From the sequence record MK327941.1: a stretch of 64,000 nucleotides of DNA; one strand, written 5' to 3'. Positions 1 to 64,000 of the stretch are shown one piece after another (the stretch's first letter is position 1; each line of letters opens with the position of its first letter). The notes beneath the pieces were generated by a model. The model was not told where the DNA came from and did not search any database. It saw only the letters and a list, made by a program, of their open reading frames with translations. Source of the stretch: Escherichia phage vB_EcoM_G37-3. The position numbers and the translations under genes were made by a program.

Positions 1-14
1 ATTCAAATCTACTT

Positions 15-22
15 TATAAATA
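15..22 (+). promoter_or_regulatory. T4-type late promoter (TATAAATA) for gene 23
   Basis: Exact TATAAATA about 34 nt upstream of the ATG at 56. Confidence 0.7.
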
Positions 23-55
23 CTTTAGGTTAACAACAAACAAGGTTTAAAGAAC

Positions 56-1642
56 ATGAAAACTACCAAAGAACTGATGGAAAAATGGTCCCCGCTGCTG
101 GAGAACGAAAAACTGCCGGAAATCGCAACTGCGTCTAAGCAGAAACTGGTTGCTAAAATTCTGGAATCTCAGGAAGCGGATTTTGCTGTAGACCCGATCT
201 ATAAGGATGAAAAAGTTGTTGAAGCATTCGGTGGCTTTATCGCAGAAGCCGAAGTTGCTGGCGACCACGGTTATGACGCATCTAATATCGCGGCTGGTCA
301 GACTACCGGTGCAATCACCAACGTAGGTCCGGCTGTTATCGGTATGGTTCGCCGTGCTATCCCTAACCTGATCGCATTTGATATTTGTGGTGTTCAGCCG
401 ATGAGCACTCCGACTAGCCAGATCTTTGCAATCCGTTCTGTATACGGTGGCGATCCGCTGAAATCTGGTGCTCGCGAAGCATTCCACCCGATGTATGCAC
501 CTGATGCGTTCCATAGCTCTCTTGCTGCTAAAGGTGCAACCGTAGGTTCACCAACTGGTACTGCATTCGCTAAACTAACTCTTTCCCAGGCTATCGCTGC
601 TGGTGATATCGTATATCACACCTTCGCAGAAACTGGTATTGCGTATCTGCAAAACGTAACTGGTGATTCTGTAACCCCTACCAAAGCAGGTCAAGAAACC
701 GAAGACGAAACTGTTATGAAACTGATCGAAGAAGGTAAATTGGCTGAAATCGCTTATGGTATGGCTACTTCCATTGCCGAAATTCAGGAAGGCTTTAACG
801 GTTCCAGCAATAACCCGTGGGCTGAAATGTCAATGCGTATTGACAAACAGGTTGTTGAAGCGAAATCTCGCCAACTGAAAGCCCGTTACTCTATCGAAGT
901 TGCGCAGGATCTGCGTGCTGTACACGGTATGGATGCTGACGCTGAACTGAATGCTATCCTGGCTAACGAAGTTCTGCTGGAAATCAACCGTGAAATCGTT
1001 GACGTCATCAACTTTACCGCTCAGGTTGGTAAGACTGGTATGACTCAGACCGTTGGTTCTAAAGCTGGTGTATTTGACCTGCAAGACCCGATCGATACTC
1101 GCGGTGCTCGTTGGGCTGGTGAATCCTTCAAATCTCTGATCTACCAGATCGACAAAGAAGCTGCTGAAATCGCTCGTCAGACTGGTCGCGGTGCGGGTAA
1201 CTTTGTTATCGCTTCCCGTAACGTTGTAAACATCCTGGCTTCTGCTGATCAGGGTATCAGTCTTGCTATGCAGGGTGCTGCAAAAGGTCTGAATACCGAC
1301 ACCACTAAAGCTGTTTTCGCTGGTGTTCTGGCTGGTAAGTACAAAGTGTTCATCGACCAGTATGCTCGTCAGGACTACTTCACTGTAGGTTACAAAGGCG
1401 ACAACGAAATGGATGCTGGTATCTACTATGCTCCGTATGTTGCTCTGACTCCGCTGCGTGCAACTGACCCGCAGTCTTTCCACCCGGTTCTGGGCTTCAA
1501 GACTCGCTATGGCATCGGTATTAACCCGTTTGCAGACAGCAAATCCCAGGCACCGTCCGCTCGCATCACCTCCGGTATGTTGAGCAAAGACAGCGTAGGT
1601 AAAAACGCATACTTCCGTCGTGTATGGGTTAAAGGTTGCTAA
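56..1642 (+). CDS. 23: Major capsid protein gp23
   Basis: 528 aa; near-colinear with remembered T4 gp23 (PEIA...AKI..., GDHGY, MVRRAIPNLIAFDICGVQPM, KNAYFRRV). Confidence 0.95.
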   Translation: MKTTKELMEKWSPLLENEKLPEIATASKQKLVAKILESQEADFAVDPIYKDEKVVEAFGGFIAEAEVAGDHGYDASNIAAGQTTGAITNVGPAVIGMVRRAIPNLIAFDICGVQPMSTPTSQIFAIRSVYGGDPLKSGAREAFHPMYAPDAFHSSLAAKGATVGSPTGTAFAKLTLSQAIAAGDIVYHTFAETGIAYLQNVTGDSVTPTKAGQETEDETVMKLIEEGKLAEIAYGMATSIAEIQEGFNGSSNNPWAEMSMRIDKQVVEAKSRQLKARYSIEVAQDLRAVHGMDADAELNAILANEVLLEINREIVDVINFTAQVGKTGMTQTVGSKAGVFDLQDPIDTRGARWAGESFKSLIYQIDKEAAEIARQTGRGAGNFVIASRNVVNILASADQGISLAMQGAAKGLNTDTTKAVFAGVLAGKYKVFIDQYARQDYFTVGYKGDNEMDAGIYYAPYVALTPLRATDPQSFHPVLGFKTRYGIGINPFADSKSQAPSARITSGMLSKDSVGKNAYFRRVWVKGC

Positions 1643-1727
1643 TATAAGCCATTCCTGAAAAACTTCGGTCGGGTGCAATACCCGACTTATCATAAACCTT
1701 ATGACAGTGTAAAGTGTTAATTCCAAA

Positions 1728-1757
1728 GGGAAGACTCGAAAGGGTCTTCCCTTTTGC
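1728..1757 (+). terminator. Rho-independent terminator after gene 23
   Basis: GGGAAGACTC-gaaa-GGGTCTTCCC hairpin followed by TTTTG. Confidence 0.6.
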
Positions 1758-1771
1758 GTATTATATCCCGT

Positions 1772-1779
1772 TATAAATA
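1772..1779 (+). promoter_or_regulatory. Late-promoter-like TATAAATA in the 23-24 intergenic gap
   Basis: Exact TATAAATA; no long ORF follows for about 360 nt. Confidence 0.4.
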
Positions 1780-2142
1780 AGGTTGCAAGCCTATATTCTA
1801 TTTGGAGCGAAAATAGATACACACAACAAAGACAGGAAGATGCAGAACATCGGTGGGTTGCGATCCTAAATCCGGTGGCTATGATATGTGATTGATTTTG
1901 ATGCGGGATTTATTAAAACACAACAAACAATTCCACCAATTTTCGTAGTAACTGCATGGCAAAGGACCAATGAATGAGATGAGCGTTCATGCTGTGATAT
2001 TGGGTCGGATAGATTTGGTAGATATACAGATCTGGTGTATGCCGACCTTGTTATGACATTCCAGCGTGACGCTAGCGGTAATTTTTTGGTTTTGGTACGC
2101 TGTTCCCTGAATTAACCCAAAATTCTCCATAAGGAGGAATGC

Positions 2143-2295
2143 ATGAGTAAGAAAGAAAACAGCTATGTTATGACTCGTAAGGAATACAACGAATTGATGT
2201 TAGCATTAGCTTATGCAATTATTCGTTCTGATCATGCAATTAATCTGGTAAACAAAGTTAACCGTAGCGTTGATAATGTTTCTAGGAAGAAGTAA
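2143..2295 (+). CDS. Small hypothetical protein (50 aa)
   Basis: ATG preceded by AAGGAGG at proper spacing; ORF MSKKENSYVMTRKEYNELML...; below the ORF-track length cutoff. Confidence 0.4.
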   Translation: MSKKENSYVMTRKEYNELMLALAYAIIRSDHAINLVNKVNRSVDNVSRKK

Positions 2296-2334
2296 GTTTA
2301 TTTTTGGAATCCTTTGGATTCCTTTTTCTTTTTG

Positions 2335-2342
2335 TATAAATA
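2335..2342 (+). promoter_or_regulatory. T4-type late promoter for gene 24
   Basis: Exact TATAAATA about 38 nt upstream of ATG 2380. Confidence 0.6.
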
Positions 2343-2379
2343 TGATATATCCATTAAGGCAAATACAGGATTCATAAAC

Positions 2380-3621
2380 ATGACTCATATTTTTACTGAA
2401 CTGTTGCGGGAATCTACTTCCTCAGTAGCTAACCAGACAGCGCGACCGCAACTATTATCATTAACTCGCGCGGTAAACAACCTGATTTTCTCTGATCTGG
2501 TAGCAATCCAGCCAACGGATCAACCAGTATCTGCATTGTACGGCCTACGTTATCTTAATCATGATGGTCAGATGACTTTCCGAACTGCTGCAACCTACGG
2601 TGGCGCGGTTGGTGATCGCACAGAGATTGAAGAGTTTTCAAAAGAAAAATCTTATGACGAAGGCGCACTATTCAAATCAGGCGATGTTGTATACGAAGTT
2701 GTGACCGCTGGTACAGTCGGTGAAGATGCCGAAACTCCAGAAGCTGCGATCTTTAAAGGCGTAATGACAAACAAAATTCGTTTCTATAGCGATTGTGCAT
2801 CGGTAGAATACTTTGAAGATAAAAACACCGAAATTGCGTCTACCTCTATGCAGTTTGACAAGTGGCAAGTTAATGTAGGTTCTCGTAAACTGAAAACCTC
2901 GTTCACCACTGAATTAATGCAGGATCTTGAGGCAAGCCAAATCAACTCTGAAAACTCTGTAATTGATCTTCTGGCTACTGTTGCTTCCGAAGAGATCAAC
3001 AAAGATATTATTCAGAAGTTGATCACTGTATCATCTCGCTATAAAATTAAAGGGATCACCCCTGATGGCGTACTTTCTCTCGTTAGCGTTCAGGATGCAC
3101 CAACACAAGCGCGTGAACTTTACCGCTATGCTTGCGAGATGAGCAATCAAATGTTGCGGACTTCCTCCTTTGCTGGTACATACGTTTTGGCGTCTTCTCG
3201 CGTGGTTGGCCTCCTGCAATCATCCGGTTGGATGGAAGAAACCGACAATGCTCTAAGCGAAGGTCGTCTGCGTTGCGGTCTGGAAGTGTACGCAGACACG
3301 ACAACACCTTTCGATTATATGCTCGTTGGTTGTAAGCACATGATCGGTGATATGGAGAGTGTAGGTTCTCTGTTCTACTCCCCATATACAGAAGCCGACG
3401 GCGCTGGCGCGTATAAGAGCGTAATTGACCCTAATAGCTTCCAGCATCATGTAGCTATTATGAATCGTTATTCACTCTCTGTCAACCCATACACATCAAA
3501 AGTTGATCAGGAAGAACACCAGGTCATCAAGGGTGACGATTGGGGTAAAATGGCTGGGCGTTCAGAAATGTCCTACATTTTAGGAATCGAACTGCCACCG
3601 CTTGAGATTGACAACGCTTAA
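2380..3621 (+). CDS. 24: Capsid vertex protein gp24
   Basis: Homology to T4 gp24 (ELLRESTS, KWQ..V.SRKLKT, MAGRS); start placed at internal ATG 2380 with upstream AAGG. Confidence 0.9.
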   Translation: MTHIFTELLRESTSSVANQTARPQLLSLTRAVNNLIFSDLVAIQPTDQPVSALYGLRYLNHDGQMTFRTAATYGGAVGDRTEIEEFSKEKSYDEGALFKSGDVVYEVVTAGTVGEDAETPEAAIFKGVMTNKIRFYSDCASVEYFEDKNTEIASTSMQFDKWQVNVGSRKLKTSFTTELMQDLEASQINSENSVIDLLATVASEEINKDIIQKLITVSSRYKIKGITPDGVLSLVSVQDAPTQARELYRYACEMSNQMLRTSSFAGTYVLASSRVVGLLQSSGWMEETDNALSEGRLRCGLEVYADTTTPFDYMLVGCKHMIGDMESVGSLFYSPYTEADGAGAYKSVIDPNSFQHHVAIMNRYSLSVNPYTSKVDQEEHQVIKGDDWGKMAGRSEMSYILGIELPPLEIDNA

Positions 3622-4209
3622 CTAAATATCTAACCAAGACAAGTCAGATCCGCCAAAGATTTTTTCGACGGCGGATCTATTTTCTTGATGATATAAGTTA
3701 AAACATGGTATCCCATGTCTACGGGCAACATAAACAGCAATTCGAGTTCCTCCCGAAACGATTCCATTAACTTCTTTCGCCCAGAATATCACACAATCTA
3801 CAGGGTCATCAAGTGTCTCACCTAAGACTTGAGCGACATTTCTAGAAAACAGATTTTGCATGTATAACGGTATAGAACGAGGATTATCATAAACGTGTTC
3901 TAATTCATCCATCGCCAGATTTTTTTGTTCTAAGGTTTGCCATGCAATCACATCATGACCGTTATGCTTGTGGTCATAAAACTTCCAATTTGGAATGAAA
4001 ATTTTTCTATAATCTGGATCGTAATACTTCATGAAAGCATTGTCCATACCGTAAGCCCCTCCAGAATGCGCTACAACGCGATTTTCTGACAATACCCTCC
4101 CAATGGTACTAGCCATTATCAAAATGTCGCTAGGCGCTTTTCTAGAGCCGATTAAAGCACATCTACGAAGTGGTTTTACTCCAAATAGATCTTGTAACTG
4201 GTCAAACAT
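3622..4209 (-). CDS. SLOG/DprA-like Rossmann-fold protein (hypothetical)
   Basis: 195 aa; ALIGSRKAPSDIL...VVAHSGGAYGMDNAF resembles the DprA/Smf nucleotide-binding core; GGAGG RBS before ATG. Confidence 0.4.
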   Translation of the reverse strand: MFDQLQDLFGVKPLRRCALIGSRKAPSDILIMASTIGRVLSENRVVAHSGGAYGMDNAFMKYYDPDYRKIFIPNWKFYDHKHNGHDVIAWQTLEQKNLAMDELEHVYDNPRSIPLYMQNLFSRNVAQVLGETLDDPVDCVIFWAKEVNGIVSGGTRIAVYVARRHGIPCFNLYHQENRSAVEKIFGGSDLSWLDI

Positions 4210-4324
4210 AATATTTCCTCCATAGAAAGCAATATCATACTACAAGTTAATAACAAATACAAGTATCCGCGTAGCGGAAGCGAGCACAGCGAGCAATAAA
4301 ACACTTCCAGTAATTGATTAATAA

Positions 4325-4540
4325 ATGTTCGAAACAAATTTTTATTATTCTATAAGATAAGTCTTCGTTTTGATCATAATTTAATCATACATGTAAAAAC
4401 TACACAAAAGGATATCGCTTCGCGAACTCCTACGGAGTATAACATTTGTGTTACAATATGTAGTGATTAATAATTAACCAAAGATACATTTTCTATGTTC
4501 TAAAGATCTTTCTTCGTTTTGATCATAATTTAATCAAACA
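4325..4540 (-). repeat. Two copies of a conserved intergenic element (core AAAACGAAGA...ATCTT.TAGAA.ATAGAAAAT)
   Basis: Direct repeats TCTTCGTTTTGATCATAATTTAATCA at about 4362 and 4512; third copy at 57204-57292 on the opposite strand. Confidence 0.6.
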
Positions 4541-4589
4541 GTATTAATATTGTGCACATGTAAACTAAAATTATGTTAATAACAGATAC

Positions 4590-4614
4590 AAAAAAGCCGC
4601 CCCGAAGGACGGCT
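4590..4614 (-). terminator. Rho-independent terminator
   Basis: GC-rich hairpin (GCCGTCCTTCGGGGCGGC on minus strand) followed by T6. Confidence 0.6.
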
Positions 4615-4622
4615 AATGTTAA

Positions 4623-5060
4623 TTATTTGTTGATAACGATCTGATTTCGGCGAATGGTAACATTACTCTTAGAGATGATCAGATCATCCGGCACTACGTT
4701 AGTTTTGTATGGTTGGAAGCGAACAAGCATCTGATTGCGTTTAGACCCTTCCTTAATCTTGATTTCCATCTGAATATTGTTGCCTACGTGAGCAACCGCA
4801 ATTTCACCTTTATTCTCATAGACCCACTTGCTGGTAACGTCTCCAGCAAAAGCCTTAATAACTTGCAATGCTTCGTCGTATGCGGTAGAGCTGTGAACTT
4901 TCAGAAGGCCAGCCGTAGCAAGACGGGAGCAGGTGATCGCCGGAGATTGCCAAACATCAACATTAATTTGCTCAATCAGAGTAACACCGCCCTGGTCAAC
5001 TGCTTTGAATGCTTCAAACATTGTCTTTTTCATTGCTACGTGGTTTTTACGGAATTTCAT
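4623..5060 (-). CDS. Hypothetical protein
   Basis: 145-aa ORF, RBS AGAGGTGA, terminator downstream. Confidence 0.6.
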   Translation of the reverse strand: MKFRKNHVAMKKTMFEAFKAVDQGGVTLIEQINVDVWQSPAITCSRLATAGLLKVHSSTAYDEALQVIKAFAGDVTSKWVYENKGEIAVAHVGNNIQMEIKIKEGSKRNQMLVRFQPYKTNVVPDDLIISKSNVTIRRNQIVINK

Positions 5061-5106
5061 AATTAGTCACCTCTATTGATTAGTTATTCAGAATATTAAT
5101 TACAAA

Positions 5107-5382
5107 TCAGGACATTGCCCGTTTGAATGCGTCCATTATAACAGTGTTATTTGGCTTGTCAACACGTTTTTGAACTTTATTTTTAAATTTTTTGTTGATG
5201 TGGTGTTTACGATAAACAACCTTTTCACGGTTGGCGTAAGCCTCTCGTGCATCTTTTACCATCAACCATGCCTTAGCCGCATCTTGTCCGCTGATCCCGC
5301 CAATCTTCTTAGCAATATCAACAAAATTAAGACCGTGGTCTTCGCGTAGCATGTAAACCATTAACGCTGTTTTCTTGTCCAT
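5107..5382 (-). CDS. Hypothetical protein
   Basis: Start at internal ATG 5382 (MDKKTALMVY...) forming an ATGA overlap with the upstream gene. Confidence 0.5.
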   Translation of the reverse strand: MDKKTALMVYMLREDHGLNFVDIAKKIGGISGQDAAKAWLMVKDAREAYANREKVVYRKHHINKKFKNKVQKRVDKPNNTVIMDAFKRAMS

Positions 5383-5579
5383 CACTTCGCCCCATTGACG
5401 ATTAACAGGATAGTGATCAGCACCGGAAACTGGATCATGATAGTGCCAATAAACCGGATAAATGCATTTTCTGACTTCCACACATGACATGCGACTAGCT
5501 GATAGACCATTGTTGAAACCAGAACTAGGATATAAACCGAAAGCGGTGTAACTTCGATTAGTCGGGAAATCTCATTCAT
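5382..5579 (-). CDS. Small hydrophobic (membrane) protein
   Basis: 65 aa, predominantly hydrophobic; translationally coupled to the downstream ORF. Confidence 0.45.
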   Translation of the reverse strand: MNEISRLIEVTPLSVYILVLVSTMVYQLVACHVWKSENAFIRFIGTIMIQFPVLITILLIVNGAK

Positions 5580-5744
5580 ACTTCACCTCATACATTCATA
5601 AACACAACAACGAATAATACAGTAACAGTTATCAACGCCATTTTCAACCCCATATTCATAATATTTTCTTCGCCTCACTATGGACAGTAGCAGGTCGATG
5701 CGTGCCATTATAGGCATCTAAATCGCTCTGTCAAGCACAAAAAC

Positions 5745-5769
5745 AAAAAGCCACCCCGAAGGATGGCTG
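5745..5769 (-). terminator. Rho-independent terminator after hoc
   Basis: Hairpin AGCCATCCTTCGGGGTGGCT plus T-run on minus strand. Confidence 0.6.
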
Positions 5770-5779
5770 ATAGATTTCA

Positions 5780-6990
5780 TTAAGCAGGATGCGTTTCACG
5801 AATGCGTAGAACTCGCTCTAACGTCGCTCGGTCCAGCTTATGTAACTCTTTGGAATGATACATGAAACCATTGCGAGATTCCATGCAAGTGCAATCACTA
5901 TATTTTTCTTCCGCTGCCGCGATCGTCTCCAGATCTTTGGCGTACTTGCTGGTTGAATAAACTTCTCGATCACGCCACTCTAACCCAGCCTCATTGAATT
6001 TAACAATCTCGTCAAATACCCACCATCCAATGTAGATAAATGAAGTTTTGCGCCACGGGATCGGGTGTACGTAACGAAACATTTTAACAACTTCCATTGA
6101 ACATTTTCGGCTTGTACTTGCTGCAACTTCTACTGTTTCATCTTCGATCTGTTGATATAGTTTAGCAACACACCAGAATTTGGCTGTGTCATCGTAAGTA
6201 GCACTCTCTTTGAACAGATGACCGTCTGGCATGATAGAAAATCCTTCCAGTGCTTCGCCGACCTCACTACCGATTAGAGTCGGTGACGGTTGCCCTTCGC
6301 GCTGCAAATACCAGTTATATTTGATCGTCAATTAGGCATACCGCTAGAATCGCCTACAATGTCCTCTGACACAACATAATTAAGTGATATCTCATTACCT
6401 AGTGCCACGGTCTTTGATTCCACCACATCCTGATCTACGTTCATTGTTGCCAGCATGATTTTAGTCGATGCGCTAGCGGCTGAATCTTCCGACTCGCCCC
6501 ACTTTTACAGTATACACGCCGTTTTTATCTGCTGTAAATTCTTGGATCGTAATATCCTTTTTTGTGTCTATAACGTCATCGCCCTTACTCCAACTATAAT
6601 GTAGTTCATAGTTGTCTGCTGGAGTCTTCCCACCAGAAAAATTGACTGTTGCATGTAATTCTACGTCTGTTTGTGATGATACGTAGAATGCTGCGGTTCG
6701 GTGATATTTACGATTAATGCAGCTTCTTCCATGAGGAAAACTTCAGATTCTACTGATGTCATCGTATCGGTATCTTGTACCGTTACTTTATAGCTACCCG
6801 CATTTTCACTTGTTGCGTCTGCTACAGTTAGCGTAGCTGTGCTATTTTCATGCGGTTGGTCGTCTTTTGTCCATGTATATGTCAAATTGCTGGGTAATGG
6901 TTCGTCACCCGCTACAGTCGCCGTTAAGGTGAAACCATCTCCAGCAAGAAAACATCTTTTGTTAGATTGTATTGATACTGTGAAAGCCAT
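5780..6990 (-). pseudogene. hoc: hoc (highly immunogenic outer capsid protein), disrupted by frameshifts
   Basis: N-terminal Ig-like domain (MAFTVSIQ..., TYTWTKDDQ, GSYKVTV) and C-terminal capsid-binding domain (YVHPIPWRKTSFIYIGWWVFDEI...ESRNGFMYH) both match T4 Hoc but lie in different frames; at least three frame changes near 6661-6742, about 6490 and about 6335. Confidence 0.75.
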
Positions 6991-7085
6991 ATAAAGCCAC
7001 TCCCATCGAAAATCCGAATTTAATTAATTGAAATAGTTGATTGTCATCAACCAGATAACCATTGCGAGATTCCAATACATGAGTA

Positions 7086-7250
7086 TTAGAATAGTGATGC
7101 AACGAGGCCGAAATAGTATCGATCTCGTCTGGGTATTTGTTCTGCTATAAAGTCTGCTGTACTAACAACAATCTTTAACAGAAGTGGATGACCAACGGAG
7201 CCATAAACCGGATCTTCTGTTTGATGTAATACATTGATTTTGTTAGACAT
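7086..7250 (-). CDS. Small hypothetical protein (54 aa)
   Basis: ATG at 7250 preceded by GGGAGA RBS. Confidence 0.4.
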   Translation of the reverse strand: MSNKINVLHQTEDPVYGSVGHPLLLKIVVSTADFIAEQIPRRDRYYFGLVASLF

Positions 7251-7330
7251 GTAGTTCTCCCTTTTTAATTGCATAACGGAACTACAATTAAAATTATAAC
7301 AAATATTTCACAACTTTTATCACCCAAAAA

Positions 7331-8056
7331 TTACTTGAGTGTGTGGAATTGGCTATGTTTAGTCTCTCGCACCTTGACAGACCCATCGCGTTTGATATAA
7401 TAGATCAGTGACTTGAGGGTGTCGTGTACATACGCGTGTGGGAAACGCTCTGGATACTTCTTCCAATCTGGAGTATTAACGATCCAGTCGAAAATCCACC
7501 ACGGGCAGGAGTAGTAACCACGACCGCCACCGATCAAACAAATGGTTGGACGGAAACCAGTAAGATCGCAAAATGAATCAGTGTCATGTGCAGGAGAACG
7601 ATGTTCGGCTTCGTCAGAGAAAATGTTTGCTACCGGAGATTTCACTTTAACTTCCGGTGCTTCTTCAACATCTGACTTAACTTCTTCGACCACTGGTTCA
7701 ACTGCTGGAGATTCTTCTTTTGTTTCTTCAATGACGATCTCAGGTTCTTTCATTGCTTCAACCAGAGACGGATCAACTTCGTCGAATACTACTTTATCAT
7801 CTGCGGTGTCTGCTGCCAGAATAAGATCGTTAATACTGGTTCCTTCTGCCGGAGTTTCTTCTTCCATTTCGGAAGCCAGTTTAGTTAATTCGGTTTCTAC
7901 GAACTCGATCATGTTCTCTAGTGAGAACGTCTTTTTGACCTTAATATCAAATTGTTTTGCGTAGTCCGCTAATTCTGTTTTAGCGGTTTTCTGTGCTTCT
8001 TTGTCGTCGGACGCCGCAATAGCGCGGAGTTCTTCGAAATATTCTTTATCAAACAT
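7331..8056 (-). CDS. inh: Inh-like protein (prohead protease inhibitor) with Hoc-type C-terminal domain
   Basis: Acidic middle region; C-terminus CPWWIFDWIVNTPDWKKYPERFPHAYVH resembles Hoc capsid-binding domain; position matches T4 inh. Confidence 0.5.
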   Translation of the reverse strand: MFDKEYFEELRAIAASDDKEAQKTAKTELADYAKQFDIKVKKTFSLENMIEFVETELTKLASEMEEETPAEGTSINDLILAADTADDKVVFDEVDPSLVEAMKEPEIVIEETKEESPAVEPVVEEVKSDVEEAPEVKVKSPVANIFSDEAEHRSPAHDTDSFCDLTGFRPTICLIGGGRGYYSCPWWIFDWIVNTPDWKKYPERFPHAYVHDTLKSLIYYIKRDGSVKVRETKHSQFHTLK

Positions 8057-8082
8057 GTTATTCTCCTGATTGGGGGTGTTTG

Positions 8083-8090
8083 TATAAATA
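8083..8090 (+). promoter_or_regulatory. Late promoter TATAAATA upstream of uvsW
   Basis: Exact TATAAATA about 37 nt upstream of ATG 8127. Confidence 0.5.
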
Positions 8091-8126
8091 TTTGTATACT
8101 GTATTTATTGAGTGAGGCTATTCGCT

Positions 8127-9814
8127 ATGCAAGATATTAAATTCACTTTCTGAACTACTCCCATGTTCAAATTGAATGTAGCGATTCAATTTTATTAGAA
8201 ATGCGAGATTATTTTAGTTTTGAAGTCGAGGGAGCGCGGTTTCAAAAAAGATTTAAGTATGGTGGATGGGATGGGCGTATTCGTCTTTTAGATTACAACG
8301 GAAAGCTGCCAATCGGTCTAACTAAAACCGTGGGAATCTTCGCTAAAAATATGGGCTATAGCGTATGGGTAGATCCTCGCTTATTCGAAAAAGAACAAGT
8401 TACAGAAGAAGAAATTACAAAATGGTGTAATAACTTAGAATTATATTCCGGTGCTAACAGGATCACCCCTCATTGGTATCAATCAAAGGCCGTCTTTGAA
8501 GGTATTTCATCATAAACGCCGTATGTTAGTTTTGCCTACGTCCGCTGGTAAATCTGCGATTGCTTGTATGTTGTCTCGTTGGTACTTAGAGAATTACGAA
8601 GGGAAAGTGTTGATCATCGTTCCTACCACGTCGCTAGTGCTGCAAATGCGTGATGACTTTGTTGATTATCGCCAGTTTCCTTATGAAGCAATTCATACTA
8701 TCATGAGCGGTACTAGTAAACACGTAGGTGATCGCCTGATCGTTGTTAGTACGTGGCAATCTGCATGTAAACAACCTAGTGAGTGGTTCCAACAATTCGG
8801 GATGGTTATTGTTGACGAATGTCACAAGGCCACTGCTAAAACCTGCTAAACATCGTTACTGATATGGATCATTGTCAATTTAAGATCGGCATGACTGGTT
8901 CCCCTCGTGACGGGAAAGCTAACATGATGCAGTATGTCGGGCTTTTCGGTGATATTTCTAAGATCGTGAGTATTGACCGCCTGATGGAAGAAGGGCAGGT
9001 GACAAAACTGAAAATTAACTGTCTTTTCCTTCGTTATACCGATGAGGAATAGCGCGGTTAAGGGGCGAGAATATGCGGAAGAGATCAAGTACATTACATC
9101 TAACCCACGACGAAATAAGTTTGCTTGTAATTTGGCGCTAAAACTCGCTAAGAAGGGCGAAAACGTATTCCTGATGTTCCGCAACACTAAGCACTGAAAA
9201 TTAACTGTCTTTTCCTTCGTTATACCGATGAGGAATGTAGCGCGGTTAAGGGGCGAGAATATGCGGAAGAGATCAAGTACATTACATCTAACCCACGACG
9301 AAATAAGTTTGCTTGTAATTTGGCGCTAAAACTCGCTAAGAAGGGCGAAAACGTATTCCTGATGTTCCGCAACACTAAGCACGGAAAACTTATGTATGAT
9401 GCGTTACAGAAGGTACACGACAAGGTTTATTATATTGACGGTGGAGTTAAGACAGAAGAACGTGATGAATTTAAGAAATTAGCGGAAGGGGAAACCGGGA
9501 TCATTTGCGTTGCATCCTATGGTGTGTTCTCTACTGGTGTTTCCATCAAGAATTTGCATCATGTTATTTTCGGTCATCCAGTGAAGGAATCAACTATCGT
9601 TCGTCAGAGTATCGGTCGTGCATTGCGTAAACATGGTTCTAAGGATATTGCAACGGTCTGGGATCTTATAGATCATCTGGCGGTGAAGACAAAGAGCAAT
9701 AATGCTAAGAAACAGTTTAGCCACCTTAATTATGCTCTTAAACATGCGCTTGAAAGAATAAAAATTTACAACACCGATCGATTCGAATATGTCACGAAAA
9801 CAATCGAGATTTAA
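8127..9814 (+). pseudogene. uvsW: uvsW (DNA/RNA helicase), disrupted by frameshifts and a tandem duplication
   Basis: Fragments in alternating frames match T4 UvsW (FSFE..G.RF, GWDGRIRLLDY, LPTSAGKS, DECH, GSPRDGKANMMQYVG, VFSTGVSIKNLHHV, TVWDLID); frame changes near 8140, 8505 and 8840, plus duplication at 9009-9382. Confidence 0.8.
9009..9382 (+). repeat. Tandem direct duplication inside uvsW (186 bp + 188 bp)
   Basis: Copies 9009-9194 and 9195-9382 identical except for a 2-nt GT indel; copy 1 reads GAG GAA TAG (stop), copy 2 reads through; junction at GAAAA microhomology. Confidence 0.9.
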
Positions 9815-9819
9815 TAAAT

Positions 9820-9844
9820 AGGGGCTTTAATGCCCCTTTATTCT
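9820..9844 (+). terminator. Rho-independent terminator after uvsW
   Basis: AGGGGC-tttaat-GCCCCT followed by TTATTCT. Confidence 0.55.
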
Positions 9845-9857
9845 ACGGAGATTAAAA

Positions 9858-10094
9858 ATGATTAGCTTTAAACGTTTTTTGGTTGAGGCCGCTATTGACG
9901 GTTTCATGCGTAAGATTTATTCTTGTAATACTATCGAGGGATTAAATGAACTTGAGGCATATTATGAGAAGCGCAAGAAAGAAACAGAATTGAAACCTGC
10001 TGATGATATTTCGATCCGTGATGCCATCGCTGGACGCCGTAAGCAATTGGAAGCGGACAACGAGCCAGAAGAGGAGCCGGAAGAGGATTTTTAA
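9858..10094 (+). CDS. uvsW.1: UvsW.1-like small acidic protein
   Basis: 78 aa directly downstream of uvsW; GGAG RBS; position as in T4. Confidence 0.5.
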   Translation: MISFKRFLVEAAIDGFMRKIYSCNTIEGLNELEAYYEKRKKETELKPADDISIRDAIAGRRKQLEADNEPEEEPEEDF

Positions 10095-10099
10095 GATAT

Positions 10100-10124
10100 A
10101 AAAAAGCCCCATCAATGATGGGGC
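10100..10124 (-). terminator. Rho-independent terminator for the minus-strand uvsY-25-26 unit
   Basis: GCCCCATCATTGATGGGGC hairpin followed by T6 on minus strand. Confidence 0.6.
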
Positions 10125-10157
10125 AAAATAAACCAATTAAAATCGGTTATCAACAAA

Positions 10158-10330
10158 TTACATTAACAGCATTGTTTGCTCTACGAGTTGTTCTTGTTCT
10201 TCGCCGTTCGCATCTTCACTAATCGAACGTTCTGTTACTAGCTGTAAGCAGTAGCCAGTGTGAACAACGCCGTTTTCTGTCTGGACGGATAACGCATCCT
10301 CGACAGGTTGTTTACAACAAATACAGATTT
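10158..10330 (-). CDS. Small Cys-containing hypothetical protein (57 aa)
   Basis: ATG preceded by GCAGGAGGAA RBS; MKICICCKQPVEDALSVQ...; position of T4 uvsY.-1. Confidence 0.45.
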
Positions 10331-10355
10331 TCATAAAAATTCCTCCTGCATGTAT

Positions 10356-10763
10356 TTAGCGACCAGATTCCAGCATACGCAATTCTATAGCATTCTTGAT
10401 CGCAAAGCCACGAGATTTAACGATATCAAGTGCGCGACCAGCGAAATCCATTACCATCTGGTAATATGCAATTTTCGTATCAAGCGGTAAGATCTCGTCG
10501 TCTGCTGCCATGACAACTTTCAATTCTGATTTCTCATATTCAGCACGACACCAGTCATCACTACGGTTAGTGTAAAAGTCAAGACGATTTTTCATAGCCT
10601 TTTTCTTTTTAGCCTCAAGAGCAATCGTCTCTCTTTTCGCCTCGCTGTAAATCCTTAACCACTTTGAGTATACTACCGGATTATTCAGCGCCTCCCATTG
10701 CAACTTAGTCGCATCGATCTTCATGTCAGATTCTAATTGTTCTTTCAAATCGTTTAGGTCCAT
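10356..10763 (-). CDS. uvsY: UvsY recombination mediator
   Basis: 135 aa; matches T4 UvsY (KLQWEA.NN...YSKWL, KSRGFAIK). Confidence 0.9.
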   Translation of the reverse strand: MDLNDLKEQLESDMKIDATKLQWEALNNPVVYSKWLRIYSEAKRETIALEAKKKKAMKNRLDFYTNRSDDWCRAEYEKSELKVVMAADDEILPLDTKIAYYQMVMDFAGRALDIVKSRGFAIKNAIELRMLESGR

Positions 10764-10810
10764 AATATCCCCTTATTCACACTAAGACCTATATCATATC
10801 ACACACAAAA

Positions 10811-11197
10811 TCACTTTGCAAGTCTTATGCGTAGTTGTTCAAGATCATCTGGGTTATCTATTACTGAAAAGTAGATTGATACTATGATTGAGTTATCGTC
10901 GTACTGCGGAGTTACTTCTACTGTCAGGTTTCGGACCCGTGGTTCATAGTTTCGGATCGCCTCATTGATGTTTTTTGATAAGGTATCCACCGTCAGTGGG
11001 TTCATGTTCTCAAACAGTGATTTATTGAGATCGCATCCAAACAGTGGATCAAATGGACGAGATCCCTTGCGAGTAGTCACGATCAGTAGAATAGAATCTT
11101 TAACCGCTTTAATCCCTATGTTCTTTTTAACGTCGTTATTCCACGATCTGGATATATTGAGATCCAAATCAGTATACATCTGATTAATAGTTGCCAT
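10811..11197 (-). CDS. 25: Baseplate wedge protein gp25
   Basis: Matches T4 gp25 (TTRKGSRPFDP.FGCDL, FENM.PLT.DT, RNYEPR, FSVIDNPDD); start at ATG 11197 (MATINQMY). Confidence 0.9.
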   Translation of the reverse strand: MATINQMYTDLDLNISRSWNNDVKKNIGIKAVKDSILLIVTTRKGSRPFDPLFGCDLNKSLFENMNPLTVDTLSKNINEAIRNYEPRVRNLTVEVTPQYDDNSIIVSIYFSVIDNPDDLEQLRIRLAK

Positions 11198-11205
11198 GTT
11201 ATACC

Positions 11206-11835
11206 TCAAAGAATTTTAAGGAAACTGGATAGACCTGATAATGAATATACACCAGATTCCCCGCATTCGCACTTGATCGGTACTGCCAGCGTGATTTGAT
11301 TTCTTGTTAGCTCGTCGATCACTTCTTCCACTTTATCCGTGGTAAGCATATCCAGCACGCGGTCAAAGTCCTGTGCGTTCAGGTCGTCTATATTGAATTG
11401 CTGATCGCCGATCACGATATATTCGATACATGCAATTACCATCTGCATAATATCAACATCTTCTGTAAACTTAGGTTGACGAAATTTGATTTTTACTTGC
11501 CCTAAGTCCAGAATATACGGTTCAACTTCTGGTATCTGTGTGCGTGAAACATCAAGAGAGTATACTTTCTCTTTATTGCATACACCACACACCCAAGTAG
11601 CATCAATTTTCATCTTATTGAGGCTGTGACACCATAAGAGAAGAAAAATATATTCTGCTTCGCATTTCTCTAGCTCTAATGCATTGATCCCCGTACATTC
11701 ATGTATGATCTCTATAACAACCTCTGACAGCTTGCCAGTCTCTTTTGCTGCTACCAGTTTTTGAAATTCGCCGAAGGTGAAAGCACGGGCGTGTATCAAC
11801 TTTTCGCCTAATTGGATCTTGAAAAAGTATTGCAT
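11206..11835 (-). CDS. 26: Baseplate hub subunit gp26
   Basis: 209 aa; synteny (25-26 divergent from 51) and size match T4 gp26. Confidence 0.7.
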   Translation of the reverse strand: MQYFFKIQLGEKLIHARAFTFGEFQKLVAAKETGKLSEVVIEIIHECTGINALELEKCEAEYIFLLLWCHSLNKMKIDATWVCGVCNKEKVYSLDVSRTQIPEVEPYILDLGQVKIKFRQPKFTEDVDIMQMVIACIEYIVIGDQQFNIDDLNAQDFDRVLDMLTTDKVEEVIDELTRNQITLAVPIKCECGESGVYSLSGLSSFLKIL

Positions 11836-11877
11836 AATAAAACACCCTTTATAAACACATAGAATTATTTAGTATTT

Positions 11878-11885
11878 TATAAATA
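11878..11885 (+). promoter_or_regulatory. Late promoter TATAAATA for gene 51
   Basis: Exact TATAAATA about 20 nt upstream of RBS/ATG 11906. Confidence 0.6.
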
Positions 11886-11905
11886 CCCGAAAGGGGGATT
11901 ATACC

Positions 11906-12676
11906 ATGAATATTATCCGAATAAAACTACCGGAAGGTGTGCAGAGATTTAAACCATTCACGGTAAAAGATTATAGAGATTTCCTTCTGGTGTCAACTGA
12001 AATTAAGATGAATCCAGAAGAAGAACAAACGATTCTTGATGAGCTATTAGAAGAAATATATCCAGACGTAGATCCGGCATTTCGTGAATATATTTTCCTG
12101 AATGTCTTTACTAGTTCAATTGGTAAAACTAAGATACCGCTTTGTTTTACTTGCCCGACTTGCAACAAAGAAAGAAGAATGTTGCTTAACTTACAGGTTG
12201 AAGCACTAAAACCAATCGTTCTAGAGGCCGCAGGGCTTAAAATAACTTTCCGGTATGTTAAACCATCAACCGACTATGCAAAAACGTTTCTGGATGCGAT
12301 AGAGCGTGTATCTGATGGTATTAATGACTATCTATGGACTGAATTGCCGGAAGAAGTTAGAGAACAGGTTATCGATTCAATCTCATTTTCTGAATTTGAA
12401 GAAGTTGTTAAGCAGATGCACACAATCAAGATCGAACAAAAGATATCTTGTTGTGAGAGTCATGACCTGAAATACATAGGTCTTCTTCCATTATTCAAAT
12501 TGTTGTTGAATCCAGATGAGTTATTCATCTTTTATCGAATAAACCATCTATTGGCAAAATCAAATTATTCTATCAGTGATCTTATGGACATGTTACCCGT
12601 CGAGAGAAACATTGCACTGACACTGGTCGAGAAAGACGTAAAAGAGGCAAACAATGCAAAGAACGGGGTTTCCTAA
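11906..12676 (+). CDS. 51: Baseplate hub assembly catalyst gp51
   Basis: 256 aa; synteny and size. Confidence 0.7.
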   Translation: MNIIRIKLPEGVQRFKPFTVKDYRDFLLVSTEIKMNPEEEQTILDELLEEIYPDVDPAFREYIFLNVFTSSIGKTKIPLCFTCPTCNKERRMLLNLQVEALKPIVLEAAGLKITFRYVKPSTDYAKTFLDAIERVSDGINDYLWTELPEEVREQVIDSISFSEFEEVVKQMHTIKIEQKISCCESHDLKYIGLLPLFKLLLNPDELFIFYRINHLLAKSNYSISDLMDMLPVERNIALTLVEKDVKEANNAKNGVS

Positions 12677-13763
12677 TGTCTCAATAAAACTTTATCAGGA
12701 TTATGAGGCATTTCTAAATCATCGCTTTATAGAATTGGGTGCTACCTTTGTTACAATGACTCTGCGTGATTCGATTCGTGGGGTGAACGAAGGATTGTTG
12801 CAATTCTATGATAATAAGGCGATGCATACAAAATTAAACGGGAGAGAGATCATTCAGATTTCGCTATCCACTGCTAATACAGATGAAGTGTTTAACCGAA
12901 TCTATGGGATCTCTCATAGTAATGTAACAATTGACCAAAAATCCGACAACATTTTAACATTCCAGTTAAAGAGCTATCACGAATCATTAAACCTTAAATT
13001 TTCTCGCTCATTGACAAATAACGCGGTTAATAACGTAACTAGCATGATTGATGCCATCTATAAGGAAGTTCCTTTATGGAAACCTACTATAAAGGGTGAT
13101 AACGTTGTTATTCCTCGTTGTCCGTGGGTTAGTACCATAAATGACTATATGGATTTTGTGAGGGCATACGGGCAAAGCGTAGAAACCGAGTCTTTCGTGT
13201 ATTGCTGGGAAGATTTTGATGGTATAACGATCGCTGGACACGATACAATATTAAAAAATGAGCCAATACCAGCTATAATCTGTGAGCCTAGACTCATGGG
13301 GCAGTTTATTGATATGTCGCCTAATCTGATGGTTTTTAATTTCGAGTGGCAGACTAAGAGCAATGCTAAAGTTAAAAATTCATTTAGCAATGTGACATAC
13401 ACAACTATTGATTTTGTTACTAAGCAGTATAATAAAATTATTGTTGGTAATGGGGATAACATTGCACACTTTGCTCATGGTGGCGCTTATGGCGATTTAA
13501 CTTATAAGAATGCGTTTTTGGAAGGTTCTAAACTTGCCACAATAGAACAATATGATTCATATGCTACCGCCGTGTGTCACGGTAATTTTTCGTTGCGCCC
13601 CGGTATGGTTATTCGATTCTTTGATGAGAAGCAACAAGCACGCAATGATTTTATTGTTGACGAAGTTGTGCATGAAATTAGCCGAGAGCAATCATTAACT
13701 CACCTGTATATGATCGGTAACAGCGAAGAATTACAGGAAGTCAAATTTGAAGGTAAGATATAA
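12654..13763 (+). CDS. 27: Baseplate hub subunit gp27
   Basis: 369 aa; synteny and size. Confidence 0.75.
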   Translation: MQRTGFPNVSIKLYQDYEAFLNHRFIELGATFVTMTLRDSIRGVNEGLLQFYDNKAMHTKLNGREIIQISLSTANTDEVFNRIYGISHSNVTIDQKSDNILTFQLKSYHESLNLKFSRSLTNNAVNNVTSMIDAIYKEVPLWKPTIKGDNVVIPRCPWVSTINDYMDFVRAYGQSVETESFVYCWEDFDGITIAGHDTILKNEPIPAIICEPRLMGQFIDMSPNLMVFNFEWQTKSNAKVKNSFSNVTYTTIDFVTKQYNKIIVGNGDNIAHFAHGGAYGDLTYKNAFLEGSKLATIEQYDSYATAVCHGNFSLRPGMVIRFFDEKQQARNDFIVDEVVHEISREQSLTHLYMIGNSEELQEVKFEGKI

Positions 13764-14281
13764 TGACAGAAACTAAACCTATGTTAAAATTTGTTGTTCC
13801 TGTAAAAAAATTAGAGATAAACGGGAAACATATCAAGATCCCAAAAATGGGGATTAAGCAACATCGATTATTAAAAGATGTTCGTAGCTGTGATGAAACA
13901 TTAAAGATTCTTCTTGATTCAATCTGTCCTGGGTTAAACGCTGCCGAGTCTGAATTGGTTATGCTTAACCTTTGTGCGTTTAATGGTAAGTGTCTGGAAG
14001 AAAAAGATGGTCTTAAGCTGTCTGATGTGTATATTTGTACAGAGACTGAATTTACTTTAAATGGTAAAGTCTTTAAATTTAAAAATCCAATGTATACTTC
14101 TGACCCCATTATCGATGACGCTGATTTCTTGAGTCATCATTATCACGATCCTAGTGTAGACTTCCATGATTTCCCAGCTTTTATTATGGATTGGGCTACA
14201 GGATTAAGAAAAACTATTGCACTGGATACACCGGAAGGTACTATCTATGGTGGAATTAACATATTGGATCGCCTATCATGA
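13763..14281 (+). CDS. 28: Baseplate hub distal subunit gp28
   Basis: 172 aa; synteny; ATGA stop/start overlap at 14278-14281. Confidence 0.7.
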   Translation: MTETKPMLKFVVPVKKLEINGKHIKIPKMGIKQHRLLKDVRSCDETLKILLDSICPGLNAAESELVMLNLCAFNGKCLEEKDGLKLSDVYICTETEFTLNGKVFKFKNPMYTSDPIIDDADFLSHHYHDPSVDFHDFPAFIMDWATGLRKTIALDTPEGTIYGGINILDRLS

Positions 14282-14305
14282 ATGACGCATTAACATCATT
14301 TCGGG

Positions 14306-16009
14306 ATGCGCAAGGAAGCGGAAGAAAACCCGATTGATAAACTTAACAAATTAGATAAACTTGATTCTATTGATAATTTGCAAGCCGCTACCGAATTGGT
14401 GGCGGAGACAGTGGAACAAAAATCTAATGAAGTTGTTGGTGCGGTAGAGGATAACACCGCAGCCAATGAATTGACGGCAGAAAATACACAATCTACCGCT
14501 GGCAATACCCAAAAAACTTATGAAGAATTGCAAAAACTCAATAATTTCTCTTCTCAGATGAATGAGAAATTACGTGGTTTTGGTGTTATGATGGAACGTA
14601 GATTTGGTGTTGTCAGTAAAATGGCTAGCGGTATTGGTGCGATTGAAGAAGCATTGAAAAAACCGGAACAACCGCAAACAATGCCATCACCTCAGCCAGT
14701 TTTGCCTACTGTGCCGGAACAGCCTAATAATGACAACTATCAAGGTCTTCCAAAGAAAAAACCAGATGTTGAGGAACGGAAGAAAAAGAACGCCACAGAT
14801 AAGCGTAATGCAGATTCTATGGAAAATCTTCTTAAAGTTGTTCGTGGAGGATTTAAAGAAACCATAGGTATCTCTAATAAGGTCTTAGGGATGTTATTTA
14901 AGATCACTTTGACCGCTATGGCAGAAGCCGCAAAATGGGGTGCTATTTTGATGGGTATTGTTTTTGTCATTGATACCCTGATGGTTCATTTCAGATATTG
15001 GAGCGATTTATTCGAGACAAAGTTCAGTGAATTTATGGATAAGGCCGGAGAATGGGCTGGTCCTATTAGCGATATTTTAACTACTGTTCGTCAGGTTCGA
15101 GATTATTGGTCTAAAGGCGAATATGGGGAGTTAATTAAATCTCTTGTTATGGGTATTGGTGATGCATTCTATAAAACCTTTATCCAACTTGATCGAATTA
15201 TCACTACTGGTATTGCTAAAATTCTTCGCATGATCCCTGGTATGGGTGATTATGCCGATAAGTTAGAATATGGTGCTTTAAAATCTGCTGTCGCTCAAGG
15301 CTATACGCCAAATGAAAGAGAACTCGAATTAATGGATAAGATCGAGTCTGAACACGAAGAAGACAAATATGGAGAGCGCACAGGATGGACAGGAAAAGCC
15401 CGTGATATTGGCGAAGCTATTGGGGATTCTATTAAGGATAAAGTTAACGAAGGTCTTGTTAGTCTGGGCTGGAGAGATCAAAAGGATGTTGACGCAGAGA
15501 AACGACAAGAAGAATTAAAACGCGGGGAATATAAGTCTGTTTCTGCTGAACAACGATCTGCTAGTCGTAAACTTAGAATTAAAAGCGAGGGCGCGATCAA
15601 TAATATTAATGAAGTTATGGAGAATTTGAGCGGTGACTATGACAAAGAAAGAATGGGAGAGTTGAAAAAGGATATTGATGTTTACCGTGAGCAAGTTCAA
15701 GATCCTACATTAGTTGAAAGTGATCGTTCTCAGTTAGAGCGTCTTATTGAAAAATTTGATGAGATGTATGCTGATAAAACTAAGGGTGTGGTTCCAACTA
15801 ATCCTGTTCCTGCAACTGAAACGGAAACAGCAAAACAAGCGGAACGTACTGAACAAATGCAGAAACAAGCTGCAATCCAGCAACAAACGACAAATCAGAC
15901 CTCAAACGTAAATAATACACAAATTGTAACAAACAATAGAACTATTAAACAGGGTGCACCAACAACTAGAATTGATGCTCCCGGTACAATTAATATGGGG
16001 AACTTTTAA
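14306..16009 (+). CDS. 29: Baseplate hub / tail length determinator gp29
   Basis: 567 aa; synteny; start uncertain (coupled ATG at 14278 is in another frame). Confidence 0.75.
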   Translation: MRKEAEENPIDKLNKLDKLDSIDNLQAATELVAETVEQKSNEVVGAVEDNTAANELTAENTQSTAGNTQKTYEELQKLNNFSSQMNEKLRGFGVMMERRFGVVSKMASGIGAIEEALKKPEQPQTMPSPQPVLPTVPEQPNNDNYQGLPKKKPDVEERKKKNATDKRNADSMENLLKVVRGGFKETIGISNKVLGMLFKITLTAMAEAAKWGAILMGIVFVIDTLMVHFRYWSDLFETKFSEFMDKAGEWAGPISDILTTVRQVRDYWSKGEYGELIKSLVMGIGDAFYKTFIQLDRIITTGIAKILRMIPGMGDYADKLEYGALKSAVAQGYTPNERELELMDKIESEHEEDKYGERTGWTGKARDIGEAIGDSIKDKVNEGLVSLGWRDQKDVDAEKRQEELKRGEYKSVSAEQRSASRKLRIKSEGAINNINEVMENLSGDYDKERMGELKKDIDVYREQVQDPTLVESDRSQLERLIEKFDEMYADKTKGVVPTNPVPATETETAKQAERTEQMQKQAAIQQQTTNQTSNVNNTQIVTNNRTIKQGAPTTRIDAPGTINMGNF

Positions 16010-17067
16010 TGAAAATTAGTGTTATCAATGATGCCGTTGATAGCTTTAAAGCGGGGGTTAAAACCTCCGCTGGTTTTACCTCAAAAAATAAAGGGAAAAC
16101 ATTAACCGCTCAATTCCCCGCTGAACGTGCTAGCGGTAATGATGCTAGCGGTTATTATATCAACGACTTATATAATAATGGTCTGTTATTCACTGCATAC
16201 GATTATACATCTCGTACTACTGGTTCGTTGCGTGATTTCAGGAAAAAGAAAAATGTTGCTAGCGGTTTTGGCGGTAGCGTTAATATCGCTGGTTTTGATT
16301 TAAATTTGGGTGGGAGAAATGCTGCATTTGACCGAGAGGCAATTGCTAATATTCTTCTTCCTCGTAGTCAATCTGACGTTGACGCTGCTAGCCATAAGTT
16401 TAATGATGTTGGTGAATCTGTTATTTCTCGCGGTGGTGGTACTTTAGGCGGTGCTCTTTCTAATATGGCATCTACTGCCGTTTTTGGCGGTATCGAAAGT
16501 ATTACTGGTGGATACCTTGCCGATCACGGTGAGCAGATTTATAATACTGCGCGAAGTATGTATGCTGGTGCTGACGCACGAACTAAAAACTACGTATGGC
16601 ATCTAACCCCACGTAGTATTGAAGACCTTCGCAATATTCTGATCATATACGAAACGTTTTTAGAATTGTCTTATGGTTCTAGTGGTATTTCCAGCACCGC
16701 AAAAGAATTAAAAGCGGAAGTTGATGCGTGGTATAAAAATACACTATTGAGAAAATCCACCCCAGAGGAAGCGAAGAGAAATGATACTCTGTTTGAAGGG
16801 ATCACCGATTTTCTATCAAACGTAATTACTGTATCTAACCCGACAATATGGATGATCTCTAACTTCGGCAAGCGTACATCGTTTGAAGGGCGTAGCGATG
16901 CATTTGGTCCCGCTCAGATCTCAAGTGTACGTCTGGACAAGTCGCCTGATGGTAAGTTTAATGGCCTTGCTATTTCTCCTAACTTGCCGAGTACCTTTGT
17001 TCTGGAAGTATCATTTAGAGAGATCTTGACACTTTCCCGTGGTACTATATTTGGGAGTGCGGCATAA
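16009..17067 (+). CDS. 48: Baseplate tail-tube junction protein gp48
   Basis: 352 aa; synteny and size; ATGA overlap with gp29. Confidence 0.75.
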   Translation: MKISVINDAVDSFKAGVKTSAGFTSKNKGKTLTAQFPAERASGNDASGYYINDLYNNGLLFTAYDYTSRTTGSLRDFRKKKNVASGFGGSVNIAGFDLNLGGRNAAFDREAIANILLPRSQSDVDAASHKFNDVGESVISRGGGTLGGALSNMASTAVFGGIESITGGYLADHGEQIYNTARSMYAGADARTKNYVWHLTPRSIEDLRNILIIYETFLELSYGSSGISSTAKELKAEVDAWYKNTLLRKSTPEEAKRNDTLFEGITDFLSNVITVSNPTIWMISNFGKRTSFEGRSDAFGPAQISSVRLDKSPDGKFNGLAISPNLPSTFVLEVSFREILTLSRGTIFGSAA

Positions 17068-17999
17068 TGTTTGATTTAAATGATTTTAACGAACAAGCCG
17101 CTAACCTTGACTTTCAGCGATCTAACTTATTCAGCGTGGCATTTGCCACCACTCCAAGTAATAAGACACAAGCGATCCTAGAAAGTATGGGTGGTGCGGT
17201 ATATGATATTATACCAAATGCATTAAATGACTATTTCGGGATTACTCGTGGTGATTATACTGACGCATTAACAAATCTTGCTGTACAGGGTGTTAGGCGT
17301 GCTGTTGATTCATCTGGTGTCAAAAAGTATCTTTTAGGTGCAATGTCATCCCGCGTAGTTCAATCTCTTCTGGGGCAATTTGATGTTGGTACATATGCGC
17401 TTGACTGGTTCAATATGGCATATAAGACAAGCGGTCTTCTGGTGTATGCTGTTAAGGTTCCAGAAAACAGATTGAATTATGAAATGGACCGTAACCACAA
17501 TGCGCCAAACATTCGAATTACCGGACGTGATTTTGATCCGCTTGTATTGAGCTTTAGAATGGACTCTAGCGCATCAAACTATAGAGCAATGCAGGATTGG
17601 GTTAACTCAGTAGAAGACCCCGTTACAGGGCTTCGTGCGCTTCCTGTTGACGTTGAAGCAGATATTCAGGTTAACTTACATAACCGAATGGGAGTTCCTC
17701 ACACGATCATGATGTTTAATGGTTGTGTTCCTGTTGGTGTGAGTGCACCGGAATTAACCTATGAAAATAACAACGAAATTACAACATTCGATGTTACTTT
17801 TGCGTATAGGACTATGCAAACTGGTGCTGTAGGAGAGCAAGCCGCGCGAGAATGGATTGAGGATAAGGCAATAAACGCAATAACAAACACTTTCGGTAAT
17901 AATTTACTTGATAGTGGGTTATCTGCTGCTGGTAATGCTTTATCGCGTCTAAATGGCGTTGGTGGGCGTGTGGTGAATACTGTCACTAACTGGTTCTGA
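17067..17999 (+). CDS. 54: Baseplate tail-tube initiator gp54
   Basis: 310 aa; synteny and size; ATGA overlap with gp48. Confidence 0.75.
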   Translation: MFDLNDFNEQAANLDFQRSNLFSVAFATTPSNKTQAILESMGGAVYDIIPNALNDYFGITRGDYTDALTNLAVQGVRRAVDSSGVKKYLLGAMSSRVVQSLLGQFDVGTYALDWFNMAYKTSGLLVYAVKVPENRLNYEMDRNHNAPNIRITGRDFDPLVLSFRMDSSASNYRAMQDWVNSVEDPVTGLRALPVDVEADIQVNLHNRMGVPHTIMMFNGCVPVGVSAPELTYENNNEITTFDVTFAYRTMQTGAVGEQAAREWIEDKAINAITNTFGNNLLDSGLSAAGNALSRLNGVGGRVVNTVTNWF

Positions 18000-18008
18000 T
18001 AAACGAAA

Positions 18009-18033
18009 GGCGGGGATTATCCCCGCCTTTTTA
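18009..18033. terminator. Bidirectional rho-independent terminator
   Basis: GGCGGGGATTATCCCCGCC flanked by AAACGAAA and TTTTTA. Confidence 0.65.
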
Positions 18034-18543
18034 TTTGATTAAATCATCACATTGTTTGCGTAGTTTATAGCGATACTGTTTTGATTGTAGCAATTGAAGT
18101 TTTTCATAATCCCCTTCCTCATATGCAGCCGAAAGATCATCTTGATATGCTGCTTCCGTCCCGATTACACATACTCCAAATTTTCTACGACGGTCGGCAT
18201 CTTCCATTGCTTTGCGATTCATTTCTTCAATTGAATTTTCATGACCATAATAATATTCGTAAATGCGTTTCTTCTCTGCTTCTTTATCTGCCTTAATCTT
18301 TGCGATCTGTTCTGCTGATTCCGGTTGACGACCTAAACGCTGTAATGAGGCGTCTTTCTTTTCAAGGTAGTCAATCACGCAATCTTCAACGCTATTAAAT
18401 GGAAAACGTGACTCTTTCTGCCATCGTTCACATGACCGTACAAACTCGTGTGTATTCTTAGATGCAAGTGCCAGATCATGCACAGCGCACCCATTAAGCA
18501 TAGCCACTAAAGCCGCAAGACCAATCAGTTTAATCATTTTCAT
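18031..18543 (-). CDS. Putative lipoprotein
   Basis: N-terminal signal peptide with lipobox LNGC (MKMIKLIGLAALVAMLNGC). Confidence 0.55.
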   Translation of the reverse strand: MKMIKLIGLAALVAMLNGCAVHDLALASKNTHEFVRSCERWQKESRFPFNSVEDCVIDYLEKKDASLQRLGRQPESAEQIAKIKADKEAEKKRIYEYYYGHENSIEEMNRKAMEDADRRRKFGVCVIGTEAAYQDDLSAAYEEGDYEKLQLLQSKQYRYKLRKQCDDLIK

Positions 18544-19364
18544 TTAGTCACCTCACCGAAAATTGTAAATTGTCTACGATTCTCATCGCCGAAAGATTCT
18601 ACTACGTCGTTTACCTTGACGCAAGTCCCGCGCGGTAAAATTACTTCACATTCGCAAGGGTTCCATGCAATTGACCCAACAACAAAACCTTTATGATCTT
18701 TTACGTCAATTACCCATGATACATTACAAGAATGTTGCATCTTTCCGGTCATTGATTCATATCGATTCTCACAATAAAGGCTAGTGCTGTTTGATAGCCA
18801 TCCTCCAAAGATGATTGGTGTCATGCTGGTAGATACAAAGTTTTTAAAGGTAAACTCCTTATCTTCAATGATACGCTCTATTGTCTGAATGTCAAGATGT
18901 TGACCGCGATAAAGAGTACCGTTTAACTTTTCGGTTTTATCCATGACGCAATCCATCAAATCGACAATCTCTGATATCTCATCGGTCATGTCTTCTTCCC
19001 CTAAGAGAGCACCATTTACCCATTCGTATTGTTCAGACACATAATCACAGATTGCATTATATTCTGCTGGGGTTATGTTGTTATGTTTGTAATGTTTGAA
19101 TACATTATCTCCAAAGTCTTCGGAGTGTACTTCATACATCACATTAATGATTTTCTTGACAAATCCATAATCTTGTGTCTCACGCTCAAGGAAGCGGATA
19201 ACCTTCACATAATCATCAAAGTTAATCTGATCGCTAATCATCTCAGTGATCATGTAACCATTAATCCCCTCAATGTCATATGTTTCAATATAATTGTCCA
19301 TACGTTCCATCATTGATTCGCGTGATTCTTCCGAAAGACGAAAATCCTGTAATTTCTTGAACAT
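18540..19364 (-). CDS. ADP-ribosyltransferase (Mod/Alt-like)
   Basis: R-S-E triad context: TLYRGQ, FVSTS, CECEVILP; own early-type promoter upstream. Confidence 0.65.
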   Translation of the reverse strand: MFKKLQDFRLSEESRESMMERMDNYIETYDIEGINGYMITEMISDQINFDDYVKVIRFLERETQDYGFVKKIINVMYEVHSEDFGDNVFKHYKHNNITPAEYNAICDYVSEQYEWVNGALLGEEDMTDEISEIVDLMDCVMDKTEKLNGTLYRGQHLDIQTIERIIEDKEFTFKNFVSTSMTPIIFGGWLSNSTSLYCENRYESMTGKMQHSCNVSWVIDVKDHKGFVVGSIAWNPCECEVILPRGTCVKVNDVVESFGDENRRQFTIFGEVTK

Positions 19365-19385
19365 TTTAAACCTCCCATATAACAG

Positions 19386-19418
19386 AAAACGGGGCTAGTA
19401 TAAAACTAGTCCCCGTTT
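19386..19418 (-). terminator. Hairpin terminator after alt, overlapping the downstream early promoter
   Basis: CGGGGCTAGTATAAAACTAGTCCCCG inverted repeat flanked by A/T runs. Confidence 0.45.
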
Positions 19419-19425
19419 GAGTCAA
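19397..19425 (-). promoter_or_regulatory. Early sigma70-type promoter with stem-loop (PeSL-like)
   Basis: Minus strand TTGACT-N17-TATACT; hairpin overlaps spacer; RBS GGGAGG follows. Confidence 0.55.
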
Positions 19426-19442
19426 CCATTATTTCTTAAAAA

Positions 19443-21494
19443 TTACATTTTAAATTTATCTGGCATTGCGTCTACAGATACCAGATCAGCGATAAGCTGA
19501 CGTAGAGTTGCCTTATCTGCTTTCTTACGTTCGGTTTTAGCTTCGCTAATGAAGCTGGAGAAAGACAGGTCAGAAGCAGGTTTAACAACACCTTCACGGA
19601 TGAATGCATCGCCGTCCGCGATCATCTCGCCAGATTCTTGTAATGCTGCCAGTTCATTTTTGTTCATAATATGTGCCTCAATGTAATAAGTTTCTTGTGA
19701 ATCCGTCGATGCCGTAGCACGAGTTACCGTATCAAAGGATAACACAACACCGCGAGGAAGTAAAATCTCGCATTCTTTGTAAGCAAATGCTTTGTTACCT
19801 ACTGGCAAGACAGGGATGTTTTCCGCGCCAGCAATGGAGAAAGCAACATTAGCGCCACCTTCACCGCGAGAGCCAGCCATAGAATCAACACCAGCAACGG
19901 CACTAGCCACGTTTGCATTCCAGCCGCCAAAAATGTTAGGTGCAAGGGAAGTGCTCACATAGTTTTTAAAGTAAAACGCTTTTTGCTTACGTGCAGTTTC
20001 CCACATTTGCGACCGGAAGTCCATACCACGATACAGAATAGTACCAGGATCAAGTTTAACGCCATAGTTAGAGAAGGCATTATCCAGTGCATCGCACATC
20101 TTGACCAATTCTTCTGGATCTGCGATTCCCTCAAACTCTTCCAGCTTACGGTCGGTTAGGAAGTTGTTCATATTGATGTATGCTGCATCGGCATATTCGC
20201 TCAACACAAAACCTTCCGCGCCTGGTAGATCAAGATCAATATCTGCCATCATTTCACCCATGTTGCTAGCAATTGCTTCAAACATACCGGAAGCAACATT
20301 ACGTAGGGCATCGGTTTTAATCTGGGTGATATGACTACGCAGCATTTCAGCTTTTACATCTGCTGGCATAGACTGGTCTACTCGATCCATTGCCAGGGCG
20401 GTGATCTTGTTTTCGAATACTTCCTCGCTCATGATTTCTTTTAAGCGTTTGATTGATGCTGCGATAACTTCCGCAGACAATGGATCATATTGATCCTGAA
20501 CTTTTACCAGTTCGCTTACTGCGTATTTTGCATCGGCTTCGCTTTCAAAAATAGTACGCATGAAACCATAGCGAGTGATAATATCACTTGTCCAGTCATT
20601 CAGAGAACGGGCGGTTGAACGTTCTAAGGCTTGACGATCAATCAGAGTATTAAACTGTTTCTTAGGTTCGGCTTCGGTGATATCTTCTTCCGGTTTAAGA
20701 TTAATTTTTTCTGGATGATTCACATAGTCGCTGTTATAGGTCGCTTGAGTTTTCAGCATTTCTTCTTTAGTCAAACGAGATTTAGCCGCTACGCGTTGTT
20801 CCGCTTCCGCGTTTCGTTCTTCTTCTGACACCAGACTAGCCGCATACGCCTCATCTTTAGTCAGAGATTCACCAGTAGCCTTAGATACCCAGCGATCACC
20901 TAAATCACTTTCTACTTTAGTGAACAAGGAATCATCAAGTTTAATCCCTTTAATCTTATCAATCGCCATACCGCGACGCTTGACAACAACTAAAGCGATC
21001 TTTTTGCTGGTCATTACTTCCTGCTGGAATACTTCAAACTTCGGTGTACGACGCACCAAACGCTCTATAACGCGCTTAACCAGTTCGGTCTTACCTTTCA
21101 TGCGGGATACGTTAAAACGGAACATAACAGCGTCTAATTGCGCTTTACGGGCTGTTTCCATAACCACATCAAAAGCACTTGCCATAACTGCAATCGGGTT
21201 ATCGCCTAGACCATTTTTAAGCTGTACAATACGACCGCTTTTGTTCATTTCGCACAGTACAACATGCGCTGTCTTGTCACCCATACGAATGATTTTAGGT
21301 GTTTTGTTGGTGAAGTTACAAAGACGGACAATCACATCTTTATCGCGTGTCTGTACTGCAAAAAGCTGTTTAGGATTCTGCTTAGGCTTTAAGCACTGTA
21401 CCGGAGCAATACTACCAAAGTTTTCTTCCTCTTCCGTCAACAGCCATTTCTCGAAAGATTCAATCATTAGGTCGTCGATTTCTAAGTTAAACAT
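19443..21494 (-). CDS. alt: Alt ADP-ribosyltransferase (packaged)
   Basis: 683 aa (T4 Alt 682 aa); C-terminal ILYRGMDF, YVSTS, ECEILLPRG. Confidence 0.8.
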   Translation of the reverse strand: MFNLEIDDLMIESFEKWLLTEEEENFGSIAPVQCLKPKQNPKQLFAVQTRDKDVIVRLCNFTNKTPKIIRMGDKTAHVVLCEMNKSGRIVQLKNGLGDNPIAVMASAFDVVMETARKAQLDAVMFRFNVSRMKGKTELVKRVIERLVRRTPKFEVFQQEVMTSKKIALVVVKRRGMAIDKIKGIKLDDSLFTKVESDLGDRWVSKATGESLTKDEAYAASLVSEEERNAEAEQRVAAKSRLTKEEMLKTQATYNSDYVNHPEKINLKPEEDITEAEPKKQFNTLIDRQALERSTARSLNDWTSDIITRYGFMRTIFESEADAKYAVSELVKVQDQYDPLSAEVIAASIKRLKEIMSEEVFENKITALAMDRVDQSMPADVKAEMLRSHITQIKTDALRNVASGMFEAIASNMGEMMADIDLDLPGAEGFVLSEYADAAYINMNNFLTDRKLEEFEGIADPEELVKMCDALDNAFSNYGVKLDPGTILYRGMDFRSQMWETARKQKAFYFKNYVSTSLAPNIFGGWNANVASAVAGVDSMAGSRGEGGANVAFSIAGAENIPVLPVGNKAFAYKECEILLPRGVVLSFDTVTRATASTDSQETYYIEAHIMNKNELAALQESGEMIADGDAFIREGVVKPASDLSFSSFISEAKTERKKADKATLRQLIADLVSVDAMPDKFKM

Positions 21495-21534
21495 TTTATA
21501 TCCTCTAGTTGATAACCTATAAACCTATATTTAT

Positions 21535-21563
21535 GAAAACGGGGCTTAACGCCCCCTTTTTAT
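21535..21563. terminator. Hairpin terminator
   Basis: GGGGCTTAACGCCCC hairpin with flanking T/A runs. Confidence 0.45.
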
Positions 21564-21775
21564 TATAATGCACCATCGAGCAATTGCTCTAAGGTGTATC
21601 CTGAATAGTCTTTTTCAATCAGGATATATTTTCCTACTCGTTTAATACAACCGCGCATTTCAACATATTCTGCGTAGTTGATGGTGCGAGTTGTTCCATC
21701 TTCTAGCAAAGCAGTACCGATTTCGTTAATGCGGTCATAAGTTACGTAGGTAATGATGATTTCGATGTTAGCCAT
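21563..21775 (-). CDS. Small hypothetical early protein
   Basis: Start at ATG 21775 (MANIEII...) with AAGGAG RBS downstream of promoter 21810-21838. Confidence 0.55.
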   Translation of the reverse strand: MANIEIIITYVTYDRINEIGTALLEDGTTRTINYAEYVEMRGCIKRVGKYILIEKDYSGYTLEQLLDGAL

Positions 21776-21809
21776 TTGATACTCCTTAGTAGTTCGTTTC
21801 GGTATGTGT

Positions 21810-21838
21810 ATTATAGGGGATCGATGATCCCCTGTCAA
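21810..21838 (-). promoter_or_regulatory. Early promoter with palindromic spacer (PeSL-type)
   Basis: Minus strand TTGACA-GGGGATCATCGATCCCC-TATAAT, A-tract upstream. Confidence 0.7.
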
Positions 21839-21846
21839 CAACTTTT

Positions 21847-22365
21847 TTAGTTATTTTTTAATTGCTCATCTTGCAATAGGGCAATCACATGCTGGCGATG
21901 TTCTTCCGATTGAGGCACACCGAAAAAGTTTGTTTTGTAGAAATACTCTAATCGGTCTTCTCGTGTGCTCTCTTCCATCATGATCGCGGGTAGTCCGAGA
22001 TTTCGGAAACGTCGCTTTTCTGCTGGCGTAAAATCACTGTAATACAACATAGAATCATCATTACCAGCAATGCTAAACTCATCTTTCATAAAGGAGAATA
22101 TTGCGTTTAAACGCTGTTTACCGTCCACGATTTCGATCTCATAGCGAGAGCCATCATCAATCTTAGCCATTGCGATAGCACCAACCGGAAAATCATTAAT
22201 CAGGTTTTCGATAAACATACGTTTGTTTTCGGTGTCCCATACCAAAGGACGCTGATAATCTGGGTTCATGTTGATATATCCATCTTCTAACCACGCCTCA
22301 TAAACAGAGATGACAAAGTTTTTAGTATTGGTATAGTAACGGCGTTTAGGCGTTAAACGGTTCAT
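21847..22365 (-). CDS. DUF262 / ParB-like nuclease-domain protein
   Basis: DYQRPLVWDTENK...VDGKQRLNAI resembles the DUF262 (GmrSD N-terminal) DGQQR motif; start ATG 22365 with CAGGAGA RBS. Confidence 0.5.
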   Translation of the reverse strand: MNRLTPKRRYYTNTKNFVISVYEAWLEDGYINMNPDYQRPLVWDTENKRMFIENLINDFPVGAIAMAKIDDGSRYEIEIVDGKQRLNAIFSFMKDEFSIAGNDDSMLYYSDFTPAEKRRFRNLGLPAIMMEESTREDRLEYFYKTNFFGVPQSEEHRQHVIALLQDEQLKNN

Positions 22366-22366
22366 G

Positions 22367-22699
22367 TTATAGTCTCCTGAATGGATCATCACGTAAATCA
22401 ATATCTTTTAAGAACTCATCCCATGAATGGCGGATATTGTTCTTAATTCTCCAGATAAGCGCAGGGATTGAACGCTCTCCCATCTGGAAGTATGGATCAT
22501 ATGATCCGTATGCCCAATATGCTACTACAATTCCACAATCAGAGCAATAGTATTCTATTTCACTTGCTGGCGACCAAAGTCCATCAATATGATCGGTGAT
22601 CTTGCTTTCGATGTTATGGCTATGACAATCAGGGCAACGGATGCAATGACCTTGTTTATCGTAATTTGACGTTAGCGAATACTTAAACAATCTCATCAT
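22367..22699 (-). CDS. Zinc-finger protein (hypothetical)
   Basis: CIRCPDCHSH...CSDC, two CxxC pairs. Confidence 0.5.
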   Translation of the reverse strand: MMRLFKYSLTSNYDKQGHCIRCPDCHSHNIESKITDHIDGLWSPASEIEYYCSDCGIVVAYWAYGSYDPYFQMGERSIPALIWRIKNNIRHSWDEFLKDIDLRDDPFRRL

Positions 22700-23412
22700 A
22701 GATCCTTATTGGCTTCAAATACTGCCTTTGCGAATCCTCGCGGGGTAAGTGACCTTATAGTCTTTGTTTTCGTTCCTTTCCCGCCTAGCTTAGAATGCTG
22801 TTTACTGTACCCTTTATTAATCTGCAAAGGTTTCTTTTCTGGCATCATAAAGCCTTGTCCGGTCCATAAGCAAGTCTTTTTCGGGTACATATCACGGGCG
22901 GCAATATACTCAGGAAACGTAGGATGCTTATCATCTTCCGGCAAATAACCGCCATATTCCCACGGATGAAACATATAATCAGGCTTACGCCACATGCTAG
23001 AGATAACGCTTACAGGATTCTCTATCATGTAGGGAACTCCTAGCCATTCACCCAAATAAGCGGTTATTTTAGCTGCCCGTACATCATGAACTTGAATCAA
23101 TGGTCCTTGTTCTCGTTTCTTTCGTTCAAAGTGCGCAGCGCCACTAACAGCTAAATTGGTGCACGGTGGGAATGCAAAGATAATATCCGGTTTCCCCCAT
23201 TCAAGGTCCATTGCTCTTTCCAGCCAGTTCAAATCAATCCATGTGTTTACATAGGTAATGTTTGGATGTTCAAATCTGGTATTATACTTTTTGTATGTGC
23301 CGTGGTCGCCATCATCAGCATTAAAGCAGATCACCTTATGACCTGCTTTAGCCCATTCTAGCCCCATTATCCCCGATCCGTCAAAGTTACAGAATATTAA
23401 TTTTTGTTTCAT
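22696..23412 (-). CDS. C5-cytosine methyltransferase-like protein (catalytic core only)
   Basis: Motif I-like FCNFDGSG, motif IV-like FPPCTNLAVSGA, motif VI-like MIENP; no evident target-recognition domain. Confidence 0.45.
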   Translation of the reverse strand: MKQKLIFCNFDGSGIMGLEWAKAGHKVICFNADDGDHGTYKKYNTRFEHPNITYVNTWIDLNWLERAMDLEWGKPDIIFAFPPCTNLAVSGAAHFERKKREQGPLIQVHDVRAAKITAYLGEWLGVPYMIENPVSVISSMWRKPDYMFHPWEYGGYLPEDDKHPTFPEYIAARDMYPKKTCLWTGQGFMMPEKKPLQINKGYSKQHSKLGGKGTKTKTIRSLTPRGFAKAVFEANKDL

Positions 23413-23654
23413 ATACGCCCCTTTAATCCAACACAGATTTTAGAAGGTTCTTTGCCGTGCCACATTAAGTAAAGTCCGTTAATGCGGCCTTGTTTTGTAT
23501 ATGATTCTTTTCTGATCTTCTTATAGTGTCGTGTTTCCTCAGCCGATTGTTTAGAATACCAATCATAAAGGAAGATGAACAAAGGCCACCCATTAGCGGC
23601 CTTAATGCAGTTATTCAAAAATTCCTTATTGCGTTTAATTAATTTTCTTTTCAC
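23409..23654 (-). CDS. Hypothetical protein
   Basis: 81 aa, overlapping-stop coupling with neighbours. Confidence 0.5.
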   Translation of the reverse strand: MKRKLIKRNKEFLNNCIKAANGWPLFIFLYDWYSKQSAEETRHYKKIRKESYTKQGRINGLYLMWHGKEPSKICVGLKGRI

Positions 23655-23902
23655 GCTGCCCCCATTGGTTTGATAGTAACAGAATCTAAAAGACCTTTGT
23701 TAGCCAGTTCGCGGCAAGTTTTCAGATCCGCAACTTCCCAACCAGCCGCAATCAGGTTATCAATCAGGCTGTTAGCAACTTCTTCGCTCATGAAAGAGCA
23801 CTGTTTGCCGATGGTGTAGCGTACACGCTGTAATTTCAGTTTACGGAAGCCTTTAACGTTCAGGTCTTTAGCGATTTTCTTTGCGGTTTCGATGTTAGCC
23901 AT
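23651..23902 (-). CDS. Hypothetical protein
   Basis: 83 aa, first gene after promoter 23943-23971. Confidence 0.5.
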   Translation of the reverse strand: MANIETAKKIAKDLNVKGFRKLKLQRVRYTIGKQCSFMSEEVANSLIDNLIAAGWEVADLKTCRELANKGLLDSVTIKPMGAA

Positions 23903-23942
23903 TGTTTGATTCTCCTAAGTGGTATCTCGTCTTGATGGTTGT

Positions 23943-23971
23943 ATTGTAGGGGAGTTATCCTCCCCTGTCAA
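23943..23971 (-). promoter_or_regulatory. Early promoter with palindromic spacer (PeSL-type)
   Basis: Minus strand TTGACA-GGGGAGGATAACTCCCC-TACAAT. Confidence 0.65.
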
Positions 23972-23985
23972 CACTTTTTATAAAA

Positions 23986-24153
23986 TTATTTGTTAATTTC
24001 TGGTGCGTTGCTAGGATAGTAACCTTCTTTAACACCCAGATATTTTGCAACCATCCCTACAATCTTCTGTGCTACTACAATGTCAAATTTCAGATAATCT
24101 TCGCCGTGGGTTTCAATGATATATGCTTCACATGCTGCTTTAGTCTCGAACAT
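23986..24153 (-). CDS. Small hypothetical protein (55 aa), paralog of 27246-27413
   Basis: AGGAGA RBS; about 90 percent nucleotide identity with second copy. Confidence 0.5.
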   Translation of the reverse strand: MFETKAACEAYIIETHGEDYLKFDIVVAQKIVGMVAKYLGVKEGYYPSNAPEINK

Positions 24154-24186
24154 TTTGATTCTCCTATTTCGTTTCGTTATGTGTGT

Positions 24187-24215
24187 ATTATAGGGGATCT
24201 CCCGATCCCCGTCAA
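24187..24215 (-). promoter_or_regulatory. Early promoter with palindromic spacer (PeSL-type)
   Basis: Minus strand TTGACG-GGGATCGGGAGATCCCC-TATAAT. Confidence 0.6.
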
Positions 24216-24229
24216 CAACTTTTTTAAAA

Positions 24230-24511
24230 TTATTCGTGATTAGTTTCGATGTTGTGCATTTTGCACCAGTTCAGCCAATCACCCAGATCCTGATAGTTAA
24301 TGCTTTTATCTGCTGCCATCGTTTTTGTCTTGATACCCATATGTGCGTTATGAGTAAGCATTTTTACAGTGAACTCAATTTTATCACCTTTAGCTTTAAC
24401 ATCAACCAGTTTGGTCCACTGGCTACCAGCGCCGCGAATGTTCATACCAACGATGTTTCCGATGTATGCTTCTTTGTTTTTCAGGATTTCGGTTGCTTTG
24501 ATGAATTTCAT
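24230..24511 (-). CDS. Hypothetical protein
   Basis: 93 aa, GGAGA RBS. Confidence 0.5.
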   Translation of the reverse strand: MKFIKATEILKNKEAYIGNIVGMNIRGAGSQWTKLVDVKAKGDKIEFTVKMLTHNAHMGIKTKTMAADKSINYQDLGDWLNWCKMHNIETNHE

Positions 24512-24581
24512 TTTTGATTCTCCAGTTCGTTTCGGTATGTGTGTATTATGCTATGTTCTTACTTTGGTGTCAACAACTTTT

Positions 24582-24851
24582 TTAGATATTTTCAGAAATA
24601 AATTTTAAAACTTGACGTAAATGTTTCTCATCTTTGATAGTCGCCGGAAGTTCTTCTTTTACTTCCTGTGCAAGATAGATATTTCCGTTCCAAGTGAAAG
24701 ATCCGTCTTCGTTTACGCGATAGCTGAACATCCACTCGCAATCATTTTCGATTTCATATACACACAGAAGGGTGTAATCGTTAAAGCTATTGATTTCAAG
24801 GTCGAAGCCGTGACGTTTTGCAAAGTTGGTAGTGGTTTTAGTCAGAGCCAT
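24582..24851 (-). CDS. Hypothetical protein
   Basis: 89 aa, AGGAGA RBS. Confidence 0.5.
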   Translation of the reverse strand: MALTKTTTNFAKRHGFDLEINSFNDYTLLCVYEIENDCEWMFSYRVNEDGSFTWNGNIYLAQEVKEELPATIKDEKHLRQVLKFISENI

Positions 24852-24924
24852 TGTTTGATTCTCCTAAATGGTATCTCGTTTCGATGTGTGTATTATGCTA
24901 TAGGCCGGATCTGGTGTCAATGCC

Positions 24925-24954
24925 TTTTTTAAAAAAGCCGACACTAAGGTCGGC
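24925..24954. terminator. Hairpin terminator
   Basis: GCCGACACTAAGGTCGGC flanked by T6 and A6. Confidence 0.55.
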
Positions 24955-24962
24955 TAATAAAA

Positions 24963-25271
24963 TCATTTAGACAAGTAATCATTCTGTGCAATACGGTCGG
25001 CGTATGCTGGTGTTATGTCAATCGCCAGCACTTTAACGCGTGCTTTCTTGCGACCTGGGTTTTCTCGTAACCAGTGCTCATGACCGTGAACATTTTTATA
25101 CTTTGATGCTTCTTCAAATGTACGGATCGGACCTGGGTAATCAGCGTAAAGGATCTCTAGGTCTTCGGTGATGTAAAAATATACATCGTAATTACTGTTC
25201 TCTAGTTTAAGCAGAGAGTTGCGAAATTGTGGTAAATTCTCGCGGGTAAATTCAACTACAAGATTTTTCAT
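24963..25271 (-). CDS. HxHW-family small protein, member 1
   Basis: HGHEHWLRENPGRKKARVKVLAIDITP. Confidence 0.55.
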   Translation of the reverse strand: MKNLVVEFTRENLPQFRNSLLKLENSNYDVYFYITEDLEILYADYPGPIRTFEEASKYKNVHGHEHWLRENPGRKKARVKVLAIDITPAYADRIAQNDYLSK

Positions 25272-25321
25272 AGTGATATCCTCATTCAGATAGATTAAAA
25301 GGGGGCTTAACGCCCCGTATA

Positions 25322-25609
25322 TTAAAACAGTCCTTCCTGTACACCGTAGTAGAGTTCATCGCTGATAATTTCATTAATGCGACGGTGTGCATATTCCTGA
25401 TTTGCGAAGTTATCAGCAAGTTCTACTTTAGTTTCGCCGTCATGAGTCCATTTAGTGATAACTTTACCATCTGCAAATTTGAAGTTGAACTCTTTAGCTA
25501 CTGCATCGCGTACCAGACGTGCGAACTTGTTGTTACGGATTGCATTATCGGTTTCGTGTGCAGCGTGAGCGAATTTGTTAACTTTCAGAGTGATAGTAAT
25601 GTATGCCAT
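25322..25609 (-). CDS. Hypothetical protein, paralog of 28851-29162
   Basis: Shared AKEFN.K core with second copy. Confidence 0.5.
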   Translation of the reverse strand: MAYITITLKVNKFAHAAHETDNAIRNNKFARLVRDAVAKEFNFKFADGKVITKWTHDGETKVELADNFANQEYAHRRINEIISDELYYGVQEGLF

Positions 25610-25655
25610 AATTTGATTCTCCTAGTTAGAAAGTGTATCTCGTTTCGATGGGGAT

Positions 25656-25684
25656 ATTATGCTATATCCCCGATCCGGTGTCAA
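25656..25684 (-). promoter_or_regulatory. Early promoter with inverted repeat flanking the -10
   Basis: Minus strand TTGACA-N17-CATAAT with GGGGATAT / ATATCCCC arms. Confidence 0.55.
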
Positions 25685-25690
25685 CACTTT

Positions 25691-25969
25691 TTATAAAATA
25701 ATTTTTTGATATTTTTCTATGATGTTCGTGTAAGTCACATCAACCGCTAGCACCGTTGCTTCGAATCCACCGTTTAGCCAATGGCTATGATCATGATCGT
25801 GAAAGAAACCTAGACCAGTACGAAGACCTTCTTTATATTCTGCGCGTACATTCAGTTTGTCGTCGATAAACAGATAAAACCATGAATTTTTACTAGGATT
25901 GATGATACAACCTTTCAGATTAGGGAGAATATCACGACTAAGAATAAACTTATCACCTACTTTGAGCAT
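25691..25969 (-). CDS. HxHW-family small protein, member 2
   Basis: HDHDHSHWLNGGFEATVLAVDVT; start at internal ATG. Confidence 0.5.
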   Translation of the reverse strand: MLKVGDKFILSRDILPNLKGCIINPSKNSWFYLFIDDKLNVRAEYKEGLRTGLGFFHDHDHSHWLNGGFEATVLAVDVTYTNIIEKYQKIIL

Positions 25970-25983
25970 AATATTTTCCTCAC

Positions 25984-26292
25984 TTATAAAGTTTGACCGT
26001 TGTTTTTCGCGTAATGCTGAATGCGTGCTTGATCTGCTTCCGCTGGTGATAGATTCCATGCGATCACTACAACTTCTGACGCATCATGATCATTATCACT
26101 TACCCAATGATTATGATTCATACAATTGTTTGCTATCGCGTGAGCAAATGATCTCATTACCGGAGACGTATAATCATAGTAACGGATTTTCAGATTTTCA
26201 TCAACGTACAAGTAGATCGTATACGGCTTATATTCAGTAACCAGTAACAGACAGTTACGCAATTCTGGGAAAATCTTTTTAGTTAATTTCAT
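25984..26292 (-). CDS. HxHW-family small protein, member 3
   Basis: NHNHWVSDNDHDASEVVVIAWN; start at ATG 26292. Confidence 0.5.
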   Translation of the reverse strand: MKLTKKIFPELRNCLLLVTEYKPYTIYLYVDENLKIRYYDYTSPVMRSFAHAIANNCMNHNHWVSDNDHDASEVVVIAWNLSPAEADQARIQHYAKNNGQTL

Positions 26293-26293
26293 T

Positions 26294-26512
26294 TTATAAT
26301 CCTCGGTCGCGGCTATAGTACACGGTACGCCATACAATTTCATGTTTCGTGTCGCTCCAGCACACGATCTCATTTACTCTTAAATCTTTGTTATCAACAA
26401 AAGATGAACATTGTGACGCTTCTTTCATCATTTTATCTGCTGTTTTCTCATCAAATACAGCACAGATTTCTTTATACACTCGATAATCTTTGAATTGACT
26501 CTGGATACTCAT
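26294..26512 (-). CDS. Hypothetical protein, paralog of 26515-26730
   Basis: SQFKDYRVYKEICAVFDEKTADKMMKEASQCSSF versus SKFKEYKAYQQILRVYEPEFAEKMMEDASKCPSF. Confidence 0.45.
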   Translation of the reverse strand: MSIQSQFKDYRVYKEICAVFDEKTADKMMKEASQCSSFVDNKDLRVNEIVCWSDTKHEIVWRTVYYSRDRGL

Positions 26513-26514
26513 AA

Positions 26515-26730
26515 TTAACACCAATCAAGAGTTTTTGAGAAAACCTCTATCCATTGTTGAGTATATGCGGTTTCTTTCCATGATACAATACCAGTAGAAT
26601 AATGGTTTTTGTTTCCAGAAAAGGACGGGCATTTTGATGCATCTTCCATCATCTTTTCGGCGAACTCTGGTTCGTATACCCGCAAAATCTGTTGATATGC
26701 TTTGTATTCTTTAAATTTGCTCATAATCAT
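26515..26730 (-). CDS. Hypothetical protein, paralog of 26294-26512
   Basis: Tandem paralog pair. Confidence 0.45.
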   Translation of the reverse strand: MIMSKFKEYKAYQQILRVYEPEFAEKMMEDASKCPSFSGNKNHYSTGIVSWKETAYTQQWIEVFSKTLDWC

Positions 26731-26989
26731 TCACTACCTTATCAGCTTCTTTTGTTGTTTTTACATCAACTGCGATAACCCGTAAAGGTTCGTCATGGTT
26801 CCACCAATGATCGTGAATATCGGCTTGTGATTTATCACCAAAGGAATCACGAATATCATTTTTACATTTATAGCTAATGTGACCGTCATAGTCAACATAA
26901 AGGTAATTATCGAAAATCGGCGTTTTTAAGATCATACCGAAAAATCTTTCTTTGTGTGTCTTATCCAGTGTTGCAGTAATTCGCATCAT
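26711..26989 (-). CDS. HxHW-family small protein, member 4
   Basis: IHDHWWNHDEPLRVIAVDVKT. Confidence 0.5.
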   Translation of the reverse strand: MMRITATLDKTHKERFFGMILKTPIFDNYLYVDYDGHISYKCKNDIRDSFGDKSQADIHDHWWNHDEPLRVIAVDVKTTKEADKVVNDYEQI

Positions 26990-27001
26990 AATATATTCCT
27001 C

Positions 27002-27181
27002 TTAGAAAGGGATGGTCATTTCTTGAGCTTGTACATTCTCGTTAGGATTAAACTTCATCCAACCGATATTGTCTACCAGCATATGTACATTTTTATCATA
27101 TCCTACGTGAGTAGTCAACACTAAATGTGCTTTACCTTCAACGATGATTTCCATGTACTTCTGAACTTCGATAGCTTTCAT
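27002..27181 (-). CDS. Small hypothetical protein (59 aa)
   Basis: ATG with GGAGA RBS. Confidence 0.4.
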   Translation of the reverse strand: MKAIEVQKYMEIIVEGKAHLVLTTHVGYDKNVHMLVDNIGWMKFNPNENVQAQEMTIPF

Positions 27182-27245
27182 TTTGATTCTCCGTTTGTTG
27201 TCTTGATGGGAGTATCTTACTACTCCCTTTAATCATTGTCAACGA

Positions 27246-27413
27246 TTATTTGTTAATTTCCGGTGCGTTGCTTGGATAGTAGCCTTCTTTAACACCCAGA
27301 TATTTTGCAACCATTCCGGTGATCTTCTGTGCTACTACGATATCGAATTTCAGGTAGTCTTCACCGTGGTTTGCTACAATGTATGCTTCGCATTCTGCTT
27401 TAGTCTGGAACAT
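27246..27413 (-). CDS. Small hypothetical protein (55 aa), paralog of 23986-24153
   Basis: Near-identical second copy. Confidence 0.5.
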   Translation of the reverse strand: MFQTKAECEAYIVANHGEDYLKFDIVVAQKITGMVAKYLGVKEGYYPSNAPEINK

Positions 27414-27447
27414 TTTTGATTCTCCTATATCTCGTTGGTATGTGTGT

Positions 27448-27476
27448 AGTATAGGGGATCACCGATCCCCTGTCAA
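27448..27476 (-). promoter_or_regulatory. Early promoter with palindromic spacer (PeSL-type)
   Basis: Minus strand TTGACA-GGGGATCGGTGATCCCC-TATACT. Confidence 0.65.
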
Positions 27477-27484
27477 CAACTTTT

Positions 27485-27775
27485 TTATTCTTTATACGCA
27501 TATTTCATAAATTTGTCTGCTACTTCATCGGCATGTTCCGATTCTACGCCGGATTCGAGAACAATAGCAAGGTCGGTTTCGTCGTGACCTTCGTACCAGT
27601 GATTATGTGTGTCGTTTGAATCAATATAGAATTTATCACCTTCGTAAGTTCGAGCAAATACATCTAAATTCTCGTCGATGTAAAAGATCCAATCTTCATA
27701 AAGAATAACCGTATTAGCAAGGTTCTTATTACCTTCAACGAAAGGTTCGGCTACAAACAAATCAGTACGTTCCAT
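27485..27775 (-). CDS. HxHW-family small protein, member 5
   Basis: THNHWYEGHDETDLAIVLE. Confidence 0.5.
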   Translation of the reverse strand: MERTDLFVAEPFVEGNKNLANTVILYEDWIFYIDENLDVFARTYEGDKFYIDSNDTHNHWYEGHDETDLAIVLESGVESEHADEVADKFMKYAYKE

Positions 27776-27790
27776 AGTATTTTCCTCAAA

Positions 27791-27952
27791 TTAAGAAAAA
27801 GCGTTGAAAACACCCGCCAACACAACTACGTTAGCGATAAGGCTTAAAAAGCATTTCTTGATACTTTCAGTGCAGATACCAATACTGGCAGGAATTACAC
27901 CGATCACGATAGCATAAAGAATAACTGCGATTTCTTGAAATACACCGTTCAT
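27791..27952 (-). CDS. Small membrane protein (53 aa)
   Basis: Hydrophobic ORF MNGVFQEIAVILYAIVIGVIPASIGI... Confidence 0.35.
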   Translation of the reverse strand: MNGVFQEIAVILYAIVIGVIPASIGICTESIKKCFLSLIANVVVLAGVFNAFS

Positions 27953-28008
27953 AATATTATCCTCAATTTGTGGGAGAGTATTACCCTCCCGATTATTGTT
28001 ATACTACA

Positions 28009-28311
28009 TTACGCAAAATGGCGTGTCAATACTTCTTTTGCTGTTCCGCTAAGATTCTCGATCTCTCCTGGCATAACATCAACCGCCAGAACTTCTACAA
28101 CATCCTCTGATCCTAACCAGTGAGTATGACCTTTGTAGAACTTGATATCCCATTTATCGCTATCGCTAGCCCACCACACATCACCGTCTATAAAGTTGAT
28201 GTAAAGCACACTACGACACATTGAATTAGTTACTTTCAATACTGCGCCTTTCATCTCTTCCACGGTATGGTCTTCCATTTTGAAGACCTCGCCTACCTTA
28301 ACTTTTGCCAT
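28009..28311 (-). CDS. HxHW-family small protein, member 6
   Basis: GHTHWLGSEDVVEVLAVDVMP; start at ATG 28311. Confidence 0.5.
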   Translation of the reverse strand: MAKVKVGEVFKMEDHTVEEMKGAVLKVTNSMCRSVLYINFIDGDVWWASDSDKWDIKFYKGHTHWLGSEDVVEVLAVDVMPGEIENLSGTAKEVLTRHFA

Positions 28312-28312
28312 G

Positions 28313-28579
28313 TTACATGCTCCGAATATGTTTAGATGCATCTTCCAGTTCGTCGATAGTGACACTGTGAGCCAGTAAGTGTACTGGTTGTGGTTCTTCA
28401 CCTTCCATAGTATTGATCAGATGACCGTTTCCTGGGTGGAATGTATCGTTGCCGTTCCAAATAGCATACACATCATCTTCTGTTACGTAGATAATAAGTC
28501 CAATCGGTGATTCTGGTAATTGAAAAATTTTACCCACTGCATCTTTGCGATTGTTTACGATATCTTTTACTGTCTTCAT
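28313..28579 (-). CDS. HxHW-family-related small protein, member 7 (divergent)
   Basis: FHPGNGHLINTMEGEEPQPVHLLAHSVTIDE. Confidence 0.4.
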   Translation of the reverse strand: MKTVKDIVNNRKDAVGKIFQLPESPIGLIIYVTEDDVYAIWNGNDTFHPGNGHLINTMEGEEPQPVHLLAHSVTIDELEDASKHIRSM

Positions 28580-28598
28580 TTAGTTACCTCTCGTTAAA

Positions 28599-28778
28599 TT
28601 ACATCACAATCACGCCAGCCGTTGAAAGTTGATGTTTCAACTGAGCATTTTCTGCTACTGTCAAATCAATGATTTCTTGTGACGCTGCAATCATATAGCC
28701 ATTGGTGATATTGTTTTGCATCAGTTCAATGGTTTCTTCGTTGTAGCGGATTTTAGCGATGATTTCGTTGAAGTTCAT
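28599..28778 (-). CDS. Small hypothetical protein (59 aa)
   Basis: ATG with GGAGA RBS. Confidence 0.4.
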   Translation of the reverse strand: MNFNEIIAKIRYNEETIELMQNNITNGYMIAASQEIIDLTVAENAQLKHQLSTAGVIVM

Positions 28779-28812
28779 GTTTGATTCTCCTAGTTCGTTT
28801 CGGTATGTGTGT

Positions 28813-28842
28813 ATTATAGGGGAGTTTAACCTCCCTTGTCAA
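28813..28842 (-). promoter_or_regulatory. Early promoter with palindromic spacer (PeSL-type)
   Basis: Minus strand TTGACA-AGGGAGGTTAAACTCCCC-TATAAT. Confidence 0.6.
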
Positions 28843-28850
28843 CAACTTTT

Positions 28851-29162
28851 TTAAAGTTTTTCCATGATAACGGTCATAATTACATCTTCTGCGCGGGCGG
28901 TCAGATTATCAGCGTCAGCATGTGGGCGGTTGGTTGTTACAGAGATAACACCGTTGCGCACTGGTTTGATATTGATATCAAGATGATCCGCGAAACGTTC
29001 GCCAGTTACAGAATGAATTTTGGTGTTAAATTCTTTTGCCAGTGCCTTGCGAACTTCACGAATCAGGATAGCGTTTTTCAGTTGGTTCTCCGCGCTCATG
29101 GTCTTCTGGGTGTTCATGGTTCCGTCGAAGTCAATCATTGGCAGCGTTACGATGTATTTCAT
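28851..29162 (-). CDS. Hypothetical protein, paralog of 25322-25609
   Basis: Shared AKEFN.K core. Confidence 0.5.
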   Translation of the reverse strand: MKYIVTLPMIDFDGTMNTQKTMSAENQLKNAILIREVRKALAKEFNTKIHSVTGERFADHLDINIKPVRNGVISVTTNRPHADADNLTARAEDVIMTVIMEKL

Positions 29163-29207
29163 TTTTGATTCTCCGTTTAAGAAAGTGTGTTTCGTTTTGA
29201 TGTGTGT

Positions 29208-29236
29208 AGTATAGGGGATACGTGATCCCCTGTCAA
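29208..29236 (-). promoter_or_regulatory. Early promoter with palindromic spacer (PeSL-type)
   Basis: Minus strand TTGACA-GGGGATCACGTATCCCC-TATACT. Confidence 0.65.
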
Positions 29237-29249
29237 CAACTTTTTTGAA

Positions 29250-29594
29250 TTATTTTTTCATGAGCTTAATGGCTTCTTCCATAGCCAGCACATTTCGATA
29301 GTTAGGGTATCGTGTTAGATCGTCATACATTCGCTTAAGGGTGGAAACTTCCTCAAACTCTGGGTTTTCTAGATACAGTTGAACAAATTGTTTCTCTACC
29401 ATCTCGGCTTTTAGCTTGTCTGCTTGTTCCTGTTCATATGATTTCGTTGGACCCAACACCAACAAAATGATAAAGGTGATCAACGGGCTAATGATCAATG
29501 ATAGGATAACATAACCGATAACGCTACGGTTTAAACGGCTTGCGTACATGCCTACCAGGAAAACAAAAAGGATATAGATAAACAGAAAGAACAT
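29250..29594 (-). CDS. Membrane protein (hypothetical)
   Basis: Hydrophobic N-terminal half. Confidence 0.5.
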   Translation of the reverse strand: MFFLFIYILFVFLVGMYASRLNRSVIGYVILSLIISPLITFIILLVLGPTKSYEQEQADKLKAEMVEKQFVQLYLENPEFEEVSTLKRMYDDLTRYPNYRNVLAMEEAIKLMKK

Positions 29595-29601
29595 ATAATG
29601 G

Positions 29602-30075
29602 TTACTCCTTATTTTCGCGCTCGTACTTTTCGAAATAAAATTCTACTGGCTGGTCATGAATTGACAGCAAGCCAAAGCGTTTAGCCGCTCGCAATCCCAT
29701 ATTGCGCTGAATGTACTTCTGGAAGTTCTCGCGTATACACTTACGCCAGTATTCTAAGCCCATACAGCTTTTATAAAGATTGCATTGCACACACGCCGGA
29801 TTCATGTTATCAAGTATATCATGTTCCGGTTTATGCATTCCTACAACCTTATACTTCCACGATCCATCATCATTACGGGCAATTCGTCCATTTTCATCAT
29901 AGACTACCTTTGAGCGTCGCAATACTGGTTTGATGTGGTCTGCGTGCCAGCGATCCCCTAGTTCCTCGCCACAATAGGCACAACGTCCACCATATTTCAT
30001 TTTCAGGATCTGGCGTTGCTCTTTCTTTGACAATTTTTTAGGTTTAGGGGCTTTCGCCCCTTCATTATCACACAT
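29602..30075 (-). CDS. HNH endonuclease
   Basis: CAYCGE...HADHIKP...CVQCN motif set. Confidence 0.65.
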   Translation of the reverse strand: MCDNEGAKAPKPKKLSKKEQRQILKMKYGGRCAYCGEELGDRWHADHIKPVLRRSKVVYDENGRIARNDDGSWKYKVVGMHKPEHDILDNMNPACVQCNLYKSCMGLEYWRKCIRENFQKYIQRNMGLRAAKRFGLLSIHDQPVEFYFEKYERENKE

Positions 30076-31570
30076 CGAATACCTCTTTTACTGTATTTGC
30101 AGTGGTCTTGTCGTAGCGAATACGTTTGATGATCGGGAGAAATAAAGAGAACTCCGGTTCATCTTCTTTACGTGATTTGCTGCGGATATACCCGTTGCAT
30201 GTCATCTCAATGACTTTTCCAATCAGGTTATGACGGTCAGCCCATAACATTTCTCGGTCGAGTTCATTTCGACGATCGAACGGAATTACACGTTCAATAC
30301 CATCATCACCTTTTTCGGTTGTAGTGTCGGTTAATCCCGATCCGGTGTTAGTCATCATTCGTCCGCACGCACTACGGACAGTAAAACCGCCTACCTTATT
30401 GGGGTCTTTACTATGCGGATATACATCAACAATTTCCGCGTCGAAGTCAATCACTTCTTTAAATTTAACCTGATCTTTACTACGGCGATCTTCAAATACA
30501 CCATGTAAATTTTTAAGGATAATACCTTCTAAGCCCATGTTTACATAGCGATGATATACTTCGCGAGCTTCATCTATATTGTTAACTACAGTGTTTTCGA
30601 TTATCTGAACACGAGGATCGTTAAGTTCTTCAACAATCTGTTTTAGTTCTTCGAATCGATCTTTATATTGCTTCGTTGCTTTCTCGTTTCCGTAATACAC
30701 ATCACGGTCGATAACATCCCAGACAGTATAAACAATACATTGGGCTTCTTCTTTTGGAATAGTTCCTTTAAGTGATTTGTTGAGGATACCATTTCCGGTC
30801 TGACGGTCTGCAACAACGGATTCTTTTACTGCTTCCGCTACTGGCGTTAATGGCATTTCCTCTTCTTCAAATATCCATGACAGAGTACCATCATAAACGC
30901 TTTCAACGAAGTTCTGCGCTGGTGTTTGCGAAAGGGTAGGCATATATACCAATTCGCCATCTAGAACAATTCCACGGCCTCGTAGACGCTCTAAAACCGC
31001 AAACAAATCATCAAGTCCCTGATAGGTATTACCTGAACGGGTATAGATTGCTAATGTTTCCCCGTCAATATCAGCCATACCACGAGCACCATCGCTTTTA
31101 AGTTGTGCATACGCCGGATACTTGATATTAGCAATAGCCTTATCAGAATATGACGATGCAAGGTGACACGGTTGCTGGGGGATCAGTTTCTTCCATACCT
31201 TGTTTGCAGTGGTAGCGGAACAACCACATTCCAGATCACGATTCAGGACCATCATTGCAACTTTAGCATCATCTTCTGACAAGCAAGTCAGAGTATCGGT
31301 AACTAGCTGTAATGCTGCGTTACCAGTTACTTGACGCGTGGCAAGTTTATTTTTAAAGACCTGTAATGCACCGGATAAAGACAATACAGACGAATAACGC
31401 GATGGTTTATCGTATTTCTTTACGCCAAACGTAACCTGTTTGCAATATGCCAGATAAAAGCATTCTTTCAGTGTTTCATTGCTTGCAGATTCTTTCAGGA
31501 TCTTTTCTTTCAGCGATGTTTTGTCTGTTGCTGCAAGCTGGTTAATGATATTAAGAATTGACATTTTCAC
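30068..31570 (-). CDS. 30: DNA ligase gp30
   Basis: 500 aa; KADGAR lysine-adenylation motif; extended similarity to T4 ligase. Confidence 0.9.
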   Translation of the reverse strand: MKMSILNIINQLAATDKTSLKEKILKESASNETLKECFYLAYCKQVTFGVKKYDKPSRYSSVLSLSGALQVFKNKLATRQVTGNAALQLVTDTLTCLSEDDAKVAMMVLNRDLECGCSATTANKVWKKLIPQQPCHLASSYSDKAIANIKYPAYAQLKSDGARGMADIDGETLAIYTRSGNTYQGLDDLFAVLERLRGRGIVLDGELVYMPTLSQTPAQNFVESVYDGTLSWIFEEEEMPLTPVAEAVKESVVADRQTGNGILNKSLKGTIPKEEAQCIVYTVWDVIDRDVYYGNEKATKQYKDRFEELKQIVEELNDPRVQIIENTVVNNIDEAREVYHRYVNMGLEGIILKNLHGVFEDRRSKDQVKFKEVIDFDAEIVDVYPHSKDPNKVGGFTVRSACGRMMTNTGSGLTDTTTEKGDDGIERVIPFDRRNELDREMLWADRHNLIGKVIEMTCNGYIRSKSRKEDEPEFSLFLPIIKRIRYDKTTANTVKEVFDV

Positions 31571-32030
31571 CTCGTTTTGTTAAACGTTCACGAATATCAT
31601 TGAGGATACTACAAAATTCCGATTCAGTCAATATAGTCTTTAACGGATCAGTTCCACCTATGCTATGACGTAATTTCTTATTTCCTGTAGCGAGTAATGC
31701 TTTACAAAATTCTGGGTTATTCCGTGCCATCGTAACAAATGCCAGATGTACCAGTCTGTAATAATGCTCACTCATTCGATGAATCGGGCGACCCTGAAAA
31801 TATAACATGTGATTCTCAATCTTTTCAGTTCTTCCGGTTCTTTTTGCTTTGCCACCGTGCATCAAAAAGATTTCTCTTTGTCTCTGAGGGTTCTTAAATC
31901 TTAGCCCCTGTAAAAATCCTTCTGTGCTGTTAATATCGCAACCAAATAGACGGAATGGTCTTTTATTGAAATTACTCAATTCACCAGATGGATAAGGTCC
32001 ACCCGCATAGATATCAATTTCAGAAGTCAT
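31551..32030 (-). CDS. NADAR-domain protein (YbiA-like)
   Basis: ELSNF...PF...NSTEGFLQGLRF matches the NADAR signature (E. coli YbiA: DFSNF...PI...PTSEHYFQAQKF). Confidence 0.55.
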   Translation of the reverse strand: MTSEIDIYAGGPYPSGELSNFNKRPFRLFGCDINSTEGFLQGLRFKNPQRQREIFLMHGGKAKRTGRTEKIENHMLYFQGRPIHRMSEHYYRLVHLAFVTMARNNPEFCKALLATGNKKLRHSIGGTDPLKTILTESEFCSILNDIRERLTKRGENVNS

Positions 32031-32184
32031 TGAAACTAATCTCGCTAATCAGAGAGAACGGATCATAATCGTCATTAGGAATATCGATAGTAATCGAATG
32101 AGGATTTACCCATACACCAAACTGGTCTTCTTCGGTGAATACTTCGGTATGGATTTCGTGGATGTTTACATTCATAGTTTTCAT
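32024..32184 (-). CDS. Small hypothetical protein (53 aa)
   Basis: ATG with AAGGAA RBS. Confidence 0.35.
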
Positions 32185-32228
32185 AATAAAATTCCTTAAT
32201 AATCAATAACTTACAAAATCATATAGCC

Positions 32229-32255
32229 AAAATATAGGCGGGATTATTACCCGCC
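32229..32255 (-). terminator. Rho-independent terminator after gene 31
   Basis: GGCGGGTAATAATCCCGCC hairpin plus T-rich tail on minus strand. Confidence 0.55.
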
Positions 32256-32266
32256 GTTTAAAATCA

Positions 32267-32590
32267 TTAACCGTAAACTACCACAATATTCTGTTTGTGC
32301 GTTACAGTCCATTTCAGGTCGATCTCTTCTTCCTTCTTAACGCCGTTAATAACGTCTGGATGAGGAACTTTATTAAGTTTCCCATGAGGAAGCAATACAG
32401 TCTTGCCCAGCAATTCTTTATCAACGTTATCACCGATATCAATAATCTTACCGACTAAAGGAATCTCTCCCATAGTTCGTTTTTGCTCTATGATAATACC
32501 AAAATCGCTCTTTACTTCGGTCCCTGCGCTTTCCGCTTTAGCTTCAATGATCACATAGTCACCAAGTGCTTTAGGAGTTTTAACGGTCAT
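32267..32590 (-). CDS. 31: Co-chaperonin gp31 (GroES-like)
   Basis: 107 aa; GDYVII, VPHP motif; synteny with T4 gp31. Confidence 0.75.
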   Translation of the reverse strand: MTVKTPKALGDYVIIEAKAESAGTEVKSDFGIIIEQKRTMGEIPLVGKIIDIGDNVDKELLGKTVLLPHGKLNKVPHPDVINGVKKEEEIDLKWTVTHKQNIVVVYG

Positions 32591-32631
32591 AATTTTCTTA
32601 CCTCTTCAATTCATCTCAATAGTAAATTATT

Positions 32632-33242
32632 TTATTTCGCGACCTTTGGATTTCGCCGCAGACCGGAATGTATTTGCGCTATACAACAATAAGAAACATT
32701 AAACATATCAGCTATAATTTGCTTCTTAACTTTTCCTTTAAGCCGCATTATTTCTTCGACTTGCGCATTTGTCAGTTTTGCCCGTGAGTGGTTTTCACCG
32801 ACATTGTTATTGAGTCCAGTTCTAAATGAATGTCTCATATTTTCTAGTAAGGTTACTATTTCTAGATTCCACACATAATTGCAGGTTTTACACCATTGAT
32901 GTGATTAACCTCAAGTCCGGTAACGTCTCCTAGAAATGCATTTGCTACAAGTCGATGTATCTTTTCGGCTTTAACTGAGATTTTACCATTGTCTTTTTGT
33001 TTTGACAATGTTGAATAATAATATCCATATCGGTCTAAAATTGGTTTTATTATTTTACCAACACGTTTTTGTTTTACGAGCTTAATATTACCGGGAGAAA
33101 CTTCTCTATAAAATTCGATACTTCGGTCAATAGATCTCAATCTACCATAATTAGAGATTTCATACCACGGATAACCTACAGCTTGTCTCCATTCTTCCGG
33201 CGCTGGTAATATGATATTATCATCTTTTGTTTCCATTGTCAA
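32632..33242 (-). pseudogene. HNH homing endonuclease (NUMOD4 + HNH_3), frameshifted
   Basis: N-terminal ORF has YEISNYGRLRS and HRLVANAF...VNHINGVK, then stops; next frame continues NLEIVTLLENMRHSFRTGL; single frame change near 32870. Confidence 0.6.
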
Positions 33243-33565
33243 CTGCCACCGTAAATTTCGACGATCTGCGCTGGAGTCAGCCCATCCACATTAATCAGAC
33301 TATCAAGCCCAAAACTACGGAAACCTTCAACTGCAATTTCATATACTGGCAAAGATGTTTCTGATTCTTTACGCGGTTTTTCAACATTCGGAACTAACCA
33401 CTTTTCGTATGTTTCAAACGGCATCAGTGCCGGATCTCGCGTGGCGATCATCTCGCGGACAGTACCATCTTTCTTAGTAAACTGCAAAGAGTGAGTACCG
33501 ACCGAAAACATTTTCTTTAGTGCTTCACGAAGTGCGATATTATCAACTTGTTCAGTCATTATCAA
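33239..33565 (-). CDS. Hypothetical protein
   Basis: 108 aa. Confidence 0.5.
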   Translation of the reverse strand: MIMTEQVDNIALREALKKMFSVGTHSLQFTKKDGTVREMIATRDPALMPFETYEKWLVPNVEKPRKESETSLPVYEIAVEGFRSFGLDSLINVDGLTPAQIVEIYGGS

Positions 33566-34058
33566 TACCCTTCAAATCAGTCAATAATGCTTTTGGAATA
33601 CGCGTGATTGTAATATCTGTATTATTCAGAATATCAGCCCAATCACGCCCACCATTTCGATCATATGTGTCGCAATAGTATAAATGTTTAATTCCACTGT
33701 TTGCAATTGCTTTAGCGCAATCTGGACACGGTGAAGCAGTACACCACATACTAGCGCCTTCAATCGATACACCGCTACGGGCAGCAAACAAAATAGCATT
33801 TAATTCAGCATGGATCTCGTTTTTCTGTGACCATGCACTATGCTCTGGTCGTTTTTCTGGGATCATTTTGCCGTCATCATCCAGCCAACCGTTTTTATGT
33901 GCATGACAGCTACAATTTACTTGCCCTGCTGGAGTTCCGTTAAATCCAGTAGAAATGATTCGCCCGTCTTTTTCGATCAGTGCGCCTACCTTCCACGAAA
34001 CACATTTAGAGTTCTTTGCGATCAGATAGGCGATCTGCATGTAAGTTTGTGACAACAT
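33552..34058 (-). CDS. cd: dCMP deaminase
   Basis: Zinc-binding deaminase motifs HAELNAI and PCPDC. Confidence 0.85.
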   Translation of the reverse strand: MLSQTYMQIAYLIAKNSKCVSWKVGALIEKDGRIISTGFNGTPAGQVNCSCHAHKNGWLDDDGKMIPEKRPEHSAWSQKNEIHAELNAILFAARSGVSIEGASMWCTASPCPDCAKAIANSGIKHLYYCDTYDRNGGRDWADILNNTDITITRIPKALLTDLKGIDND

Positions 34059-34079
34059 AATATAATCCTCACATATTAA

Positions 34080-34283
34080 TTAACCGTATACGCGAAAGTA
34101 TTCTACTGATCCGTCGCTATACTGTTTTACATTGAATGTATTCACACCATGATTATTTCTCATGATGACATATACACTGCGACGTTCATCGCTAAACGGC
34201 ATAACTGGCGCTGGTTCAATATCAACACTAAAACCACGGTTAGCAAGTGCTTCGCCTAATTGCTTGAGTTTATCGGTAAACAT
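34080..34283 (-). CDS. Hypothetical protein
   Basis: 67 aa. Confidence 0.45.
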   Translation of the reverse strand: MFTDKLKQLGEALANRGFSVDIEPAPVMPFSDERRSVYVIMRNNHGVNTFNVKQYSDGSVEYFRVYG

Positions 34284-35161
34284 TAAAATTCTCCGTAGTT
34301 AACCTGAAAACATTCTACACCAATTGAGCGGTACATGTCAACCACTTGATCGCGGTCATCTACCGCCAAAACAACATGATAACGCGGTGCAATTTCAGAG
34401 AAGAAGATCTCTTTCTTCACTTCATGATCAGGACGACGATCATTAGTTTCACGTTGAAAGTGATCACTAGGTTCAATACCCTGTTCACGCAGCCATTGCA
34501 GAGTATCTTCTTCGCAAACATCCTCACGCCCTGAGCATGTAATGATACGATAGCCATTATCACGATACAGTTTAAGCATTTCGATCACTTGCGGACGAGG
34601 TTTATCTTCTTTGACCTTTGTCCAGTCAAACGGATGACGACCGCCCTTATCCGCTAATGTCCCATCAATATCAAAGATCACTGCCTTTGGCAGCATGGTA
34701 TTCGGTTTGTATACTTCTTGACCCATATATTCCTGCATCAGATAAAATTGGTTACGCAAATGAGAAAGTGGAATTGCTTTCTCGCCGCGATAGAAATTAC
34801 GTTTCTTTAGTGTCTCAAATGATTCATTGAACACTTGTTCAGTATACACCGCGTTAAATTCTTTTGCAAGTTCTTTGTAGAATACACGATGTTTTTCTTT
34901 CAGGTTGGTATCGGAGATAATGATACTCAATCCGCGTGATAGAGTCTCACGAGCAATCATTCTCTGAATAGACTCTACCAGTTTTTCTTTTTCCTTAGTA
35001 TACTTGTATTTCAAATGTGAGTCAACACCAAACAACATAAGACGAAGATCATCGCGATTCACATTACGATAATTACTAAACCGTTTACACGTTTCCATAG
35101 CCCATGTAGTTTTACCGGACCCAGAACAACCAACGGTTAAAATCACTTCACATTTCGGCAT
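34283..35161 (-). CDS. pseT: Polynucleotide 5-kinase / 3-phosphatase
   Basis: P-loop GCSGSGKTT, HAD-like DIDGTL; start at ATG 35161 (MPKCEVIL) with ATGA overlap. Confidence 0.85.
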   Translation of the reverse strand: MPKCEVILTVGCSGSGKTTWAMETCKRFSNYRNVNRDDLRLMLFGVDSHLKYKYTKEKEKLVESIQRMIARETLSRGLSIIISDTNLKEKHRVFYKELAKEFNAVYTEQVFNESFETLKKRNFYRGEKAIPLSHLRNQFYLMQEYMGQEVYKPNTMLPKAVIFDIDGTLADKGGRHPFDWTKVKEDKPRPQVIEMLKLYRDNGYRIITCSGREDVCEEDTLQWLREQGIEPSDHFQRETNDRRPDHEVKKEIFFSEIAPRYHVVLAVDDRDQVVDMYRSIGVECFQVNYGEF

Positions 35162-35613
35162 TATTTCTCCTTCGGTTTGCACCGTTCCTCATTAAGTTCT
35201 TTTCGATAATAACACATGATCAACTTACTTTCAAGTGTATATCTCTTAATATCCGCAAGCCAGACTCTAAATTTTTGGGAGTCCTCCCACGACATAGAAA
35301 CTCTAGGTTTACCGTCTATTGTATCCACTTTCAGGTCAATGTCAACTTTTTCTATTGGTGCTGGTAGTGAAGGATGTAATTTCGGTTCCTGTGAATAATG
35401 GTCCAGTGTACACGAAGAAAGCGCAAATACAATAGGCACAGCGAAAACATGGATTATGGCGGTCTGAAAATTCTTATGTGCTTTCTTAAACATCCAGTGT
35501 ATCACGAAAATTGAAAACACCATCAGGATAATAATGCTTGCACCTATCCCCAGATAATCAACCAGATTAAAATTGCTTATCTGCTCTTGCGTAGGCAATA
35601 TTTCTATGCTCAT
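35161..35613 (-). CDS. Putative o-spanin (lipoprotein); start uncertain
   Basis: Internal Met followed by signal peptide and lipobox LSSC; adjacent to i-spanin candidate. Confidence 0.4.
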   Translation of the reverse strand: MSIEILPTQEQISNFNLVDYLGIGASIIILMVFSIFVIHWMFKKAHKNFQTAIIHVFAVPIVFALSSCTLDHYSQEPKLHPSLPAPIEKVDIDLKVDTIDGKPRVSMSWEDSQKFRVWLADIKRYTLESKLIMCYYRKELNEERCKPKEK

Positions 35614-35933
35614 TTAGTAGCCTCCTTTAATTCTTCGGTAAACTCCTTAAATGAGTCATTAAGCTGTTTCTCTACCAACTTGGGTTTTTGTGCTACTACA
35701 TAGCCTCGTGTAGCGTCTTTCATTGCTTTGTTTTGTTCTTCTGCAAACTTAGTTCTTATTCCGTACATCTCCTTTTGTAGTGAGTCTACAATCTTCATCT
35801 TTTCATCTGTCTTTTTCTTATACTCTGTAAATTCCTGATTCAGTCGATCTACCTCCTTTTTATTTTCCCACCACATATTACCACCTACCCCTAGCAAGAC
35901 AGAGATGATAACAATGTATATCAGCTTTGACAT
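35610..35933 (-). CDS. Putative i-spanin
   Basis: N-terminal transmembrane helix followed by charged coiled-coil-like region. Confidence 0.45.
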   Translation of the reverse strand: MSKLIYIVIISVLLGVGGNMWWENKKEVDRLNQEFTEYKKKTDEKMKIVDSLQKEMYGIRTKFAEEQNKAMKDATRGYVVAQKPKLVEKQLNDSFKEFTEELKEATK

Positions 35934-35976
35934 ATTACCCCCAACGACAAAAGGCGGGAACTAGCCCCGCTTATTA

Positions 35977-37146
35977 TTACCAATCAATCTTATCAGCCGG
36001 AATCAGTTTCTTATAATTCCGTAGATAGTAAGTTTTCATTGAATCCAGAATACGGTCATAATCAAGACCATCAAATGCAATCATCAGACACATGAAAATA
36101 TATGCTTGTGCATCACCGTGTTTACGTGATTCGATAGTCGCATTTGATGCATATGTCTTTCTGTCTTCTCCCGCGTGTGCGTTATAAAATTCTGTTGCTG
36201 TCGTGAAGGCATTGCGAAGAATAGACCTGAATGCTTCCTCGAATAGCTCGATTCGTTCCAGTGCTTCCGGTTCGCCTTCATATGCAGCACGCAAATCATC
36301 GGTTTCGCTTTCTACGACATAGTAGATCAGGTTATTAGGAAACATCGATGTGTTTTTAATGTTATGCACACCAATATACCATTCACTCTTCACTTTGAAC
36401 ATTTGACCGTCTTTAGTGCGTGCAACAATTCCTTCGATACCTTCTGCGATCCGAACTTCATCAAGAATATTGCTAAAACGCGCTGAATCAACCTGTAACG
36501 CATTTACCAGATGAGAACGTAGGATTGCGTCAGCAAATAGCATTTGATGCGGTACGTACTCTCCTGTGACGTTATGGCGTACATTCAGAAGTGTTAGCGA
36601 CGGTTCAGAATATTCTACAACAATTCGGTTGCTGGGCGCTGTATATTCAAAGTTGAAAGTATAATCAGACCCAATATCAGCAATCTTAGCGCGTAGATCC
36701 GCATACTTCTCTGAATACAGAAGACCGTTTGCTCTCTCTGCTTGGCTTGAGTACAAGGCCGCTTTAGACTTCAACTGAACATAGCCGTTATCAATGTATG
36801 TGCTTACTAGACTACCGTCCATTTTGTCCATGACCATTTCCACATCTTCCGGCTTAAAGCGAGCGCGATCATTCTCACCCAAATTAAAAAACTTCTCCAT
36901 AGGACGAGATGCGATGCGGACCGGACGACCTTTATCGTCAATTTCAAACATGATCCCGCGACACTCTAACGCATCTGGTTTATTCCACATTTCCGGTTTG
37001 CTCAAGTACAGATAGCTAAAAATGCGCATACGGGTTTGCATCGCCGTAATTTCATCTTTGTAATAGAACGTATCAGATCCGTCACATAGTGCCATCAGAT
37101 TTTTGAACAATGCTAAAACTTTTTTGTTGTTTTCTTTTGTTGACAT
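35977..37146 (-). CDS. rnlA: RNA ligase 1
   Basis: Extended similarity to T4 RnlA (ECRGIMFE, PVRIASRPMEKFFNL, KxDGSLVSTY, NFE). Confidence 0.9.
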   Translation of the reverse strand: MSTKENNKKVLALFKNLMALCDGSDTFYYKDEITAMQTRMRIFSYLYLSKPEMWNKPDALECRGIMFEIDDKGRPVRIASRPMEKFFNLGENDRARFKPEDVEMVMDKMDGSLVSTYIDNGYVQLKSKAALYSSQAERANGLLYSEKYADLRAKIADIGSDYTFNFEYTAPSNRIVVEYSEPSLTLLNVRHNVTGEYVPHQMLFADAILRSHLVNALQVDSARFSNILDEVRIAEGIEGIVARTKDGQMFKVKSEWYIGVHNIKNTSMFPNNLIYYVVESETDDLRAAYEGEPEALERIELFEEAFRSILRNAFTTATEFYNAHAGEDRKTYASNATIESRKHGDAQAYIFMCLMIAFDGLDYDRILDSMKTYYLRNYKKLIPADKIDW

Positions 37147-37543
37147 AATTTGTGTTCCATTCTGGTTTAAATTTGGTGATCAAAACAGGTTCTTCGATAT
37201 CGGCAGTGCTTATAATATCTTTACCCGTTGGATTCTCAATATATAACTCAAAGCACTGGCGGTAATAGAATGTTACTGTCTTCCCTTCCTCTAGCGCCTT
37301 ATGAATATTCTTACTCTTGCGAGTATCCGCTGTTGGTGTTTGTCTGTTAATGCTAGTCCGGTAATAATTGATCCGCTTTCTGAGATTGACAGTCTGACCA
37401 ATGTATACCAGTTCATCATCAACCACAATAGCATAAAGAACATTTAAACGGTTCTTCTGAGGCGGTAGAATCACATCACCATCTTTACACTCTAAACATG
37501 AATATTTAACGAATCCATAGTTTTCTATTAGCTCATTAATCAT
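37082..37543 (-). CDS. denA: GIY-YIG endonuclease (endonuclease II-like)
   Basis: GIY-YIG motif LYAIVVDDELVYIGQTVNLRKRINYY; position adjacent to rnlA as T4 denA. Confidence 0.6.
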   Translation of the reverse strand: MINELIENYGFVKYSCLECKDGDVILPPQKNRLNVLYAIVVDDELVYIGQTVNLRKRINYYRTSINRQTPTADTRKSKNIHKALEEGKTVTFYYRQCFELYIENPTGKDIISTADIEEPVLITKFKPEWNTNYVNKRKQQKSFSIVQKSDGTM

Positions 37544-37559
37544 TATCCTTTCCTCACGT

Positions 37560-37590
37560 CACAACAAAGGCGGGATTTCTCCCGCCCACC
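37560..37590 (-). terminator. Rho-independent terminator
   Basis: GGCGGGAGAAATCCCGCC hairpin plus T-rich tail. Confidence 0.5.
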
Positions 37591-37593
37591 TTA

Positions 37594-37992
37594 TTAACTT
37601 TCCAGAATATCGCGAGCTTCGTTACGCTCCTTGATGATTTTCAGGACAAATTCCAGTTTTTCTTTGTTTAGTGTTCCGTTTTCCATTGCTTCTTTGACGG
37701 TAAACACTCCGCCACCTTGCCCGTATACAGTGACAGTGATTTCACCTAACATCGTGGTATGAAAACCGCCAATTTTCGGTGATTCGAAAGAAACAATTAC
37801 CTCGCGGACAGTATTACCGTCGTTGATTTCTGAGAGGGTAATGTCGTTTTTGTAGGCGGTTGCTTTAACCATACGGATCAGCATAGTCTGATCTGGGGAG
37901 ATGGTCATTTTGTCCATTGCATGTTGCAATGCAGCGTAACCGAAAACTTTAACGAAGTCCAGAACGTCTTTGCGAGTTTGAAATTTAATCAT
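37594..37992 (-). CDS. Hypothetical protein
   Basis: 132 aa downstream of early promoter. Confidence 0.55.
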   Translation of the reverse strand: MIKFQTRKDVLDFVKVFGYAALQHAMDKMTISPDQTMLIRMVKATAYKNDITLSEINDGNTVREVIVSFESPKIGGFHTTMLGEITVTVYGQGGGVFTVKEAMENGTLNKEKLEFVLKIIKERNEARDILES

Positions 37993-38015
37993 CTTGATAC
38001 TCCTTAGTTGTTTTG

Positions 38016-38044
38016 GTATGGGAGTATCTTACTACTCCCGTGAT
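38016..38044 (-). promoter_or_regulatory. Early promoter, second PeSL class (inverted repeat spanning the -10)
   Basis: Minus strand TTGACA-N17-TAAGAT within GGGAGTAGTAAGATACTCCC palindrome. Confidence 0.6.
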
Positions 38045-38063
38045 ATGCTGTCAACTGCTTTTT

Positions 38064-38212
38064 TATGCAACCGCAAACATCAACATTTGAACATTCTTGG
38101 CTGTCTGGCTTTCAAAGTTCTGACATTCTTTGATAATGTCCTCTACTTTCTCGCCGGAGATCTCCGCGTAAGTTTCGATTGCCATTTTAAGTACCGCGTC
38201 AAAGTTGTTCAT
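38064..38212 (-). CDS. Small hypothetical protein (49 aa)
   Basis: ATG start; ORF MNNFDAVLKMAIETYAEISGEKVEDIIKECQNFESQTAKNVQMLMFAVA. Confidence 0.3.
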
Positions 38213-38279
38213 TTGATTCTCCTTAAAGTGTATTTCGTTTCGATGGGGGTATATTACTACCCCCGTTTCATGCTGTCAA

Positions 38280-38498
38280 CTACTTTTTAATGACAAGTTC
38301 GAATTTTGCTACCTTGCGTCCTCGTTTATTGAAAGCAACCCACGGACGGTTTTCAATGTAGAACAATTCTTCACCAATAATGAATACTGGCTGATTGTAA
38401 AGGCGACCCATCAGGTCACGCTGGCGAATGGTAGTAGATTCGTATACTTCGCCCACTACAAAGTGTTTGCTGATAGAGTCGGTGCAAGTAAATTTCAT
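38280..38498 (-). CDS. Hypothetical protein
   Basis: 72 aa. Confidence 0.45.
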   Translation of the reverse strand: MKFTCTDSISKHFVVGEVYESTTIRQRDLMGRLYNQPVFIIGEELFYIENRPWVAFNKRGRKVAKFELVIKK

Positions 38499-38567
38499 TT
38501 TGATTCTCCTTTGTTTCGTTTCGATGGGAGTATCTTACTACCCCCGTTATTCAGTGTCAACTACTTT

Positions 38568-38786
38568 TTACTTGTTGTATTCATTCCACCATTGGGTGAG
38601 CTTATCAATTATTTTTGTGTTTCTATCCAACTTCTCCCACCGTTTTCTAGGGTTTATCAACCGGAATAGGTAAGGTGTACTTGTTAAGTGAACTCGGTCA
38701 ATGTAGTGATTGATGTACTGCTTTTCGATTCTAAGTTTCATCTTTTTACGATGAAAATATGCAATGACTTGTTCTTCTGTTTCCAT
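38568..38786 (-). CDS. Hypothetical protein
   Basis: 72 aa. Confidence 0.45.
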   Translation of the reverse strand: METEEQVIAYFHRKKMKLRIEKQYINHYIDRVHLTSTPYLFRLINPRKRWEKLDRNTKIIDKLTQWWNEYNK

Positions 38787-38846
38787 ATGTTCCTCCGTTT
38801 CGATGTGCGTATTATGCTATGGCAAGATCAGATTGTCAACACCCAA

Positions 38847-38878
38847 TAACAAAAAAGTCGCCACGATGGGCGACTTTG
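38847..38878 (-). terminator. Rho-independent terminator
   Basis: AGTCGCCCATCGTGGCGACT hairpin followed by T6. Confidence 0.6.
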
Positions 38879-38886
38879 AACAAACA

Positions 38887-39363
38887 TTAATCATGACCGT
38901 GATTTGCAATATCCGCTCGCGTCTTATCTTTGTGATTTCCTACGTCAAAGACACGATAACCATTTTCACGCAAAACTTTAATCACTTCTGGGTTATCCTC
39001 AAAGACTCCGACAACTTCATCTTTATCAAAGGATTTAATTACCTCTAATTTGATGTGATAGTCTTTACGGGAATCGGTACGGCCTCTCATAAAGATTTTA
39101 TCAAAACACACCCCGTTAGAAATTAACCAATCAATTGTTTCCATGTAAGCATGTGAACTTCGTCCGGTGAGGATGTAAATCAAATGCCCGTTGTCGGAAA
39201 GAGCATTAATAACACGAATTACATCGTAAATGGGGGAATCTCCCCCACATGCCTTGTTATATTCGATCCATGACTCGACTTTATCAAGATTTTCGGTTGG
39301 CATCTTTGCTAGTCGATGCGTTGGATCTGTGATCGTAAAATCTAAATCGACAAAATATATCAT
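38887..39363 (-). CDS. HAD-superfamily hydrolase-like protein
   Basis: N-terminal DLDFTI (DxD motif I). Confidence 0.4.
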   Translation of the reverse strand: MIYFVDLDFTITDPTHRLAKMPTENLDKVESWIEYNKACGGDSPIYDVIRVINALSDNGHLIYILTGRSSHAYMETIDWLISNGVCFDKIFMRGRTDSRKDYHIKLEVIKSFDKDEVVGVFEDNPEVIKVLRENGYRVFDVGNHKDKTRADIANHGHD

Positions 39364-40523
39364 AGATATTTCCCGAATCGGTTGTAGTCGTCGTCTGTTA
39401 AATCGGTATTAACCTGAGATACCAGATACATAATCTCTACTTCTTGCGCTGCATTCTGTACTTCGTCAGAGTTCAACCATTTACGCATCCACGGTAACGG
39501 ATGACGACGAACACTAAACGGGCTTTTCAGTCCGGCAGCACGCATACGGGAATCTGCCAGGTATTCTACATAGGTTTTCAGAATTTCCGGTGACAGGTTA
39601 GGAATTGCCCCCATTGCGAATAGGTGGTCTACCCATTCTTTTTCTTGCTCGACAACATCCAGAAAGATTTTCGTTGCTTCACCTTCAAGTTCTTCCGCAA
39701 TCTGTTTCCACTCATCACCATCAACCCCCGTTTGCCATTGACGAATAATGTATTGTGTGCCTTTTAAGTGAAGTTGTTCATCACGCGCAATAAATTTCAT
39801 GATCTTCGCGTTACCTTCCAGTAAACCACGTTCGGCAAAGCTGAAAGTACATGCAAAGGACACATAAAAACGAATTGCTTCCAGTGCATTGACGCAGTGT
39901 GCACACAGATAAATCGAAGCCATCAGATCTCGTTTTGTATCTTCAAAAAATCTTCTTGCATCATCTAATGCTGTCTGGTCGTCTCGTTCTTCCCAATAGC
40001 GGAGATCTTCTTTTGCATTCTCATACTTACGAATCCAATAAAGAACATCATCATAATATTTCCCGATAGATTCCGCTCGCTTCATGATAGCAGGGTTATC
40101 GATGATCTGGTCGAACTCACTAGCCGGATCAATGAAACAGTTACGCATAATGTGTGTATAGCTTCGGCTATGAATCGTTTCGCTGAATGTCCATGTTTGC
40201 AACCATGTATCGAGAGTTGGATCAGATACAATTGGACCAAATACACGGGCTGGCGCTCTGCCTTGAATCGAATCTAGCAAAGTTTGATAACGTAAGTTCT
40301 CGGTGAAGAAACGCTTTTCAACATCGCTCATATTCAGATATTGAATGCGGTCAGTTGCAAGTGAAATCTCTTCTGGACGCCAGAAAAATGACAACTGCTT
40401 CTCGATCAACTCTTCAAATACTTGATGACGCTGAATATCATAACGAGCAATCCCTAAATCACTACCAAAAAACATCGGTTCGGTCATAATATCAACATGT
40501 TCACGATTAAATACGCTCATCAC
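39360..40523 (-). CDS. nrdB: Ribonucleotide reductase small subunit
   Basis: 387 aa; R2-type ferritin-like motifs; synteny. Confidence 0.85.
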   Translation of the reverse strand: MMSVFNREHVDIMTEPMFFGSDLGIARYDIQRHQVFEELIEKQLSFFWRPEEISLATDRIQYLNMSDVEKRFFTENLRYQTLLDSIQGRAPARVFGPIVSDPTLDTWLQTWTFSETIHSRSYTHIMRNCFIDPASEFDQIIDNPAIMKRAESIGKYYDDVLYWIRKYENAKEDLRYWEERDDQTALDDARRFFEDTKRDLMASIYLCAHCVNALEAIRFYVSFACTFSFAERGLLEGNAKIMKFIARDEQLHLKGTQYIIRQWQTGVDGDEWKQIAEELEGEATKIFLDVVEQEKEWVDHLFAMGAIPNLSPEILKTYVEYLADSRMRAAGLKSPFSVRRHPLPWMRKWLNSDEVQNAAQEVEIMYLVSQVNTDLTDDDYNRFGKYL

Positions 40524-41062
40524 TATTCTCCATCAATTTTGTTTATATTGTAACCCATGTTGCCTTTTTCTATTTCTCTCAACGCAACTGAATTAAACGC
40601 TCTTGCCGCATCTTGTTCGCTATCAAATCTCCCTATATGAACACTCTTTCCTTGTATATTAATATGAACTAGCCATCTATTTGTGTACTTACACCAACTT
40701 ACCCCGTTATATTTTGATGATGCACCTTTAAATTTAGTTCTGTTTCGATTGTTGACAGAATAATCAGTACCTCGTAAATTTTCTATATGATTGTTCAGCT
40801 TGTTTCGGTCGATGTGATCTATAACTTTAGGCTTATGCCCGTGAAACATATGATAAATCACATGATGTATTAACTTCTTTCTATTGTCTACTGTTAGTTG
40901 AAGATATCCCCCATTATGTGGACTTCCAACCTCATCACCAACTTTAACTTTATTGCTTGTTGAAACCTTTCTGAAAAGTTTACCATCTTCGTATTTAAAT
41001 AGATAATGATACCTTTCGTAAAGTATTCGGTCCTCTTCCGTATAATGTATTACCTCATACAT
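40523..41062 (-). CDS. HNH-AP2 homing endonuclease (mobE-like position)
   Basis: HNH (HHVIYH...IDHIDRNKLNNHIENLR) plus AP2 domain (YNGVSW...GRFDSEQDAARAFN); located between nrdA and nrdB. Confidence 0.65.
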   Translation of the reverse strand: MYEVIHYTEEDRILYERYHYLFKYEDGKLFRKVSTSNKVKVGDEVGSPHNGGYLQLTVDNRKKLIHHVIYHMFHGHKPKVIDHIDRNKLNNHIENLRGTDYSVNNRNRTKFKGASSKYNGVSWCKYTNRWLVHINIQGKSVHIGRFDSEQDAARAFNSVALREIEKGNMGYNINKIDGE

Positions 41063-41079
41063 AATATTTTACTCACTTT

Positions 41080-41245
41080 TTAACACAAAAGAACTTAGTA
41101 TTTCTGTTAACTTCGCTATCCTGCTGCAATTCCTGCACAGCTTCAAAACAATTTTGATGTGATGAAAACTCTACGCTGGTAACAGTTCCTTTATTATATA
41201 CGCCTACGCTAACGGAAAGCAATAACCATACAGTAGCCATTATCC
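41080..41245 (-). CDS. Small hypothetical protein (55 aa)
   Basis: ATG start; hydrophobic N-terminus MATVWLLLSVSVGVY. Confidence 0.3.
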
Positions 41246-41407
41246 TACAACCTCAAAGCATTTATCATCAGGAAGAATAGCCCATTCTACGCCATATTCA
41301 TCCTCAACGTAGTAGCAAGCCCCATCATGTCGAGCATCATATACATCACCGACAACAAAGCTATCAGCTAGCTAAAAATCTACAGCAACACATTTTAATT
41401 TGGTCAT
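41243..41407 (-). CDS. Small early ORF with in-frame TAG at codon 12
   Basis: Early promoter and GTGAGGA RBS precede ATG 41407; MTKLKCVAVDF-TAG-LADSFVVGDVYDARHDGACYYVEDEYGVEWAILPDDKCFEVVG. Confidence 0.3.
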
Positions 41408-41438
41408 AATAAAATCCTCACTTGTTTTTGATGGTTGT

Positions 41439-41467
41439 ATTATAGCGGGGATTTCTCCCCGCGTCAA
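41439..41467 (-). promoter_or_regulatory. Early promoter with palindromic spacer (PeSL-type)
   Basis: Minus strand TTGACG-CGGGGAGAAATCCCCGC-TATAAT. Confidence 0.65.
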
Positions 41468-41475
41468 CAGTTATT

Positions 41476-43719
41476 TTACAGCTTACAGGATGAACACTCG
41501 CTAGCGTCTTCCGTACCATCAGCACCATCACGCACGTTAGCGTAATACAGTGTCTTGAGGCCGTAATATTGAGCAAACAGCATATCATCTAACACATCAG
41601 CAATATCGACTTTACCAGTCTTATAAGTGCTTGGATCATAGGATGTATTGGAACTAATCGCCTGATCTACAAACTTCTGCATGATCGCTGCCAGTGTCAG
41701 ATAGGGCTTGTTACCTTTCTTGATCAGTGTCCAAAGCAGGTCAATAACATCAGCATTATTCTCTACGTTCGGAATAACCTGATTAAATTGCCCTTCTTTC
41801 GATCCTTTAACCGATACAATCCCGCGAGGCGGTTCAATACCGTTTGTGCTGTTAGATACCTGAGAAGATGACTCACAAGGCATCAGCGCCGAAAGCGTAC
41901 TGTTACGAATGCCATATTTTTTCAGGTCTTCGCGCAGTTCTTCCCAATCCATCTCATACACCGGATCAACCAGTTCATCTACTGTCTTTTTGTACCAGTC
42001 GATAGGAAGTTCACCGCGACCATAGCGTGTTTCGTGCATCAGTTCGCAAGCACCCTTCTCTTTAGCCAGTCGCACACTAGCCTTAATCAGAGCATATTGC
42101 AAGCGTTCAAACGTTTTATGCGTAAACTCGTTAGCGTCTTCATATGTGAAGAAATTATCTGCTAGATATGATGCAAAGTTAGTCACGCCAACGCCCAGAG
42201 ATCGACGTTTTTTGGCTGTCAGAGCTTGTTCTACAGGATAATCCTGATAATCTAACAGGTTGTCAAGTGCACGCACCATAACCATAGCAATGCGTTCTAC
42301 TTCTTCCATATTTTCGATATCGAAATTACCTAAAACATATGCTGCCAAAGTACATAGGCTAATTTCTGAATCATCACGACCCATCGGTTTTGTTGGCAGA
42401 GCAATTTCACAACACAGGTTAGATTGTTTAATCGGTGCTACATTACGAATAAACGCCCCGTGATTGTTCATGTTGTCTGTGAACGCTGGATAGATTCGAC
42501 CAGTGTTAAAACGTTCAATTGCCACCGCTAAAAACAGGTCTTCGGCTTTAACACGAGTTTTACGAACACTCGGATCTTTTTCCAGTTTTTCGTAAAGCTG
42601 ACGGAAACCTTCCTCATCTCGGAAGTACAGATCCCACAACAAGCCACCTGCAACATCTGGACTAAACAGAGTAATGTAATCCCGTTTAAGGAATCGCTCT
42701 ACCATCAGGTTATTAATCTGTACGCCGTAATCAAGATGACGAATGCGGTTATCTTCTACCCCCTTATTGTTCTTTAACACAATCAGACTTTCAAACTCTA
42801 AATGCCACATTGGGTAATAGAGAGTCGCCGCCCCGCCACGAATACCGCCTTGTGAGCATGACTTAACGGCAGTCTGAAAATGTTTCCAGAATGGGATAAC
42901 TCCAGTATGACGAACTTCACCATGCCCGATCTTAGATCCTTCCGCGCGAATCATGCCAGCGTTGATACCGATACCAGCACGCTTGCTAATATACTTGATG
43001 ATTGCATTTGCGGTTTCATTAATACCCTGCAATGAGTCATCACTTTCAATCACCACACACGAACTAAATTGGCGTGTTGGGGTACGCACACCTGCCATAA
43101 TCGGAGTAGGCAGAGAGATTTGCTTATTCGCAACCGCATTATAAAAATCAATCACATGTTCAAGTCGATTTTCTGTCTCTTCTTGATGCAAGCACATACC
43201 GATCAGCATATACGCAAATTGCGGTGTTTCGATGATTTTCTTAGTGCTGCGATCCTGAACAAGATATTTCTCTTTTAACTGCATCGCACCAGCATAGGTC
43301 ATTTTAAAATCAAGTTTATGGTCGATGAATTTCTCCAGATATTCCACTTCTTCACGGGAATACTTTTGCAGAATTTCACGATCATATTTTCCGGTTGCAA
43401 TATTACGCTCAATATGGCTGTAAAAATCAATCGGTTGGAATTGACCGTATACTGATTTGCGAAGCGCGAACATTGCAAGGTTACTTGCTACATATTGATA
43501 ATCAGGTGTTTCTACAGTAATGTTATCTGCTGCGACCTTAATCAATACTTTCTGGATATCATTGGTAGACATACCTTCTGTCAGAAGTGGTTCAACCATA
43601 TCAAACAATTCATATGGATCAACGTTATGACCTTCGGCTGCCGCTTCCAGAATTTTCATTACTTTTTCTTTTTCAAACGGAACAGTCAGACCGGAAGACT
43701 TAACAACATTTTTAATCAT
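41476..43719 (-). CDS. nrdA: Ribonucleotide reductase large subunit
   Basis: 747 aa; ATP-cone N-terminus, C-terminal CSSCKL-type tail; synteny. Confidence 0.9.
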   Translation of the reverse strand: MIKNVVKSSGLTVPFEKEKVMKILEAAAEGHNVDPYELFDMVEPLLTEGMSTNDIQKVLIKVAADNITVETPDYQYVASNLAMFALRKSVYGQFQPIDFYSHIERNIATGKYDREILQKYSREEVEYLEKFIDHKLDFKMTYAGAMQLKEKYLVQDRSTKKIIETPQFAYMLIGMCLHQEETENRLEHVIDFYNAVANKQISLPTPIMAGVRTPTRQFSSCVVIESDDSLQGINETANAIIKYISKRAGIGINAGMIRAEGSKIGHGEVRHTGVIPFWKHFQTAVKSCSQGGIRGGAATLYYPMWHLEFESLIVLKNNKGVEDNRIRHLDYGVQINNLMVERFLKRDYITLFSPDVAGGLLWDLYFRDEEGFRQLYEKLEKDPSVRKTRVKAEDLFLAVAIERFNTGRIYPAFTDNMNNHGAFIRNVAPIKQSNLCCEIALPTKPMGRDDSEISLCTLAAYVLGNFDIENMEEVERIAMVMVRALDNLLDYQDYPVEQALTAKKRRSLGVGVTNFASYLADNFFTYEDANEFTHKTFERLQYALIKASVRLAKEKGACELMHETRYGRGELPIDWYKKTVDELVDPVYEMDWEELREDLKKYGIRNSTLSALMPCESSSQVSNSTNGIEPPRGIVSVKGSKEGQFNQVIPNVENNADVIDLLWTLIKKGNKPYLTLAAIMQKFVDQAISSNTSYDPSTYKTGKVDIADVLDDMLFAQYYGLKTLYYANVRDGADGTEDASECSSCKL

Positions 43720-43788
43720 ATTACCTCACTTCATATTTTAGCAGGAACAAGTTTTATCCTCCATATTGGGGGCTTTCGCCCCCTTTGT

Positions 43789-45009
43789 TTATACTGCCAT
43801 TTGAGCGGTGATCGCTGGATGGCTTTGATAGTTGTGAATTTTAAAATCTTTCGGAGTCTTTGTCAATACCTCATCTAAAGATTTAAATTCCGGCAACTCA
43901 ATTGTTGGTTTATCAAACGGAACACGGCTTAACTGTTCCATAACTTGATCAAAATGGTTTTTGTAAATGTGAGTATCTCCACCAGAGAAAATCAGTTCTC
44001 CTACCTCAAGATCACACATTTTCGCTATGATGTGAGTTAACAGCGCATAGCTGGCGACGTTAAAGGGCAAGCCCAAAAAGCAGTCTACGCTTCGCTGAAA
44101 CCACATACAAGACAGTTTACCTTCATTGACGTAGAATTGTACGAACGGATGACATACACCCAATACAGCATTATGTGTTCCTTGTACGTTCCATGAGTCA
44201 ATGATGATACGTCGATCCGTTGGATTGTTTTTAATTTGTTCAATCACGTTTTGTAACTGGTCTTCCCAAATCTTCGGGCGATAGACATATTCTTCATCGT
44301 CTTTAGTGCTTGATGTGTCTACGTCCATACTAACAAACATCGTGGTATCCGGTGCTATAATATCCCCACCCAGATAATCACTATCAAGCAGATAACCGAA
44401 ATAACCATCATCTACCCATTCCTGGAATCCCCACAAGCAATATGCATCATTAACAAAATTAGATTGAGTCTTCCAGTGGTCTGCTACCAGAATATAATCA
44501 AACTCTTCATAACGCATACCACGCCAGATAGCACATAAACGGTCTTCTGTGTCATTGGTTGGCGTAAAGTCTTCTACCCACGGGTGCTTAAATGTATGTG
44601 TATATTTGCTCTTAACGCGCTTAATTTTGATTTCACCATGTGGATGAATCGGTTTGCGTCGCCACGCCATACCATACATATTGCCGACATTATAACCATT
44701 GAATCGCAAGGGATTCTTTTCTTTCATATCAAGACAGTTGCCGCGCCAAATATCAAAGGCTTCCTCGTCAAACTTGCCGCGTGTAATTTCCTGTAAGCGA
44801 CGGCGGTCAAGTGATCCATCCATAAACCATAGCAATTCGCCAATTACAGAGGCTGTAGCCATCTTTTTAGTGGTCAGTAATGGGAAACCCTTGCTTAAAT
44901 CAATTCGCATCTCTGCGCCGAATTTAGAGAGCGTACCTACCCCCGTGCGGTCTTCACGAGGACAGCCATTATCAAGAACATCACGCAATAGTTTCAAATA
45001 TTCTTTCAT
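43789..45009 (-). CDS. td: Thymidylate synthase with about 125-aa internal insertion
   Basis: TS motifs (DRTGVGT, RRIIIDSWN, VCHPFVQFYV, RSVDCFLGLPFNVASYALL, GDTHIY) in one 406-aa ORF; T4 Td is 286 aa. Confidence 0.8.
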   Translation of the reverse strand: MKEYLKLLRDVLDNGCPREDRTGVGTLSKFGAEMRIDLSKGFPLLTTKKMATASVIGELLWFMDGSLDRRRLQEITRGKFDEEAFDIWRGNCLDMKEKNPLRFNGYNVGNMYGMAWRRKPIHPHGEIKIKRVKSKYTHTFKHPWVEDFTPTNDTEDRLCAIWRGMRYEEFDYILVADHWKTQSNFVNDAYCLWGFQEWVDDGYFGYLLDSDYLGGDIIAPDTTMFVSMDVDTSSTKDDEEYVYRPKIWEDQLQNVIEQIKNNPTDRRIIIDSWNVQGTHNAVLGVCHPFVQFYVNEGKLSCMWFQRSVDCFLGLPFNVASYALLTHIIAKMCDLEVGELIFSGGDTHIYKNHFDQVMEQLSRVPFDKPTIELPEFKSLDEVLTKTPKDFKIHNYQSHPAITAQMAV

Positions 45010-45250
45010 CCCACATCACCTTTTTCTTATTGATTGCTTTCTTACGCAGTTTTGCTACTGTCTCGTCAATGTCTATAAAGATAACACCACGGTCGAATAT
45101 AGTAGCAGGTCTTGATATATCGCTATTTTCTTGCACAGGAAGCCATGATGCGCTCGCTTCATCATAGAGATATTGTAAACCGTAATAATCTACGGCTACT
45201 GCGTAGTTTTCACTGGTAGCTGACCATAATTGAATAATACCGACTTTCAT
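44981..45250 (-). CDS. Hypothetical protein
   Basis: Start at ATG 45250 (MKVGIIQLW), overlapping-stop coupling with upstream zinc-ribbon ORF. Confidence 0.4.
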   Translation of the reverse strand: MKVGIIQLWSATSENYAVAVDYYGLQYLYDEASASWLPVQENSDISRPATIFDRGVIFIDIDETVAKLRKKAINKKKVMWDERIFETIA

Positions 45251-45333
45251 TATTGTTCCCGTCCGCAATGTAAACACCGACTACCAGCAAACATCAAAGA
45301 TTCACCACAATGTTTGCACTCATAATCTGTCAG
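45241..45333 (-). CDS. Zinc-ribbon micro-protein (29 aa)
   Basis: MKILTDYECKHCGESLMFAGSRCLHCGREQ; GAAGG RBS. Confidence 0.35.
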
Positions 45334-45343
45334 AATTTTCATG

Positions 45344-45925
45344 TTACGCCTTCTTACGTTCTAAAATTTGTTCGCTGATCAGGTAATCATCAAGGAAGTA
45401 ATTATGTTCTTCTTTTGTTGCAAAGTCAAAATATAATTCCTGAATCATTTCCTTAGAGATGCCAACATCATATTCAAACGGATCATTAATTCCTGGTCGT
45501 TGAACATACGTTAACACAATACGGTCCGCAAAGTCAACTGCTTTTTCAATCAGGGAAGGTCCGCCAATAACGCTTACCAAACCTTGCAATTTCTCTATGA
45601 CTTCTAATAATTCCTTCAATCCACCATCATTAGTAATCGCGGTATACACATCTGGTTGGTCGCCGTTTTTTGCTTTCGGTGCTGGCTTACTGGTATCGGT
45701 GCTAACAACCACATTCACACGACCTTCCAGTGCTTTAGGGAGACTTTCAAAGGTATTACGTCCCATTACAACCGCCGCAAGATCAACATCTCCCATAGTG
45801 CGCATTTTAAAGTTTTCCATGTCCTTTTTGATTGGACGTCCCCACGGTAAACCGCCTTTAAAACCAAAAGCCCAATTTTCATCTGACATTTTAGTATCAC
45901 CAATCGCAAATACACATTGAATCAT
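45344..45925 (-). CDS. frd: Dihydrofolate reductase
   Basis: 193 aa (same as T4 Frd); GLPWGRP motif. Confidence 0.85.
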   Translation of the reverse strand: MIQCVFAIGDTKMSDENWAFGFKGGLPWGRPIKKDMENFKMRTMGDVDLAAVVMGRNTFESLPKALEGRVNVVVSTDTSKPAPKAKNGDQPDVYTAITNDGGLKELLEVIEKLQGLVSVIGGPSLIEKAVDFADRIVLTYVQRPGINDPFEYDVGISKEMIQELYFDFATKEEHNYFLDDYLISEQILERKKA

Positions 45926-45940
45926 AATATAAATCTCCCA

Positions 45941-46270
45941 TCAAATCAGTTTGAAATAGTTTTCGTTTACATTTTCTTCTGTGATTGCTGTCTTAAATTC
46001 TTGACCGTTATCCGGTGTGATGAAATAACGGTCAGAATAATCACGAAAACGTTTTAAGTGAGATACCCCAACATTAACACCATTTTCCCAAAAACGAAAG
46101 GTAATCATTTTTGGTTCATATCGATAGTCGCTGGTTAACACAGTACCATCACCGCGACGGGCTTCATAAACCGTAATACATTCACGATTAGCGGCTTTAA
46201 GGCATTCTTCAATAGTGCCGCATGAGATAATACTTACTTTTTCATCTACGATTTGTTCTACAGTCCACAT
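45941..46270 (-). CDS. Hypothetical protein
   Basis: Start ATG 46270 with GAGGAT RBS; sigma70-like promoter upstream. Confidence 0.5.
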   Translation of the reverse strand: MWTVEQIVDEKVSIISCGTIEECLKAANRECITVYEARRGDGTVLTSDYRYEPKMITFRFWENGVNVGVSHLKRFRDYSDRYFITPDNGQEFKTAITEENVNENYFKLI

Positions 46271-46317
46271 AATATAATCCTCTCTTTGTTTCGATATGTG
46301 CATTATACACTATTGCG

Positions 46318-47541
46318 TTACGCTGTCAACTCTTTTTCAAAAGATTTTACGATATACATGATGGTGCTCAATTCGGACGGCGCTACTGTCTCTGTGTAGC
46401 CATCCGGCATATCTTCTTTCGAGATATAGGAAGTTTTACCTTTCATTGCTTCCTTGATTTTGTTCTCTAATTCTAAGATCTTTTGACCGTCTTGTAAAGT
46501 CAATTCATAAAAGATCTCATGATCGAACTTTGAAACACGAGATTGGTTTCTCATGCGCTCATGTGTTTCTTTGTTTGTTATTCCAAATTTCACGCCAACA
46601 AAGGAATCATTGTTGGTTAATTTCTGTATATAAAGAGTTCCTGTCTTTAATGCCTGATAACCATGCTTAGAACACAACGGGCAGCGTGTTCCGCGATTAA
46701 CAAAATTATCAATAGTTACATCCCATTCATGGTTACGTTCGCATGTCAGAAGTATTCTTGTTAATGCACCTTTCCACTTTCCTGAAATCCCAATAAATTT
46801 TAGTCTGTTGGTTTCGCATATTTTTTTAATTTGTTTTAATCGGTCACTTTTTGTTATTGGTGCTGTTCCGCTACATTTGCGACACCGACGACCTAGTTTG
46901 AACTTATCATAACTTTGTTCGTAAATGTGATTATTAGGACACTCAAATTTAAGTTTAGTTTTTGTTCCTCTCCATTCCCCAATTATACCCAAAAATTTAT
47001 AATCTCCTTTATTTTCATTTATATAAGATAAGGAATCTTCTTTATCATGCATCTTGCCCCCGTTACATAAAGGACATCTTGTTTTTTGATGAATGAAATC
47101 TGTATATGTTGGTTGGTATGTGTGTCCGTTTGTACAGTTCATAATGAGTCTTGTTCTGCTATTTTTATACTCCCCACCAACAAAACCAACAAATACATCG
47201 TTTGTTTCTTGTTTTATTCTTTCTATCACATTGTTTGGGTTTAATCTTTGAGAATCAACCACACATTTCTTACACGAAACTTTTTTCCTGATATTTGCTA
47301 GAGTTGATGTGTATTCATGCTTGTTATTACATAATATAAGAGCTTTTGTTTTGAGACCAGACCATTCTCCAACAAACCCCATGAAAGAATAACCAACTTC
47401 CAAACATGAATTTTTTACAACATTTTCCCAATAGAAGGGAGTTTTCGTGTTTCCTTTTATTTCTATACGAATCTCGTGTGCTTGACGTACCAACATATTT
47501 TTATCCTCCGTTGTTTCGATGATTGTATTATACATTACCAC
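46318..47541 (-). CDS. Zinc-ribbon-repeat protein with C-terminal T5orf172 (GIY-YIG-like) domain
   Basis: Four repeats of F.G..GEW.G..T...L.C...H.....Y..F....RC..C; C-terminal GTLYIQKL...VGVKFGITN..THERMRNQ. Confidence 0.5.
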   Translation of the reverse strand: MVMYNTIIETTEDKNMLVRQAHEIRIEIKGNTKTPFYWENVVKNSCLEVGYSFMGFVGEWSGLKTKALILCNNKHEYTSTLANIRKKVSCKKCVVDSQRLNPNNVIERIKQETNDVFVGFVGGEYKNSRTRLIMNCTNGHTYQPTYTDFIHQKTRCPLCNGGKMHDKEDSLSYINENKGDYKFLGIIGEWRGTKTKLKFECPNNHIYEQSYDKFKLGRRCRKCSGTAPITKSDRLKQIKKICETNRLKFIGISGKWKGALTRILLTCERNHEWDVTIDNFVNRGTRCPLCSKHGYQALKTGTLYIQKLTNNDSFVGVKFGITNKETHERMRNQSRVSKFDHEIFYELTLQDGQKILELENKIKEAMKGKTSYISKEDMPDGYTETVAPSELSTIMYIVKSFEKELTA

Positions 47542-47615
47542 ATCAGCATGTCAATACATTTTCATAAAATTTTAGGCAATAAAAAAGCCTTCCCGAAGGA
47601 AGGCTTTAAAATTCA

Positions 47616-48590
47616 TTACATCCCTAACAGAGCGTCAAGATCATCCAGATCAGAAGCGGAGGAAGTACCGCCACCCAGGTCCAGAGATGCCATCAGATCA
47701 TCAGCGGAAGAATCTAACGCCGTGCTAGCTGCGTTAATACCAACTACAGTGCTAACCGCGTTAATACCAGCATCGAATGCATTCATCTGTGCGTCAAAAT
47801 CGTCAAGCTGGCTGTTAATCGCTGCCGCAGCACTGGAAGCCGCAGCACCAGCTACCATAGACACACCCATAGTTTTCTTAAATTTGGTTTCCAGTTCATC
47901 GAACGGTTTAAACTGGCTAGGCGCTACAATCTCACTCAGGTCAACCATGTTTTCCATCAGATATTTCTGATATGCTTCGTCTTCAATTTTCGGAAGCTGT
48001 GATTGCTGCATGAAACGAGAATCATCATAGTTCTGGTGTTTATCAACCTTCTTAGCTTTCAGGAGGAAGTTAGCACCGGAGAACACACAAGTTACATCTA
48101 CCGGAACTTCGCCCATATCGGTATTCACGTTCACCATTGCAACGATCTTATCATAAATTTTCTGACCGAAGCGGAATTTGAATACCTTACCTTCATTTTC
48201 TGGTGCTTGAGGATCTTTCAGTACCAGAATATTTGCGTAGTAAGAGGCTTTACGCTTAATCAGTTGCCATTCGGTTTTATCGGTATTGTACAGGTCTTTT
48301 TCGTTAATATATTTGCACACAGGGCAAGAATCAAAATCACCGTGGGTGCTTGAGCAGTTTTCCCAATACCATTTACCATTAACTTTGAAGGAATGGTTTA
48401 CCAGTTTCACAATCGGCAGACCGTCTTCTGTCTTAGACGGCAGGAAGCGAATCAGGGCTTCACCGTTACCTGCTGCATCAGTCTTAATCTTCCACTCTTT
48501 CGGATCTTCTTTGGAGAAACCGTTGCCACCTTTCAGTGCGGCCAGTTGAGCTTGCAGTTTGGAAGAATCTTGGCGTTTAAACATATTCAC
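47616..48590 (-). CDS. 32: Single-stranded DNA-binding protein gp32
   Basis: Strong match to T4 gp32 ([49 protein letters not shown]). Confidence 0.95.
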
Positions 48591-48620
48591 TATTCCTTCT
48601 TTTGATTAATTTACTAGACT

Positions 48621-48648
48621 ATTATACAGATTTAAATTTACTTGTCAA
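48621..48648 (-). promoter_or_regulatory. Sigma70-type promoter upstream of gene 59
   Basis: Minus strand TTGACA-N16-TATAAT. Confidence 0.5.
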
Positions 48649-49325
48649 CTATTTGTTTCGGCTTTTAATTGAGATATTTCTTTACACTCTTTAACTACTT
48701 TAACAAATAATGCTCTTGCTTTTGCGGCGTCAATAACAAGTAGTTTCTTGTACGCCTTCATTTTAACACTATAAGTTTGCCAAATCAAGTCTTTGGCTAC
48801 CTTGTCGTGTTCGTCGATTATATTTAGAAAGCTATCTAACAACATAAACGACTCAAACGATATAATCCGATTTTGCAGTAGTTTAAAGATACCGCTAGTT
48901 TCGGTTGCGGGATTGTATGTAATTAGCTCTTTAAGAGTAACCCCGCGTTTCTCTGAGAAGTATACCAGACTTTTAATGTCATCGTCAAATCGTGTTGCTG
49001 CATCGGTTATCTTTCCTATGTATTCCATATAAAAGCCGTATGCGTCAACATCAGTGATTTCACCTACCCATGCATCGGTATTAGCTACCAGATTGCTTAG
49101 GAATAGGAAGTATAATTCTCTTAGATTGTACTTTTCCGCTAATTTTGCGAAATAATACTTATCTCTGCGTTTATTGAATGCGGCATCAGACAACCGCATC
49201 CTCCAATTGTATTTTACGCAATCATAACGCCCGTTCATGTGAGCTTTCATCATGCAATATAACATATACACAGATTTAGCATTAATTCGCATATCTGGAT
49301 CTGGAGGAAGACGGTTTCTGATCAT
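48645..49325 (-). CDS. 59: Helicase loader gp59
   Basis: Matches T4 gp59 (KSVYMLY...HMNGRYD..KYNW.MR.SDAA..KRRDKY.F.KL). Confidence 0.9.
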   Translation of the reverse strand: MIRNRLPPDPDMRINAKSVYMLYCMMKAHMNGRYDCVKYNWRMRLSDAAFNKRRDKYYFAKLAEKYNLRELYFLFLSNLVANTDAWVGEITDVDAYGFYMEYIGKITDAATRFDDDIKSLVYFSEKRGVTLKELITYNPATETSGIFKLLQNRIISFESFMLLDSFLNIIDEHDKVAKDLIWQTYSVKMKAYKKLLVIDAAKARALFVKVVKECKEISQLKAETNS

Positions 49326-49334
49326 ACATACCCC

Positions 49335-49604
49335 TTAAATATCGAGAGTGTTTGTCGGTTCGTCGATCACTCCCTTCCTGAGCGTTCTATTTACTATACA
49401 TTCTTGTGTGATCTTGTCAATAATGGACACTGGAATATATTTCTGATAGTGACCATATTCGATAGAGTTTTCCTCTACAAACTGCGTTGTCGCTTCAAGA
49501 TAAGTCAATCCATCTTCAACAACCAGTTTTTCGATTGCAAGACCGTTTGCTGTTTTATTCGCGGCTTTTACCGCATGTTCATTAAGCATTGAACACCCGA
49601 TCAT
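49335..49604 (-). CDS. 33: Putative late-transcription accessory protein gp33
   Basis: Assigned by synteny (between 59 and dsbA) and size only. Confidence 0.4.
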   Translation of the reverse strand: MIGCSMLNEHAVKAANKTANGLAIEKLVVEDGLTYLEATTQFVEENSIEYGHYQKYIPVSIIDKITQECIVNRTLRKGVIDEPTNTLDI

Positions 49605-49857
49605 AGAGTTCTACCGCTTCGTCGCGTTCTGCTTCGAAGGTTTCGCGCTGTTGCTGGTGATACAGTTTAAACAGAATGCCCCACATTTTACCATCTACGC
49701 CTAATTCTTCTTTAGCACGCTGTTTGATCTCTTTGATCTTATCGCCATATGCTTCTTGAATGGTTTTCTGATCGCTGGCTTCTTTAATCAGTTGTGCCAG
49801 GGTATTTCCGTGTACATTTTCATCGAATACTACTTTTTCTTTTTTCTGTTCAGTCAT
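49582..49857 (-). CDS. dsbA: Putative DsbA (dsDNA-binding late transcription protein)
   Basis: 91 aa (T4 DsbA 89 aa); synteny only. Confidence 0.45.
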   Translation of the reverse strand: MTEQKKEKVVFDENVHGNTLAQLIKEASDQKTIQEAYGDKIKEIKQRAKEELGVDGKMWGILFKLYHQQQRETFEAERDEAVELYDRVFNA

Positions 49858-49862
49858 AATAT

Positions 49863-50459
49863 TTAACCCTCTTTCGTCATTAATTGAAAACCACGTTCAG
49901 CTTTTGAGATTTCGCTAGGACTTAAATCGTCACCCACATATTCTAGCATCATTTCTCGGATAATGTCAAGTGCTTTTTCATCACCTGATTTTAACTCGAA
50001 CTCAAGTTCATAGTGAGCGTCTCCCATTACTTCGCCGACTTTGCAATAATAGAAAGTGTCTTTGCACATTTCCACTATAGCACCCTCAAGGTCAAGTGTC
50101 AATGACTTGCGGTATGTCATGACTTGCAGTAAAGGAACGATAAGGTCGGAGTTTACGCCTAGACTATCAACATAGTGATAGAAATCATCCATTGTTGAAA
50201 AAGTAATTTCTTCTCGGTTGAAGAGTCCAGATTCACTATCACCTATTTTGACCATGATCAATGATCTATTAACGTCAAGTCGAGCATAAATTCCTTTTCG
50301 ACGCAGTGCATGATCTTCGGTATCATAATAAAATTCGTGTTTTAGAGTGTTAGCACGATCTACTAGATTGCACCCGTCATACATTGCCACCCACAAATCA
50401 CAGATGGTTTCGACGCCAATTTGTGAGTGTGCATAGTATTTTAATTCAAGTTCTTTCAT
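49863..50459 (-). CDS. CYTH-like (triphosphate tunnel metalloenzyme-like) protein
   Basis: N-terminal MKELELKYY (ExExK-type strand) and later ELEFELK; inserted between dsbA and rnh relative to T4. Confidence 0.35.
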   Translation of the reverse strand: MKELELKYYAHSQIGVETICDLWVAMYDGCNLVDRANTLKHEFYYDTEDHALRRKGIYARLDVNRSLIMVKIGDSESGLFNREEITFSTMDDFYHYVDSLGVNSDLIVPLLQVMTYRKSLTLDLEGAIVEMCKDTFYYCKVGEVMGDAHYELEFELKSGDEKALDIIREMMLEYVGDDLSPSEISKAERGFQLMTKEG

Positions 50460-50469
50460 CTGTCAACCC

Positions 50470-51417
50470 TTAGAACTCACCAATTTTCTGCAACATTTTA
50501 ACTAACGCATTTGTTACAAAATAGTTATAAATTTTACCGCGTGGTGCTGGTTTAGATTTCTCCCATGCTAACAAAATTTCATATTCGATGTTATCGGGAA
50601 TAAATTCAAAATCAATAAGTTCGCGGTTTTCGTCAAAGCGTCGTGCTTCTTCCTCTGTCATCAAAGACTTTGGATCTTCGGCATCGAAAATTTGCTCTAA
50701 CCATTTGGTTGCAATTGGTTTAGCTCGTTCTCCTTCAAGTCGTGAGATAATGAAATCACTACGGCACTTGATCGAAGCTACACCGTCTTTTGCGTCACCC
50801 TTAACACATTTTACCATAAGGTCTTTGTAAGGGCTACCATATTTGCATTTCTTCCATGCTTTCTGTACTGGCGCCCACTGTTTCACGTTTTTGTATTTGT
50901 GCAACTGTGTGTAGTCACCATCGCCGGAGTTGATTAGCACCTGACGACCTTCTACAGAAAACTTTTTAGTTAATACAGCGATTATATCATCCGCTTCAAC
51001 TTTGTCAACCTTAATAACGTGATAAGGCATGTTCTCTTTAAACTCTTCGGTGATCTTATTGATCGCAGCAAAGATCATCTCCCAATCACGCGGATCTGCG
51101 TCTCGTTTTTCCTTACGGTTGCGTTTATAGTAAGGGGCGATATCACGTCGCCAGTAACCTTTACTTGAATCAAAGGCAAGTACCGTAATAGGGTATTGCT
51201 CTTTGAATTTTGTCATATTATAACGCATGGTGTCAAGGATAAGATGACGGATCATGCCTTCATTAATAGGATCTTCCGGTTTAAAGGTATGCGAGATAGT
51301 AGCAATCATAAGCTGCGACATATCAATCAAATGCACACCTTCCGGCAGTTTATCTTCTGGATCATCGAAGAAATCATTAAGTGTAGCGGTAGTTTTTGTA
51401 AACGGGTTATACGTCAT
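50470..51417 (-). CDS. rnh: RNase H (5-3 exonuclease)
   Basis: Matches T4 RNase H (GYWRRD.A.YYK.NR, SGDGD.TQLHKY.NVKQW, PPRGKIY.YFV). Confidence 0.9.
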   Translation of the reverse strand: MTYNPFTKTTATLNDFFDDPEDKLPEGVHLIDMSQLMIATISHTFKPEDPINEGMIRHLILDTMRYNMTKFKEQYPITVLAFDSSKGYWRRDIAPYYKRNRKEKRDADPRDWEMIFAAINKITEEFKENMPYHVIKVDKVEADDIIAVLTKKFSVEGRQVLINSGDGDYTQLHKYKNVKQWAPVQKAWKKCKYGSPYKDLMVKCVKGDAKDGVASIKCRSDFIISRLEGERAKPIATKWLEQIFDAEDPKSLMTEEEARRFDENRELIDFEFIPDNIEYEILLAWEKSKPAPRGKIYNYFVTNALVKMLQKIGEF

Positions 51418-51419
51418 AA

Positions 51420-51605
51420 TTAAGTTCTCTCCACTCTCACAACAACATATTCGCCAAACGAGTTAGATACTTCACGATCATACCCGTATTTCTCCATAAC
51501 TCGCAGAATTGCATTGTTTAGTTCTGCGCGAAAATAATTATAATCCTTATCAGGTATTCTGTCAACTATCCATTTTGCACCGTCTGACAAATCAAATTTA
51601 ACCAT
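51420..51605 (-). CDS. Hypothetical protein
   Basis: 61 aa. Confidence 0.45.
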   Translation of the reverse strand: MVKFDLSDGAKWIVDRIPDKDYNYFRAELNNAILRVMEKYGYDREVSNSFGEYVVVRVERT

Positions 51606-51611
51606 AATATA

Positions 51612-52193
51612 TCATCCTCTTTTTGGAAAATTTAAATAAGCATACTCGCCAACTATTTCATGTGCTGCACGGTCATAAGCCTTAGCCGCCTCAACTTCTG
51701 TCTCAAAGTATCCTAGATGTATATTCTTTCGATTGATAACAATATACGCCTTCCACGGCTTTTTCTTGCTTGGTGATAATGATACACCTTTATATTTGCT
51801 ATGGCAAGCCTTTTTCTTTGAGACGTTAAACTGATTTTGCTGTTCGGTTGCTTCTCTCATGTTTGACGGTCTATTGTTAGTTTTGTCTTGGTCTATGTGA
51901 TCTATTCGTTCAACCTGAGTACCATACTCTAAAAACCAGACAACTCTATGTACAAACAGATTAAGTTTATGACCATTGTTGTAAAATGTAAAGTATAAAT
52001 ATCCTTCTTTATGGAGACATACCCTTACCACATCACCTTTTTTGTATATGGACCCTTCTTTTCGGAATCCAGCAGCTACAGAATCCTTTAAATGGTATAA
52101 TATTCCATCGACATGATAGAATCTACCTTTTATCGCTTTCTGTGTCTCGATATCCCAAAATTTTGTTTTTGCCACAACAAACACCTCACACAA
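51612..52193 (-). CDS. HNH-AP2 homing endonuclease
   Basis: HRVVWFLEYG...IDHIDQDKTNNR (HNH) and YKGVS...GYFETEVEAAKAYD (AP2); between rnh and gene 34. Confidence 0.6.
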   Translation of the reverse strand: MCEVFVVAKTKFWDIETQKAIKGRFYHVDGILYHLKDSVAAGFRKEGSIYKKGDVVRVCLHKEGYLYFTFYNNGHKLNLFVHRVVWFLEYGTQVERIDHIDQDKTNNRPSNMREATEQQNQFNVSKKKACHSKYKGVSLSPSKKKPWKAYIVINRKNIHLGYFETEVEAAKAYDRAAHEIVGEYAYLNFPKRG

Positions 52194-52227
52194 TAAATAA
52201 TTTCATATTATAACAGGAGACCCAATA

Positions 52228-55200
52228 ATGGCAGATTTTTCTCAACATTTCAAGGCCACCTTTGGCTTTGACGCTGGTAATGAAAAGGTCGTCAATGTAG
52301 CATACGCAGATAAAAACACATCAACGGATGCGGTCAACGTTGAATTTTTCAATTACCATAATGGTATTACTCAGTATGACACAACTCGCGGTTATGATCA
52401 ATACGGAACTACAATCTATCAAAACCGTCCGTATTATGCAAAAGAAGATATCACAAAGCCAGCGGGTGATTTTGACCCGACGAAATGGCAAGCACTGCGC
52501 AACGATCCACGTTGGGATTATATTGCAGCAACTTCCGGTGATACTCCTTTAAAGTCTGGTGATTATATCGCAGCAGATGGTCAATTTGCAAACTTGACTT
52601 TCTCTATGCCAAACAAACCAGCAGAGGGAGACACTATAACAGTAAAAGATATCGGTGGCAAGTGTGGTGTTAACGAATTATCGTTCTTGAGTTCAGGGCA
52701 TGAGTTTTACCATAACGGTAATGTGTATAACCGAAAATGGTATTGCACTACCCCGTATGCAATGAACTATTTCATCTTTGTTCGTAATCGTTGGCATGTT
52801 TATCAGACAGGAACAGAGCCACGCGGTGTGTACGCACAGCCAGCGATTGATGCTATTCAAATGCAGAATGGTGATCAGGTATTTCGTCGTAGTTCGTTGG
52901 GTAATATTACCTTAGTGCTTCCTAAGTTTGCCAACAATGGCGACATGATCCAGACTACAGATCTTGACGGGTTAACCGCAACCAACCACGTTACGGTTAA
53001 AGTTCATGAGCACGCAGAAGAACAATCAATTGGCACGTCCGGTCTAAAAGAGATTATCGGTAAGCGTAGCGGTCATGGTGTATTCATATTTGACAAACCG
53101 GAAAACTTATGGCGTTTGTGGGATGGTGATCAGTCTGTTCGCTTGAATCCTATCATTAGTGATACTCGCTTATCCCCTAATAGCTATGTTGCAGTATTTG
53201 GTGATCGTGATGTTGCCTTGACTTTACCGACCAATGTCGAGCCGGGTGATCGCATTCAAGTTTCTATGCAGTATATGCACGGAAACCAGACTTGCCGAAT
53301 CATTACCTCAGAAGAGGATACAAAAATCCTTATGCAGAAAAACATGGTTCAGTTTCCTAAGCGTAGCGAGTACCCATTCAATGGGACCGATACATGGACG
53401 GGAGTATCTGAATTGTCTTTCAACGCTGCAAATGATTATGTACCTTATCTGGAGTTCTCTTATTCAGAAGGTGATGATGGTAAGAAATACTGGTTGGTGG
53501 CACATGCTCACCCGATTGTAGAACGAGTAGATCCGACTCGTAAAGATCGTGTTGGTGTAATTGCACTGGCTACCCAGGATGAAACAAACAAAAACCATGA
53601 AGATAATCCTAGCGACGAAGTTGCGGTGACTCCAAAGGTTCTGGCTAACAAAACAGCCAACGAAACTCGACGCGGTATTGCTCGCATTGCGACTCAAGCG
53701 GAAACGCATCAAGATACTGGTTCCAGCTTCCTGGATGATGTTATCGTTACGCCTAAAAAGTTAAATGATTGTGTTGCTACCGAAGCCCGTCGTGGTGTAA
53801 TGGAAATTGCAACTCAACATGAAACCAACGAAGGTTTAGACGATACTCGCGCAATAACTCCTAAGAAGTTAGAAGAACGTCGCGCTTCCGAAGATCTCGC
53901 TGGTATTGCTGAAATTGTTCAGGTTGGCGGTAGTGCTGCCACTCGACGTGGCGAAGCTGGTACAGGGATCTATAACATCAACGACCATGCTAAAATTGTT
54001 ACGCCACAAAACATCAACGAAGTCAAGGCGACCGAAACTTCCCGTGGTGTTGGCTATCTGGCAACTGACGCGGAAGTGCAAGGGGCTACAGAATCAACCC
54101 CGCAAGATGCTTTACTAATCACGACTCGCACGCTAACGAAGCGTACTGCTACAGAATCGCGTACTGGTATCGCTGAAATTGCAACTCAGGAAGAAACAAA
54201 CTTAGGTCAAAGTGATAACCATATCATCACGCCTAAAAAGCTGCATACTCGCCGCGCAACGGAAACTTTACACGGTTTAGCAGAAATTGCAACTCAGTCG
54301 GAATTTGACGCAGGTCGTGACGATGCTCGCATTTCTACCCCATTGAAGATTAAAACCTTCTTTGAGAATGCACAGCGTTTGAAAGTAGATCCGACTCAGG
54401 GGCTTAACCTTACGGGTGACTTGTGGCAAGGTATCACGATCAGCGGTCTTGATGCAACCGAAGACACAAAAGGTGTCGCTAAAGTTGCTACTACTCAGCT
54501 TACGGATGTTGGTCAAGATGATACTACAATCATCACGCCTAAAAAGCTGCAAGGCAAAAAAGCCACCGAAGGTAAAGAAGGTATTATCCGCGTTGGTACT
54601 CAAGCCGAAACCGTGGCTGGTACACTGGCTAATGTAGCAATTTCTCCGAAGAACTTCAAATATGTTGTTCAGACAGAGGATACATGGAAAGCAACCGAAG
54701 CTCGTCGTGGATTCTTGAAAGTTGCTACTCAGGAAAACTGTTTTGTTGGTGATAATCTGCAAGGTTCTACTCAAGAACTAGGAAACTACCAGCATGACGG
54801 AATTGCTGTTACCCCTAAAGGATTAAACTACGCACTTGCTAATTTCTTACCTAAGATGGCAACTGCCCAGAATAGTTTGAAATTGGGTAACGTAGATGCC
54901 GCTAAATGGGCGCGTAGAGACATTGACCAGACCATTGAGAGCAATTACACGTTTAATAAAAACGTTAACGTGAAGGGCGATTTAGAGTGCTTAAAATCAG
55001 GTTCCTTTGAAACTCTGTTTGTGACTAAGAACTCGACTGATGATCCGAGTAATGGTCATCTGGTGTTGGGTGAGCGTGGAGTTGACGGTCACACCGGAAT
55101 TACTCTGCATGGCACAACCGCATCGGAAGGCATGGAAAACTCATGGTCTATTATCGTTGGTGGCACTGGAACATCTCAAGTTGTTGATAGTAATGCTATC

Positions 55201-55968
55201 GCTTTCGGTAAAATCAATGATGGTGGAGTCGTCGAGCATTACGCCTTTGCTATGGAACACAATGGCGACGCGACAGCATATAGAGACTTTATTGCAGGTC
55301 GTAACCTGTATGCGAAACAAGGCGGTTTATACATTGTTGACCAGTCTAATCCGGCAATGACTCGTTCCCCAGATGGTATGCTGAATATCGGTCACGGTGG
55401 AAGTGTTAACATCAAGGCAGGTCATCAAACGTTAACTACAGAGATCGCCGGACAGAAATATCAGATCGTCCACGCAGGAAACGCAGACGAAGTTCTTAAC
55501 CGTCAGTTTGTTAAGAATGCTGGCGATACAATGGTCGGTAAGCTGACTATGGATAATGCGCCTATTGTTTCTGTTAAGCATGAAGCTAGCGCGGCAACCG
55601 CTCCGGCAATCAGCAACATCGGTTTCTGGAATATGCGCGTTACTACCCAGAACATCAAAGAAACTTATCCAGAGAAGAAAAACGGTACTCTGATGCAATG
55701 GGGTACTGACGCGGACGGGCTTACCCAGCTTTGGTCCCCCGATGGTACTCATAAACATTATATCCGTTCCGGTACTGGTGGTCAATGGACCGCATGGGGT
55801 GAAATTTACACCAAACAGAATAAGCCTACCGCTCAGGAAATCGGGGCAGTAGTTGCAGAAGGTGGTTTAATGAACTCTATGACGGTTCGTGACTGGATCA
55901 AAGTTGGTAATGTTAAAATCATCGCCAATAATCTGACTCGTACCGTAGACTTTATCTGGGAAGACTAA
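52228..55968 (+). CDS. 34: Long tail fiber proximal subunit gp34
   Basis: 1246 aa; N-terminus matches T4 gp34 (DAG..K..NVA.AD...TD.VNV, QYD.TRGY); synteny. Confidence 0.85.
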   Translation: MADFSQHFKATFGFDAGNEKVVNVAYADKNTSTDAVNVEFFNYHNGITQYDTTRGYDQYGTTIYQNRPYYAKEDITKPAGDFDPTKWQALRNDPRWDYIAATSGDTPLKSGDYIAADGQFANLTFSMPNKPAEGDTITVKDIGGKCGVNELSFLSSGHEFYHNGNVYNRKWYCTTPYAMNYFIFVRNRWHVYQTGTEPRGVYAQPAIDAIQMQNGDQVFRRSSLGNITLVLPKFANNGDMIQTTDLDGLTATNHVTVKVHEHAEEQSIGTSGLKEIIGKRSGHGVFIFDKPENLWRLWDGDQSVRLNPIISDTRLSPNSYVAVFGDRDVALTLPTNVEPGDRIQVSMQYMHGNQTCRIITSEEDTKILMQKNMVQFPKRSEYPFNGTDTWTGVSELSFNAANDYVPYLEFSYSEGDDGKKYWLVAHAHPIVERVDPTRKDRVGVIALATQDETNKNHEDNPSDEVAVTPKVLANKTANETRRGIARIATQAETHQDTGSSFLDDVIVTPKKLNDCVATEARRGVMEIATQHETNEGLDDTRAITPKKLEERRASEDLAGIAEIVQVGGSAATRRGEAGTGIYNINDHAKIVTPQNINEVKATETSRGVGYLATDAEVQGATESTPQDALLITTRTLTKRTATESRTGIAEIATQEETNLGQSDNHIITPKKLHTRRATETLHGLAEIATQSEFDAGRDDARISTPLKIKTFFENAQRLKVDPTQGLNLTGDLWQGITISGLDATEDTKGVAKVATTQLTDVGQDDTTIITPKKLQGKKATEGKEGIIRVGTQAETVAGTLANVAISPKNFKYVVQTEDTWKATEARRGFLKVATQENCFVGDNLQGSTQELGNYQHDGIAVTPKGLNYALANFLPKMATAQNSLKLGNVDAAKWARRDIDQTIESNYTFNKNVNVKGDLECLKSGSFETLFVTKNSTDDPSNGHLVLGERGVDGHTGITLHGTTASEGMENSWSIIVGGTGTSQVVDSNAIAFGKINDGGVVEHYAFAMEHNGDATAYRDFIAGRNLYAKQGGLYIVDQSNPAMTRSPDGMLNIGHGGSVNIKAGHQTLTTEIAGQKYQIVHAGNADEVLNRQFVKNAGDTMVGKLTMDNAPIVSVKHEASAATAPAISNIGFWNMRVTTQNIKETYPEKKNGTLMQWGTDADGLTQLWSPDGTHKHYIRSGTGGQWTAWGEIYTKQNKPTAQEIGAVVAEGGLMNSMTVRDWIKVGNVKIIANNLTRTVDFIWED

Positions 55969-56002
55969 TTAAAGGGGGCGAAAGCCCCCCTATGGGGTTA
56001 TT

Positions 56003-57142
56003 ATGACACAAGAGATAGAATTACGCAACACTGGAATTAGGTTTGCGCATTTCGACGAAGACTCTGCGACATTTACCAGCATTTCAGAAAATAACTCTGT
56101 GATGTATAAGCTGGAAGTGCGCGGATCTAATGCGGATTCTACCAAACCAGCAAGAATTAGATTTAATGGAGTGGAGATCGTCGGGACTGGCTATGAGACT
56201 GGCCTAAACTTTAAAGTTTTTACTCCAACTGGACAATTGCACGAAGAAAAGGTATTCTATGGTCGTGGTGCTGTATTGGCAATGCGTGATTATCTTTATT
56301 TGCTAAAAGGCGACTATATCATTGCGATGGCAACGCATGGAGAATTGTTTGCAGATCCGATAAGTGATGATATATTTTCTAAGCTGGGATCTGTATCATT
56401 CCCGAATCACATTTTGTTACAGCAAATGCCTCGTGTATCCTATGCAGCAATTTATTCTACTAAAATGGGTAAAATTGTGTGCGAAGGGATGCAAGCAACG
56501 CACGGAGAAGGTCAAGATTCGTCTATACAAATTGAGAAAGTTTATGATACTATAGACGATCTTGCAATAACAGGAACACCACAACGATTTTTAGATTATC
56601 CGGTTGAGTATGTTAGCGAAGATGCCGAACATTTCGAGATAATACAATGGCCTCATGATGAGATCAGCGCACCACTTGAACATTTTAACATAAAGGCAGG
56701 TGACAAACTATCAATATCCTTTGAATTGTTCCGTGATAGTGCCGCAGCCGCAGCCAACGTAACAGCGCGTTTCTATCACAACTACTTCACTGATGGACAA
56801 TATCAAACTGGCGTTCGTTATAATGCCAGCCAGAAAGATCAATGGGAAAAGTTTGAAACCGTCTATACCGTACCGGAAGGAGTTGATAGTGTTGCCACTG
56901 GTTGTATCAGATATCCAACCAACTCAAATGAAGGTATTGTTAAAATTAGAAACATACTAATAACGCCGATCAGTGGAGTCGTCAAAACTACTGGTCCTAC
57001 TTCCTTTGGTGTTAACGGTATTAGAACAACTCACATTCAGGATAACGGTAATTTCGATAACCCTGTTATGAGTCTTCTTAAACTACCTAGAGACAATAAA
57101 CATATCACATCCAACAACTTTAAAGAGTTCGATGTTGATTAA
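56003..57142 (+). CDS. 35: Long tail fiber hinge connector gp35
   Basis: 379 aa; synteny and size. Confidence 0.7.
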   Translation: MTQEIELRNTGIRFAHFDEDSATFTSISENNSVMYKLEVRGSNADSTKPARIRFNGVEIVGTGYETGLNFKVFTPTGQLHEEKVFYGRGAVLAMRDYLYLLKGDYIIAMATHGELFADPISDDIFSKLGSVSFPNHILLQQMPRVSYAAIYSTKMGKIVCEGMQATHGEGQDSSIQIEKVYDTIDDLAITGTPQRFLDYPVEYVSEDAEHFEIIQWPHDEISAPLEHFNIKAGDKLSISFELFRDSAAAAANVTARFYHNYFTDGQYQTGVRYNASQKDQWEKFETVYTVPEGVDSVATGCIRYPTNSNEGIVKIRNILITPISGVVKTTGPTSFGVNGIRTTHIQDNGNFDNPVMSLLKLPRDNKHITSNNFKEFDVD

Positions 57143-57154
57143 CATTTTTAACAA

Positions 57155-57184
57155 GCCGATCCTCGTGGTCGGCTTTATTTTTAT
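57155..57184 (+). terminator. Rho-independent terminator after gene 35
   Basis: GCCGATCCTCGTGGTCGGC hairpin followed by T-run. Confidence 0.6.
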
Positions 57185-57203
57185 ACAGTTGGTTAAAACA
57201 TAA

Positions 57204-57292
57204 CCAAAACGAAGAAAGATCTTTAGAATAATAGAAAATTTGTTTCGGTTAAAAAATAGTCAGTGCCTACGGCACGTCGCGAAGCGATATTT
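57204..57292 (+). repeat. Third copy of the conserved intergenic element seen at 4325-4540
   Basis: CCAAAACGAAGAAAGATCTTTAGAATAATAGAAAATTTGTTTCGG and CGCGAAGCGATAT blocks shared with the 4.3-4.5 kb region. Confidence 0.6.
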
Positions 57293-57303
57293 TGTTAACA
57301 TTC

Positions 57304-57311
57304 TATAAATA
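57304..57311 (+). promoter_or_regulatory. Late promoter TATAAATA for gene 36
   Basis: Exact TATAAATA about 33 nt upstream of ATG 57345. Confidence 0.6.
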
Positions 57312-57344
57312 CTCGGAACTATAACTAATTTTTGAGGTTACTTT

Positions 57345-58835
57345 ATGGCAGATTTGAAACATGGATCTACTGTAGGCGGATCTCCCATTTGGACGCAAGG
57401 AAACTTGACGATCCAGCCAGCGGGGGATCAGCTTTTCTACAAAGGTCATAAAATCTATACCGCTTTTGATAAACCTTCGGCTGCCGATTTTGATGCTGTT
57501 AGTGCATCCGAAGGTGGCACATTTCAAAAGCAAGTTCATTTCGAGGAAGGTTTAAGCGTAGGTAGCGCATCGGCTGGAGAAACCAAAAAGAACGGGATCT
57601 TTAAAGGAAATAGTGATGCGGCTAACTTTGATGGTGTAAGTTGGGGTTTGCATTCGTGGAAATCTATTGGTTTTGTTAATGCTCGTGATGATGTTATCAT
57701 GGCTTATATTGACACTACCACAGGTGATTTTAAAACTAAAGGGACTATCGAAGGGACAACCATTAAAGACACAGGTCAACGCGTCTATAGCCCTGTTAAT
57801 AAACCAACGAATAATGATTTAGATTTGGTGTCTCGTCGCGGTGATACCCTCACAGGAACATATAATTTAAACACTGTCACTGTTAAACTATCGGTTGATT
57901 CGAAATTAATTGCAAGGGAACGTGATTTAATTAATTTTGATGCGACTAAGATCTATTATGGTAACGTTCTTGATACGTTGGTCTTCCGAAGTAAAGATGA
58001 GCCTACCATTTTTGTTAATGGCAGAGAAGGTCGTTTTTATCACACCAACAATAAACCAACTAAAGCCGATGTTGGGCTAGGCAATGTCACCAATGATGCA
58101 CAGGTTAAACGTGCTGGTGATATTATGGAAGGTAACTTGCAAGCACCTAGAATGTTGGCGACAAACGATCCTGCTGGTCCTAATGAATTGGTTCGTTTGA
58201 GCTACTTTGAGAGAAAATCAATGGTAGCAAATCCAACCATCATTGGAAACGTTGATTGGAACACTCTTATTAATCGCGGTATCTATCGTGTGGAAAATGC
58301 TGGGTCAGGTACTAATAAACCGTCTGATAGCTATTATAACGGCGTTTTGATGGTATATCGCCCAGAAGATGCGGTCGGTACTCGTCGAATTGTTCAGGTG
58401 TATTATCCTGAATCTATTGACCATCCGATGTGCTGGCGTTCTTGTTCTAATGAATCATGGACTGCATGGAACTATGTAGATCACCGTAAATTGGCTGATA
58501 TTCGCTATGTTAACGTCACTGGCGATACCATGACAGGACCGTTAACTGTTCCGGCTGCAAACGGTGTTAGAACGGCTAGAGGTGCATATAATGGTGATAA
58601 CTACTATGCCGGGTTAAATAGTGCTGACGGCACGGCTATGATTCACCGTATCAGCGATATTAAAGCCACTGAAAAATTGGGTATTACACATGATTCGAAA
58701 GCTGTTTTCGTTAAATCGCGTGGAAATACTCAAGCCACAGACCGCTATGAACTTTACCACGAAGGGCATAAACCTACCCCTGCCGAAGTTGGTGCGGTTC
58801 CACTTAATGCGGTGATTGATTTCGGTACTTTCTAA
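57345..58835 (+). CDS. 36: Long tail fiber distal connector gp36
   Basis: N-terminus MADLKHGSTVGGSPIW.QGN matches T4 gp36; 496 aa, longer than T4 (221 aa). Confidence 0.75.
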   Translation: MADLKHGSTVGGSPIWTQGNLTIQPAGDQLFYKGHKIYTAFDKPSAADFDAVSASEGGTFQKQVHFEEGLSVGSASAGETKKNGIFKGNSDAANFDGVSWGLHSWKSIGFVNARDDVIMAYIDTTTGDFKTKGTIEGTTIKDTGQRVYSPVNKPTNNDLDLVSRRGDTLTGTYNLNTVTVKLSVDSKLIARERDLINFDATKIYYGNVLDTLVFRSKDEPTIFVNGREGRFYHTNNKPTKADVGLGNVTNDAQVKRAGDIMEGNLQAPRMLATNDPAGPNELVRLSYFERKSMVANPTIIGNVDWNTLINRGIYRVENAGSGTNKPSDSYYNGVLMVYRPEDAVGTRRIVQVYYPESIDHPMCWRSCSNESWTAWNYVDHRKLADIRYVNVTGDTMTGPLTVPAANGVRTARGAYNGDNYYAGLNSADGTAMIHRISDIKATEKLGITHDSKAVFVKSRGNTQATDRYELYHEGHKPTPAEVGAVPLNAVIDFGTF

Positions 58836-58839
58836 TTTT

Positions 58840-58866
58840 AGCGGGGATTCTCTCCCCGCTTTTCTA
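58840..58866 (+). terminator. Rho-independent terminator after gene 36
   Basis: AGCGGGGATTCTCTCCCCGCT followed by TTTCT. Confidence 0.5.
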
Positions 58867-58905
58867 AATAATATTATTCTAATAACCGTTTAAGGATTTT
58901 ATAAA

Positions 58906-61770
58906 ATGGCAGATTTAAACAGAATCCAATTTAAACGCACTAGCACTAAAGGTCGTAAACCTGATGCTAGTACGATGTATCCGGGGGAATTGGCAATCAA
59001 CCTTGCGGATCAATACATGTTTACTAAAAATGATTCGGGGACTCTCATCAATTTAAGTTGTCCTCCGGTGTATAACCGTGACGTTATAATGGCGGGTAAG
59101 GTTAAAGGGAATGATTATATTTTAAGCAAAACCGCTAATTATTTTGAAGACCAAACCGCGCGAGATCTTAATTATTTTGGTGCGTTTCGACCGAATAATG
59201 CTGATGGTTGGTCTAACTTGATTCTGAACATTCCTCATCCCAGCGGTAAAGCACACGGTCGCGGTTTTGAGTTCCAATATGGGTCCAGCTCACCTCAAGT
59301 TAAAACCTATGGCTTTGATAAAGATGGTAATAAGCGATTCAGCTTTCGCATGTATCACGAAGGTGATAAGCCTAGTCCGTCAGAATTAAATGTGTACAGC
59401 AAACAAGAAGTAGATCGGATGTTCCAAAAGACACTTGATTTTGGAACTGAGTCTGGTTGGTTTAAAATTGCTACTGTATATCTTCCGCAACACTTCGGTC
59501 GTAGTGCTAAAATTAGATTGGTTGGTGGTAATGGCTATAATGTAGGAAAGACAGATCGATGTAATATTATTGAATTAGTGTTGCGGAATGGCAACAATGC
59601 CCCTAAAGGAATTAATATTGTTGCTTATCATCACATTTCTGGGGGTGAAAACCAATTTTGTGCTATTAATACAAGCGACGATAATTATGATATATATGCT
59701 TATTATTTCGGACATACATCATTTGTTCTTGCTGAATATCAAGCGTCTACCGGTGTTAATTTAACTGTACTTGATCGACCTGAATATGTCGGCGAAAAAC
59801 CTGTAGCTGATCATATCTATGATGCATATACAATATACTCCTTTAACAGTTTCAGTAACCGTGGAACGTTAAATTTTGCTGGAAACCCTCAAGGCCAATA
59901 TGACATTGAGCATATGAACGAACAACCGACAAATGCTAAAAAGATGTTGCGTCGGTTTAGAAGCTCTGCTCTTTCCACTATCTGGCATGAAACCGTTGAT
60001 GACCAGAATTATCGTCTTGCCACTGGCTTTACAGATTCAGGTCAACAATTATTGCTGACAACAACCGGGTTACATGTCAAGAGATTAACATTGGATGGCG
60101 GTGCTGCGGGTGGAAATGCTGGTATTGATATTCGTCGAGGACCAAACGAAGCAAGCCATTTTAATTTTATGGATTATCGCACTGGTCAAGATGTTCGTAA
60201 TGGCTGGTTTGGTTTTGGTGATTTGACGACCAAAGATTTTATTTGGTGGAACGATAACGGTCAAAACTCGATAAACTTGGTCGAAAACGGTGAATTACAG
60301 ATTTCTGGCGGTAAAGGCCAGAAAATTGTAATGAATAGCGAAGTTGCATTATCTGAAAATGCTCGTTTGGCTGTTAGAGGTGGTAATTATGGCGTGATAT
60401 TCCGTAATGATGGAACGAGCTTTCATCTGCTTACTACCGATTTAAAAGATTCTTTTGGTAGTTGGAATAATCGCAGACCGTTCAGTTATGATTTCGCCGA
60501 AGGTGGATTAGATCTAGGTGGCACAACGACCGCTCGTTGTTTACATCTGGGAATTGATGGTAGTACCCGCATCGAGGATAACTTAGTTTTCCGGGCTGGA
60601 TCTCGTCAATCAATGGACTATATTGAAATGATCCATTGGGGTAACAGTAATATCGCTCGTGACAACGTTTTGAGTATGAAAGACTCGAAAGGATTCCTTG
60701 CTGAATTTGAACGCGTGGGTGGGACTAACGGCGTTAAAACCAGATTATTTGGCGAAACCTTCACTGACGGTACATTATACCTAAATCAGATGAATAATAG
60801 CTCTGAACGATTCTCTATCAACAATTGGGGAAATTCAGAAGTTGGACGCGCGGCAGTAATGGAGATCGGTGATTCCAAAGGTTATCACTTCTATACTGAA
60901 CGTAGAACAGATAACACCGTTTTATTTGATGTAGCTGGTGCTTTGACCGTGCATGGACCTAACGGAATAACCATCAAAAACTCAACTGGTGCACGCCATA
61001 TCTGGTTTAGAGATGACAGCGAATCGGAAAAGGCTGTTATCTGGGCTACAGATGAGGGTATTTTACATATTCGCAATAACCACGGTGGACAATTTAGTCA
61101 TCACTTCCAGGGTGCAATGATTAAAGCGGGAGAGCGTGTTCCATATAATAGTGAATACGCTCTTATCCGTGGTGATATTTCCGGTGGTGCATGGGTAGAC
61201 TGGCGAGCGCGTCCGGCTGGATTGTTGGTAGACTGTCAGGACTCACGAAATCAAGCATATAACATTTGGAAAGCTACTCATTGGGGCGAACAGCACCTTG
61301 CGGCGATGGGTGTTCATGCTGGCGGTGGTAATCCTCATGTTGTATTGCATGTGGGTGGGAATGATTATGCATTTGCATCTAACGGTGATTTTACTGCTGG
61401 TGCTGCTGTATATTGTAACGACGTTTATATTCGTTCTGACCGTCGTCTGAAAATTAATGTTGAAGACTACGAAGAGAATGCGGTAGATAAGGTAAATAAA
61501 CTCAAAGTTAAAACCTATGATAAAGTTAAATCTCTTTCTGACCGCGAAGTTATCGGCCATGAGATTGGTATTATCGCACAGGATTTGCAAGAAGTATTAC
61601 CGGAAGCTGTTAGCACTTCTAGTGTCGGATCTCAGGATAACCCAGAAGAAATTTTAACAATTTCAAACTCCGCAGTGAACGCGCTGTTAATTAAAGCGAT
61701 CCAAGAAATGAGCGAAGAAAATAAAATCCTTCGTGAACGTCTTGCTGCAATTGAGGCTAAATTAGGGTAA
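58906..61770 (+). CDS. 37: Long tail fiber distal subunit gp37 with C-terminal intramolecular chaperone-like domain
   Basis: N-terminus RIQFKRTSTKGRKPDAS..GELAINL matches T4 gp37; C-terminus IRSDRRLKINVED...GIIAQDLQEV resembles the S74 autoproteolytic chaperone domain. Confidence 0.8.
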   Translation: MADLNRIQFKRTSTKGRKPDASTMYPGELAINLADQYMFTKNDSGTLINLSCPPVYNRDVIMAGKVKGNDYILSKTANYFEDQTARDLNYFGAFRPNNADGWSNLILNIPHPSGKAHGRGFEFQYGSSSPQVKTYGFDKDGNKRFSFRMYHEGDKPSPSELNVYSKQEVDRMFQKTLDFGTESGWFKIATVYLPQHFGRSAKIRLVGGNGYNVGKTDRCNIIELVLRNGNNAPKGINIVAYHHISGGENQFCAINTSDDNYDIYAYYFGHTSFVLAEYQASTGVNLTVLDRPEYVGEKPVADHIYDAYTIYSFNSFSNRGTLNFAGNPQGQYDIEHMNEQPTNAKKMLRRFRSSALSTIWHETVDDQNYRLATGFTDSGQQLLLTTTGLHVKRLTLDGGAAGGNAGIDIRRGPNEASHFNFMDYRTGQDVRNGWFGFGDLTTKDFIWWNDNGQNSINLVENGELQISGGKGQKIVMNSEVALSENARLAVRGGNYGVIFRNDGTSFHLLTTDLKDSFGSWNNRRPFSYDFAEGGLDLGGTTTARCLHLGIDGSTRIEDNLVFRAGSRQSMDYIEMIHWGNSNIARDNVLSMKDSKGFLAEFERVGGTNGVKTRLFGETFTDGTLYLNQMNNSSERFSINNWGNSEVGRAAVMEIGDSKGYHFYTERRTDNTVLFDVAGALTVHGPNGITIKNSTGARHIWFRDDSESEKAVIWATDEGILHIRNNHGGQFSHHFQGAMIKAGERVPYNSEYALIRGDISGGAWVDWRARPAGLLVDCQDSRNQAYNIWKATHWGEQHLAAMGVHAGGGNPHVVLHVGGNDYAFASNGDFTAGAAVYCNDVYIRSDRRLKINVEDYEENAVDKVNKLKVKTYDKVKSLSDREVIGHEIGIIAQDLQEVLPEAVSTSSVGSQDNPEEILTISNSAVNALLIKAIQEMSEENKILRERLAAIEAKLG

Positions 61771-61809
61771 TTGGAAAGCGGGGAGAAAATCCCCGCTAAG
61801 GATTCTTAT

Positions 61810-62106
61810 ATGGGATATTGGGTCAGTAGTGAAATTAATACTAAAATCGATGCTTTAAAATGGCATGTATTTGATATTCCTAACGGCTATGGTACTGCTC
61901 GCGCTGGCGTTGCTGTCATGCGTCATAATGCTGGTGGTGGATGGTCTGATGCACATATTAACGTAGATGGTTTGACCGTTGCTCGTCGTCGTGGTGGGTC
62001 CAATTGGGGATCTACTATAAATTCGTTTGTTCCTGCTGGCTGTACCGTCTCCTTTGGTTTAGGGGGTGAAGGTGGTGTTGAATATTTTAAATTCATGGAG
62101 TTTTAA
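61810..62106 (+). CDS. Glycine-rich small protein, tandem paralog A (FDIPNG family)
   Basis: ATG 61810 with AAGGA RBS; FDIPNGYG, NAGGGW, TVSFGLGGEGG. Confidence 0.55.
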   Translation: MGYWVSSEINTKIDALKWHVFDIPNGYGTARAGVAVMRHNAGGGWSDAHINVDGLTVARRRGGSNWGSTINSFVPAGCTVSFGLGGEGGVEYFKFMEF

Positions 62107-62108
62107 TT

Positions 62109-62414
62109 ATGGCTGGATGGATAAATCAAAGAATGTCAAACGCTATTAGTATTTGGGCTAATGGTGGATATTTTGATATCCCTAACGGTTGGGTCACTGA
62201 TTCATGCGGAATTGTTTTTGCTCATATGGAAGCCATTAACGGTGCTGGTGATCTTGGTTCTGAATTGGCTGTAAATGGATTGATTGAATCAGGTCATCAC
62301 GCTGGTAATGCCGGAAGTTGGGGCGCTAGTTCTTTAGTTGGCGCTGGTGCTACCGTTAGCTTTACATTGGGTAAAGGTAGTTTGCATTATTTCAAATTCA
62401 GGAGAATGCACTAA
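62109..62414 (+). CDS. Glycine-rich small protein, tandem paralog B
   Basis: GGAG RBS; FDIPNGW, ESGHHAGNAGSWG, TVSFTLG. Confidence 0.55.
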   Translation: MAGWINQRMSNAISIWANGGYFDIPNGWVTDSCGIVFAHMEAINGAGDLGSELAVNGLIESGHHAGNAGSWGASSLVGAGATVSFTLGKGSLHYFKFRRMH

Positions 62415-62716
62415 TGGCATTTTGGGTAGATGGCGCTTTGGGGAATAGGGCGGGTAAAGCAAATCAAGGATGGTTTGATATTCCTAACGGTTGGACAGCC
62501 GACGCTTTCGGGACTATTTCATTTTCCGCTCATTCTTCCGGTGGTGGCGGCGGTGACTCTGAATTGTTTATTCATGGTTTTTGTGTTTCTGGAAGCCATA
62601 AGGGTCATGATTGGGGACAGATCCATTCTTGTATTGCACCGCAAGGGGCGGTAATTACCGTTAGCACAAATAGGGGGGTCGCTCATCTTCGTTATAGACG
62701 TTTGAGCAACCGCTAA
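62414..62716 (+). CDS. Glycine-rich small protein, tandem paralog C
   Basis: AGGAGA RBS; FDIPNGW, SSGGGGGD, SGSHKGHDWG. Confidence 0.55.
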   Translation: MAFWVDGALGNRAGKANQGWFDIPNGWTADAFGTISFSAHSSGGGGGDSELFIHGFCVSGSHKGHDWGQIHSCIAPQGAVITVSTNRGVAHLRYRRLSNR

Positions 62717-62771
62717 ATAAATAGAATTACGGAAAACTCCCAGGGAAGGGAACTACTAAGGAGAAACGGCT

Positions 62772-63011
62772 ATGGTCTATAATATCGTCATTGGTGCTTT
62801 GTCTAATTTCGGAATGAAACTATTGTCAAAGTTAATTAGTGAAAAGATGCTCACTAAAATTTTCTTCTATTGCGCTCGTCGTCTTGCGGCTTATACCAAT
62901 ACGCCAATTGATGATCGTTTTGTGGAAGAGCTTTATAAGGAGTTTAATAAAGATCAGTCAGAAGATAGCAACGAGCAAAATAAAAATAGTGATAGTCAAG
63001 TACCTAAATAA
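62772..63011 (+). CDS. Small hypothetical protein with hydrophobic N-terminus
   Basis: AAGGAGA RBS; 79 aa. Confidence 0.5.
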   Translation: MVYNIVIGALSNFGMKLLSKLISEKMLTKIFFYCARRLAAYTNTPIDDRFVEELYKEFNKDQSEDSNEQNKNSDSQVPK

Positions 63012-63044
63012 GAATACACTGTCATAGTTATCTTAGGGCATTAT

Positions 63045-63701
63045 ATGCAAGTTTCTGAAAAAGGGAAAGACTTTGCTATCTCAAATGTCCTGCGCGCTAT
63101 TTTCACAACTAAAAGCACGGAGTTGCTCGTACTTCGTGTTTTTGCTGCCGTCGTGTTGTCTATATTAGCATTTGTCGTTTATAGTAAAAACGAGTTATTT
63201 GCCTTGTATAAAGAGACTCGTTATGAGACTTATGCTCACGTTCTCCAGGTAGAGAAAGACCGCAATTTTGATAATGCAGCACAGGAGCAGTTACAGATAG
63301 TTCATGTGTCGGCTAATGCCGATTTTTCTGCTGTTTTTAGTTTTCGTCCGAAAAACCTAAACTATTTTGTTGATTTGGTGGCATATGAAGGAAAGTTACC
63401 TCATACAATCGACGAAAAGAATTTAGGCGGATTCCCTATCAATAAAACGAGTGAAGAATATCGTAGGCATCTTTTAGGTAAATCCTATTTTACCGATAAA
63501 GATTTCCAGTATATTCCATCAAGAGAAAAGAAATTAGAGAGTATCGATATAGGGTTTATGTATTCTTGCCCTATATTCAATCTCGATAATGTCTATTCTG
63601 GTAGTATCGCCATTGCATGGAAGAATAAACCGGATATTGACATTGAGAATTTAGATACTCTTTGCAATCAATCTGCCAGAATCCTCGGAAGGATTAGATA
63701 A
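63045..63701 (+). CDS. t: Holin
   Basis: 218 aa; strong match to T4 holin T (LEQLQIVH.S..ADFSAV.SFRPKNLNYFVD..AYEGKLP, YSCP.FNLDN.Y.G, ARILGR). Confidence 0.9.
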   Translation: MQVSEKGKDFAISNVLRAIFTTKSTELLVLRVFAAVVLSILAFVVYSKNELFALYKETRYETYAHVLQVEKDRNFDNAAQEQLQIVHVSANADFSAVFSFRPKNLNYFVDLVAYEGKLPHTIDEKNLGGFPINKTSEEYRRHLLGKSYFTDKDFQYIPSREKKLESIDIGFMYSCPIFNLDNVYSGSIAIAWKNKPDIDIENLDTLCNQSARILGRIR

Positions 63702-63706
63702 CTTAA

Positions 63707-63739
63707 AGGGGAAGCCTTTCGGCCTCCCCTTCTTTTTTA
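63707..63739 (+). terminator. Rho-independent terminator after holin gene
   Basis: AGGGGAAGCC-tttc-GGCCTCCCCT followed by T-run. Confidence 0.65.
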
Positions 63740-63985
63740 TTGGCGCATAGAAGCCCCTGAATCACATTTTGACGCTGTATGATGAAAACATGTAGCGTAC
63801 CAGTCATCGGCTTGTTTGTCTTCGTCAGAAAACGCATAATTTCGTTGTATGCCGTTTTCTACTTTGACCAGTGCAATAGCTGTTTCTGGAAGATCAATCA
63901 ATCGGACAAAATCACCATCTTCCCACTCTACACGAGCAATATCATAGCCCATCTCAAAGTATACAATCGCTTGTTCTAATTTCAT
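63737..63985 (-). CDS. Hypothetical protein
   Basis: 82 aa, convergent with holin gene. Confidence 0.45.
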   Translation of the reverse strand: MKLEQAIVYFEMGYDIARVEWEDGDFVRLIDLPETAIALVKVENGIQRNYAFSDEDKQADDWYATCFHHTASKCDSGASMRQ

Positions 63986-64000
63986 TCTGGAAACTTCCCG

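Follow-up and report, generated by a model that had tools for sequence, protein, structure and literature searches.

The spacer between capsid genes 23 and 24 of an RB49-like Krischvirus: probable remnant of a late accessory cassette retaining one conserved small gene

The 23–24 interval and its sequence elements

In phage T4, the interval between gene 23 and gene 24 contains segD, a homing endonuclease gene of the GIY-YIG family, which shows that mobile genes can settle at this site. The PeSL model views the hyperplastic regions of T4-like genomes as modules bounded by promoters and stem-loops (PMC2839356, PMC4122927); PMC2839356 does not mention the 23–24 locus. T4-type late promoters, which depend on gp55, gp33 and gp45, have the core consensus TATAAATA as given in PMC1524935. 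Our literature searches returned no paper discussing the 23–24 spacer of the phages treated here, the small open reading frame (ORF) within it, or the gene cassette described below, and yielded neither proteomic nor ribosome-profiling data on the product of the ORF.

Escherichia phage vB_EcoM_G37-3 (MK327941.1) is an RB49-like Krischvirus of the T4 type. The stretch of its DNA that was analysed, 64,000 nucleotides in length and hereafter called the window, opens with the head-gene cluster; all features described here lie on the + strand. Gene 23, encoding the major capsid protein (56–1642; from the ORF list, and annotated as gp23 in RB49 and relatives), and gene 24, encoding the capsid vertex protein (2380–3621; from the ORF list and the RB49 annotation), border a gap of 737 bp (1643–2379). 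This gap is shared at 96–98% identity with 52 GenBank phages, RB49, Phi1, JSE and GEC-3S among them. An earlier note on this DNA had put the distance between the two capsid genes at about 740 bp and had described two hairpins after gene 23, an exact late-promoter motif at 1772–1779 and a 50-codon ORF at 2143–2295 preceded by an AAGGAGG Shine-Dalgarno sequence. All of these are present, and its statement that the T4 interval is a site for accessory genes agrees with the location of segD. We consider it highly probable that the spacer is the decayed remnant of a late accessory cassette of which one gene is still alive. This interpretation as a scar left by a two-step deletion at microhomologies appears to be new, while the ORF itself has already been annotated as encoding a hypothetical protein.

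The two hairpins after gene 23 differ in character. The stem-loop at 1667–1687 (−13.1 kcal/mol, z = −4.3) is retained in eight divergent loci, with two of its pairs changed on both sides, and it has no T-run on the + strand directly after the stem, the feature that would identify an intrinsic terminator. The hairpin at 1725–1755 (−20.9 kcal/mol, z = −5.0) consists of a 13-bp stem followed by a T-run (TTTT), persists with compensatory changes in every locus, and already carries a terminator annotation in TB34 and GEC-3S; we assign it as the intrinsic terminator of gene 23. Two further elements do not appear in the earlier note, namely a T-run hairpin at 2306–2322 and a second copy of TATAAATA at 2335–2342. 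The former is a 7-bp stem that continues into a T-rich tail (2306–2334) directly after the small ORF. Nine divergent loci retain it, the TB34, GEC-3S and G2248 records list it as a terminator, and its folding and conservation identify it as the intrinsic terminator of the cassette transcript. Both 1725–1755 and 2306–2334 thus combine a G+C-rich stem-loop with an immediate T-run. The motif at 2335–2342 matches TATAAATA exactly; with a spacing of 37 nt to the gene 24 start codon downstream, it is taken to be the late promoter of that gene. Across the whole window, TATAAATA occurs seven times against 5.7 expected, so there is no enrichment.

An intact cassette in relatives and its fragments in the spacer

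A cassette of 3.4–5.4 kb occupies the 23–24 site on the + strand in six GenBank relatives (G2248, Brandy, SSG23, SFHK24, UPWr_E1 and JK32) and in most metagenomic relatives; the short form of the spacer is found in 52 of the 58 GenBank isolates. The six cassette-bearing GenBank relatives align only to the right-hand part of the gap in the window. Following gene 23 and its two hairpins, the cassette begins with TATAAATA, a 102-aa gene, a ~570-aa gene and a ~309-aa gene. It ends with an optional gene for a coiled-coil protein of 437–656 aa (present in JK32 and several metagenomic contigs), the 50-aa gene, the terminator, another TATAAATA and gene 24. Every metagenomic contig found through divergent homologues of the 50-aa protein shows the same arrangement, and in all cassette loci the 50-aa ORF closes the cassette, with gene 24 as the next gene. 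In G2248 the cassette genes are G2248_00161–00164; the cassette genes are annotated as encoding hypothetical proteins.

The ~570-aa protein contains a short collagen-like Gly-X-Y run and weak tail-fibre segments from PHROGs. For the ~309-aa protein, AF2 predicts a helix of about 90 residues, consistent with a coiled-coil stalk, followed by a C-terminal beta-sandwich. Its first ~50 residues share 45–49% identity with the N-termini of the optional long coiled-coil proteins, suggesting interchangeable fibres with one anchor. Against Pfam, PHROGs and NCBIfam, the 50-aa protein and the cassette proteins gave only coiled-coil noise, families of unknown function and the weak tail-fibre segments, and the three cassette proteins had no match by sequence in the PDB. 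A Foldseek search of the 309-aa model against the PDB and BFVD found no significant match to a solved structure (E > 0.001); the likenesses that it listed were weak ones to fibre or receptor-binding domains and to one uncharacterised Edwardsiella phage protein. The architecture of the lost cassette proteins, with its Gly-X-Y run, coiled coils and weak PHROG and structural matches, marks them as putative fibre-like proteins, and it is also the basis on which they would be late virion proteins.

Pairwise alignment to the Brandy locus (L004) resolves the spacer of the window into a patchwork of three cassette pieces. Window positions 1600–1825 correspond to Brandy L004 464–676, a piece that takes in the region after gene 23, promoter, leader and the 102-aa gene as far as its third codon; positions 1826–1987 correspond to 2161–2321, and positions 1969–2420 to 3501–3950. 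What is left of the 102-aa gene is its first three codons (1817–1825, from the alignment to Brandy and G2248), in which the start codon has changed from ATG to ATA. The Shine-Dalgarno sequence of this former gene is likewise degraded, reading AAGGGGAG in relatives and ATTTGGAG in the window. The second piece (1826–1987; 88% identity to Brandy by blastn) is a pseudogene fragment from the interior of the ~570-aa gene, equivalent to about residues 393–447 of G2248_00162, and its tblastn matches fall in three frames and include stop codons. The third (1988–2132; 94.7% identity by blastn, from Brandy L004 3501 onward) is a pseudogene fragment from the 3′ end of the ~309-aa gene, with about 45 codons and the stop codon. 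Its tblastn matches lie in two frames, with a frameshift at a T-run near 2081–2086, and its translation matches phrog_20809.

Both junctions carry microhomology: ACA/CACA at junction 1 (1825/1826), and AGCGTT at junction 2 (1982–1987). Altogether the window lacks ~2.7 kb of the cassette. A 10-nt direct repeat, ACACAACAAA, is found at 1821–1830 and 1918–1927, and the 97 bp between its copies are deleted in JSE-type phages. The first copy spans junction 1, which makes the 97-bp deletion of the JSE group later than the primary deletion. The pieces therefore show co-linear homology to internal parts of intact genes, with the reading frame broken and the start lost, as is characteristic of pseudogenes. 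Such fragments can only stem from intact genes, and we conclude that material was deleted in the RB49 lineage, not inserted elsewhere. The suspicion voiced in the earlier note, that the gap might hold decayed gene remnants, was borne out by these fragments of two late cassette genes.

The late-promoter motif at 1772–1779 had been regarded as an orphan in the earlier note, and this description has to be revised. In each of the 10 cassette-bearing loci that were examined, the 102-aa gene is preceded by an exact TATAAATA at the equivalent place. In the window the distance from the motif to the former start codon at 1817 is 37 nt, equal to the spacing at gene 24. By its sequence context, TATAAATA at 1772 is the cassette's own late promoter, and the first gene behind it has been lost through deletion, a mutated start codon and a degraded Shine-Dalgarno sequence. 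In JSE and phiS this motif is mutated to CATAAATA and the ORF is unaltered, so the 1772 promoter may be dispensable for expression of the ORF.

The fragments have evolved as expected of sequence without a function. Among 14 genomes with the scar-type spacer, their nucleotide diversity (pi = 0.022–0.025) compares with 0.029 for the third codon positions of gene 24, and at least 12 independent indel events have occurred in 304 bp. This stretch of the spacer has experienced lineage-specific deletions of 97, 22, 14, 13 and 11 bp and many indels of 1–4 bp. Compared with the neighbouring genes, the fragments evolve without constraint.

Other origins for this stretch were weighed against the same evidence. 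The precedent of segD led the earlier note to propose the remnant of a mobile gene of the seg/mob type, that is, a decayed homing endonuclease gene. A tblastn search with T4 SegD gave a best E value of 29 in the gap and no match at E ≤ 0.01 in the 64-kb window, and blastn with the T4 23–24 spacer found no meaningful similarity. Moreover, about 310 of the roughly 370 bp between promoter and ORF are fragments of two cassette genes that do not encode endonucleases, and scans with Pfam, PHROGs and NCBIfam detected no nuclease domain in the cassette proteins. Nor did any part of 1643–2142 show a profile match to GIY-YIG or HNH families. Given the dissimilarity to SegD and the lack of nuclease domains, we reject the homing endonuclease idea, to which we attach almost no probability. 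No more credible is an ancestral short spacer, never coding, into which the larger phages inserted the cassette. The prevalence of the short form among GenBank isolates would fit such a history, but the window holds co-linear internal coding fragments of two cassette genes, complete with frameshifts and stops, together with the three initial codons of the 102-aa gene, their start mutated, and the more divergent relatives all carry the cassette.

If positions 1780–2142 encoded a late non-coding RNA with a function of its own, or formed a structured leader regulating the small ORF, this would account for a consensus late promoter with no long ORF behind it, and a hairpin of the form CUCC-AUAA-GGAG could occlude the Shine-Dalgarno sequence. 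This hairpin is absent from the more distant loci and was dropped as a candidate regulatory element, as it is not conserved outside the close clade. An Rfam scan of 1500–2500 at a permissive E value gave at best 21 bits, whereas the gathering scores are 114 and 72, and the two sub-threshold matches merely overlie the terminator hairpins. The predicted RNA fold of the leader (1786–2160) is no more stable than shuffled sequence (z = 0.13). The same stretch has repeatedly been shortened by the deletions listed above, and its diversity is near that of gene 24 third positions. Considering the fold and the lack of an Rfam family, we reject the small RNA or structured leader, including the small-RNA locus put forward in the earlier note, as very unlikely.

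If the spacer is indeed what remains of a late accessory cassette, two deletions at short microhomologies in the RB49 lineage would have removed ~1.5 kb and ~1.2 kb, so that only the promoter with its leader, part of the interior of the 570-aa gene and the 3′-terminal part of the 309-aa gene were left. The two gene fragments would since have drifted neutrally, accumulating frameshifts, stops and further lineage-specific deletions, while selection would still act on the 50-aa gene, its Shine-Dalgarno sequence, the terminator and the promoter of gene 24. A late transcript of ~550 nt, started at the 1772 promoter or by read-through from gene 23, would end at 2306–2334, with ~360 nt of junk leader ahead of the 50-aa ORF. 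Its predicted product would be a small coiled-coil-forming helix that acts without the lost fibre-like proteins, with a likely role in late morphogenesis. Promoter use, transcript ends and the peptide itself are all deduced from sequence.

A conserved gene for a predicted 50-residue protein

The gene that has outlasted its neighbours runs from an ATG at 2143 to a stop codon at 2293–2295. Its product is identical (100%) to RB49ORF162w, annotated as a hypothetical protein and named ORF162 in phi1, and matches the phrog_16600 profile end to end (residues 1–50 of 50, E = 1.5e-38). The Shine-Dalgarno sequence AAGGAGG at 2131–2137 is invariant in the 14 scar-type genomes, and a strong Shine-Dalgarno sequence is found at equal spacing in 15 of 15 homologous loci, despite the fact that the upstream gene differs. 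Among 5.8 billion proteins the family forms 16 clusters at 90% identity, which are 49–51 aa long and diverge down to 52% identity, and is confined to this phage lineage. Its members are 48–51 aa long throughout, with identity falling to about 50% and 15 columns invariant. An exhaustive HMMER search of 1.84 billion representatives returned four small 50%-identity representatives of 48–50 aa plus a repetitive coiled-coil protein, probably a spurious match, without linking the profile to any characterised family, and a scan of IMG/VR yielded two loci only. BLASTP found no similarity of the 50-aa protein to the cassette proteins, gp23 or gp24.

Comparison with the moderately diverged homologues at loci L005, L020 and L022 gave dN/dS values of 0.13–0.14 for the ORF; in deeper pairs of homologues the synonymous sites are saturated and the protein is retained. 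The low dN/dS, the constant length and the kept ribosome-binding site are together what purifying selection on a protein leaves behind. The earlier note had allowed for a micro-protein locus here, an idea that a non-conserved ORF would have refuted. The ORF proved to be conserved, and the idea is supported by a gene family of 48–51 aa with a dN/dS of about 0.14. Judged by the way its sequence has evolved, the 50-codon ORF is a real gene under selection, and is presumably expressed.

Within the RB49 group the ORF is even less variable than this would suggest. Among the 14 scar-type genomes it has a pi of 0.0033, no indels and two variable columns out of 153, against ~17 expected at the rate of the adjacent fragments (binomial P = 3e-6). 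None of its 51 third positions varies, compared with 44 of 414 in gene 24 (p = 0.009). Nucleotide identity of the ORF is at least 99.3% in 55 of 57 GenBank records, and in these phages gene 23 diverges by up to 8%. Variability within the RB49 group reaches its minimum for the 2.4-kb region at 2143–2442, with three variable columns in 300; the ORF, its terminator, the gene 24 promoter and the initial 60 nt of gene 24 all fall inside this stretch. This trough suggests either that the block was recently swept by recombination or that a nucleotide-level constraint applies besides the protein-level one.

Such invariance is by itself compatible with protein-level selection, with a recent recombinational sweep and with constraint acting on DNA or RNA, and the case for a protein therefore rests on comparisons between clades. 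It could be argued that the ORF does not encode a functional protein at all and owes its conservation to a recent sweep or to nucleotide-level constraint, for which the terminator, the gene 24 promoter or leader, and a recombination block are candidates. The low-diversity block does take in non-coding sequence and the start of gene 24, and the RB49 group lacks synonymous variation in the ORF. Between clades, however, pS reaches 0.2–0.9 and yet the protein and its length of 48–51 aa are kept at a dN/dS of about 0.14, a strong Shine-Dalgarno sequence is retained in all loci amid differing surroundings, and the invariant residues follow a heptad pattern. On this evidence we regard a non-functional ORF as unlikely, and we proceed with a selected protein-coding gene as the preferred reading.

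AF2 run on the family alignment models the protein as one continuous helix spanning residues 12–49 (pLDDT 88.8). In one register, nine of 11 heptad a/d positions are hydrophobic, and it is on this heptad pattern that the invariant residues lie. A continuous helix with hydrophobic a/d positions is what a coiled-coil peptide would display, and the 50-aa protein most probably assembles into a coiled coil, either as a homo-oligomer or with a partner. The gene is intact where its neighbours have been lost, which implies a function independent of the lost cassette proteins.

What this function might be can be addressed with much less assurance. A role in late morphogenesis is a guess from the position of the gene and the class of its promoter. 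A bolder, tentative proposal, which we ourselves consider doubtful, is that the 50-residue peptide is a required late morphogenetic factor and, linked to this, that the cassette encodes undescribed accessory virion fibres. The peptide might, for instance, have its place at the capsid vertex or contribute to head assembly beside gp24. A required morphogenetic role would explain both the sole survival of the 50-aa gene and the near-invariant 300-bp block. If the proposal were true, the cassette of wild Krischvirus would comprise a collagen-like protein and interchangeable coiled-coil proteins sharing an N-terminal anchor, and the lineage that is obtained most frequently on laboratory E. coli would have dispensed with the cassette fibres.

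Consequences for annotation and comparison with known systems

The deletion scar explains a long "intergenic" region whose annotation is inconsistent across more than 50 phage genomes. Phi1 ORF161.1, JSE_00166, GEC-3S BN201_0164 and TB34_019 are truncated ends of the 309-aa gene, and phrog_20809 matches such truncated proteins end to end. RB49ORF162w is in turn singled out as a micro-protein gene under real selection. The scar is ordinary genome decay, typical of the plastic regions of T4-like phages, and is not a new kind of element. It leaves the understanding of T4-like phages unchanged, and its practical value lies in annotation. Of most interest are what the conserved 50-residue helix does and what kind of cassette the wild relatives carry; the late cassette of wild RB49 relatives could have a bearing on host range or particle properties in therapy phages.

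Among characterised proteins, those that come to mind for the lost genes are trimeric coiled-coil fibres such as the adenovirus fibre and the receptor-binding fibres of phages. The 309-aa protein resembles them in combining a helix with a beta-sandwich and in its weak matches, and differs in having no significant match to them in structure or sequence; the cassette proteins are, furthermore, absent from the window. A parallel in location is the T4 interval, which is the same interval of the head cluster and tolerates accessory DNA as the window does. Its segD gene, by contrast, lies on the opposite strand, encodes a nuclease and has no sequence similarity to the gap of the window.

PeSL modules, as set out in the papers cited above, are alike in that a variable accessory module has a stem-loop and promoter on both sides and is gained or lost between relatives; this likeness in layout is visible in the sequence itself. 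The PeSLs described there contain early promoters, whereas the boundaries of the 23–24 module carry late ones. The deletions in the window, too, set it apart, lying at short internal microhomologies and not between boundary elements. The nearest relatives of the spacer are the intact Krischvirus cassettes, which share with the window the site, the hairpins, the promoter, the leader, the last gene, the terminator and the gene 24 promoter. Of the remainder of the cassette, the window keeps only scraps of the 570-aa and 309-aa genes and three codons of the 102-aa gene.

Deletion history of the scar

The remnants of the cassette between genes 23 and 24 carry a 10-nt direct repeat, ACACAACAAA, at window positions 1821-1830 and 1918-1927, and the 97 bp between its two copies are missing from JSE, 011D4 and phiS. 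Since the first copy (1821-1830) straddles the junction of the primary deletion, the 97-bp loss was the later event. The truncated 3' end of the gene for the ~309-aa cassette protein corresponds to the PHROG family phrog_20809 (45 aa); matching fragments lie at window 1988-2132, at 1958-2095 in the compared locus L024 and at 2232-2390 in JSE (L007), and the fragment carries a small-ORF annotation in Phi1, JSE and others. Because the family matches this truncated end, phrog_20809 represents a pseudo-ORF fragment and not an independent gene.

GenBank isolates were set against metagenome contigs (L010-L023). The deleted form makes up 52 of the 58 records of cultured isolates. Among metagenomic contigs, the protein clusters that go with an intact cassette (on 74, 38 and 19 contigs) are more widely represented than the scar-type cluster (on 29). 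Bias in what gets isolated, or an influence of the host, could explain the difference.

Expression and conservation of the 50-aa ORF

The late promoter motif of the cassette (window 1772-1779) reads CATAAATA in JSE (L007 about 2130) and phiS (L030), and the 50-aa ORF downstream (window 2143-2295) is unaltered in these two phages. A changed promoter above an unchanged ORF suggests that transcription continuing out of gene 23 may be a further source of expression for the 50-aa ORF. The exact sequence TATAAATA occurs seven times in the 64-kb window, each time on the + strand; this total does not exceed the chance expectation. The block TGACAGTGTA(A/G)(A/T)GTG, located at window about 1704-1720 between the two hairpins that follow gene 23, is kept in all divergent loci compared.

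Among 14 RB49-type genomes, only 3 of 300 columns are variable at window 2143-2442, and none of the 51 synonymous sites of the 50-aa ORF varies; divergence in gene 23 of these genomes reaches 8%. Either a sweep or constraint at the nucleotide level would account for this trough. Beyond gene 24, a convergent 195-aa ORF (window 3622-4209, - strand) has its stop codon directly adjoining that of gene 24 without a spacer, and is annotated in one record (MIZ6) as a DprA-like recombination-mediator protein.

Cassette genes in carrier genomes

Where the cassette is present, its ~570-aa gene is broken into two ORFs in three loci, at a different place in each: Brandy (L004 984-2713; 250 + 327 aa) and the metagenome contigs L013 (3306-5019; 467 + 92 aa) and L017 (3399-5110; 379 + 157 aa). 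These splits suggest repeated independent inactivation, or else assembly errors. At its N-terminus, over ~50 residues, the 309-aa protein shares 45-49% identity with the corresponding ends of the coiled-coil proteins of 437-656 aa that only some cassettes encode; the regions concerned are L005 2694-2850, L006 1628-1810, L010 6659-6840 and L013 6017-6200. Judged by this likeness, the two kinds of protein look like alternative fibres with one common attachment domain.

Follow-up and report, generated by a model that had tools for sequence, protein, structure and literature searches.

A stand-alone DprA-like SLOG protein encoded beside gene 24 of Krischvirus phages and the frequent pairing of its family with RNA ligase 2

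RB49-type phages carry, tail-to-tail with the capsid vertex gene 24, a small gene whose product is labelled "DprA-like DNA recombination-mediator protein" in RefSeq (RB49p164, NP_891735.1). What kind of protein is this, and does it mediate recombination? The question reaches beyond one locus, as the functional name of a family present in more than 1,300 sequenced phage genomes has been transferred by weak homology. The family itself is already catalogued, by the RefSeq label and as PHROG 768, and computational surveys of viral SLOG and DprA-like proteins exist; we found no experimental, biochemical or genetic work on any family member in the searchable literature. We analysed a 64,000-nt stretch of Escherichia phage vB_EcoM_G37-3 (MK327941.1), hereafter the window, which is a Krischvirus (RB49/Phi1-type) genome.

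The gene and its surroundings

The open reading frame listing of the window gives a minus-strand ORF at 3622-4209 that starts with ATG and encodes 195 residues. An original prediction made from the letters of the window had described this product by two strings, and the translation contains both. ALIGSRKA spans residues 18-25 (4135-4158), and VVAHSGGAYGMDNAF spans residues 45-59 (4033-4077). The gene was also described there as convergent with gene 24, and indeed its stop codon TAG (3622-3624) adjoins the TAA (3619-3621) of plus-strand gene 24 with zero spacer bases. Over 4.5 kb around the ORF, the identity is 99.2% with Phi1 and 98.6% with RB49. The locus is present in 58 Krischvirus records, and in every one of them the encoded protein is at least 95% identical. 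The ORF is a real gene, far beyond a chance reading frame. The order in RB49 (RefSeq) is gene 24, RB49p164, a hypothetical gene, 24.3, hoc, inh and uvsW; in the window, the gene upstream of the SLOG gene is the RB49p165 ortholog (4623-5060), whose 145-aa product matches no Pfam domain. The family profile found no second copy in the window, and the gene is an ordinary accessory gene in an accessory locus beside gene 24. The features of the locus are as follows.

3622-4209 (stop codon included), minus strand: coding sequence of the DprA-like SLOG protein, ortholog of RB49p164/NP_891735.1, PHROG 768
4217-4221, minus strand: Shine-Dalgarno sequence GGAGG, 7 nt 5' of the SLOG gene ATG
4210-4622 (413 nt), minus strand: non-coding leader/gap upstream of the SLOG gene
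4436-4464, minus strand: weak sigma-70-like promoter candidate from a relaxed scan, ACTACA-17-TATACT with a TG extended -10
4595-4614, minus strand: intrinsic terminator of the RB49p165 ortholog, dG -14.8, z -4.5, followed by UUUUUU
3646-3678: hairpin with a perfect 9-bp inverted repeat, AGATCCGCC...GGCGGATCT, within the last 60 nt of the SLOG ORF

The terminator at 4595-4614 is the upstream boundary of the SLOG transcription unit. Expression of the gene appears to be non-late, since the late-promoter sequence TATAAATA occurs nowhere on the minus strand of the window, a terminator stands upstream, and the gap offers the candidate at 4436-4464 as its only sigma-70-like promoter. A perfect sigma-70 promoter (TTGACA-16-TATAAT with TG) is found at 5135-5162 on the minus strand, inside the 3' end of the 24.3 ortholog, and presumably drives the RB49p165 ortholog.

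The 413-nt gap has no credible ORFs in an otherwise tightly packed genome, and it is identical to RB49 at 411 of 413 positions, which exceeds the conservation of the flanking coding DNA. Two repeats lie within it: a direct one of 38 nt, whose copies at 4354-4391 and 4503-4540 are 89% identical, and one of 17 nt, TTGTATyTGTTATTAAC, with a copy (4246-4262 and 4575-4591) after each of two stem-loops. These stem-loop and repeat units are reminiscent of the PeSL promoter/stem-loop cassettes described for RB49 and Phi1 (PMC2839356). Searches of the gap gave no Rfam family, the sole hit being a sub-threshold TarB match (E 0.14), and no tRNA; a stable overall fold was not seen either (fold z-score only -1.26). 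The gap occupies the site that is held by rnlB in other T4-like phages.

The hairpin at 3646-3678 has a dG of -19.5 kcal/mol (z -4.4; none of 200 shuffles folds as well) and is followed on the plus strand by the T-rich ATTTTCTT. With no intergenic base between gene 24 and the SLOG gene, it is the sole plausible candidate for ending the late gene 23/24 transcript, and it would do so from within the convergent SLOG reading frame. At the other end of gene 24, the mechanical ORF starts at TTG 2314 and the RB49 annotation at ATG 2380; a late-promoter box TATAAATA at 2335-2342 lies inside the TTG-start extension, 38 nt 5' of ATG 2380, and favours the shorter annotated start.

Fold, family and conserved pocket

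The protein had been read as a SLOG/DprA-like Rossmann protein on the strength of the ALIGSRKA-type motifs, a reading to be checked by profile search and structure prediction, and it held up in both. The sole strong sequence-level match is PHROG 768 (E 3e-60, 204 bits; residues 15-186 against profile positions 4-180 of 191). DprA models do match, below their cut-offs: Pfam PF02481 reached 22.2 of the required 29.6 bits and aligned to residues 15-60 only, and TIGR00732 (dprA) scored 14.3 against 191. The protein has no other Pfam domain. Among 130 diverse family members, PF02481 is matched by 91 at E<=0.01 (best E 8e-7), the 'SLOG cluster 4' family gives weak matches in 17, and LOG or YpsA/YAcAr models of Pfam match none. 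PDB chains of DprA match the family profile at E 2e-5 over its N-terminal half. Alignment of the family against the Rossmann domain of H. pylori DprA (HpDprA) by hhalign gave a probability of 96% over 131 columns, which cover the domain in full.

An AlphaFold2 model built from the 130-sequence alignment is confident (mean pLDDT 95.2, pTM 0.90) and shows a single alpha/beta domain from about residue 16 to about residue 185 of 195. Its nearest structures are SLOG members. Foldseek against the PDB ranked HpDprA first (E 1e-5), followed by Moco carrier protein, LOG, other DprAs, ShosA and TRPM LSDAT. In structure comparison, the figures were 13.2 for DprA 3MAJ, 12.7 for DprA 4LJK, 12.0 for Moco carrier protein, 11.7 for TM1055, 11.3 for both YpsA and ShosA, 10.5-11.0 for LOG enzymes and 9.7 for the ThsA SLOG domain with 3'cADPR bound. 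A viral structure library returned a first tier of same-family proteins (TM 0.6-0.8) and a distant second tier of cpYpsA (DUF2493) SLOGs from giant viruses and phages (TM ~0.40-0.46), so that neither a profile match nor the closest tier places the protein in the YpsA/YAcAr (cpYpsA, DUF2493) clade. The predicted fold is the Rossmannoid three-layer alpha/beta fold of the SLOG superfamily, with a Gly-rich loop and conserved polar residues lining one pocket. Judged from this model, the protein is a stand-alone, single-domain Rossmann protein of the SLOG (Smf/DprA-LOG) superfamily, with the DprA Rossmann domain as its nearest characterised relative by a narrow margin. It is not a canonical DprA, given its scores under the Pfam and TIGR cut-offs, its single domain and its lack of the accessory SAM and DML1/winged-helix domains.

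The residues of the pocket are the most conserved positions among the 130 members. G21, G50, D56, R123, G153, G154 and T155 are invariant, and R23, P26, S49, A52, G54, P73, N124, Q127, G130, A158, A162 and N171 are conserved in at least 90%. Four family motifs, GSR, SGGAxGxD, RNxxQ and GGT, emerge from this pattern.

4141-4149, minus strand: GSR, residues 21-23; G21 invariant, R23 98% conserved in the 130-sequence alignment
4042-4065, minus strand: Gly-rich loop SGGAYGMD, residues 49-56, of the DprA-type SGxAxGxD; G50 and D56 invariant
3829-3843, minus strand: RNVAQ, residues 123-127; R123 invariant, N124 and Q127 96% conserved
3745-3753, minus strand: GGT, residues 153-155; invariant

By sequence, the first and third motifs look DprA-type, and GGT resembles the PGGxGT of LOG. 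The latter likeness bears on one possible function, that of a LOG/PpnN-like NMP N-glycosidase which would release ribose-5-phosphate from AMP or other NMPs and so feed PRPP, NAD+ or nucleotide synthesis. We regard this as improbable: in the LOG signature PGGxGTxxE, the catalytic Glu (T+3) corresponds to Ala158, which is 95% conserved and has no conserved acidic residue nearby, none of the 130 members matches the Pfam LOG model, and the motifs are DprA-type rather than LOG-type.

The DprA likeness bears on another. HpDprA relies on R52, R143 and R170 as key ssDNA-binding residues (PMC12961424), which appear as R48, R139 and R166 in the PDB chain numbering, offset by 4. By hhalign, R52 corresponds to R23 and R143 to R123, both conserved, and R170 to the variable Y160. 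The phage protein might be a DprA/ShosA-like dimeric ssDNA-binding Rossmann domain that coats or protects phage ssDNA and passes it to host RecA or phage UvsX, or shields replication/recombination intermediates from host sensors. DprA is the nearest relative, two of the three ssDNA-contacting arginines of HpDprA are conserved, the DprA-like ShosA binds ssDNA and RecA (PMC12961424), and such a role has been suggested for phage DprA/Smf copies (Iyer et al., 2021; PMC7824862). Against these points stand the scores under the DprA family cut-offs, the missing SAM and C-terminal DML1 domains and the loss of the third arginine. The protein of the window is also slightly acidic (pI 6.4, against a family median of 8.5), though neither pI nor charge tells the hypotheses apart. 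R23 and R123 are generic phosphate-binding positions of SLOG proteins; their conservation points to an intact pocket, and it would fit ssDNA and a free nucleotide ligand alike. We consider ssDNA binding of this kind less likely than not, also in view of the gene partners described below, yet it is the main and a serious rival of the reading proposed there.

Gene partners, fusions and possible function

Relatives of the SLOG protein were detected by tblastn in 1,330 of 50,697 phage records. Fifty-eight of these, the Krischvirus set, are at least 95% identical; the remainder are less than 60% identical and come from phages of Klebsiella, Pseudomonas, Aeromonas, Acinetobacter, Vibrio, Rhizobium and others. 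A profile search of 1.84 billion cluster representatives gave 4,319 clusters at E<=1e-3 and 2,728 at E<=1e-10, most of the matches being single-domain proteins of ~180 aa. The family spans at least eight viral families or subfamilies.

In T4, the convergent gene directly after gene 24 is rnlB, which encodes RNA ligase 2, and is followed by 24.2, 24.3, hoc and inh. The family profile found nothing in the T4 gene 24 locus, in agreement with the earlier remark that no counterpart is known at this T4 position. Serratia phage CHI14 and Klebsiella phage Roth67 have both genes, in the order gene 24, convergent SLOG gene and rnlB, with the rnlB stop and the SLOG start sharing TAATG. Overlapping rnlB-SLOG pairs are also present in Klebsiella phages Roth27 and KPN-12i at a different locus, the overlap in these four phages being TAATG or 11 nt, and the pair underlies further tblastn matches in CC31, Pet-CM3-4 and CP-p-KP-21072.

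L002 2994-4552, L007 2491-4046, L006 2453-4043 and L014 2435-4052: rnlB-SLOG pairs
L016 5637-6641: T4 locus, rnlB without SLOG

Krischvirus is the reverse of T4, with the SLOG gene kept and rnlB absent: tblastn with the T4 and CHI14 Rnl2 queries gave no match in either the window or positions 1-92,300 of RB49, and the gap at 4210-4622 holds no rnlB remnant. The rnlB-SLOG pair is therefore frequent and not obligatory, as each partner occurs alone, rnlB in T4 and SLOG in Krischvirus. That the overlapping pair recurs in several T4-like genera, with T4 and Krischvirus having lost opposite partners, may be a new observation. The overlapping downstream genes of Roth27 and SD2 were considered as a shared partner and rejected, being non-homologous and without Pfam domains. 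In Aeromonas phage 50AhydR13PP (L010 4046-5485), the SLOG gene overlaps the start of a gene beside gene 55 that encodes a 479-aa hypothetical protein without a Pfam match; at the equivalent gene-55 position of RB49 (L020, 28105-29574) lies the 489-aa hypothetical RB49p044, with no SLOG gene.

Other partners were sought among fused domains, in ten long proteins out of the top 150 cluster representatives. NADAR fusions account for four of the ten, a DUF4326 fusion for one, and a full RecJ (DHH-DHHA1-OB) with a C-terminal SLOG domain for another; the remaining four have no recognisable fusion partner. Two of the NADAR fusions, P0017 (1475 aa) and P0019 (1488 aa), combine the DprA-like SLOG domain with YAcAr and LDcluster4 SLOG domains and a C-terminal NADAR, an architecture reminiscent of polyvalent, possibly injected, counter-defence proteins. 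For the DprA-clade family in particular, such fusions to NADAR, DUF4326 and RecJ may likewise be previously unstated. NADAR enzymes strip ADP-ribose from guanine in ssDNA, and T4 gp30.3/AdfN applies this activity against DarTG1 (PMC11257639, PMC11125620).

AdfN (NADAR) and AdfM (Macro), as orphan antitoxins against DarTG, suggest a parallel in which the SLOG protein would be an orphan mimic of a ShosTA/PsyrTA-type DprA-like antitoxin, neutralising the effect of a PRTase toxin during infection. PADLOC does report ShosA/PsyrA matches to the protein. These are weak and span ~45 residues (about 15-61), that is, the shared Gly-rich motif only; the SAM domain and C-terminal helix of ShosA are missing, and DprA outscores ShosA. 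We hold an antitoxin mimic to be quite unlikely.

The gene neighbours were sampled in 16 lineages, picked by hand rather than systematically. In Pseudomonas phage IQPL (L008 1-4064), a Prs-like protein, a Nampt-like protein (NAPRTase family, E 8e-38) and a weak Macro match are encoded within 3 kb upstream of the SLOG gene; the last, a 'phosphatase', is a borderline Macro domain (E 3e-4, 21 bits against a cut-off of 22). This cluster looks like a NARP1-type NAD+ reconstitution module plus ADPr-processing genes. Nampt is encoded 1.3 kb downstream of the SLOG gene in Roth27 and KPN-12i. The T5-like phage AAS21 has the SLOG gene between a MazG-type NTP pyrophosphohydrolase and subunit A of an NAD-dependent DNA ligase, and in the Chaseviridae phage flopper it adjoins SSB. 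An uncultured T4-like contig (L017, 5543-6874), binned into a bacterial MAG, encodes an HTH protein, the SLOG protein and a RyR-domain protein (113 aa; PF02026, E 1.6e-9; 44 nt downstream of SLOG) at a gene-24-proximal locus. Phage RyR-domain proteins have recently been shown to block type I Thoeris by acting as sponges for gcADPR (bioRxiv 10.64898/2026.06.04.730250). KNP2 (L012 2685-4121) and LAh_8 (L015 2717-4028), which belong to unrelated phage lineages, share another arrangement: within a ribonucleotide-reductase/nucleotide-metabolism cluster, a PhoH-like ATPase gene has its 3' end overlapped by the SLOG gene, possibly a second recurrent gene pair. A Rhizobium phage has it overlapping a DUF72 gene, and in ZC03, SD2 and one Acinetobacter phage its neighbours are small hypothetical genes only. 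The RyR-domain and NARP-type neighbours of the family may also be new to the literature; the publications on NARP3, TadIV-1 and HIDEN-SEQ involve no SLOG or DprA-like proteins.

From this context we tentatively propose, with somewhat less than even confidence, that the SLOG protein is an accessory counter-defence or damage-reversal factor whose pocket binds, and perhaps processes, a ribose-phosphate moiety of the NAD+/ADP-ribose/AMP type. The pocket would hold the ribose-phosphate unit of such a ligand, which could be a soluble immune signal, an NAD breakdown product, or the same unit carried on nucleic acid that is single-stranded or nicked. The protein, expressed before the late genes, would then sequester or process the ligand, possibly via N-glycosidic cleavage; as no acid equivalent to the LOG Glu is present, hydrolysis is put forward only as a possibility. 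It would work beside ligases, Macro/NADAR enzymes and NAD+-reconstitution enzymes, and not as a RecA/UvsX loader. The NADAR and DUF4326 fusions and the NARP-type, Macro, RyR-domain and NAD-dependent ligase neighbours favour this proposal. Viral SLOGs fused to Macro, NADAR or DUF4326 have independently been predicted to process ADPr derivatives (Iyer et al., 2022; PMC9503650), those SLOGs being mainly YpsA-like and thus of a different clade from the DprA-clade phage SLOG. Set against it are that DprA, the nearest relative by sequence and structure, binds ssDNA; that the RecJ fusion and the SSB and ligase neighbours suit nucleic-acid binding equally, and so support the DprA/ShosA-like alternative; and that several sampled contexts hold small hypothetical genes only. 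That alternative in turn leaves the NADAR/DUF4326 fusions and the NAD-salvage neighbours unexplained, and T4-like phages already have UvsY/UvsX. RB49 encodes UvsX, and we take Krischvirus to have UvsY as well, as part of the T4-like core genome, so a further recombination mediator would be less needed. RB49 also encodes the macrodomain protein Tk.4 (AdfM-type) and ModB.

As contextual signals, the rnlB pair, the fusions and the RyR/NARP-type neighbours make the 'recombination mediator' label doubtful. A wider claim, which we offer with more hesitation and think rather doubtful as a whole, is that DprA-clade phage SLOGs form a hitherto uncharacterised counter-defence/damage-reversal class for an ADP-ribose/AMP moiety, coupled to Rnl2 in many T4-like phages, and that the mediator label is wrong. 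The target would be either an NAD-derived immune signal in solution or nucleic acid whose ends or bases carry ADP-ribose or an adenylate. If this is true, the NAD+/ADP-ribose arms race would gain a new protein class, and the long-enigmatic T4-type RNA ligase 2 could receive a pathway partner.

Comparison with known systems

The SLOG domain of ThsA, the 3'cADPR sensor of type I Thoeris (PDB 7UXS), belongs to a SIR2-fused bacterial defence protein and is more distant from the phage protein than DprA, Moco carrier protein, YpsA or LOG. The viral YpsA-like/YAcAr (DUF2493) SLOGs, like the phage protein, stand alone, are in some cases fused to DUF4326 or NADAR, and have been implicated in counter-defence (PMC9503650; 10.1101/2025.06.06.658234). 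A phage protein annotated as Smf/DprA, ORF83, inhibits Salmonella Avs3; it is a predicted LOG-like AMP binder with DUF4326-fused homologues in marseilleviruses (EVADES preprint, 10.1101/2025.06.06.658234). Its R-to-T spacing is 23 (R89 to T112), compared with 32 (R123 to T155) in the phage SLOG family, and the marseillevirus SLOGs fall in the distant second structural tier; ORF83 thus probably belongs to a different SLOG subfamily, set apart by published motif spacing and by that tier. It is a precedent for anti-defence activity in a stand-alone phage SLOG and no evidence for the DprA-clade family.

LOG phosphoribohydrolases (PDB 5WQ3, 9US2, 1WEK) share the superfamily and the pocket position with the phage protein, whose R and GGT positions are those of the LOG R(K) and PGGxGT motifs; the complete PGGxGTxxE with its catalytic Glu is found in LOG and not in the phage protein. 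ShosA/PsyrA (PDB 8ZVA) has an N-terminal SAM domain, an extra C-terminal helix, an adjacent PRTase toxin gene and RecA binding, whereas the phage SLOG gene has gene 24 and the unrelated 145-aa ORF as neighbours, and no PRTase toxin.

Closest is the DprA/Smf Rossmann domain (H. pylori 4LJK/4LJR/5MLL; R. palustris 3MAJ), on which about 130 of the 195 residues superpose and about 65 do not. DprA/Smf adds SAM and DML1/winged-helix domains, both absent from the phage protein, in which the DprA SGS is replaced by GGT and R170 is not kept; DprA is found in competence regulons and the phage family in lytic phages. With PHROG 768 and the RefSeq 'DprA-like' entries nothing differs: they are the same family, and the name they carry is a homology label.

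Follow-up and report, generated by a model that had tools for sequence, protein, structure and literature searches.

Promoter-early stem-loops (PeSLs) have been described in RB49, phi1 and other T4-type phages (PMC2839356, PMC4122927). The T4 replication origins oriF and oriG are units of about 100 bp that combine a promoter with an A+T-rich unwinding element whose sequence is not fixed, and active T4 origins lie near strand-switch points (PMC3016281). Single-strand initiation signals include the G4 complementary-strand origin and RSF1010 ssiA and ssiB (PMC13037366) and the phiX174 primosome assembly site (PMC5778457). The G4 and RSF1010 signals sit where replication starts on single-stranded DNA, and those of RSF1010 occupy opposite strands beside iterons and an A+T-rich stretch (PMC13037366). 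C-G-closed GNA triloops constitute the "mini-hairpin DNA" motif of the G4 complementary-strand origin and RSF1010 ssiA (PMC13037366).

We describe an intergenic element in a 64,000-nucleotide stretch of Escherichia phage vB_EcoM_G37-3 (MK327941.1; the window), which is part of a Krischvirus (RB49-like, T4-type) genome. The element is a composite cassette in which a 73-nt A+T-rich quasi-palindrome is joined by one or more short G+C hairpins, each with a 3-nt loop. It is not mentioned in the two PeSL papers (PMC2839356, PMC4122927) or the T4 origin review (PMC3016281), and a term search of the 2010 PeSL paper (PMC2839356) returned none of its loci. Our literature search found no Krischvirus transcriptome paper.

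Like PeSLs, which occur in the same phages, the cassette is a repeated intergenic stem-loop unit that runs in the direction of the gene downstream. Its boundaries also act as recombination junctions, and accessory genes adjoin it (ORF164c/165c, ORF130w). PeSLs themselves are abundant in the window at 21.7-29.3 and 38-38.6 kb. They carry a near-consensus TTGACA-N17-TATAAT promoter, whereas the element reaches 6-8 of 12 consensus positions at best. The PeSL stem has the form Gn-loop-Cn, but the stems of the element are either A+T-rich (73 nt) or short, of mixed G+C sequence and closed by 3-nt loops. A Shine-Dalgarno sequence and start codon follow the PeSL stem, whereas a late promoter intervenes before the gene at two copies of the element (C and D). 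Finally, PeSLs occupy hyperplastic early regions and the element lies among late genes.

With oriF and oriG the cassette shares a unit length of about 100 bp, several loci per genome, strand specificity relative to transcription and a tendency toward strand-switch regions; copies A, B and D lie within about 1-2 kb of a strand switch and copy C lies 5 kb from the nearest. The easily melted, low-stability A+T-rich segment of those origins is likewise present in the modules. The T4 origins need a MotA middle promoter, whereas the Mot box TGCTT is absent from the aligned copies of the element that were read, and the RB49 annotation contains no motA or asiA gene. T4 origins have no common motif, but the copies of the element are homologous to each other. 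A term search of the origin review (PMC3016281) found no hairpins described for T4 origins.

Like single-strand initiation signals, the element is a hairpin cluster of about 70-140 nt with very short C-G-closed G+C stems and loops of the GAA/GNA type (GCGAAAGC, CCGAAGG). It also has the G4-type arrangement, in which one strand carries several hairpins and at least one of these is short, stable and built of G+C pairs. Those signals, however, serve ssDNA phages or plasmids with dedicated primases and share no sequence homology with the element. T7-type RNase III signals, too, are imperfect hairpins that recur between genes, run with transcription and comprise about two helical turns interrupted by an internal loop. 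The geometry of the element, in which a 3x3 loop separates 7 bp from up to 16 bp more, is compatible with theirs. In T7 such sites are embedded in long polycistronic transcripts, whereas the element stands behind terminators or ahead of promoters, is far more A+T-rich and is accompanied by GNA mini-hairpins. Correia/NEMIS and REP/BIME repeats are also short intergenic inverted-repeat hairpin modules that are homologous across loci. The element differs from them in having four fixed copies, in lacking target duplications in Krischvirus and a known associated transposase, and in being confined to phages.

A 73-nt hairpin module at fixed loci

The repeat unit is a 73-nt imperfect hairpin of 19-25% G+C, with three copies (A, B and C) in the window. 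The initial annotation had proposed three related copies upstream of, and oriented with, the flanking genes. Sequence reading and repeat finding (repeats I1, 81 nt, 72%, and D13) recovered them at those places, each on the strand of its downstream gene. The copies and their neighbors are as follows.

3622-4209, minus strand: downstream gene, homologue of RB49 ORF164c, 195 aa; weak, sub-threshold DprA-like match
4266-4278, minus strand: mini-hairpin of copy B, TCCGC-TAC-GCGGA (GTA on the opposite strand), then TACTTGTATT; flagged as terminator-like
4315-4387, minus strand: copy B, 19% G+C; covariance-model match of 71.8 bits, repeat D13, fold
4415-4425, minus strand: mini-hairpin 2 of copy A, TCGC-GAA-GCGA, the CGCGAAGCGATAT block of the initial annotation; includes GCGAAGC
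4426-4438, minus strand: mini-hairpin 1 of copy A, ACTCC-GTA-GGAGT on the element strand; C-G closing pair, GNA loop
4464-4536, minus strand: copy A, 22% G+C; covariance-model match of 73.4 bits (E 3.7e-11), single-sequence fold, pair counts
4595-4614, minus strand: intrinsic terminator of the upstream gene, AGCCGTCC-TTCG-GGGCGGCT then a T-run; 8 pairs, 6 of them G-C, tail TTTTTGTATC
4623-5060, minus strand: upstream gene, ORF165c homologue
57153-57175, plus strand: intrinsic terminator of gene 35, 14 nt upstream of copy C
57190-57262, plus strand: copy C, 25% G+C; covariance-model match of 85.8 bits, fold, pair counts
57263-57275, plus strand: mini-hairpin 1 of copy C, GTGCC-TAC-GGCAC (GTA on the opposite strand); directly abuts the 73-nt module
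57277-57287, plus strand: mini-hairpin 2 of copy C, TCGC-GAA-GCGA, then TATTTTGTT; flagged as terminator-like
57304-57311, plus strand: late promoter TATAAATA of gene 36, 17 nt downstream of the cassette (gene 36 ATG at 57345)

Copy B lies 149 nt downstream of copy A, and the terminator at 4595-4614 marks the upstream limit of the A/B locus. The count of three holds for the window but not for the genome, in which a fourth copy (D) lies upstream of gene 3 (RB49 62810-62881, minus strand). A covariance-model search found no copy beyond these four. Module length ranges from 71 to 76 nt across copies and lineages in single-sequence folds.

A core of roughly 35 bp had been taken as the repeated unit, but the actual unit is the 73-nt hairpin. 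There are exactly three instances of the core CAAAACGAAGANNNATCTT in the window. With up to two mismatches it has 4 matches versus 0.14 expected, and none of 100 shuffles reached 4, a count well removed from the chance level that would have spoken against the element. The palindrome and block ascribed to every copy are present in the window in copies A and C only (AAAGATCTTT and CGCGAAGCGATAT); copy B has AAGACTTATCTT instead, together with the different hairpin TCCGC-TAC-GCGGA. The emphasized palindrome AAAGATCTTT is also missing from the prophage versions described below.

The element was correctly described as unlike the TATAAATA late and TTGACA early promoters, neither of which was found in it by promoter scans. 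A sigma-70 scan found nothing reaching the tool's threshold on the element strand within or before copies A, B and C. In a relaxed scan of 32 distinct upstream flanks the best hexamer pairs matched 6-8 of 12 consensus positions, and weak -10-like hexamers (TATAGT, TAGATT, CATAAT and others) stand 0-3 nt before the module in most lineages. No TATAAATA late promoter precedes ORF164c. Since TATAAATA lies downstream of copy C, the element is not part of the main late gene 36 mRNA. The cassette is upstream of a late promoter at copies C and D and behind a terminator at copies A and C, which places it outside the main mRNAs.

The modules fall at the 0.04-1.2 percentile of duplex stability (nearest-neighbor, 73-nt segments of the whole window). 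Low duplex stability is common in the intergenic DNA of this phage.

Conservation of base-pairing

In copy A, the outer stem (UGAUUAA/UUAAUCA) is followed by a 3x3 internal loop and an inner stem with ATCTT in the apical loop. The outer stem amounts to inverted ends of 6-7 bp, and in copy C its A-U and U-A pairs are replaced by G.U and U.G. We asked how far pairing is retained across the aligned copies. Paired cells made up 79.3% of the total versus 29-47% with slid partners, and the inner stem is backed by compensatory changes, with both-side changes at 10 stem pairs versus 0-3 in the slid controls. None of 500 shuffles matched either value. The stem arms vary from lineage to lineage but remain complementary; what is conserved is pairing rather than sequence.

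The gene-sense strand has 32 G.T cells versus 13 A.C cells, an excess that fits folding of the displaced sense strand. De novo prediction with RNAalifold did not recover the long hairpin and returned a weak local hairpin instead (-0.68 kcal/mol); a local hairpin or palindrome occupies alignment columns 1-17. The arms can pair in alternative ways (s1:s2 with s3:s4, or s1:s4 with s2:s3). Single-sequence z-scores ranged from -0.6 to -3.5, and one prophage variant, L066 (P3), scored -6.4.

Mini-hairpins with C(GNA)G loops

Downstream of each module stand short G+C hairpins whose 3-nt loops are almost always of the C(GNA)G form; the CGCGAAGCGA block, for example, forms the hairpin TCGC-GAA-GCGA. 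All five C(GNA)G triloop hairpins in the 64-kb window lie within the three copies (chance expectation 1.5 +/- 1.3), and 6 of the 11 in RB49 belong to the element. When Krischvirus, E. coli, Salmonella and a distant prophage relative were combined, 19 of 28 distinct triloop hairpins had GNA on either strand against an expectation of 1/8. Thirteen of these are GNA on the sense strand and six on the antisense strand, and such use of both strands suits DNA better than a single transcript.

A terminator scan flagged the copy B hairpin and mini-hairpin 2 of copy C on the element strand, and mini-hairpin 1 of copy C on the opposite strand. In copies A and D and in the E. coli prophage copies, the last hairpin has little or no T-run behind it. 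Other terminator-like hairpins of the window with 3-nt loops have TTA, ATT or TTT, not GNA.

Distribution in Krischvirus and temperate phages

All 58 Krischvirus genomes of the phage collection matched each of the three window regions, so the predicted conservation in related phages was found. A single match spanned at least 80% of the query in 58, 57 and 54 of the 58 records, respectively. Apart from records that start or end within a locus, we saw no presence/absence polymorphism among the 58. Four copies at identical loci were read directly in the window, RB49, ECD7 and one metagenome genome. Identity to RB49 was higher in the elements than in their surroundings (99.5% versus 98.1%; 97.1% versus 94.1%). 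The flanks of copies A-D show no target-site duplication. A MITE-like element would combine such duplications with terminal inverted repeats and a presence that varies from genome to genome. In phages phiS and AV108, a homing-endonuclease gene is inserted directly after copy D.

Outside Krischvirus, an exact-pattern scan of IMG/VR found the element in one prophage lineage only, and a looser scan added only chance matches in coding DNA. The same two groups were recovered from metagenomes, along with one chance match, and a one-genome-per-species scan gave 5 matches, which is chance level. The 73-nt module occurs once per chromosomal prophage in about 1% of complete E. coli genomes, at about 78% identity, and a Salmonella relative also carries it; PLSDB plasmids had no match to the prophage region. 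BLAST homology to the prophage covers query positions 5-79, which correspond exactly to 57189-57263 and end at the stem base.

The prophage module points toward rightward genes and adjoins an ORF-free region of about 1.3 kb that is full of short palindromic iterons and has a single strong promoter, at its far end. Prophage variants share one 73-nt module but differ in their downstream hairpin modules, with the junction directly after AATCA. The L077 prophage lacks the whole unit of about 190 nt, between direct repeats GAAAG(G)TGATTGT. These 12-13-bp repeats belong to a local repeat family. The module boundaries coincide with recombination junctions in the prophage lineage. We considered an inverted interior for the Salmonella hairpin, but alignment in both orientations did not support it.

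The only proteins common to the prophage and RB49 are a tail-fiber segment and an LprI-like protein, so a trans-acting partner was rejected; these shared sequences indicate that exchange does occur. On the sequence evidence, the cassette itself has passed horizontally between Krischvirus and a lineage of temperate E. coli/Salmonella phages. Its four copies per RB49-like genome and its presence in an unrelated prophage mark it as a real, horizontally shared structural signal. Searches of the proteins beside the prophage copy (Pfam, PHROGs, NCBIfam, PDB sequences and 5.8 billion proteins) identified only a Rha/antirepressor and a small terminase subunit, and no recognizable replication domains. 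A 371-aa neighbor has 3 relatives in all, and its AlphaFold model (pLDDT 48.6) was unusable. No DNA-binding protein near the element is common to both phage groups.

Candidate functions of the cassette

We favor, with a probability of roughly 35%, a model in which the cassette is an origin-like signal made of folded single-stranded DNA that serves in unwinding or priming. The 73-bp module, which is among the most easily melted stretches of the genome and resembles a DNA-unwinding element, would be opened by transcription in the gene direction (through an R-loop), by supercoiling or in a recombination intermediate. The gene-sense strand would then fold into the long hairpin and the very stable mini-hairpins, which are expected to resist SSB. 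The folded strand could keep the region open and offer an entry or priming site for a primosome, giving a signal of the origin type or the single-strand-initiation type. We infer that the cassette is active as DNA, not RNA, and that replication initiation or priming is the process served. The conserved fold, the GNA mini-hairpins, the low duplex stability, the position outside the main mRNAs and the iterons beside the prophage copy are consistent with this model. It seems unlikely that the cassette defines a new replication-initiation signal of dsDNA phages, in which an exchangeable module of an unwinding hairpin and DNA mini-hairpins would mark the origins of MotA-less Krischvirus and temperate coliphages through folding of the displaced strand.

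Several observations weigh against a DNA signal. In the G4 origin, the primase start 5'-CTG-3' lies just 3' of the terminal hairpin. No CTG directly follows the last hairpin in the six flanks of the element, where the next bases are TAT (A), TAC (B), TAT (C), CAA (D), and TAT and TAC in two E. coli prophages. Krischvirus also has a complete T4-type replisome, helicase loader and primase included, and thus no obvious need for a priming signal of the host type. The missing Mot box, the poor promoter matches ahead of the module, the lack of recognizable replication domains in the prophage neighbors, the 5 kb between copy C and a strand switch and the frequency of low duplex stability in intergenic DNA likewise count against this model. 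An RNA would equally be expected to show co-orientation with genes and the G.U bias.

It is possible, if doubtful, that the cassette acts instead as a structured RNA transcribed in the gene direction. It could be a cis-acting processing or stability signal, the hairpin of about two helical turns with its internal loop recalling T7-type RNase III sites and the G+C hairpins protecting ends, or a small RNA, about 100-135 nt long, terminating at the last hairpin. The compensatory changes and the G.U pairs on the gene-sense strand fit an RNA, as does the orientation of all three Krischvirus loci with the downstream gene and of the prophage copy toward the rightward genes. The -10-like hexamers 0-3 nt ahead could start a transcript at the first bases of the module, the last hairpin and T-run are terminator-like in B and C, and the alternative pairings resemble an RNA switch. 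However, no promoter reached the tool's threshold before any copy, and the strong terminator before A and C and the late promoter after C and D would leave the abundant mRNAs without the module. The T-run is not conserved and is missing from the prophage copies, one third of the GNA triloops are GNA on the antisense strand only, and we know of no special stability of GNA triloops in RNA. The RNAalifold consensus energy is near nil and the z-scores are modest except in L066 (P3). Rfam had no match in the window at the gathering threshold; permissive scans of 4150-4700 (A/B) and the prophage region gave sub-threshold, chance-level matches, none on the 73-nt module of the window. A tRNA/tmRNA scan also found nothing. 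We consider it improbable that the module is a selfish or neutral palindrome, a recombination linker spread by recombination and gene conversion whose arms are kept complementary by template-switch correction, serving at most, as has been suggested for PeSLs, as a patch of homology for the shuffling of modules. Homology between the phage families stops exactly at the stem base, the prophage variants join the same module to different hairpins, L077 lacks the unit, a homing endonuclease has inserted after copy D, and the genes common to prophage and RB49 attest to exchange. Copies C and D are 94.5% identical over 110 nt though their loci are 87 kb apart. Yet the copies are fixed in position across Krischvirus, without target-site duplications, and slightly more conserved than their surroundings. 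Copies A and B, about 78% identical, are old, but neither has lost the fold or the 73-nt length, and homology-driven spread leaves the association with sequence-unrelated C(GNA)G mini-hairpins unexplained.

Least probable, and in our view quite improbable, is a protein-binding control region, either an operator pair or a factor-dependent promoter. The module ends are 17-bp palindromes (TGrTTA-N5-TrAyCA) that lie 56 bp apart with a -10-like TAGAAT between them, and each fits a degenerate Fis pattern, of which 64 kb of this composition should by our estimate contain about 12 chance matches. Hardly any variation is seen in the outermost half-sites, TGATTA and TAATCA. In most copies a hexamer equal or similar to TAGAAT follows TnAyCA by 17-18 nt, and the local palindrome of columns 1-17 would suit an operator. 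The inner half-sites, however, differ by lineage but stay mutually complementary, which points to base-pairing rather than a fixed protein site. The -35-like hexamer is poor, the -10-like hexamer is missing in variants P5 and L083, promoter scans found nothing inside the module, and the two phage groups share no DNA-binding protein near the element. The initial annotation, whose interpretation is partly supported overall, had suggested a regulator-binding site, a small RNA or a recombination site. The first is the least supported of these, given that base-pairing is conserved rather than sequence; the other two are possible. The hairpin structure, the C(GNA)G mini-hairpins, the fourth copy and the temperate-phage homologue go beyond what it described.

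Several other candidates were rejected. For a sigma-54 promoter, the GG-to-GC spacing in the element is off by one and the motif is not conserved. Reading the sequences revealed no IHF consensus, DnaA box or P1 pac-like TGATCA clusters. There is no short conserved ORF; the ATG is missing in copies C and D. A Dam/GATC role is contradicted by the lack of GATC in the central palindrome of copy B and in most prophage versions. The folded strand of an integron attC site has RYYYAAC ... GTTRRRY at its base, a pattern that the module ends (TGrTTAA ... TTArTCA on the element strand) fit on neither strand.

Implications

If the cassette marks a start of replication or priming, its copies would be the first candidate origins for the RB49 group, and initiation in phages without annotated motA or asiA would become testable at three defined loci. 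An origin-type signal would then also be swappable between a virulent T4-type phage and a temperate one. If the cassette acts as RNA, it would be a covariation-supported structured phage RNA motif outside Rfam, with a sequence set for a new family. Under either reading, the A+T-rich hairpin with its exclusively associated C(GNA)G mini-hairpins provides a compact, searchable signature. Krischvirus phages are components of phage therapy cocktails, and their conserved non-coding elements are worth knowing for that reason.

A hairpin cassette between transcription units of Krischvirus

The initial annotation described a conserved intergenic core of about 35 bp present three times in the window, and this repeat was recovered independently. 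A repeat finder paired 4457-4537 with 57189-57269 (81 nt, 72%) and, within the first locus, 4348-4377 with 4497-4526. The core CAAAACGAAGANNNATCTT has three exact occurrences in the window; allowing up to two mismatches gave 4 matches, compared with 0.14 expected from shuffles. The palindrome AAAGATCTTT and the trailing block CGCGAAGCGATAT had been ascribed to every copy. Both are found in copies A and C, and neither is present in copy B. Each copy is a 73-nt A+T-rich module, which together with the G+C mini-hairpins downstream of it we call the cassette.

Features of the two loci in the window
4209, minus strand: start of ORF164c
4315-4387, minus strand: module of copy B
4464-4536, minus strand: module of copy A
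4595-4614, minus strand: strong terminator after ORF165c (terminator scan)
4623, minus strand: end of ORF165c
about 57142, plus strand: end of gene 35
57153-57175, plus strand: terminator after gene 35 (terminator scan)
57190-57262, plus strand: module of copy C
57304-57311, plus strand: gene 36 late promoter TATAAATA (sequence reading)
57345, plus strand: start of gene 36

On the RB49 annotation, the A/B site is the 413-bp gap from ORF165c to ORF164c, both minus-strand and just past gene 24, and the copy C site is the gap separating tail-fibre genes 35 and 36. Both intergenic stretches match 58 phage records at 95-100% identity, all of them Krischvirus (RB49, phi1, JSE, GEC-3S and others). 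Conservation in related phages was borne out for all three regions in 58 of 58 records, the apparent gaps being records that start or end inside the locus. A whole-genome search of RB49 located a fourth copy (D) at 62.8 kb on the minus strand, immediately upstream of gene 3, with 94.5% identity to copy C over 110 nt. A covariance model built from the copies had exactly three hits in the window and four in RB49, scoring 66-87 bits on the gene-sense strand versus 17-34 bits for the reverse-strand echo, and no others in 164 kb.

The Krischvirus cassettes lie between transcription units. Intrinsic terminators precede copies A and C, and the late promoters of genes 36 and 3 are downstream of copies C and D, respectively, so the main late mRNAs begin 3' of the cassette. 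The divergent gene ORF130w is only 55 nt upstream of the copy D module. Few duplex segments of the window are less stable than the modules (0.04-1.2 percentile).

The flanking genes offered further observations. Phages phiS (L068 1124-1716) and AV108 (L069 1107-1640) have an insertion directly after copy D, following CAATTG and ahead of the late promoter of gene 3. It is a homing-endonuclease gene, encoding 177 aa, that has a TTGACA-N17-TAGATT promoter of its own. JSE, phi1 and ECD7 carry another endonuclease gene on the gene 2 side. From these genes, the gap between genes 2 and 3 appears to be a hot spot for insertions. The ORF164c homologue (3622-4209, minus strand), directly 3' of the tandem cassettes, has a weak, sub-threshold match to the DprA/DNA_processg_A Rossmann region (residues 15-60, 22.2 bits versus a cut-off of 29.6), which could be relevant or coincidental.

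The module is shared with temperate phages

When viral contigs were scanned with an exact pattern, about 25 of them, 17-45 kb long and from isolate genomes, contained the module. They belong to a prophage that 56-58 of 5426 complete E. coli genomes carry in the chromosome. The prophage region had no match in the plasmid collection, and its non-coding part, used as query, had none in the phage collection beyond the short Krischvirus modules. When copy C was compared with E. coli genomes by BLAST, most matches aligned query positions 5-79 at 77-80% identity, which is the 73-nt module and nothing past its ends. Other E. coli strains carry more divergent versions, and a Salmonella relative has an 81-nt version; no further lineage came from scanning metagenomes or one genome per species. 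The prophage (L041 from E. coli TO6, and L031) and RB49 (151.7-152.7 kb and 157.9-158.7 kb) also share amino-acid sequence in two places, a gp37-like segment of the tail fibre (49% identity over 254 aa) and an LprI-domain protein (RB49 ORF260c; 59% identity over 272 aa). These shared genes document exchange between virulent T4-type and temperate phages independently of the module.

In the prophage, the unit sits at the left edge of a 1.3-1.4-kb ORF-free region, flanked by a leftward operon ending in a Rha/antirepressor gene and by rightward genes. The sole strong promoter of this region, TTGACA-17-TATAAT with a palindromic operator, is at its far right end. Elsewhere the region is packed with iterons, short palindromes that read TTGTACA or CTAATACCGGGG in E. 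coli and ACTAGT in a distant relative.

Palindromic repeat arrays
L011, 5590-6330: prophage record
L111, 5980-6640: Salmonella record
L113, 2250-2680: prophage record

The E. coli arrays hold AAAGTGAT four or five times, TTGTACA(T/C) at least 12 times and CTAATACCGGGG about eight times, and that of the distant relative holds 20 or more copies of ACTAGT/ACTAGAAA. They resemble an origin, a centromere or a repressor array, in a temperate phage lineage that is uncharacterised. At both loci inspected (L041 and L111), the prophage lies within or beside ycdX, near ghrA, and carries a lambda-type gpA terminase and portal. The E. coli prophage capsid protein is 668 aa long, and the small terminase gene is about 7 kb from the large one. 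In E. coli prophages otherwise more than 95% identical, the bases between a conserved CTCCTTCAT and the module vary in length and sequence (AGATTT, GATT, AGTTT, AATT, ATATT, AGTGAA; for example, L007 around 3661-3670). A -10-like hexamer, TAnnnT or CATAAT, is nearly always retained at this junction. TTCAGT lies 17 nt upstream, the spacer contains a GGGC-AAA-GCCC hairpin, and the arrangement resembles a weak promoter of the PeSL (promoter-early stem-loop) kind.

Predicted fold of the module: one long hairpin

The module is 71-76 nt long in all versions (81 nt in Salmonella), with a G+C content of 19-33%. Folded singly, most versions give the same long imperfect hairpin; among 18 versions, C_win and D_RB49 (copies C and D) have another minimum-energy fold. 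In this hairpin, UGAUUA(A) pairs with (U)UAAUCA to form the outer stem. An internal loop measuring roughly 3x3 nt or more separates it from an inner stem of 6-13 bp, and the apical region of about 21-30 nt has an invariant ATCTT.

A MAFFT alignment of 16 distinct versions, representing about seven lineages, was almost gapless and placed the hairpin in a single register (column i with column 74-i). Paired cells made up 79.3% in this structure versus 29-47% with partners slid by 1-3 columns, a comparison biased in favour of a structure picked after viewing single-sequence folds. Ten pairs had changed on both sides, versus 0-3 in the slid controls, and 0 of 500 column shuffles matched the observed pairing values. 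The inner stem reads ACAUCAAAAGAG/CUCUUUUGAUGU in one E. coli variant, CAAACGUA/UACGUUUG in another and CCAAAACGAA/UUUGUUUCGG in copies C and D. Double changes were never seen in the outer stem, where C and D have G.U and U.G replacing the A-U and U-A of other copies.

RNAalifold alone returned a weak local hairpin (columns 1-4 with 14-17; total -0.68 kcal/mol), itself showing an AU/GC exchange, and not the long hairpin. Because four segments of the module are complementary to one another, Krischvirus copies could instead form two local hairpins. The long hairpin is the only fold compatible with all lineages.

Mini-hairpins with GNA loops follow each module

One or two short G+C hairpins with 3-nt loops and unrelated sequences lie 3' of each module.

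Mini-hairpins, element strand
Copy A: ACTCC-GTA-GGAGT; TCGC-GAA-GCGA
Copy B: TCCGC-TAC-GCGGA
Copy C: GTGCC-TAC-GGCAC; TCGC-GAA-GCGA
Copy D: GTGCC-TAC-GGCAC; GTCGC-AAA-GCGAC
E. coli prophages, first set: GCAACC-GAA-GGTTGC; ATCCC-GAA-GGGAT
E. coli prophages, other set: GACGCTC-CCT-GAGCGTC; TGC-GAA-GCA
Salmonella: GGATGC-GTA-GCATCC; TCCGC-GAA-GCGGA

We scanned both strands for perfect stems that are closed by a C-G pair and carry a 3-nt GNA loop. All five such C(GNA)G hairpins in the 64-kb window fall in copies A, B and C (block shuffles, 1.5 +/- 1.3), as do 6 of the 11 in RB49 in its four copies. Prophage variants with the same 73-nt module differ in their mini-hairpin modules, and the prophage cluster extends for about 330 nt with three further C(GNA)G hairpins. 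At the corresponding position, the distant relative, whose neighbouring gene shows 25% protein identity, lacks the A+T-rich hairpin but carries five GNA mini-hairpins. Across these regions, 19 of 28 distinct triloop hairpins have GNA loops (13 on the element strand, 6 on the opposite strand), compared with 1 in 8 expected. Other terminator-like 3-nt-loop hairpins of the window have TTA, ATT or TTT loops. A d(GNA) loop closed by C-G is the "mini-hairpin DNA" motif, which is extraordinarily stable as DNA and has been reported in the G4 complementary-strand origin primer site, RSF1010 ssiA and phage N4 hairpin promoters (PMC13037366).

Other repeats in the window

A 70-95-nt repeat occurs in many copies (21776-29258, 37986-38570, 41418-41487, scattered to 47536; six repeat families), with TTGACA, a G-run/C-run stem-loop, TATAAT and SD in order on the minus strand. 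They are the PeSL early-promoter cassettes already published for RB49/phi1 and have no relation to the element studied here. The uvsW region (8201-9814) is split into ORFs of 104, 132 and 164 aa instead of a single ORF, contains a 188-bp tandem duplication (9007-9388; 2.0 copies, 98% matches) and is only 95.1% identical to RB49, with 17 gap openings; it could be a pseudogene or reflect a sequence or assembly problem. Within gene 34, for the proximal tail fibre, a 43-nt repeat occurs five times at 108-372-nt spacing (53554-54316, plus strand) and presumably encodes a repeated structural motif.

Interpretation and relation to known signals

These results firmly support the conclusions that the element is a conserved, horizontally shared cassette and that the selected property is one strand folding into a long A+T-rich hairpin plus G+C mini-hairpins. 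We lean towards DNA as the active form because of the GNA signature, its occurrence on both strands, the location of the cassette outside the main mRNAs and the iteron-rich, promoter-poor neighbourhood in prophages. In our preferred model (probability about 0.35), the cassette is a candidate folded-DNA signal for unwinding and priming. The module would act as an unwinding element, opened, for example, through an R-loop from transcription in the gene direction. The displaced sense strand would then fold into hairpins that hold the region open and may provide a primosome entry or priming site. Such folding would explain both gene co-orientation and the tolerance of G.T on the sense strand.

The initial annotation had proposed a regulator-binding site, a small RNA or a recombination site. 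A structured RNA, serving as a cis-acting processing or stability signal or as a small RNA, is a possible but somewhat unlikely reading. The gene-sense strand has 32 G.U cells versus 13 A.C cells (G.U on the opposite strand). Template switching can give quasi-palindromes complementary changes in a single step, so the covariation demonstrates a hairpin-forming sequence and is not by itself proof of selection on RNA; our literature search found no Krischvirus transcriptome study. We consider it unlikely that the cassette is a selfish palindromic module or serves as a recombination linker. A point in favour of this reading is prophage L077, in which the entire unit of about 190 nt is missing between direct repeats GAAAG(G)TGATTGT. 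It is very unlikely that the cassette is an operator pair or factor-dependent promoter. Weak -10-like hexamers lie 0-3 nt ahead of the module in most lineages, -35 hexamers are poor, and a promoter scan in front of every copy found none at threshold.

The unwinding and priming model has precedents. T4 oriF and oriG consist of a promoter and an A+T-rich unwinding element without fixed sequence, of about 100 bp, and active T4 origins are near strand-switch points (PMC3016281). The cassette likewise has an A+T-rich unwinding element but lacks a MotA promoter, and strand switches occur within 1-2 kb of copies A/B and D. It is also like the single-strand initiation signals of plasmids and ssDNA phages; a CTG primase start after the last hairpin is absent in the flanks of copies A-D and two E. 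coli prophage versions. Assignment of the cassette as a PeSL, late promoter or member of any Rfam family was rejected, and it is probably not a plain terminator. Term searches found it unmentioned in two PeSL papers (PMC2839356, PMC4122927) and the T4 origin review. We rate the cassette as belonging with known kinds of element, namely hairpin cassettes between phage genes and signals for unwinding or single-strand initiation. Its distribution is narrow and its function putative; what is unexpected is its structure, its sharing across phage families and its DNA mini-hairpin signature.

Follow-up and report, generated by a model that had tools for sequence, protein, structure and literature searches.

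The closest described counterparts of the gene considered here are the Hoc proteins of the RB49 group of T4-type phages (RB49, AAQ15404.1; ECD7, ASJ80260.1; crystal structure, PDB 3SHS), which are full-length. Both loss of this gene and misreading of its surroundings have precedents. Hoc-minus T4 laboratory mutants, among them strains with hoc deleted that serve for display and for decoration in vitro, are viable without Hoc under laboratory conditions (PMC10385173). At uvsW, which lies close to hoc, a sequence error was once taken at face value: uvsW.1 was regarded as part of T4 uvsW until resequencing separated them (PMC1524935).

Here we analyze hoc in a 64,000-nucleotide stretch of the genome of Escherichia phage vB_EcoM_G37-3 (MK327941.1), hereafter the window. 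The window comes from an RB49-like T4-type coliphage of the genus Krischvirus, with 96-98.6% identity to ECD7, RB49, Phi1, GEC-3S and about 50 other records. It shares with the RB49 group the hoc locus, its synteny and its terminator, but whereas those phages have a full-length Hoc, the window is short of 4 nt, spread over three sites, and encodes no full-length protein. Whereas the Hoc-minus T4 strains carry engineered or selected single lesions with a verified phenotype, the deposited G37-3 sequence shows three small deletions. The T4 error concerned the same locus as part of the damage described below; there, a single error fused two open reading frames, whereas here several indels split them. 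The break in hoc is either an assembly artefact or an unremarkable loss-of-function allele of a dispensable gene, and in either case it is ordinary. With modest confidence, we favor an unpolished, imperfectly trimmed contig-end join over biology as its source.

The broken hoc gene and its products

Judged by its sequence, the broken gene is hoc beyond doubt. It has 98.5% nucleotide identity to ECD7 hoc, with three gaps, and measures 1211 nt, as against 1215 nt (404 aa) for the intact gene in ECD7, RB49 and a second RB49 assembly. Putting back 4 nt yields an uninterrupted 404-aa Hoc that agrees with ECD7 Hoc at 398 of 404 residues and matches PHROG 1149, 'Hoc-like head decoration', at E=3e-83. 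The initial annotation had recognized Hoc at both the N-terminal and the C-terminal end, and the fragments taken separately bear this out. The N fragment (E=9e-21) and the C fragment (E=3e-40) both match PHROG 1149, the latter also matching PHROGs 14282 and 11091. Matches to the Pfam families PKD, Ig_3, I-set and V-set in the N part show that the N-terminal string of Ig-like domains is present. The Ig domains of RB49 Hoc in PDB 3SHS align with residues 1-304 of the repaired protein (E=2e-194), and residues 282-367 of 5VF3_Z (T4 Hoc from a capsid structure; capsid-binding domain) align with its residues 297-384 (E=4e-15).

The position of the gene is likewise that of the Hoc family, in that the order 24.3 - hoc - inh - uvsW is kept. 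The neighbors of hoc, ORF167/24.3 on one side and a small ORF/inh on the other, are the same gene by gene in ECD7 and RB49.

The frame changes were called by alignment to the intact hoc of ECD7, RB49 and the second RB49 assembly, which resolves them into three small deletions (Table 1). A split by at least three frame changes, with the phase alternating 0/1/0/1, had been described at the outset, and along the alignment the reading frame indeed runs original, -1, original, -1. The breaks had been placed at 6661-6742, about 6490 and about 6335, right within a few bases. Beyond the third deletion, both Ig domain 3 and the capsid-binding domain are encoded in a frame other than that of the start codon. 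In the Hoc family, the Ig and capsid-binding domains are parts of one polypeptide, as decoration of the capsid requires; here they are separated by three frame changes.

Translation from the ATG at 6990 yields 109 aa before it meets a stop at 6663-6661. This first open piece is annotated in GenBank as hypothetical protein G37_3_00168 (exact match, QBO64768.1), and a 150-aa version of the C-terminal piece is hypothetical protein G37_3_00167 (QBO64767.1, identical); the GenBank annotation of MK327941 already shows hoc as two hypothetical proteins. The 150-aa protein was met in a cluster returned by a protein search with the repaired Hoc, and exact look-ups matched further products of the window, namely Inh, gp37, gp23 and the 567-aa gp29, to G37-3 proteins. 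At face value, the only hoc product with a start codon is Ig domain 1 followed by nine aberrant residues. Because this product is without the capsid-binding domain, capsids would be Hoc-less.

Table 1. Position of hoc, uvsW, their lesions and other private changes in the window
Feature	Coordinates	Strand	Remarks
Intrinsic terminator 3' of hoc	5749..5768	-	intact; same site annotated as terminator in GEC-3S and G2494
hoc	5780..6990	-	frame-broken and non-functional as written; ATG at 6990, stop at 5782-5780
C-terminal Hoc piece	5780..6331	-	PHROG 1149 match, 5VF3_Z alignment
First open hoc piece	6661..6990	-	109 aa: Hoc residues 1-100 (Ig-like domain 1) and 9 out-of-frame residues
hoc lesion 1, -1	6687..6688	-	gene strand TTT to TT, Hoc codon 101; no counterpart in 56 relatives
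hoc lesion 2, -2	6500..6501	-	gene strand GTGT to GT, codon 164; coding returns to the ATG frame
hoc lesion 3, -1	6330..6331	-	gene strand TTT to TT, codon 221
Indel zone	6330..9200		eight private 1-2-nt indels in hoc, intergenic DNA and uvsW
uvsW, helicase gene	8127..9814	+	broken; four small indels and a 188-nt tandem duplication
uvsW lesion, -1	8139-41		
uvsW lesion, +1	8505-07		
uvsW lesion, -1	8838-41		
uvsW lesion, -2	9048-52		
Tandem duplication in uvsW	9007..9388	+	unit 188 nt; copy 1 9007-9200, copy 2 9193-9388
gp29 lesion, -2	14302-05		CGCGGG to CGGG, in the first 26 nt of gp29; private versus 58 records
HNH homing-endonuclease gene			two -1 events, private versus 11 records
55-aa ORF	41240-41407		private amber codon, GAG to TAG

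The lesions are private to G37-3. A span of hoc that measures 419 nt in the window is 423 nt long in all 56 of the 56 Krischvirus records that match this part, and therefore the hoc lesions are not chance variation. In the 12 relatives that were fetched, hoc is annotated as a single gene of 1215-1227 nt, and hoc, uvsW and the start of gp29 are all intact in 56-58 relatives. Some candidates for broken genes elsewhere in the genus were rejected. The entry 'UvsW (x2)' in W115 and KFS-EC denotes uvsW plus uvsW.1 and not a split gene, and the seemingly truncated Hoc of P0071 and P0076 corresponds to a scaffold gap and a contig end.

The deletion-junction k-mers of hoc were found in neither IMG/VR nor JGI metagenome contigs, with the IMG/VR control being weak in that the intact k-mer found only ECD7. 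A contig index searched for exact copies of two products of the window, the Hoc fragment and Inh, gave no match, and a literature search for Krischvirus hoc frameshifts returned nothing useful.

uvsW, the 188-nt duplication and the zone of private indels

The damage extends to uvsW. This gene is intact at 1503 nt in the 12 fetched relatives and is broken in the window (Table 1), with the late promoter TATAAATA at 8083 undamaged; at face value, UvsW is cut off after four native codons. The junction of the tandem duplication lies within ACTGAAAA/ACGGAAAA and shows 2 nt of perfect and 7/8 of imperfect homology, the latter having a chance probability of ~4e-4 to 1e-2. The 188-nt copies differ only by the -2, which is found in the upstream one, and it is this copy that is contiguous with the indel-rich stretch.

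That stretch crosses gene borders, its eight private indels lying at 6330, 6500 and 6687 in hoc, at 7255 (an intergenic +1) and at 8139, 8505, 8838 and 9049 in uvsW. Their density is ~2.8 per kb, and 6 of the 8 are deletions. The zone ends exactly at the duplication junction, 9200/9201, and it is flanked by 4.2 kb before and 5.1 kb after that hold no private indels. Private indels were listed against panels of five to nine relatives, with G2494 added for a count of 13 that leaves out 27790, a call at an alignment end. By this count, 6330-9200 holds 8 of the 13 private isolated indels that were listed for the first 51 kb (P=1e-7; ~2e-6 corrected for window choice). The inh gene in the middle of the zone is without a lesion (P=0.17).

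All seven 1-nt events lie within short runs (P=2e-4). The window has 299 runs of at least 5 nt, and only 2-3 of these show a private length change; the lesions are in runs of 2-5 nt.

Comparison of every ECD7 gene with the window identified ~85 genes without a frame-breaking change. Every long and essential gene belongs to this group, namely gp23, gp24, gp25-28, gp48, gp54, alt, gp30, nrdAB, td, gp32, gp59, rnh and gp34-37. Private indels outside the zone were seen at 1992, 2082, 14301, 35955 and 43752, in addition to the alignment-end call at 27790; such a number, 5-6 per ~50 kb, is not unusual, given that five other genomes have 2-15 per 50 kb. The 2-nt deletion in gp29 lies directly before the in-frame Met11, and the GenBank product of this gene is 567 aa, starting from the ATG at 14306. 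Two -1 events at 25976/25999 and a -2 at 21806 were rejected as lesions, being natural alleles shared with Sf20/TB34/SAP and G2494. Private substitutions in intact genes comprise 106 synonymous and 30 non-synonymous changes (78% synonymous), an excess from which it follows that base calls are good and that selection is effective.

The substitutions in hoc and uvsW set limits on the age of the damage. Together, these genes carry 7 private substitutions (2 in hoc and 5 in uvsW; 4 synonymous and 3 non-synonymous), where ~8 would be expected under constraint and ~25 under neutrality over the whole terminal branch (P=2.5e-5). The same two genes hold seven private small indels plus the 188-nt duplication, slightly more than the private substitutions, and nonsense codons were found in neither. 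Of the marks of a pseudogene, disabling lesions are present as the three frameshifts in hoc; an excess of substitutions or relaxed selection is not seen in hoc and uvsW, nor are the lesions common to related lineages (0 of 56 records). Because a signal of relaxed selection is missing, the lesions in hoc and uvsW are either recent or not real.

The initial annotation had weighed genuine decay against sequencing error. That reading is supported in part. Decay of a slow kind does not agree with the 7 private substitutions and the intact relatives. Decay in the form of a recent inactivation stays plausible, and error gains weight from the indel zone, the duplication and the sequencing pipeline.

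Origin of the lesions

T4-type genomes are circularly permuted, so a long-read assembler gives a linear contig both ends of which repeat one region. Reads in such repeated contig ends map ambiguously, resulting in poor polishing, and the depositor trims one copy and rotates the sequence. Untrimmed or unpolished overlapping ends of long-read assemblies of circular or circularly permuted genomes are a known artefact. We propose that the retained contig-end copy corresponds to 6330-9200, where indel errors of draft quality, biased toward deletions, would have persisted at short runs. Trimming would have missed the last 188 nt, and this residue would now be seen as a 'tandem duplication' inside uvsW. 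In the real phage, Hoc (404 aa) and UvsW would then both be intact, G37-3 would be one of the PacBio/HGAP genomes of its study, and the duplication junction would mark the old contig ends.

This proposal is compatible with how the genomes of the study were made, using PacBio RSII/HGAP3 or MiSeq/SPAdes, with circularly permuted T4-like assemblies brought into the arrangement of published relatives (Korf et al., 2019, PMC6563267). Because the pipeline re-arranged permuted contigs, original contig ends are now internal. In that study, G37-3 (MK327941) is a Krischvirus isolated from pig manure, with a genome of 167,832 bp, 283 CDS and 456x coverage (PMC6563267).

The structure of the zone also makes sense as a contig-end join. 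Such a join should leave a residual duplicate adjoined on one side by an indel-rich stretch, and the window has the 188-nt duplicate, with eight private indels in the 2.9 kb immediately upstream and 5.1 kb free of them on the downstream side. The bias toward deletions and the 1-nt events in short runs are typical of a draft long-read consensus. The only lesion in the duplicate is in the upstream copy, contiguous with the proposed error zone, and the rest of the sequence is clean (~85 intact genes). In favor of an artefact we also count the private indels that slightly outnumber substitutions in hoc and uvsW, the constrained level of those substitutions, the lack of nonsense codons, and the intact hoc, uvsW and gp29 start of the relatives.

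Several observations fit a contig-end join less well. Such an origin would be very unlikely if G37-3 had been made by MiSeq/SPAdes, and the paper gives both platforms without assigning either to G37-3. The coverage is high for an artefact of this kind; given a mean of 456x, a poorly polished zone of 2.9 kb requires ambiguous mapping of a duplicated end and not low depth. The 7/8 homology at the junction is expected of biological slippage or a template switch and not of a trimming error. The lesion-free inh in the middle of the zone is a further, non-significant point (P=0.17, as above). The sister genome G2494, from the same study and sequenced at 51.6x, lacks a comparable zone over the 50 kb that were compared. 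Outside the zone, the -2 in gp29, the two -1 events in the HNH gene and the amber codon are left unexplained, and real hoc-null alleles are present in other Krischvirus data.

If the contig-end join is the right explanation, hoc and uvsW, and perhaps the start of gp29, are wrongly annotated as fragments in MK327941, and a correction is due. Users of the record in comparative genomics, capsid display and phage therapy should then not infer that Hoc or UvsW is absent from G37-3.

The main alternative is that the lesions are real. Genuine recent inactivation, with all readings of this kind taken together, has in our estimate somewhat less than an even chance; its plausibility comes from four independent null alleles of hoc in public read sets from elsewhere. 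It is possible, if doubtful, that the G37-3 stock has a dead hoc and a dead uvsW and capsids without Hoc. The null alleles may, and we say so tentatively, have arisen by replication slippage at short runs in laboratory-dispensable genes, where they would be tolerated or favored. Later hits could have piled up in the dead genes, possibly via recombination among independent null alleles, a step that we likewise think rather unlikely.

The distribution of the damage speaks for real lesions. All frame-breaking private lesions in the 64 kb are at dispensable genes (hoc, uvsW, homing-endonuclease) or at a rescuable site (gp29), and 11 lesions placed at random would hit no more than four genes with P ~5e-6. 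Real lesions are also consistent with the microhomology at the duplication junction, the 456x coverage and the clean sister genome, and the private amber codon in the 55-aa ORF is a real loss-of-function change in the G37-3 genome. The initial annotation had called Hoc dispensable, and this is supported both by its being non-essential in the laboratory (PMC10385173) and by the hoc-null alleles in four other public data sets (-1, +1, W40stop and E201stop), in each of which inh and uvsW are intact.

The kind and arrangement of the changes are harder to reconcile with real lesions. The signal of relaxed selection is absent, as the private substitution counts given above indicate. The zone totals 8 small indels and 1 duplication, with no nonsense change in hoc or uvsW, whereas half of the other hoc nulls are nonsense. 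The intergenic indel at 7255 belongs to the same run as those in the genes, and gene-by-gene decay does not predict a one-sided run that ends at a duplication junction. Moreover, hoc is intact in 56 of 56 relatives, which argues for purifying selection in nature. Should the lesions be real, G37-3 would be a natural Hoc-minus, UvsW-minus Krischvirus isolate, convenient for studies of Hoc function such as mucus/cell adherence or particle dispersion.

A single repair event could also be imagined, although each of its steps appears improbable to us. A fork break or double-strand break in uvsW would have been met by error-prone recombination-dependent repair with a microhomology template switch (MMBIR-like), which has little likelihood as a starting point. 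It would have made the duplication of 188 nt, with slippage indels trailing away on one side for ~3 kb, an outcome that we consider similarly improbable, and the phage would have survived because the trail met dispensable genes only (uvsW, the inh region and hoc), for which we see an equally small chance. Such an event would account for a one-sided cluster of eight indels that adjoins a junction with 7/8 homology, for indels that are as frequent as private substitutions in hoc and uvsW with no substitution excess, and for changes that are all private and apparently of the same age, the copies being identical but for one lesion.

In yeast, frameshifts arise at a ~1000-fold higher rate along the tract that break-induced replication synthesizes, which counts in favor of a single event. 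We know of no such mutagenic tract described for T4-type phages, and the recombination-dependent replication of these phages uses the proofreading gp43 holoenzyme, which counts against it. An unpolished contig end makes the same pattern far more commonly, and the gp29, HNH and amber lesions elsewhere would still be unexplained. If a single event did take place, it would be the first footprint of clustered frameshift mutagenesis resembling break-induced replication in a T4-type phage.

Other processes can be set aside. Genome-wide random or homopolymer sequencing error of the 454, Ion Torrent or unpolished nanopore type is excluded by the clustering of the lesions, the unaffected long homopolymers and the ~85 intact genes. 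The substitution counts, together with an intact hoc in all relatives, exclude slow or old neutral decay, and random corruption in silico is excluded by the confinement of all 1-nt events to runs. Genome-wide mutation accumulation, through mutagenesis or a mutator, does not agree with substitutions that are 78% synonymous and with normal indels outside the zone, and a frameshift mutagen should have left hits in many other dispensable genes too. Programmed ribosomal frameshifting or bypassing at three sites to give a full Hoc has nothing in its favor beyond the existence of the frame changes, and we exclude it with near certainty: one uninterrupted hoc frame in 56 of 56 relatives leaves no conserved recoding site, a full product would take three unlike shifts (-1, +1/-2, -1), direct reading of the sequence at the lesion sites found no slippery heptamer (no X XXY YYZ in the 26 nt from lesion 1 to the stop), and stops occur within 8-60 codons in the shifted frames.

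Null alleles of hoc in other Krischvirus data

Four independent Krischvirus assemblies in Logan, each derived from reads, contain a single hoc-null allele, with inh and uvsW intact in each. SRR25247040 has a -1 at nt 794, ERR6384879 has a +1 near nt 213, and ERR14098126 and SRR23203958 carry the nonsense changes W40stop and E201stop, respectively. These alleles resemble the window in affecting the same gene in the same genus by small mutations, with the neighbors on the hoc side intact. They differ from it in that each has one lesion and an intact uvsW; in the window, hoc carries three lesions and uvsW five, and a duplication adjoins them. The recurrence of hoc-null alleles in independent public read sets suggests that Hoc is repeatedly lost during propagation, and we consider it a more useful lead than the lesions of G37-3.

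Loss of hoc and the inh-hoc interval

Single hoc-null alleles occur in four independent public Krischvirus contigs assembled from reads, and in each of them the neighbouring inh and uvsW genes are intact (Table). On the basis of these sequences, loss of Hoc seems to be recurrent within the genus. Relatives are annotated with two alternative, overlapping small ORFs in the interval between inh and hoc. The terminal segment of one of these, RB49p168.2, resembles the C-terminal tail of Hoc (YS..ESRNG[YF]; 9 of 23 residues identical, E=3e-5) and may be a remnant of a duplicated capsid-binding domain. Inh itself has a sole motif in common with Hoc, WW[IV]FD.IV.

Table. Features of the window and of external sequences; private changes are absent from the compared relatives.
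Feature	Position	Strand	Remark
hoc, L024 (SRR25247040)	nt 794		-1
hoc, L026 (ERR6384879)	near nt 213		+1
hoc, L025 (ERR14098126)			W40stop
hoc, L027 (SRR23203958)			E201stop
inh-hoc interval	6962-7250	-	two alternative overlapping small ORFs in relatives
ECD7_00169	7250..7086	-	small ORF, inh-hoc interval
RB49p168.2	about 7159..6962	-	small ORF, inh-hoc interval
uvsW, disrupted	8127-9814	+	four private small indels; 188-nt tandem duplication
uvsW-like helicase gene, E. coli CFSAN061761 chromosome (L019)	2918694-2920184		matches window 8306-9679
gp29 5' end	14278-14340	+	private -2 (CGCGGG to CGGG), 24 nt past start
HNH homing-endonuclease gene	32627-33236	-	two private -1 changes
55-aa hypothetical ORF, conserved	41240-41407	-	private amber, stop codon 41374-41372

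uvsW and its chromosomal relative

The private indels in uvsW lie at 8139-41, 8505-07, 8838-41 and 9048-52. The duplicate copies span 9007-9200 and 9193-9388, with 7 of 8 positions matching at the junction (ACTGAAAA/ACGGAAAA), and of the two copies only the upstream one carries a lesion. The late promoter of the gene, TATAAATA at position 8083, is undamaged. A perfect tandem duplication of 81 nt is also found in phage SAP (21826-21985), and short tandem duplicates, real or artefactual, therefore exist in deposited Krischvirus genomes.

Among 5426 complete E. coli genomes, 32 have on their chromosome a DEAD/DEAH helicase gene with ~85% DNA identity to Krischvirus uvsW. It resides within a prophage at ycdX, adjoining recombinase and tail genes, an arrangement that points to exchange of genes between T4-type and temperate phages.

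Other private lesions

The deletion in gp29, which encodes an essential baseplate hub/tail-length protein, directly precedes an in-frame Met11 in a stretch that is otherwise identical in 42 relatives. GenBank gives the protein as 567 aa from ATG 14306, versus 577 aa in relatives, and the change is either a residual sequence error or the mark of a gp29 with a shortened N terminus. The HNH gene, found in 11 of ~58 relatives and missing from, for example, OZ035808, contains nine in-frame stops because of the first of its private changes (A5 to A4 near 32885); the second, near 32632, falls in its last codons. The amber codon in the 55-aa ORF replaces E12 (GAG to TAG). Apart from this codon the allele is identical to that of phage phiS, and none of 57 records matches the window's allele at 100%.

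Natural alleles and divergent patches

Two -1 differences from ECD7 and RB49 at 25970-26000, where two small ORFs meet, alter the ends and overlap of these ORFs; they are not private, as exactly the same natural allele occurs in Sf20, TB34 and SAP. Four patches are very divergent from all fetched relatives: a 291-nt ORF (27485-27775; 36 private substitutions), the nrdB 5' end (40243-40506; 34 private substitutions), gp32 (47616-48590; 81% identity to ECD7) and the tail-fibre gene gp37 (58906-61770; 73-79% identity). These patches look like imports from unsampled source lineages.
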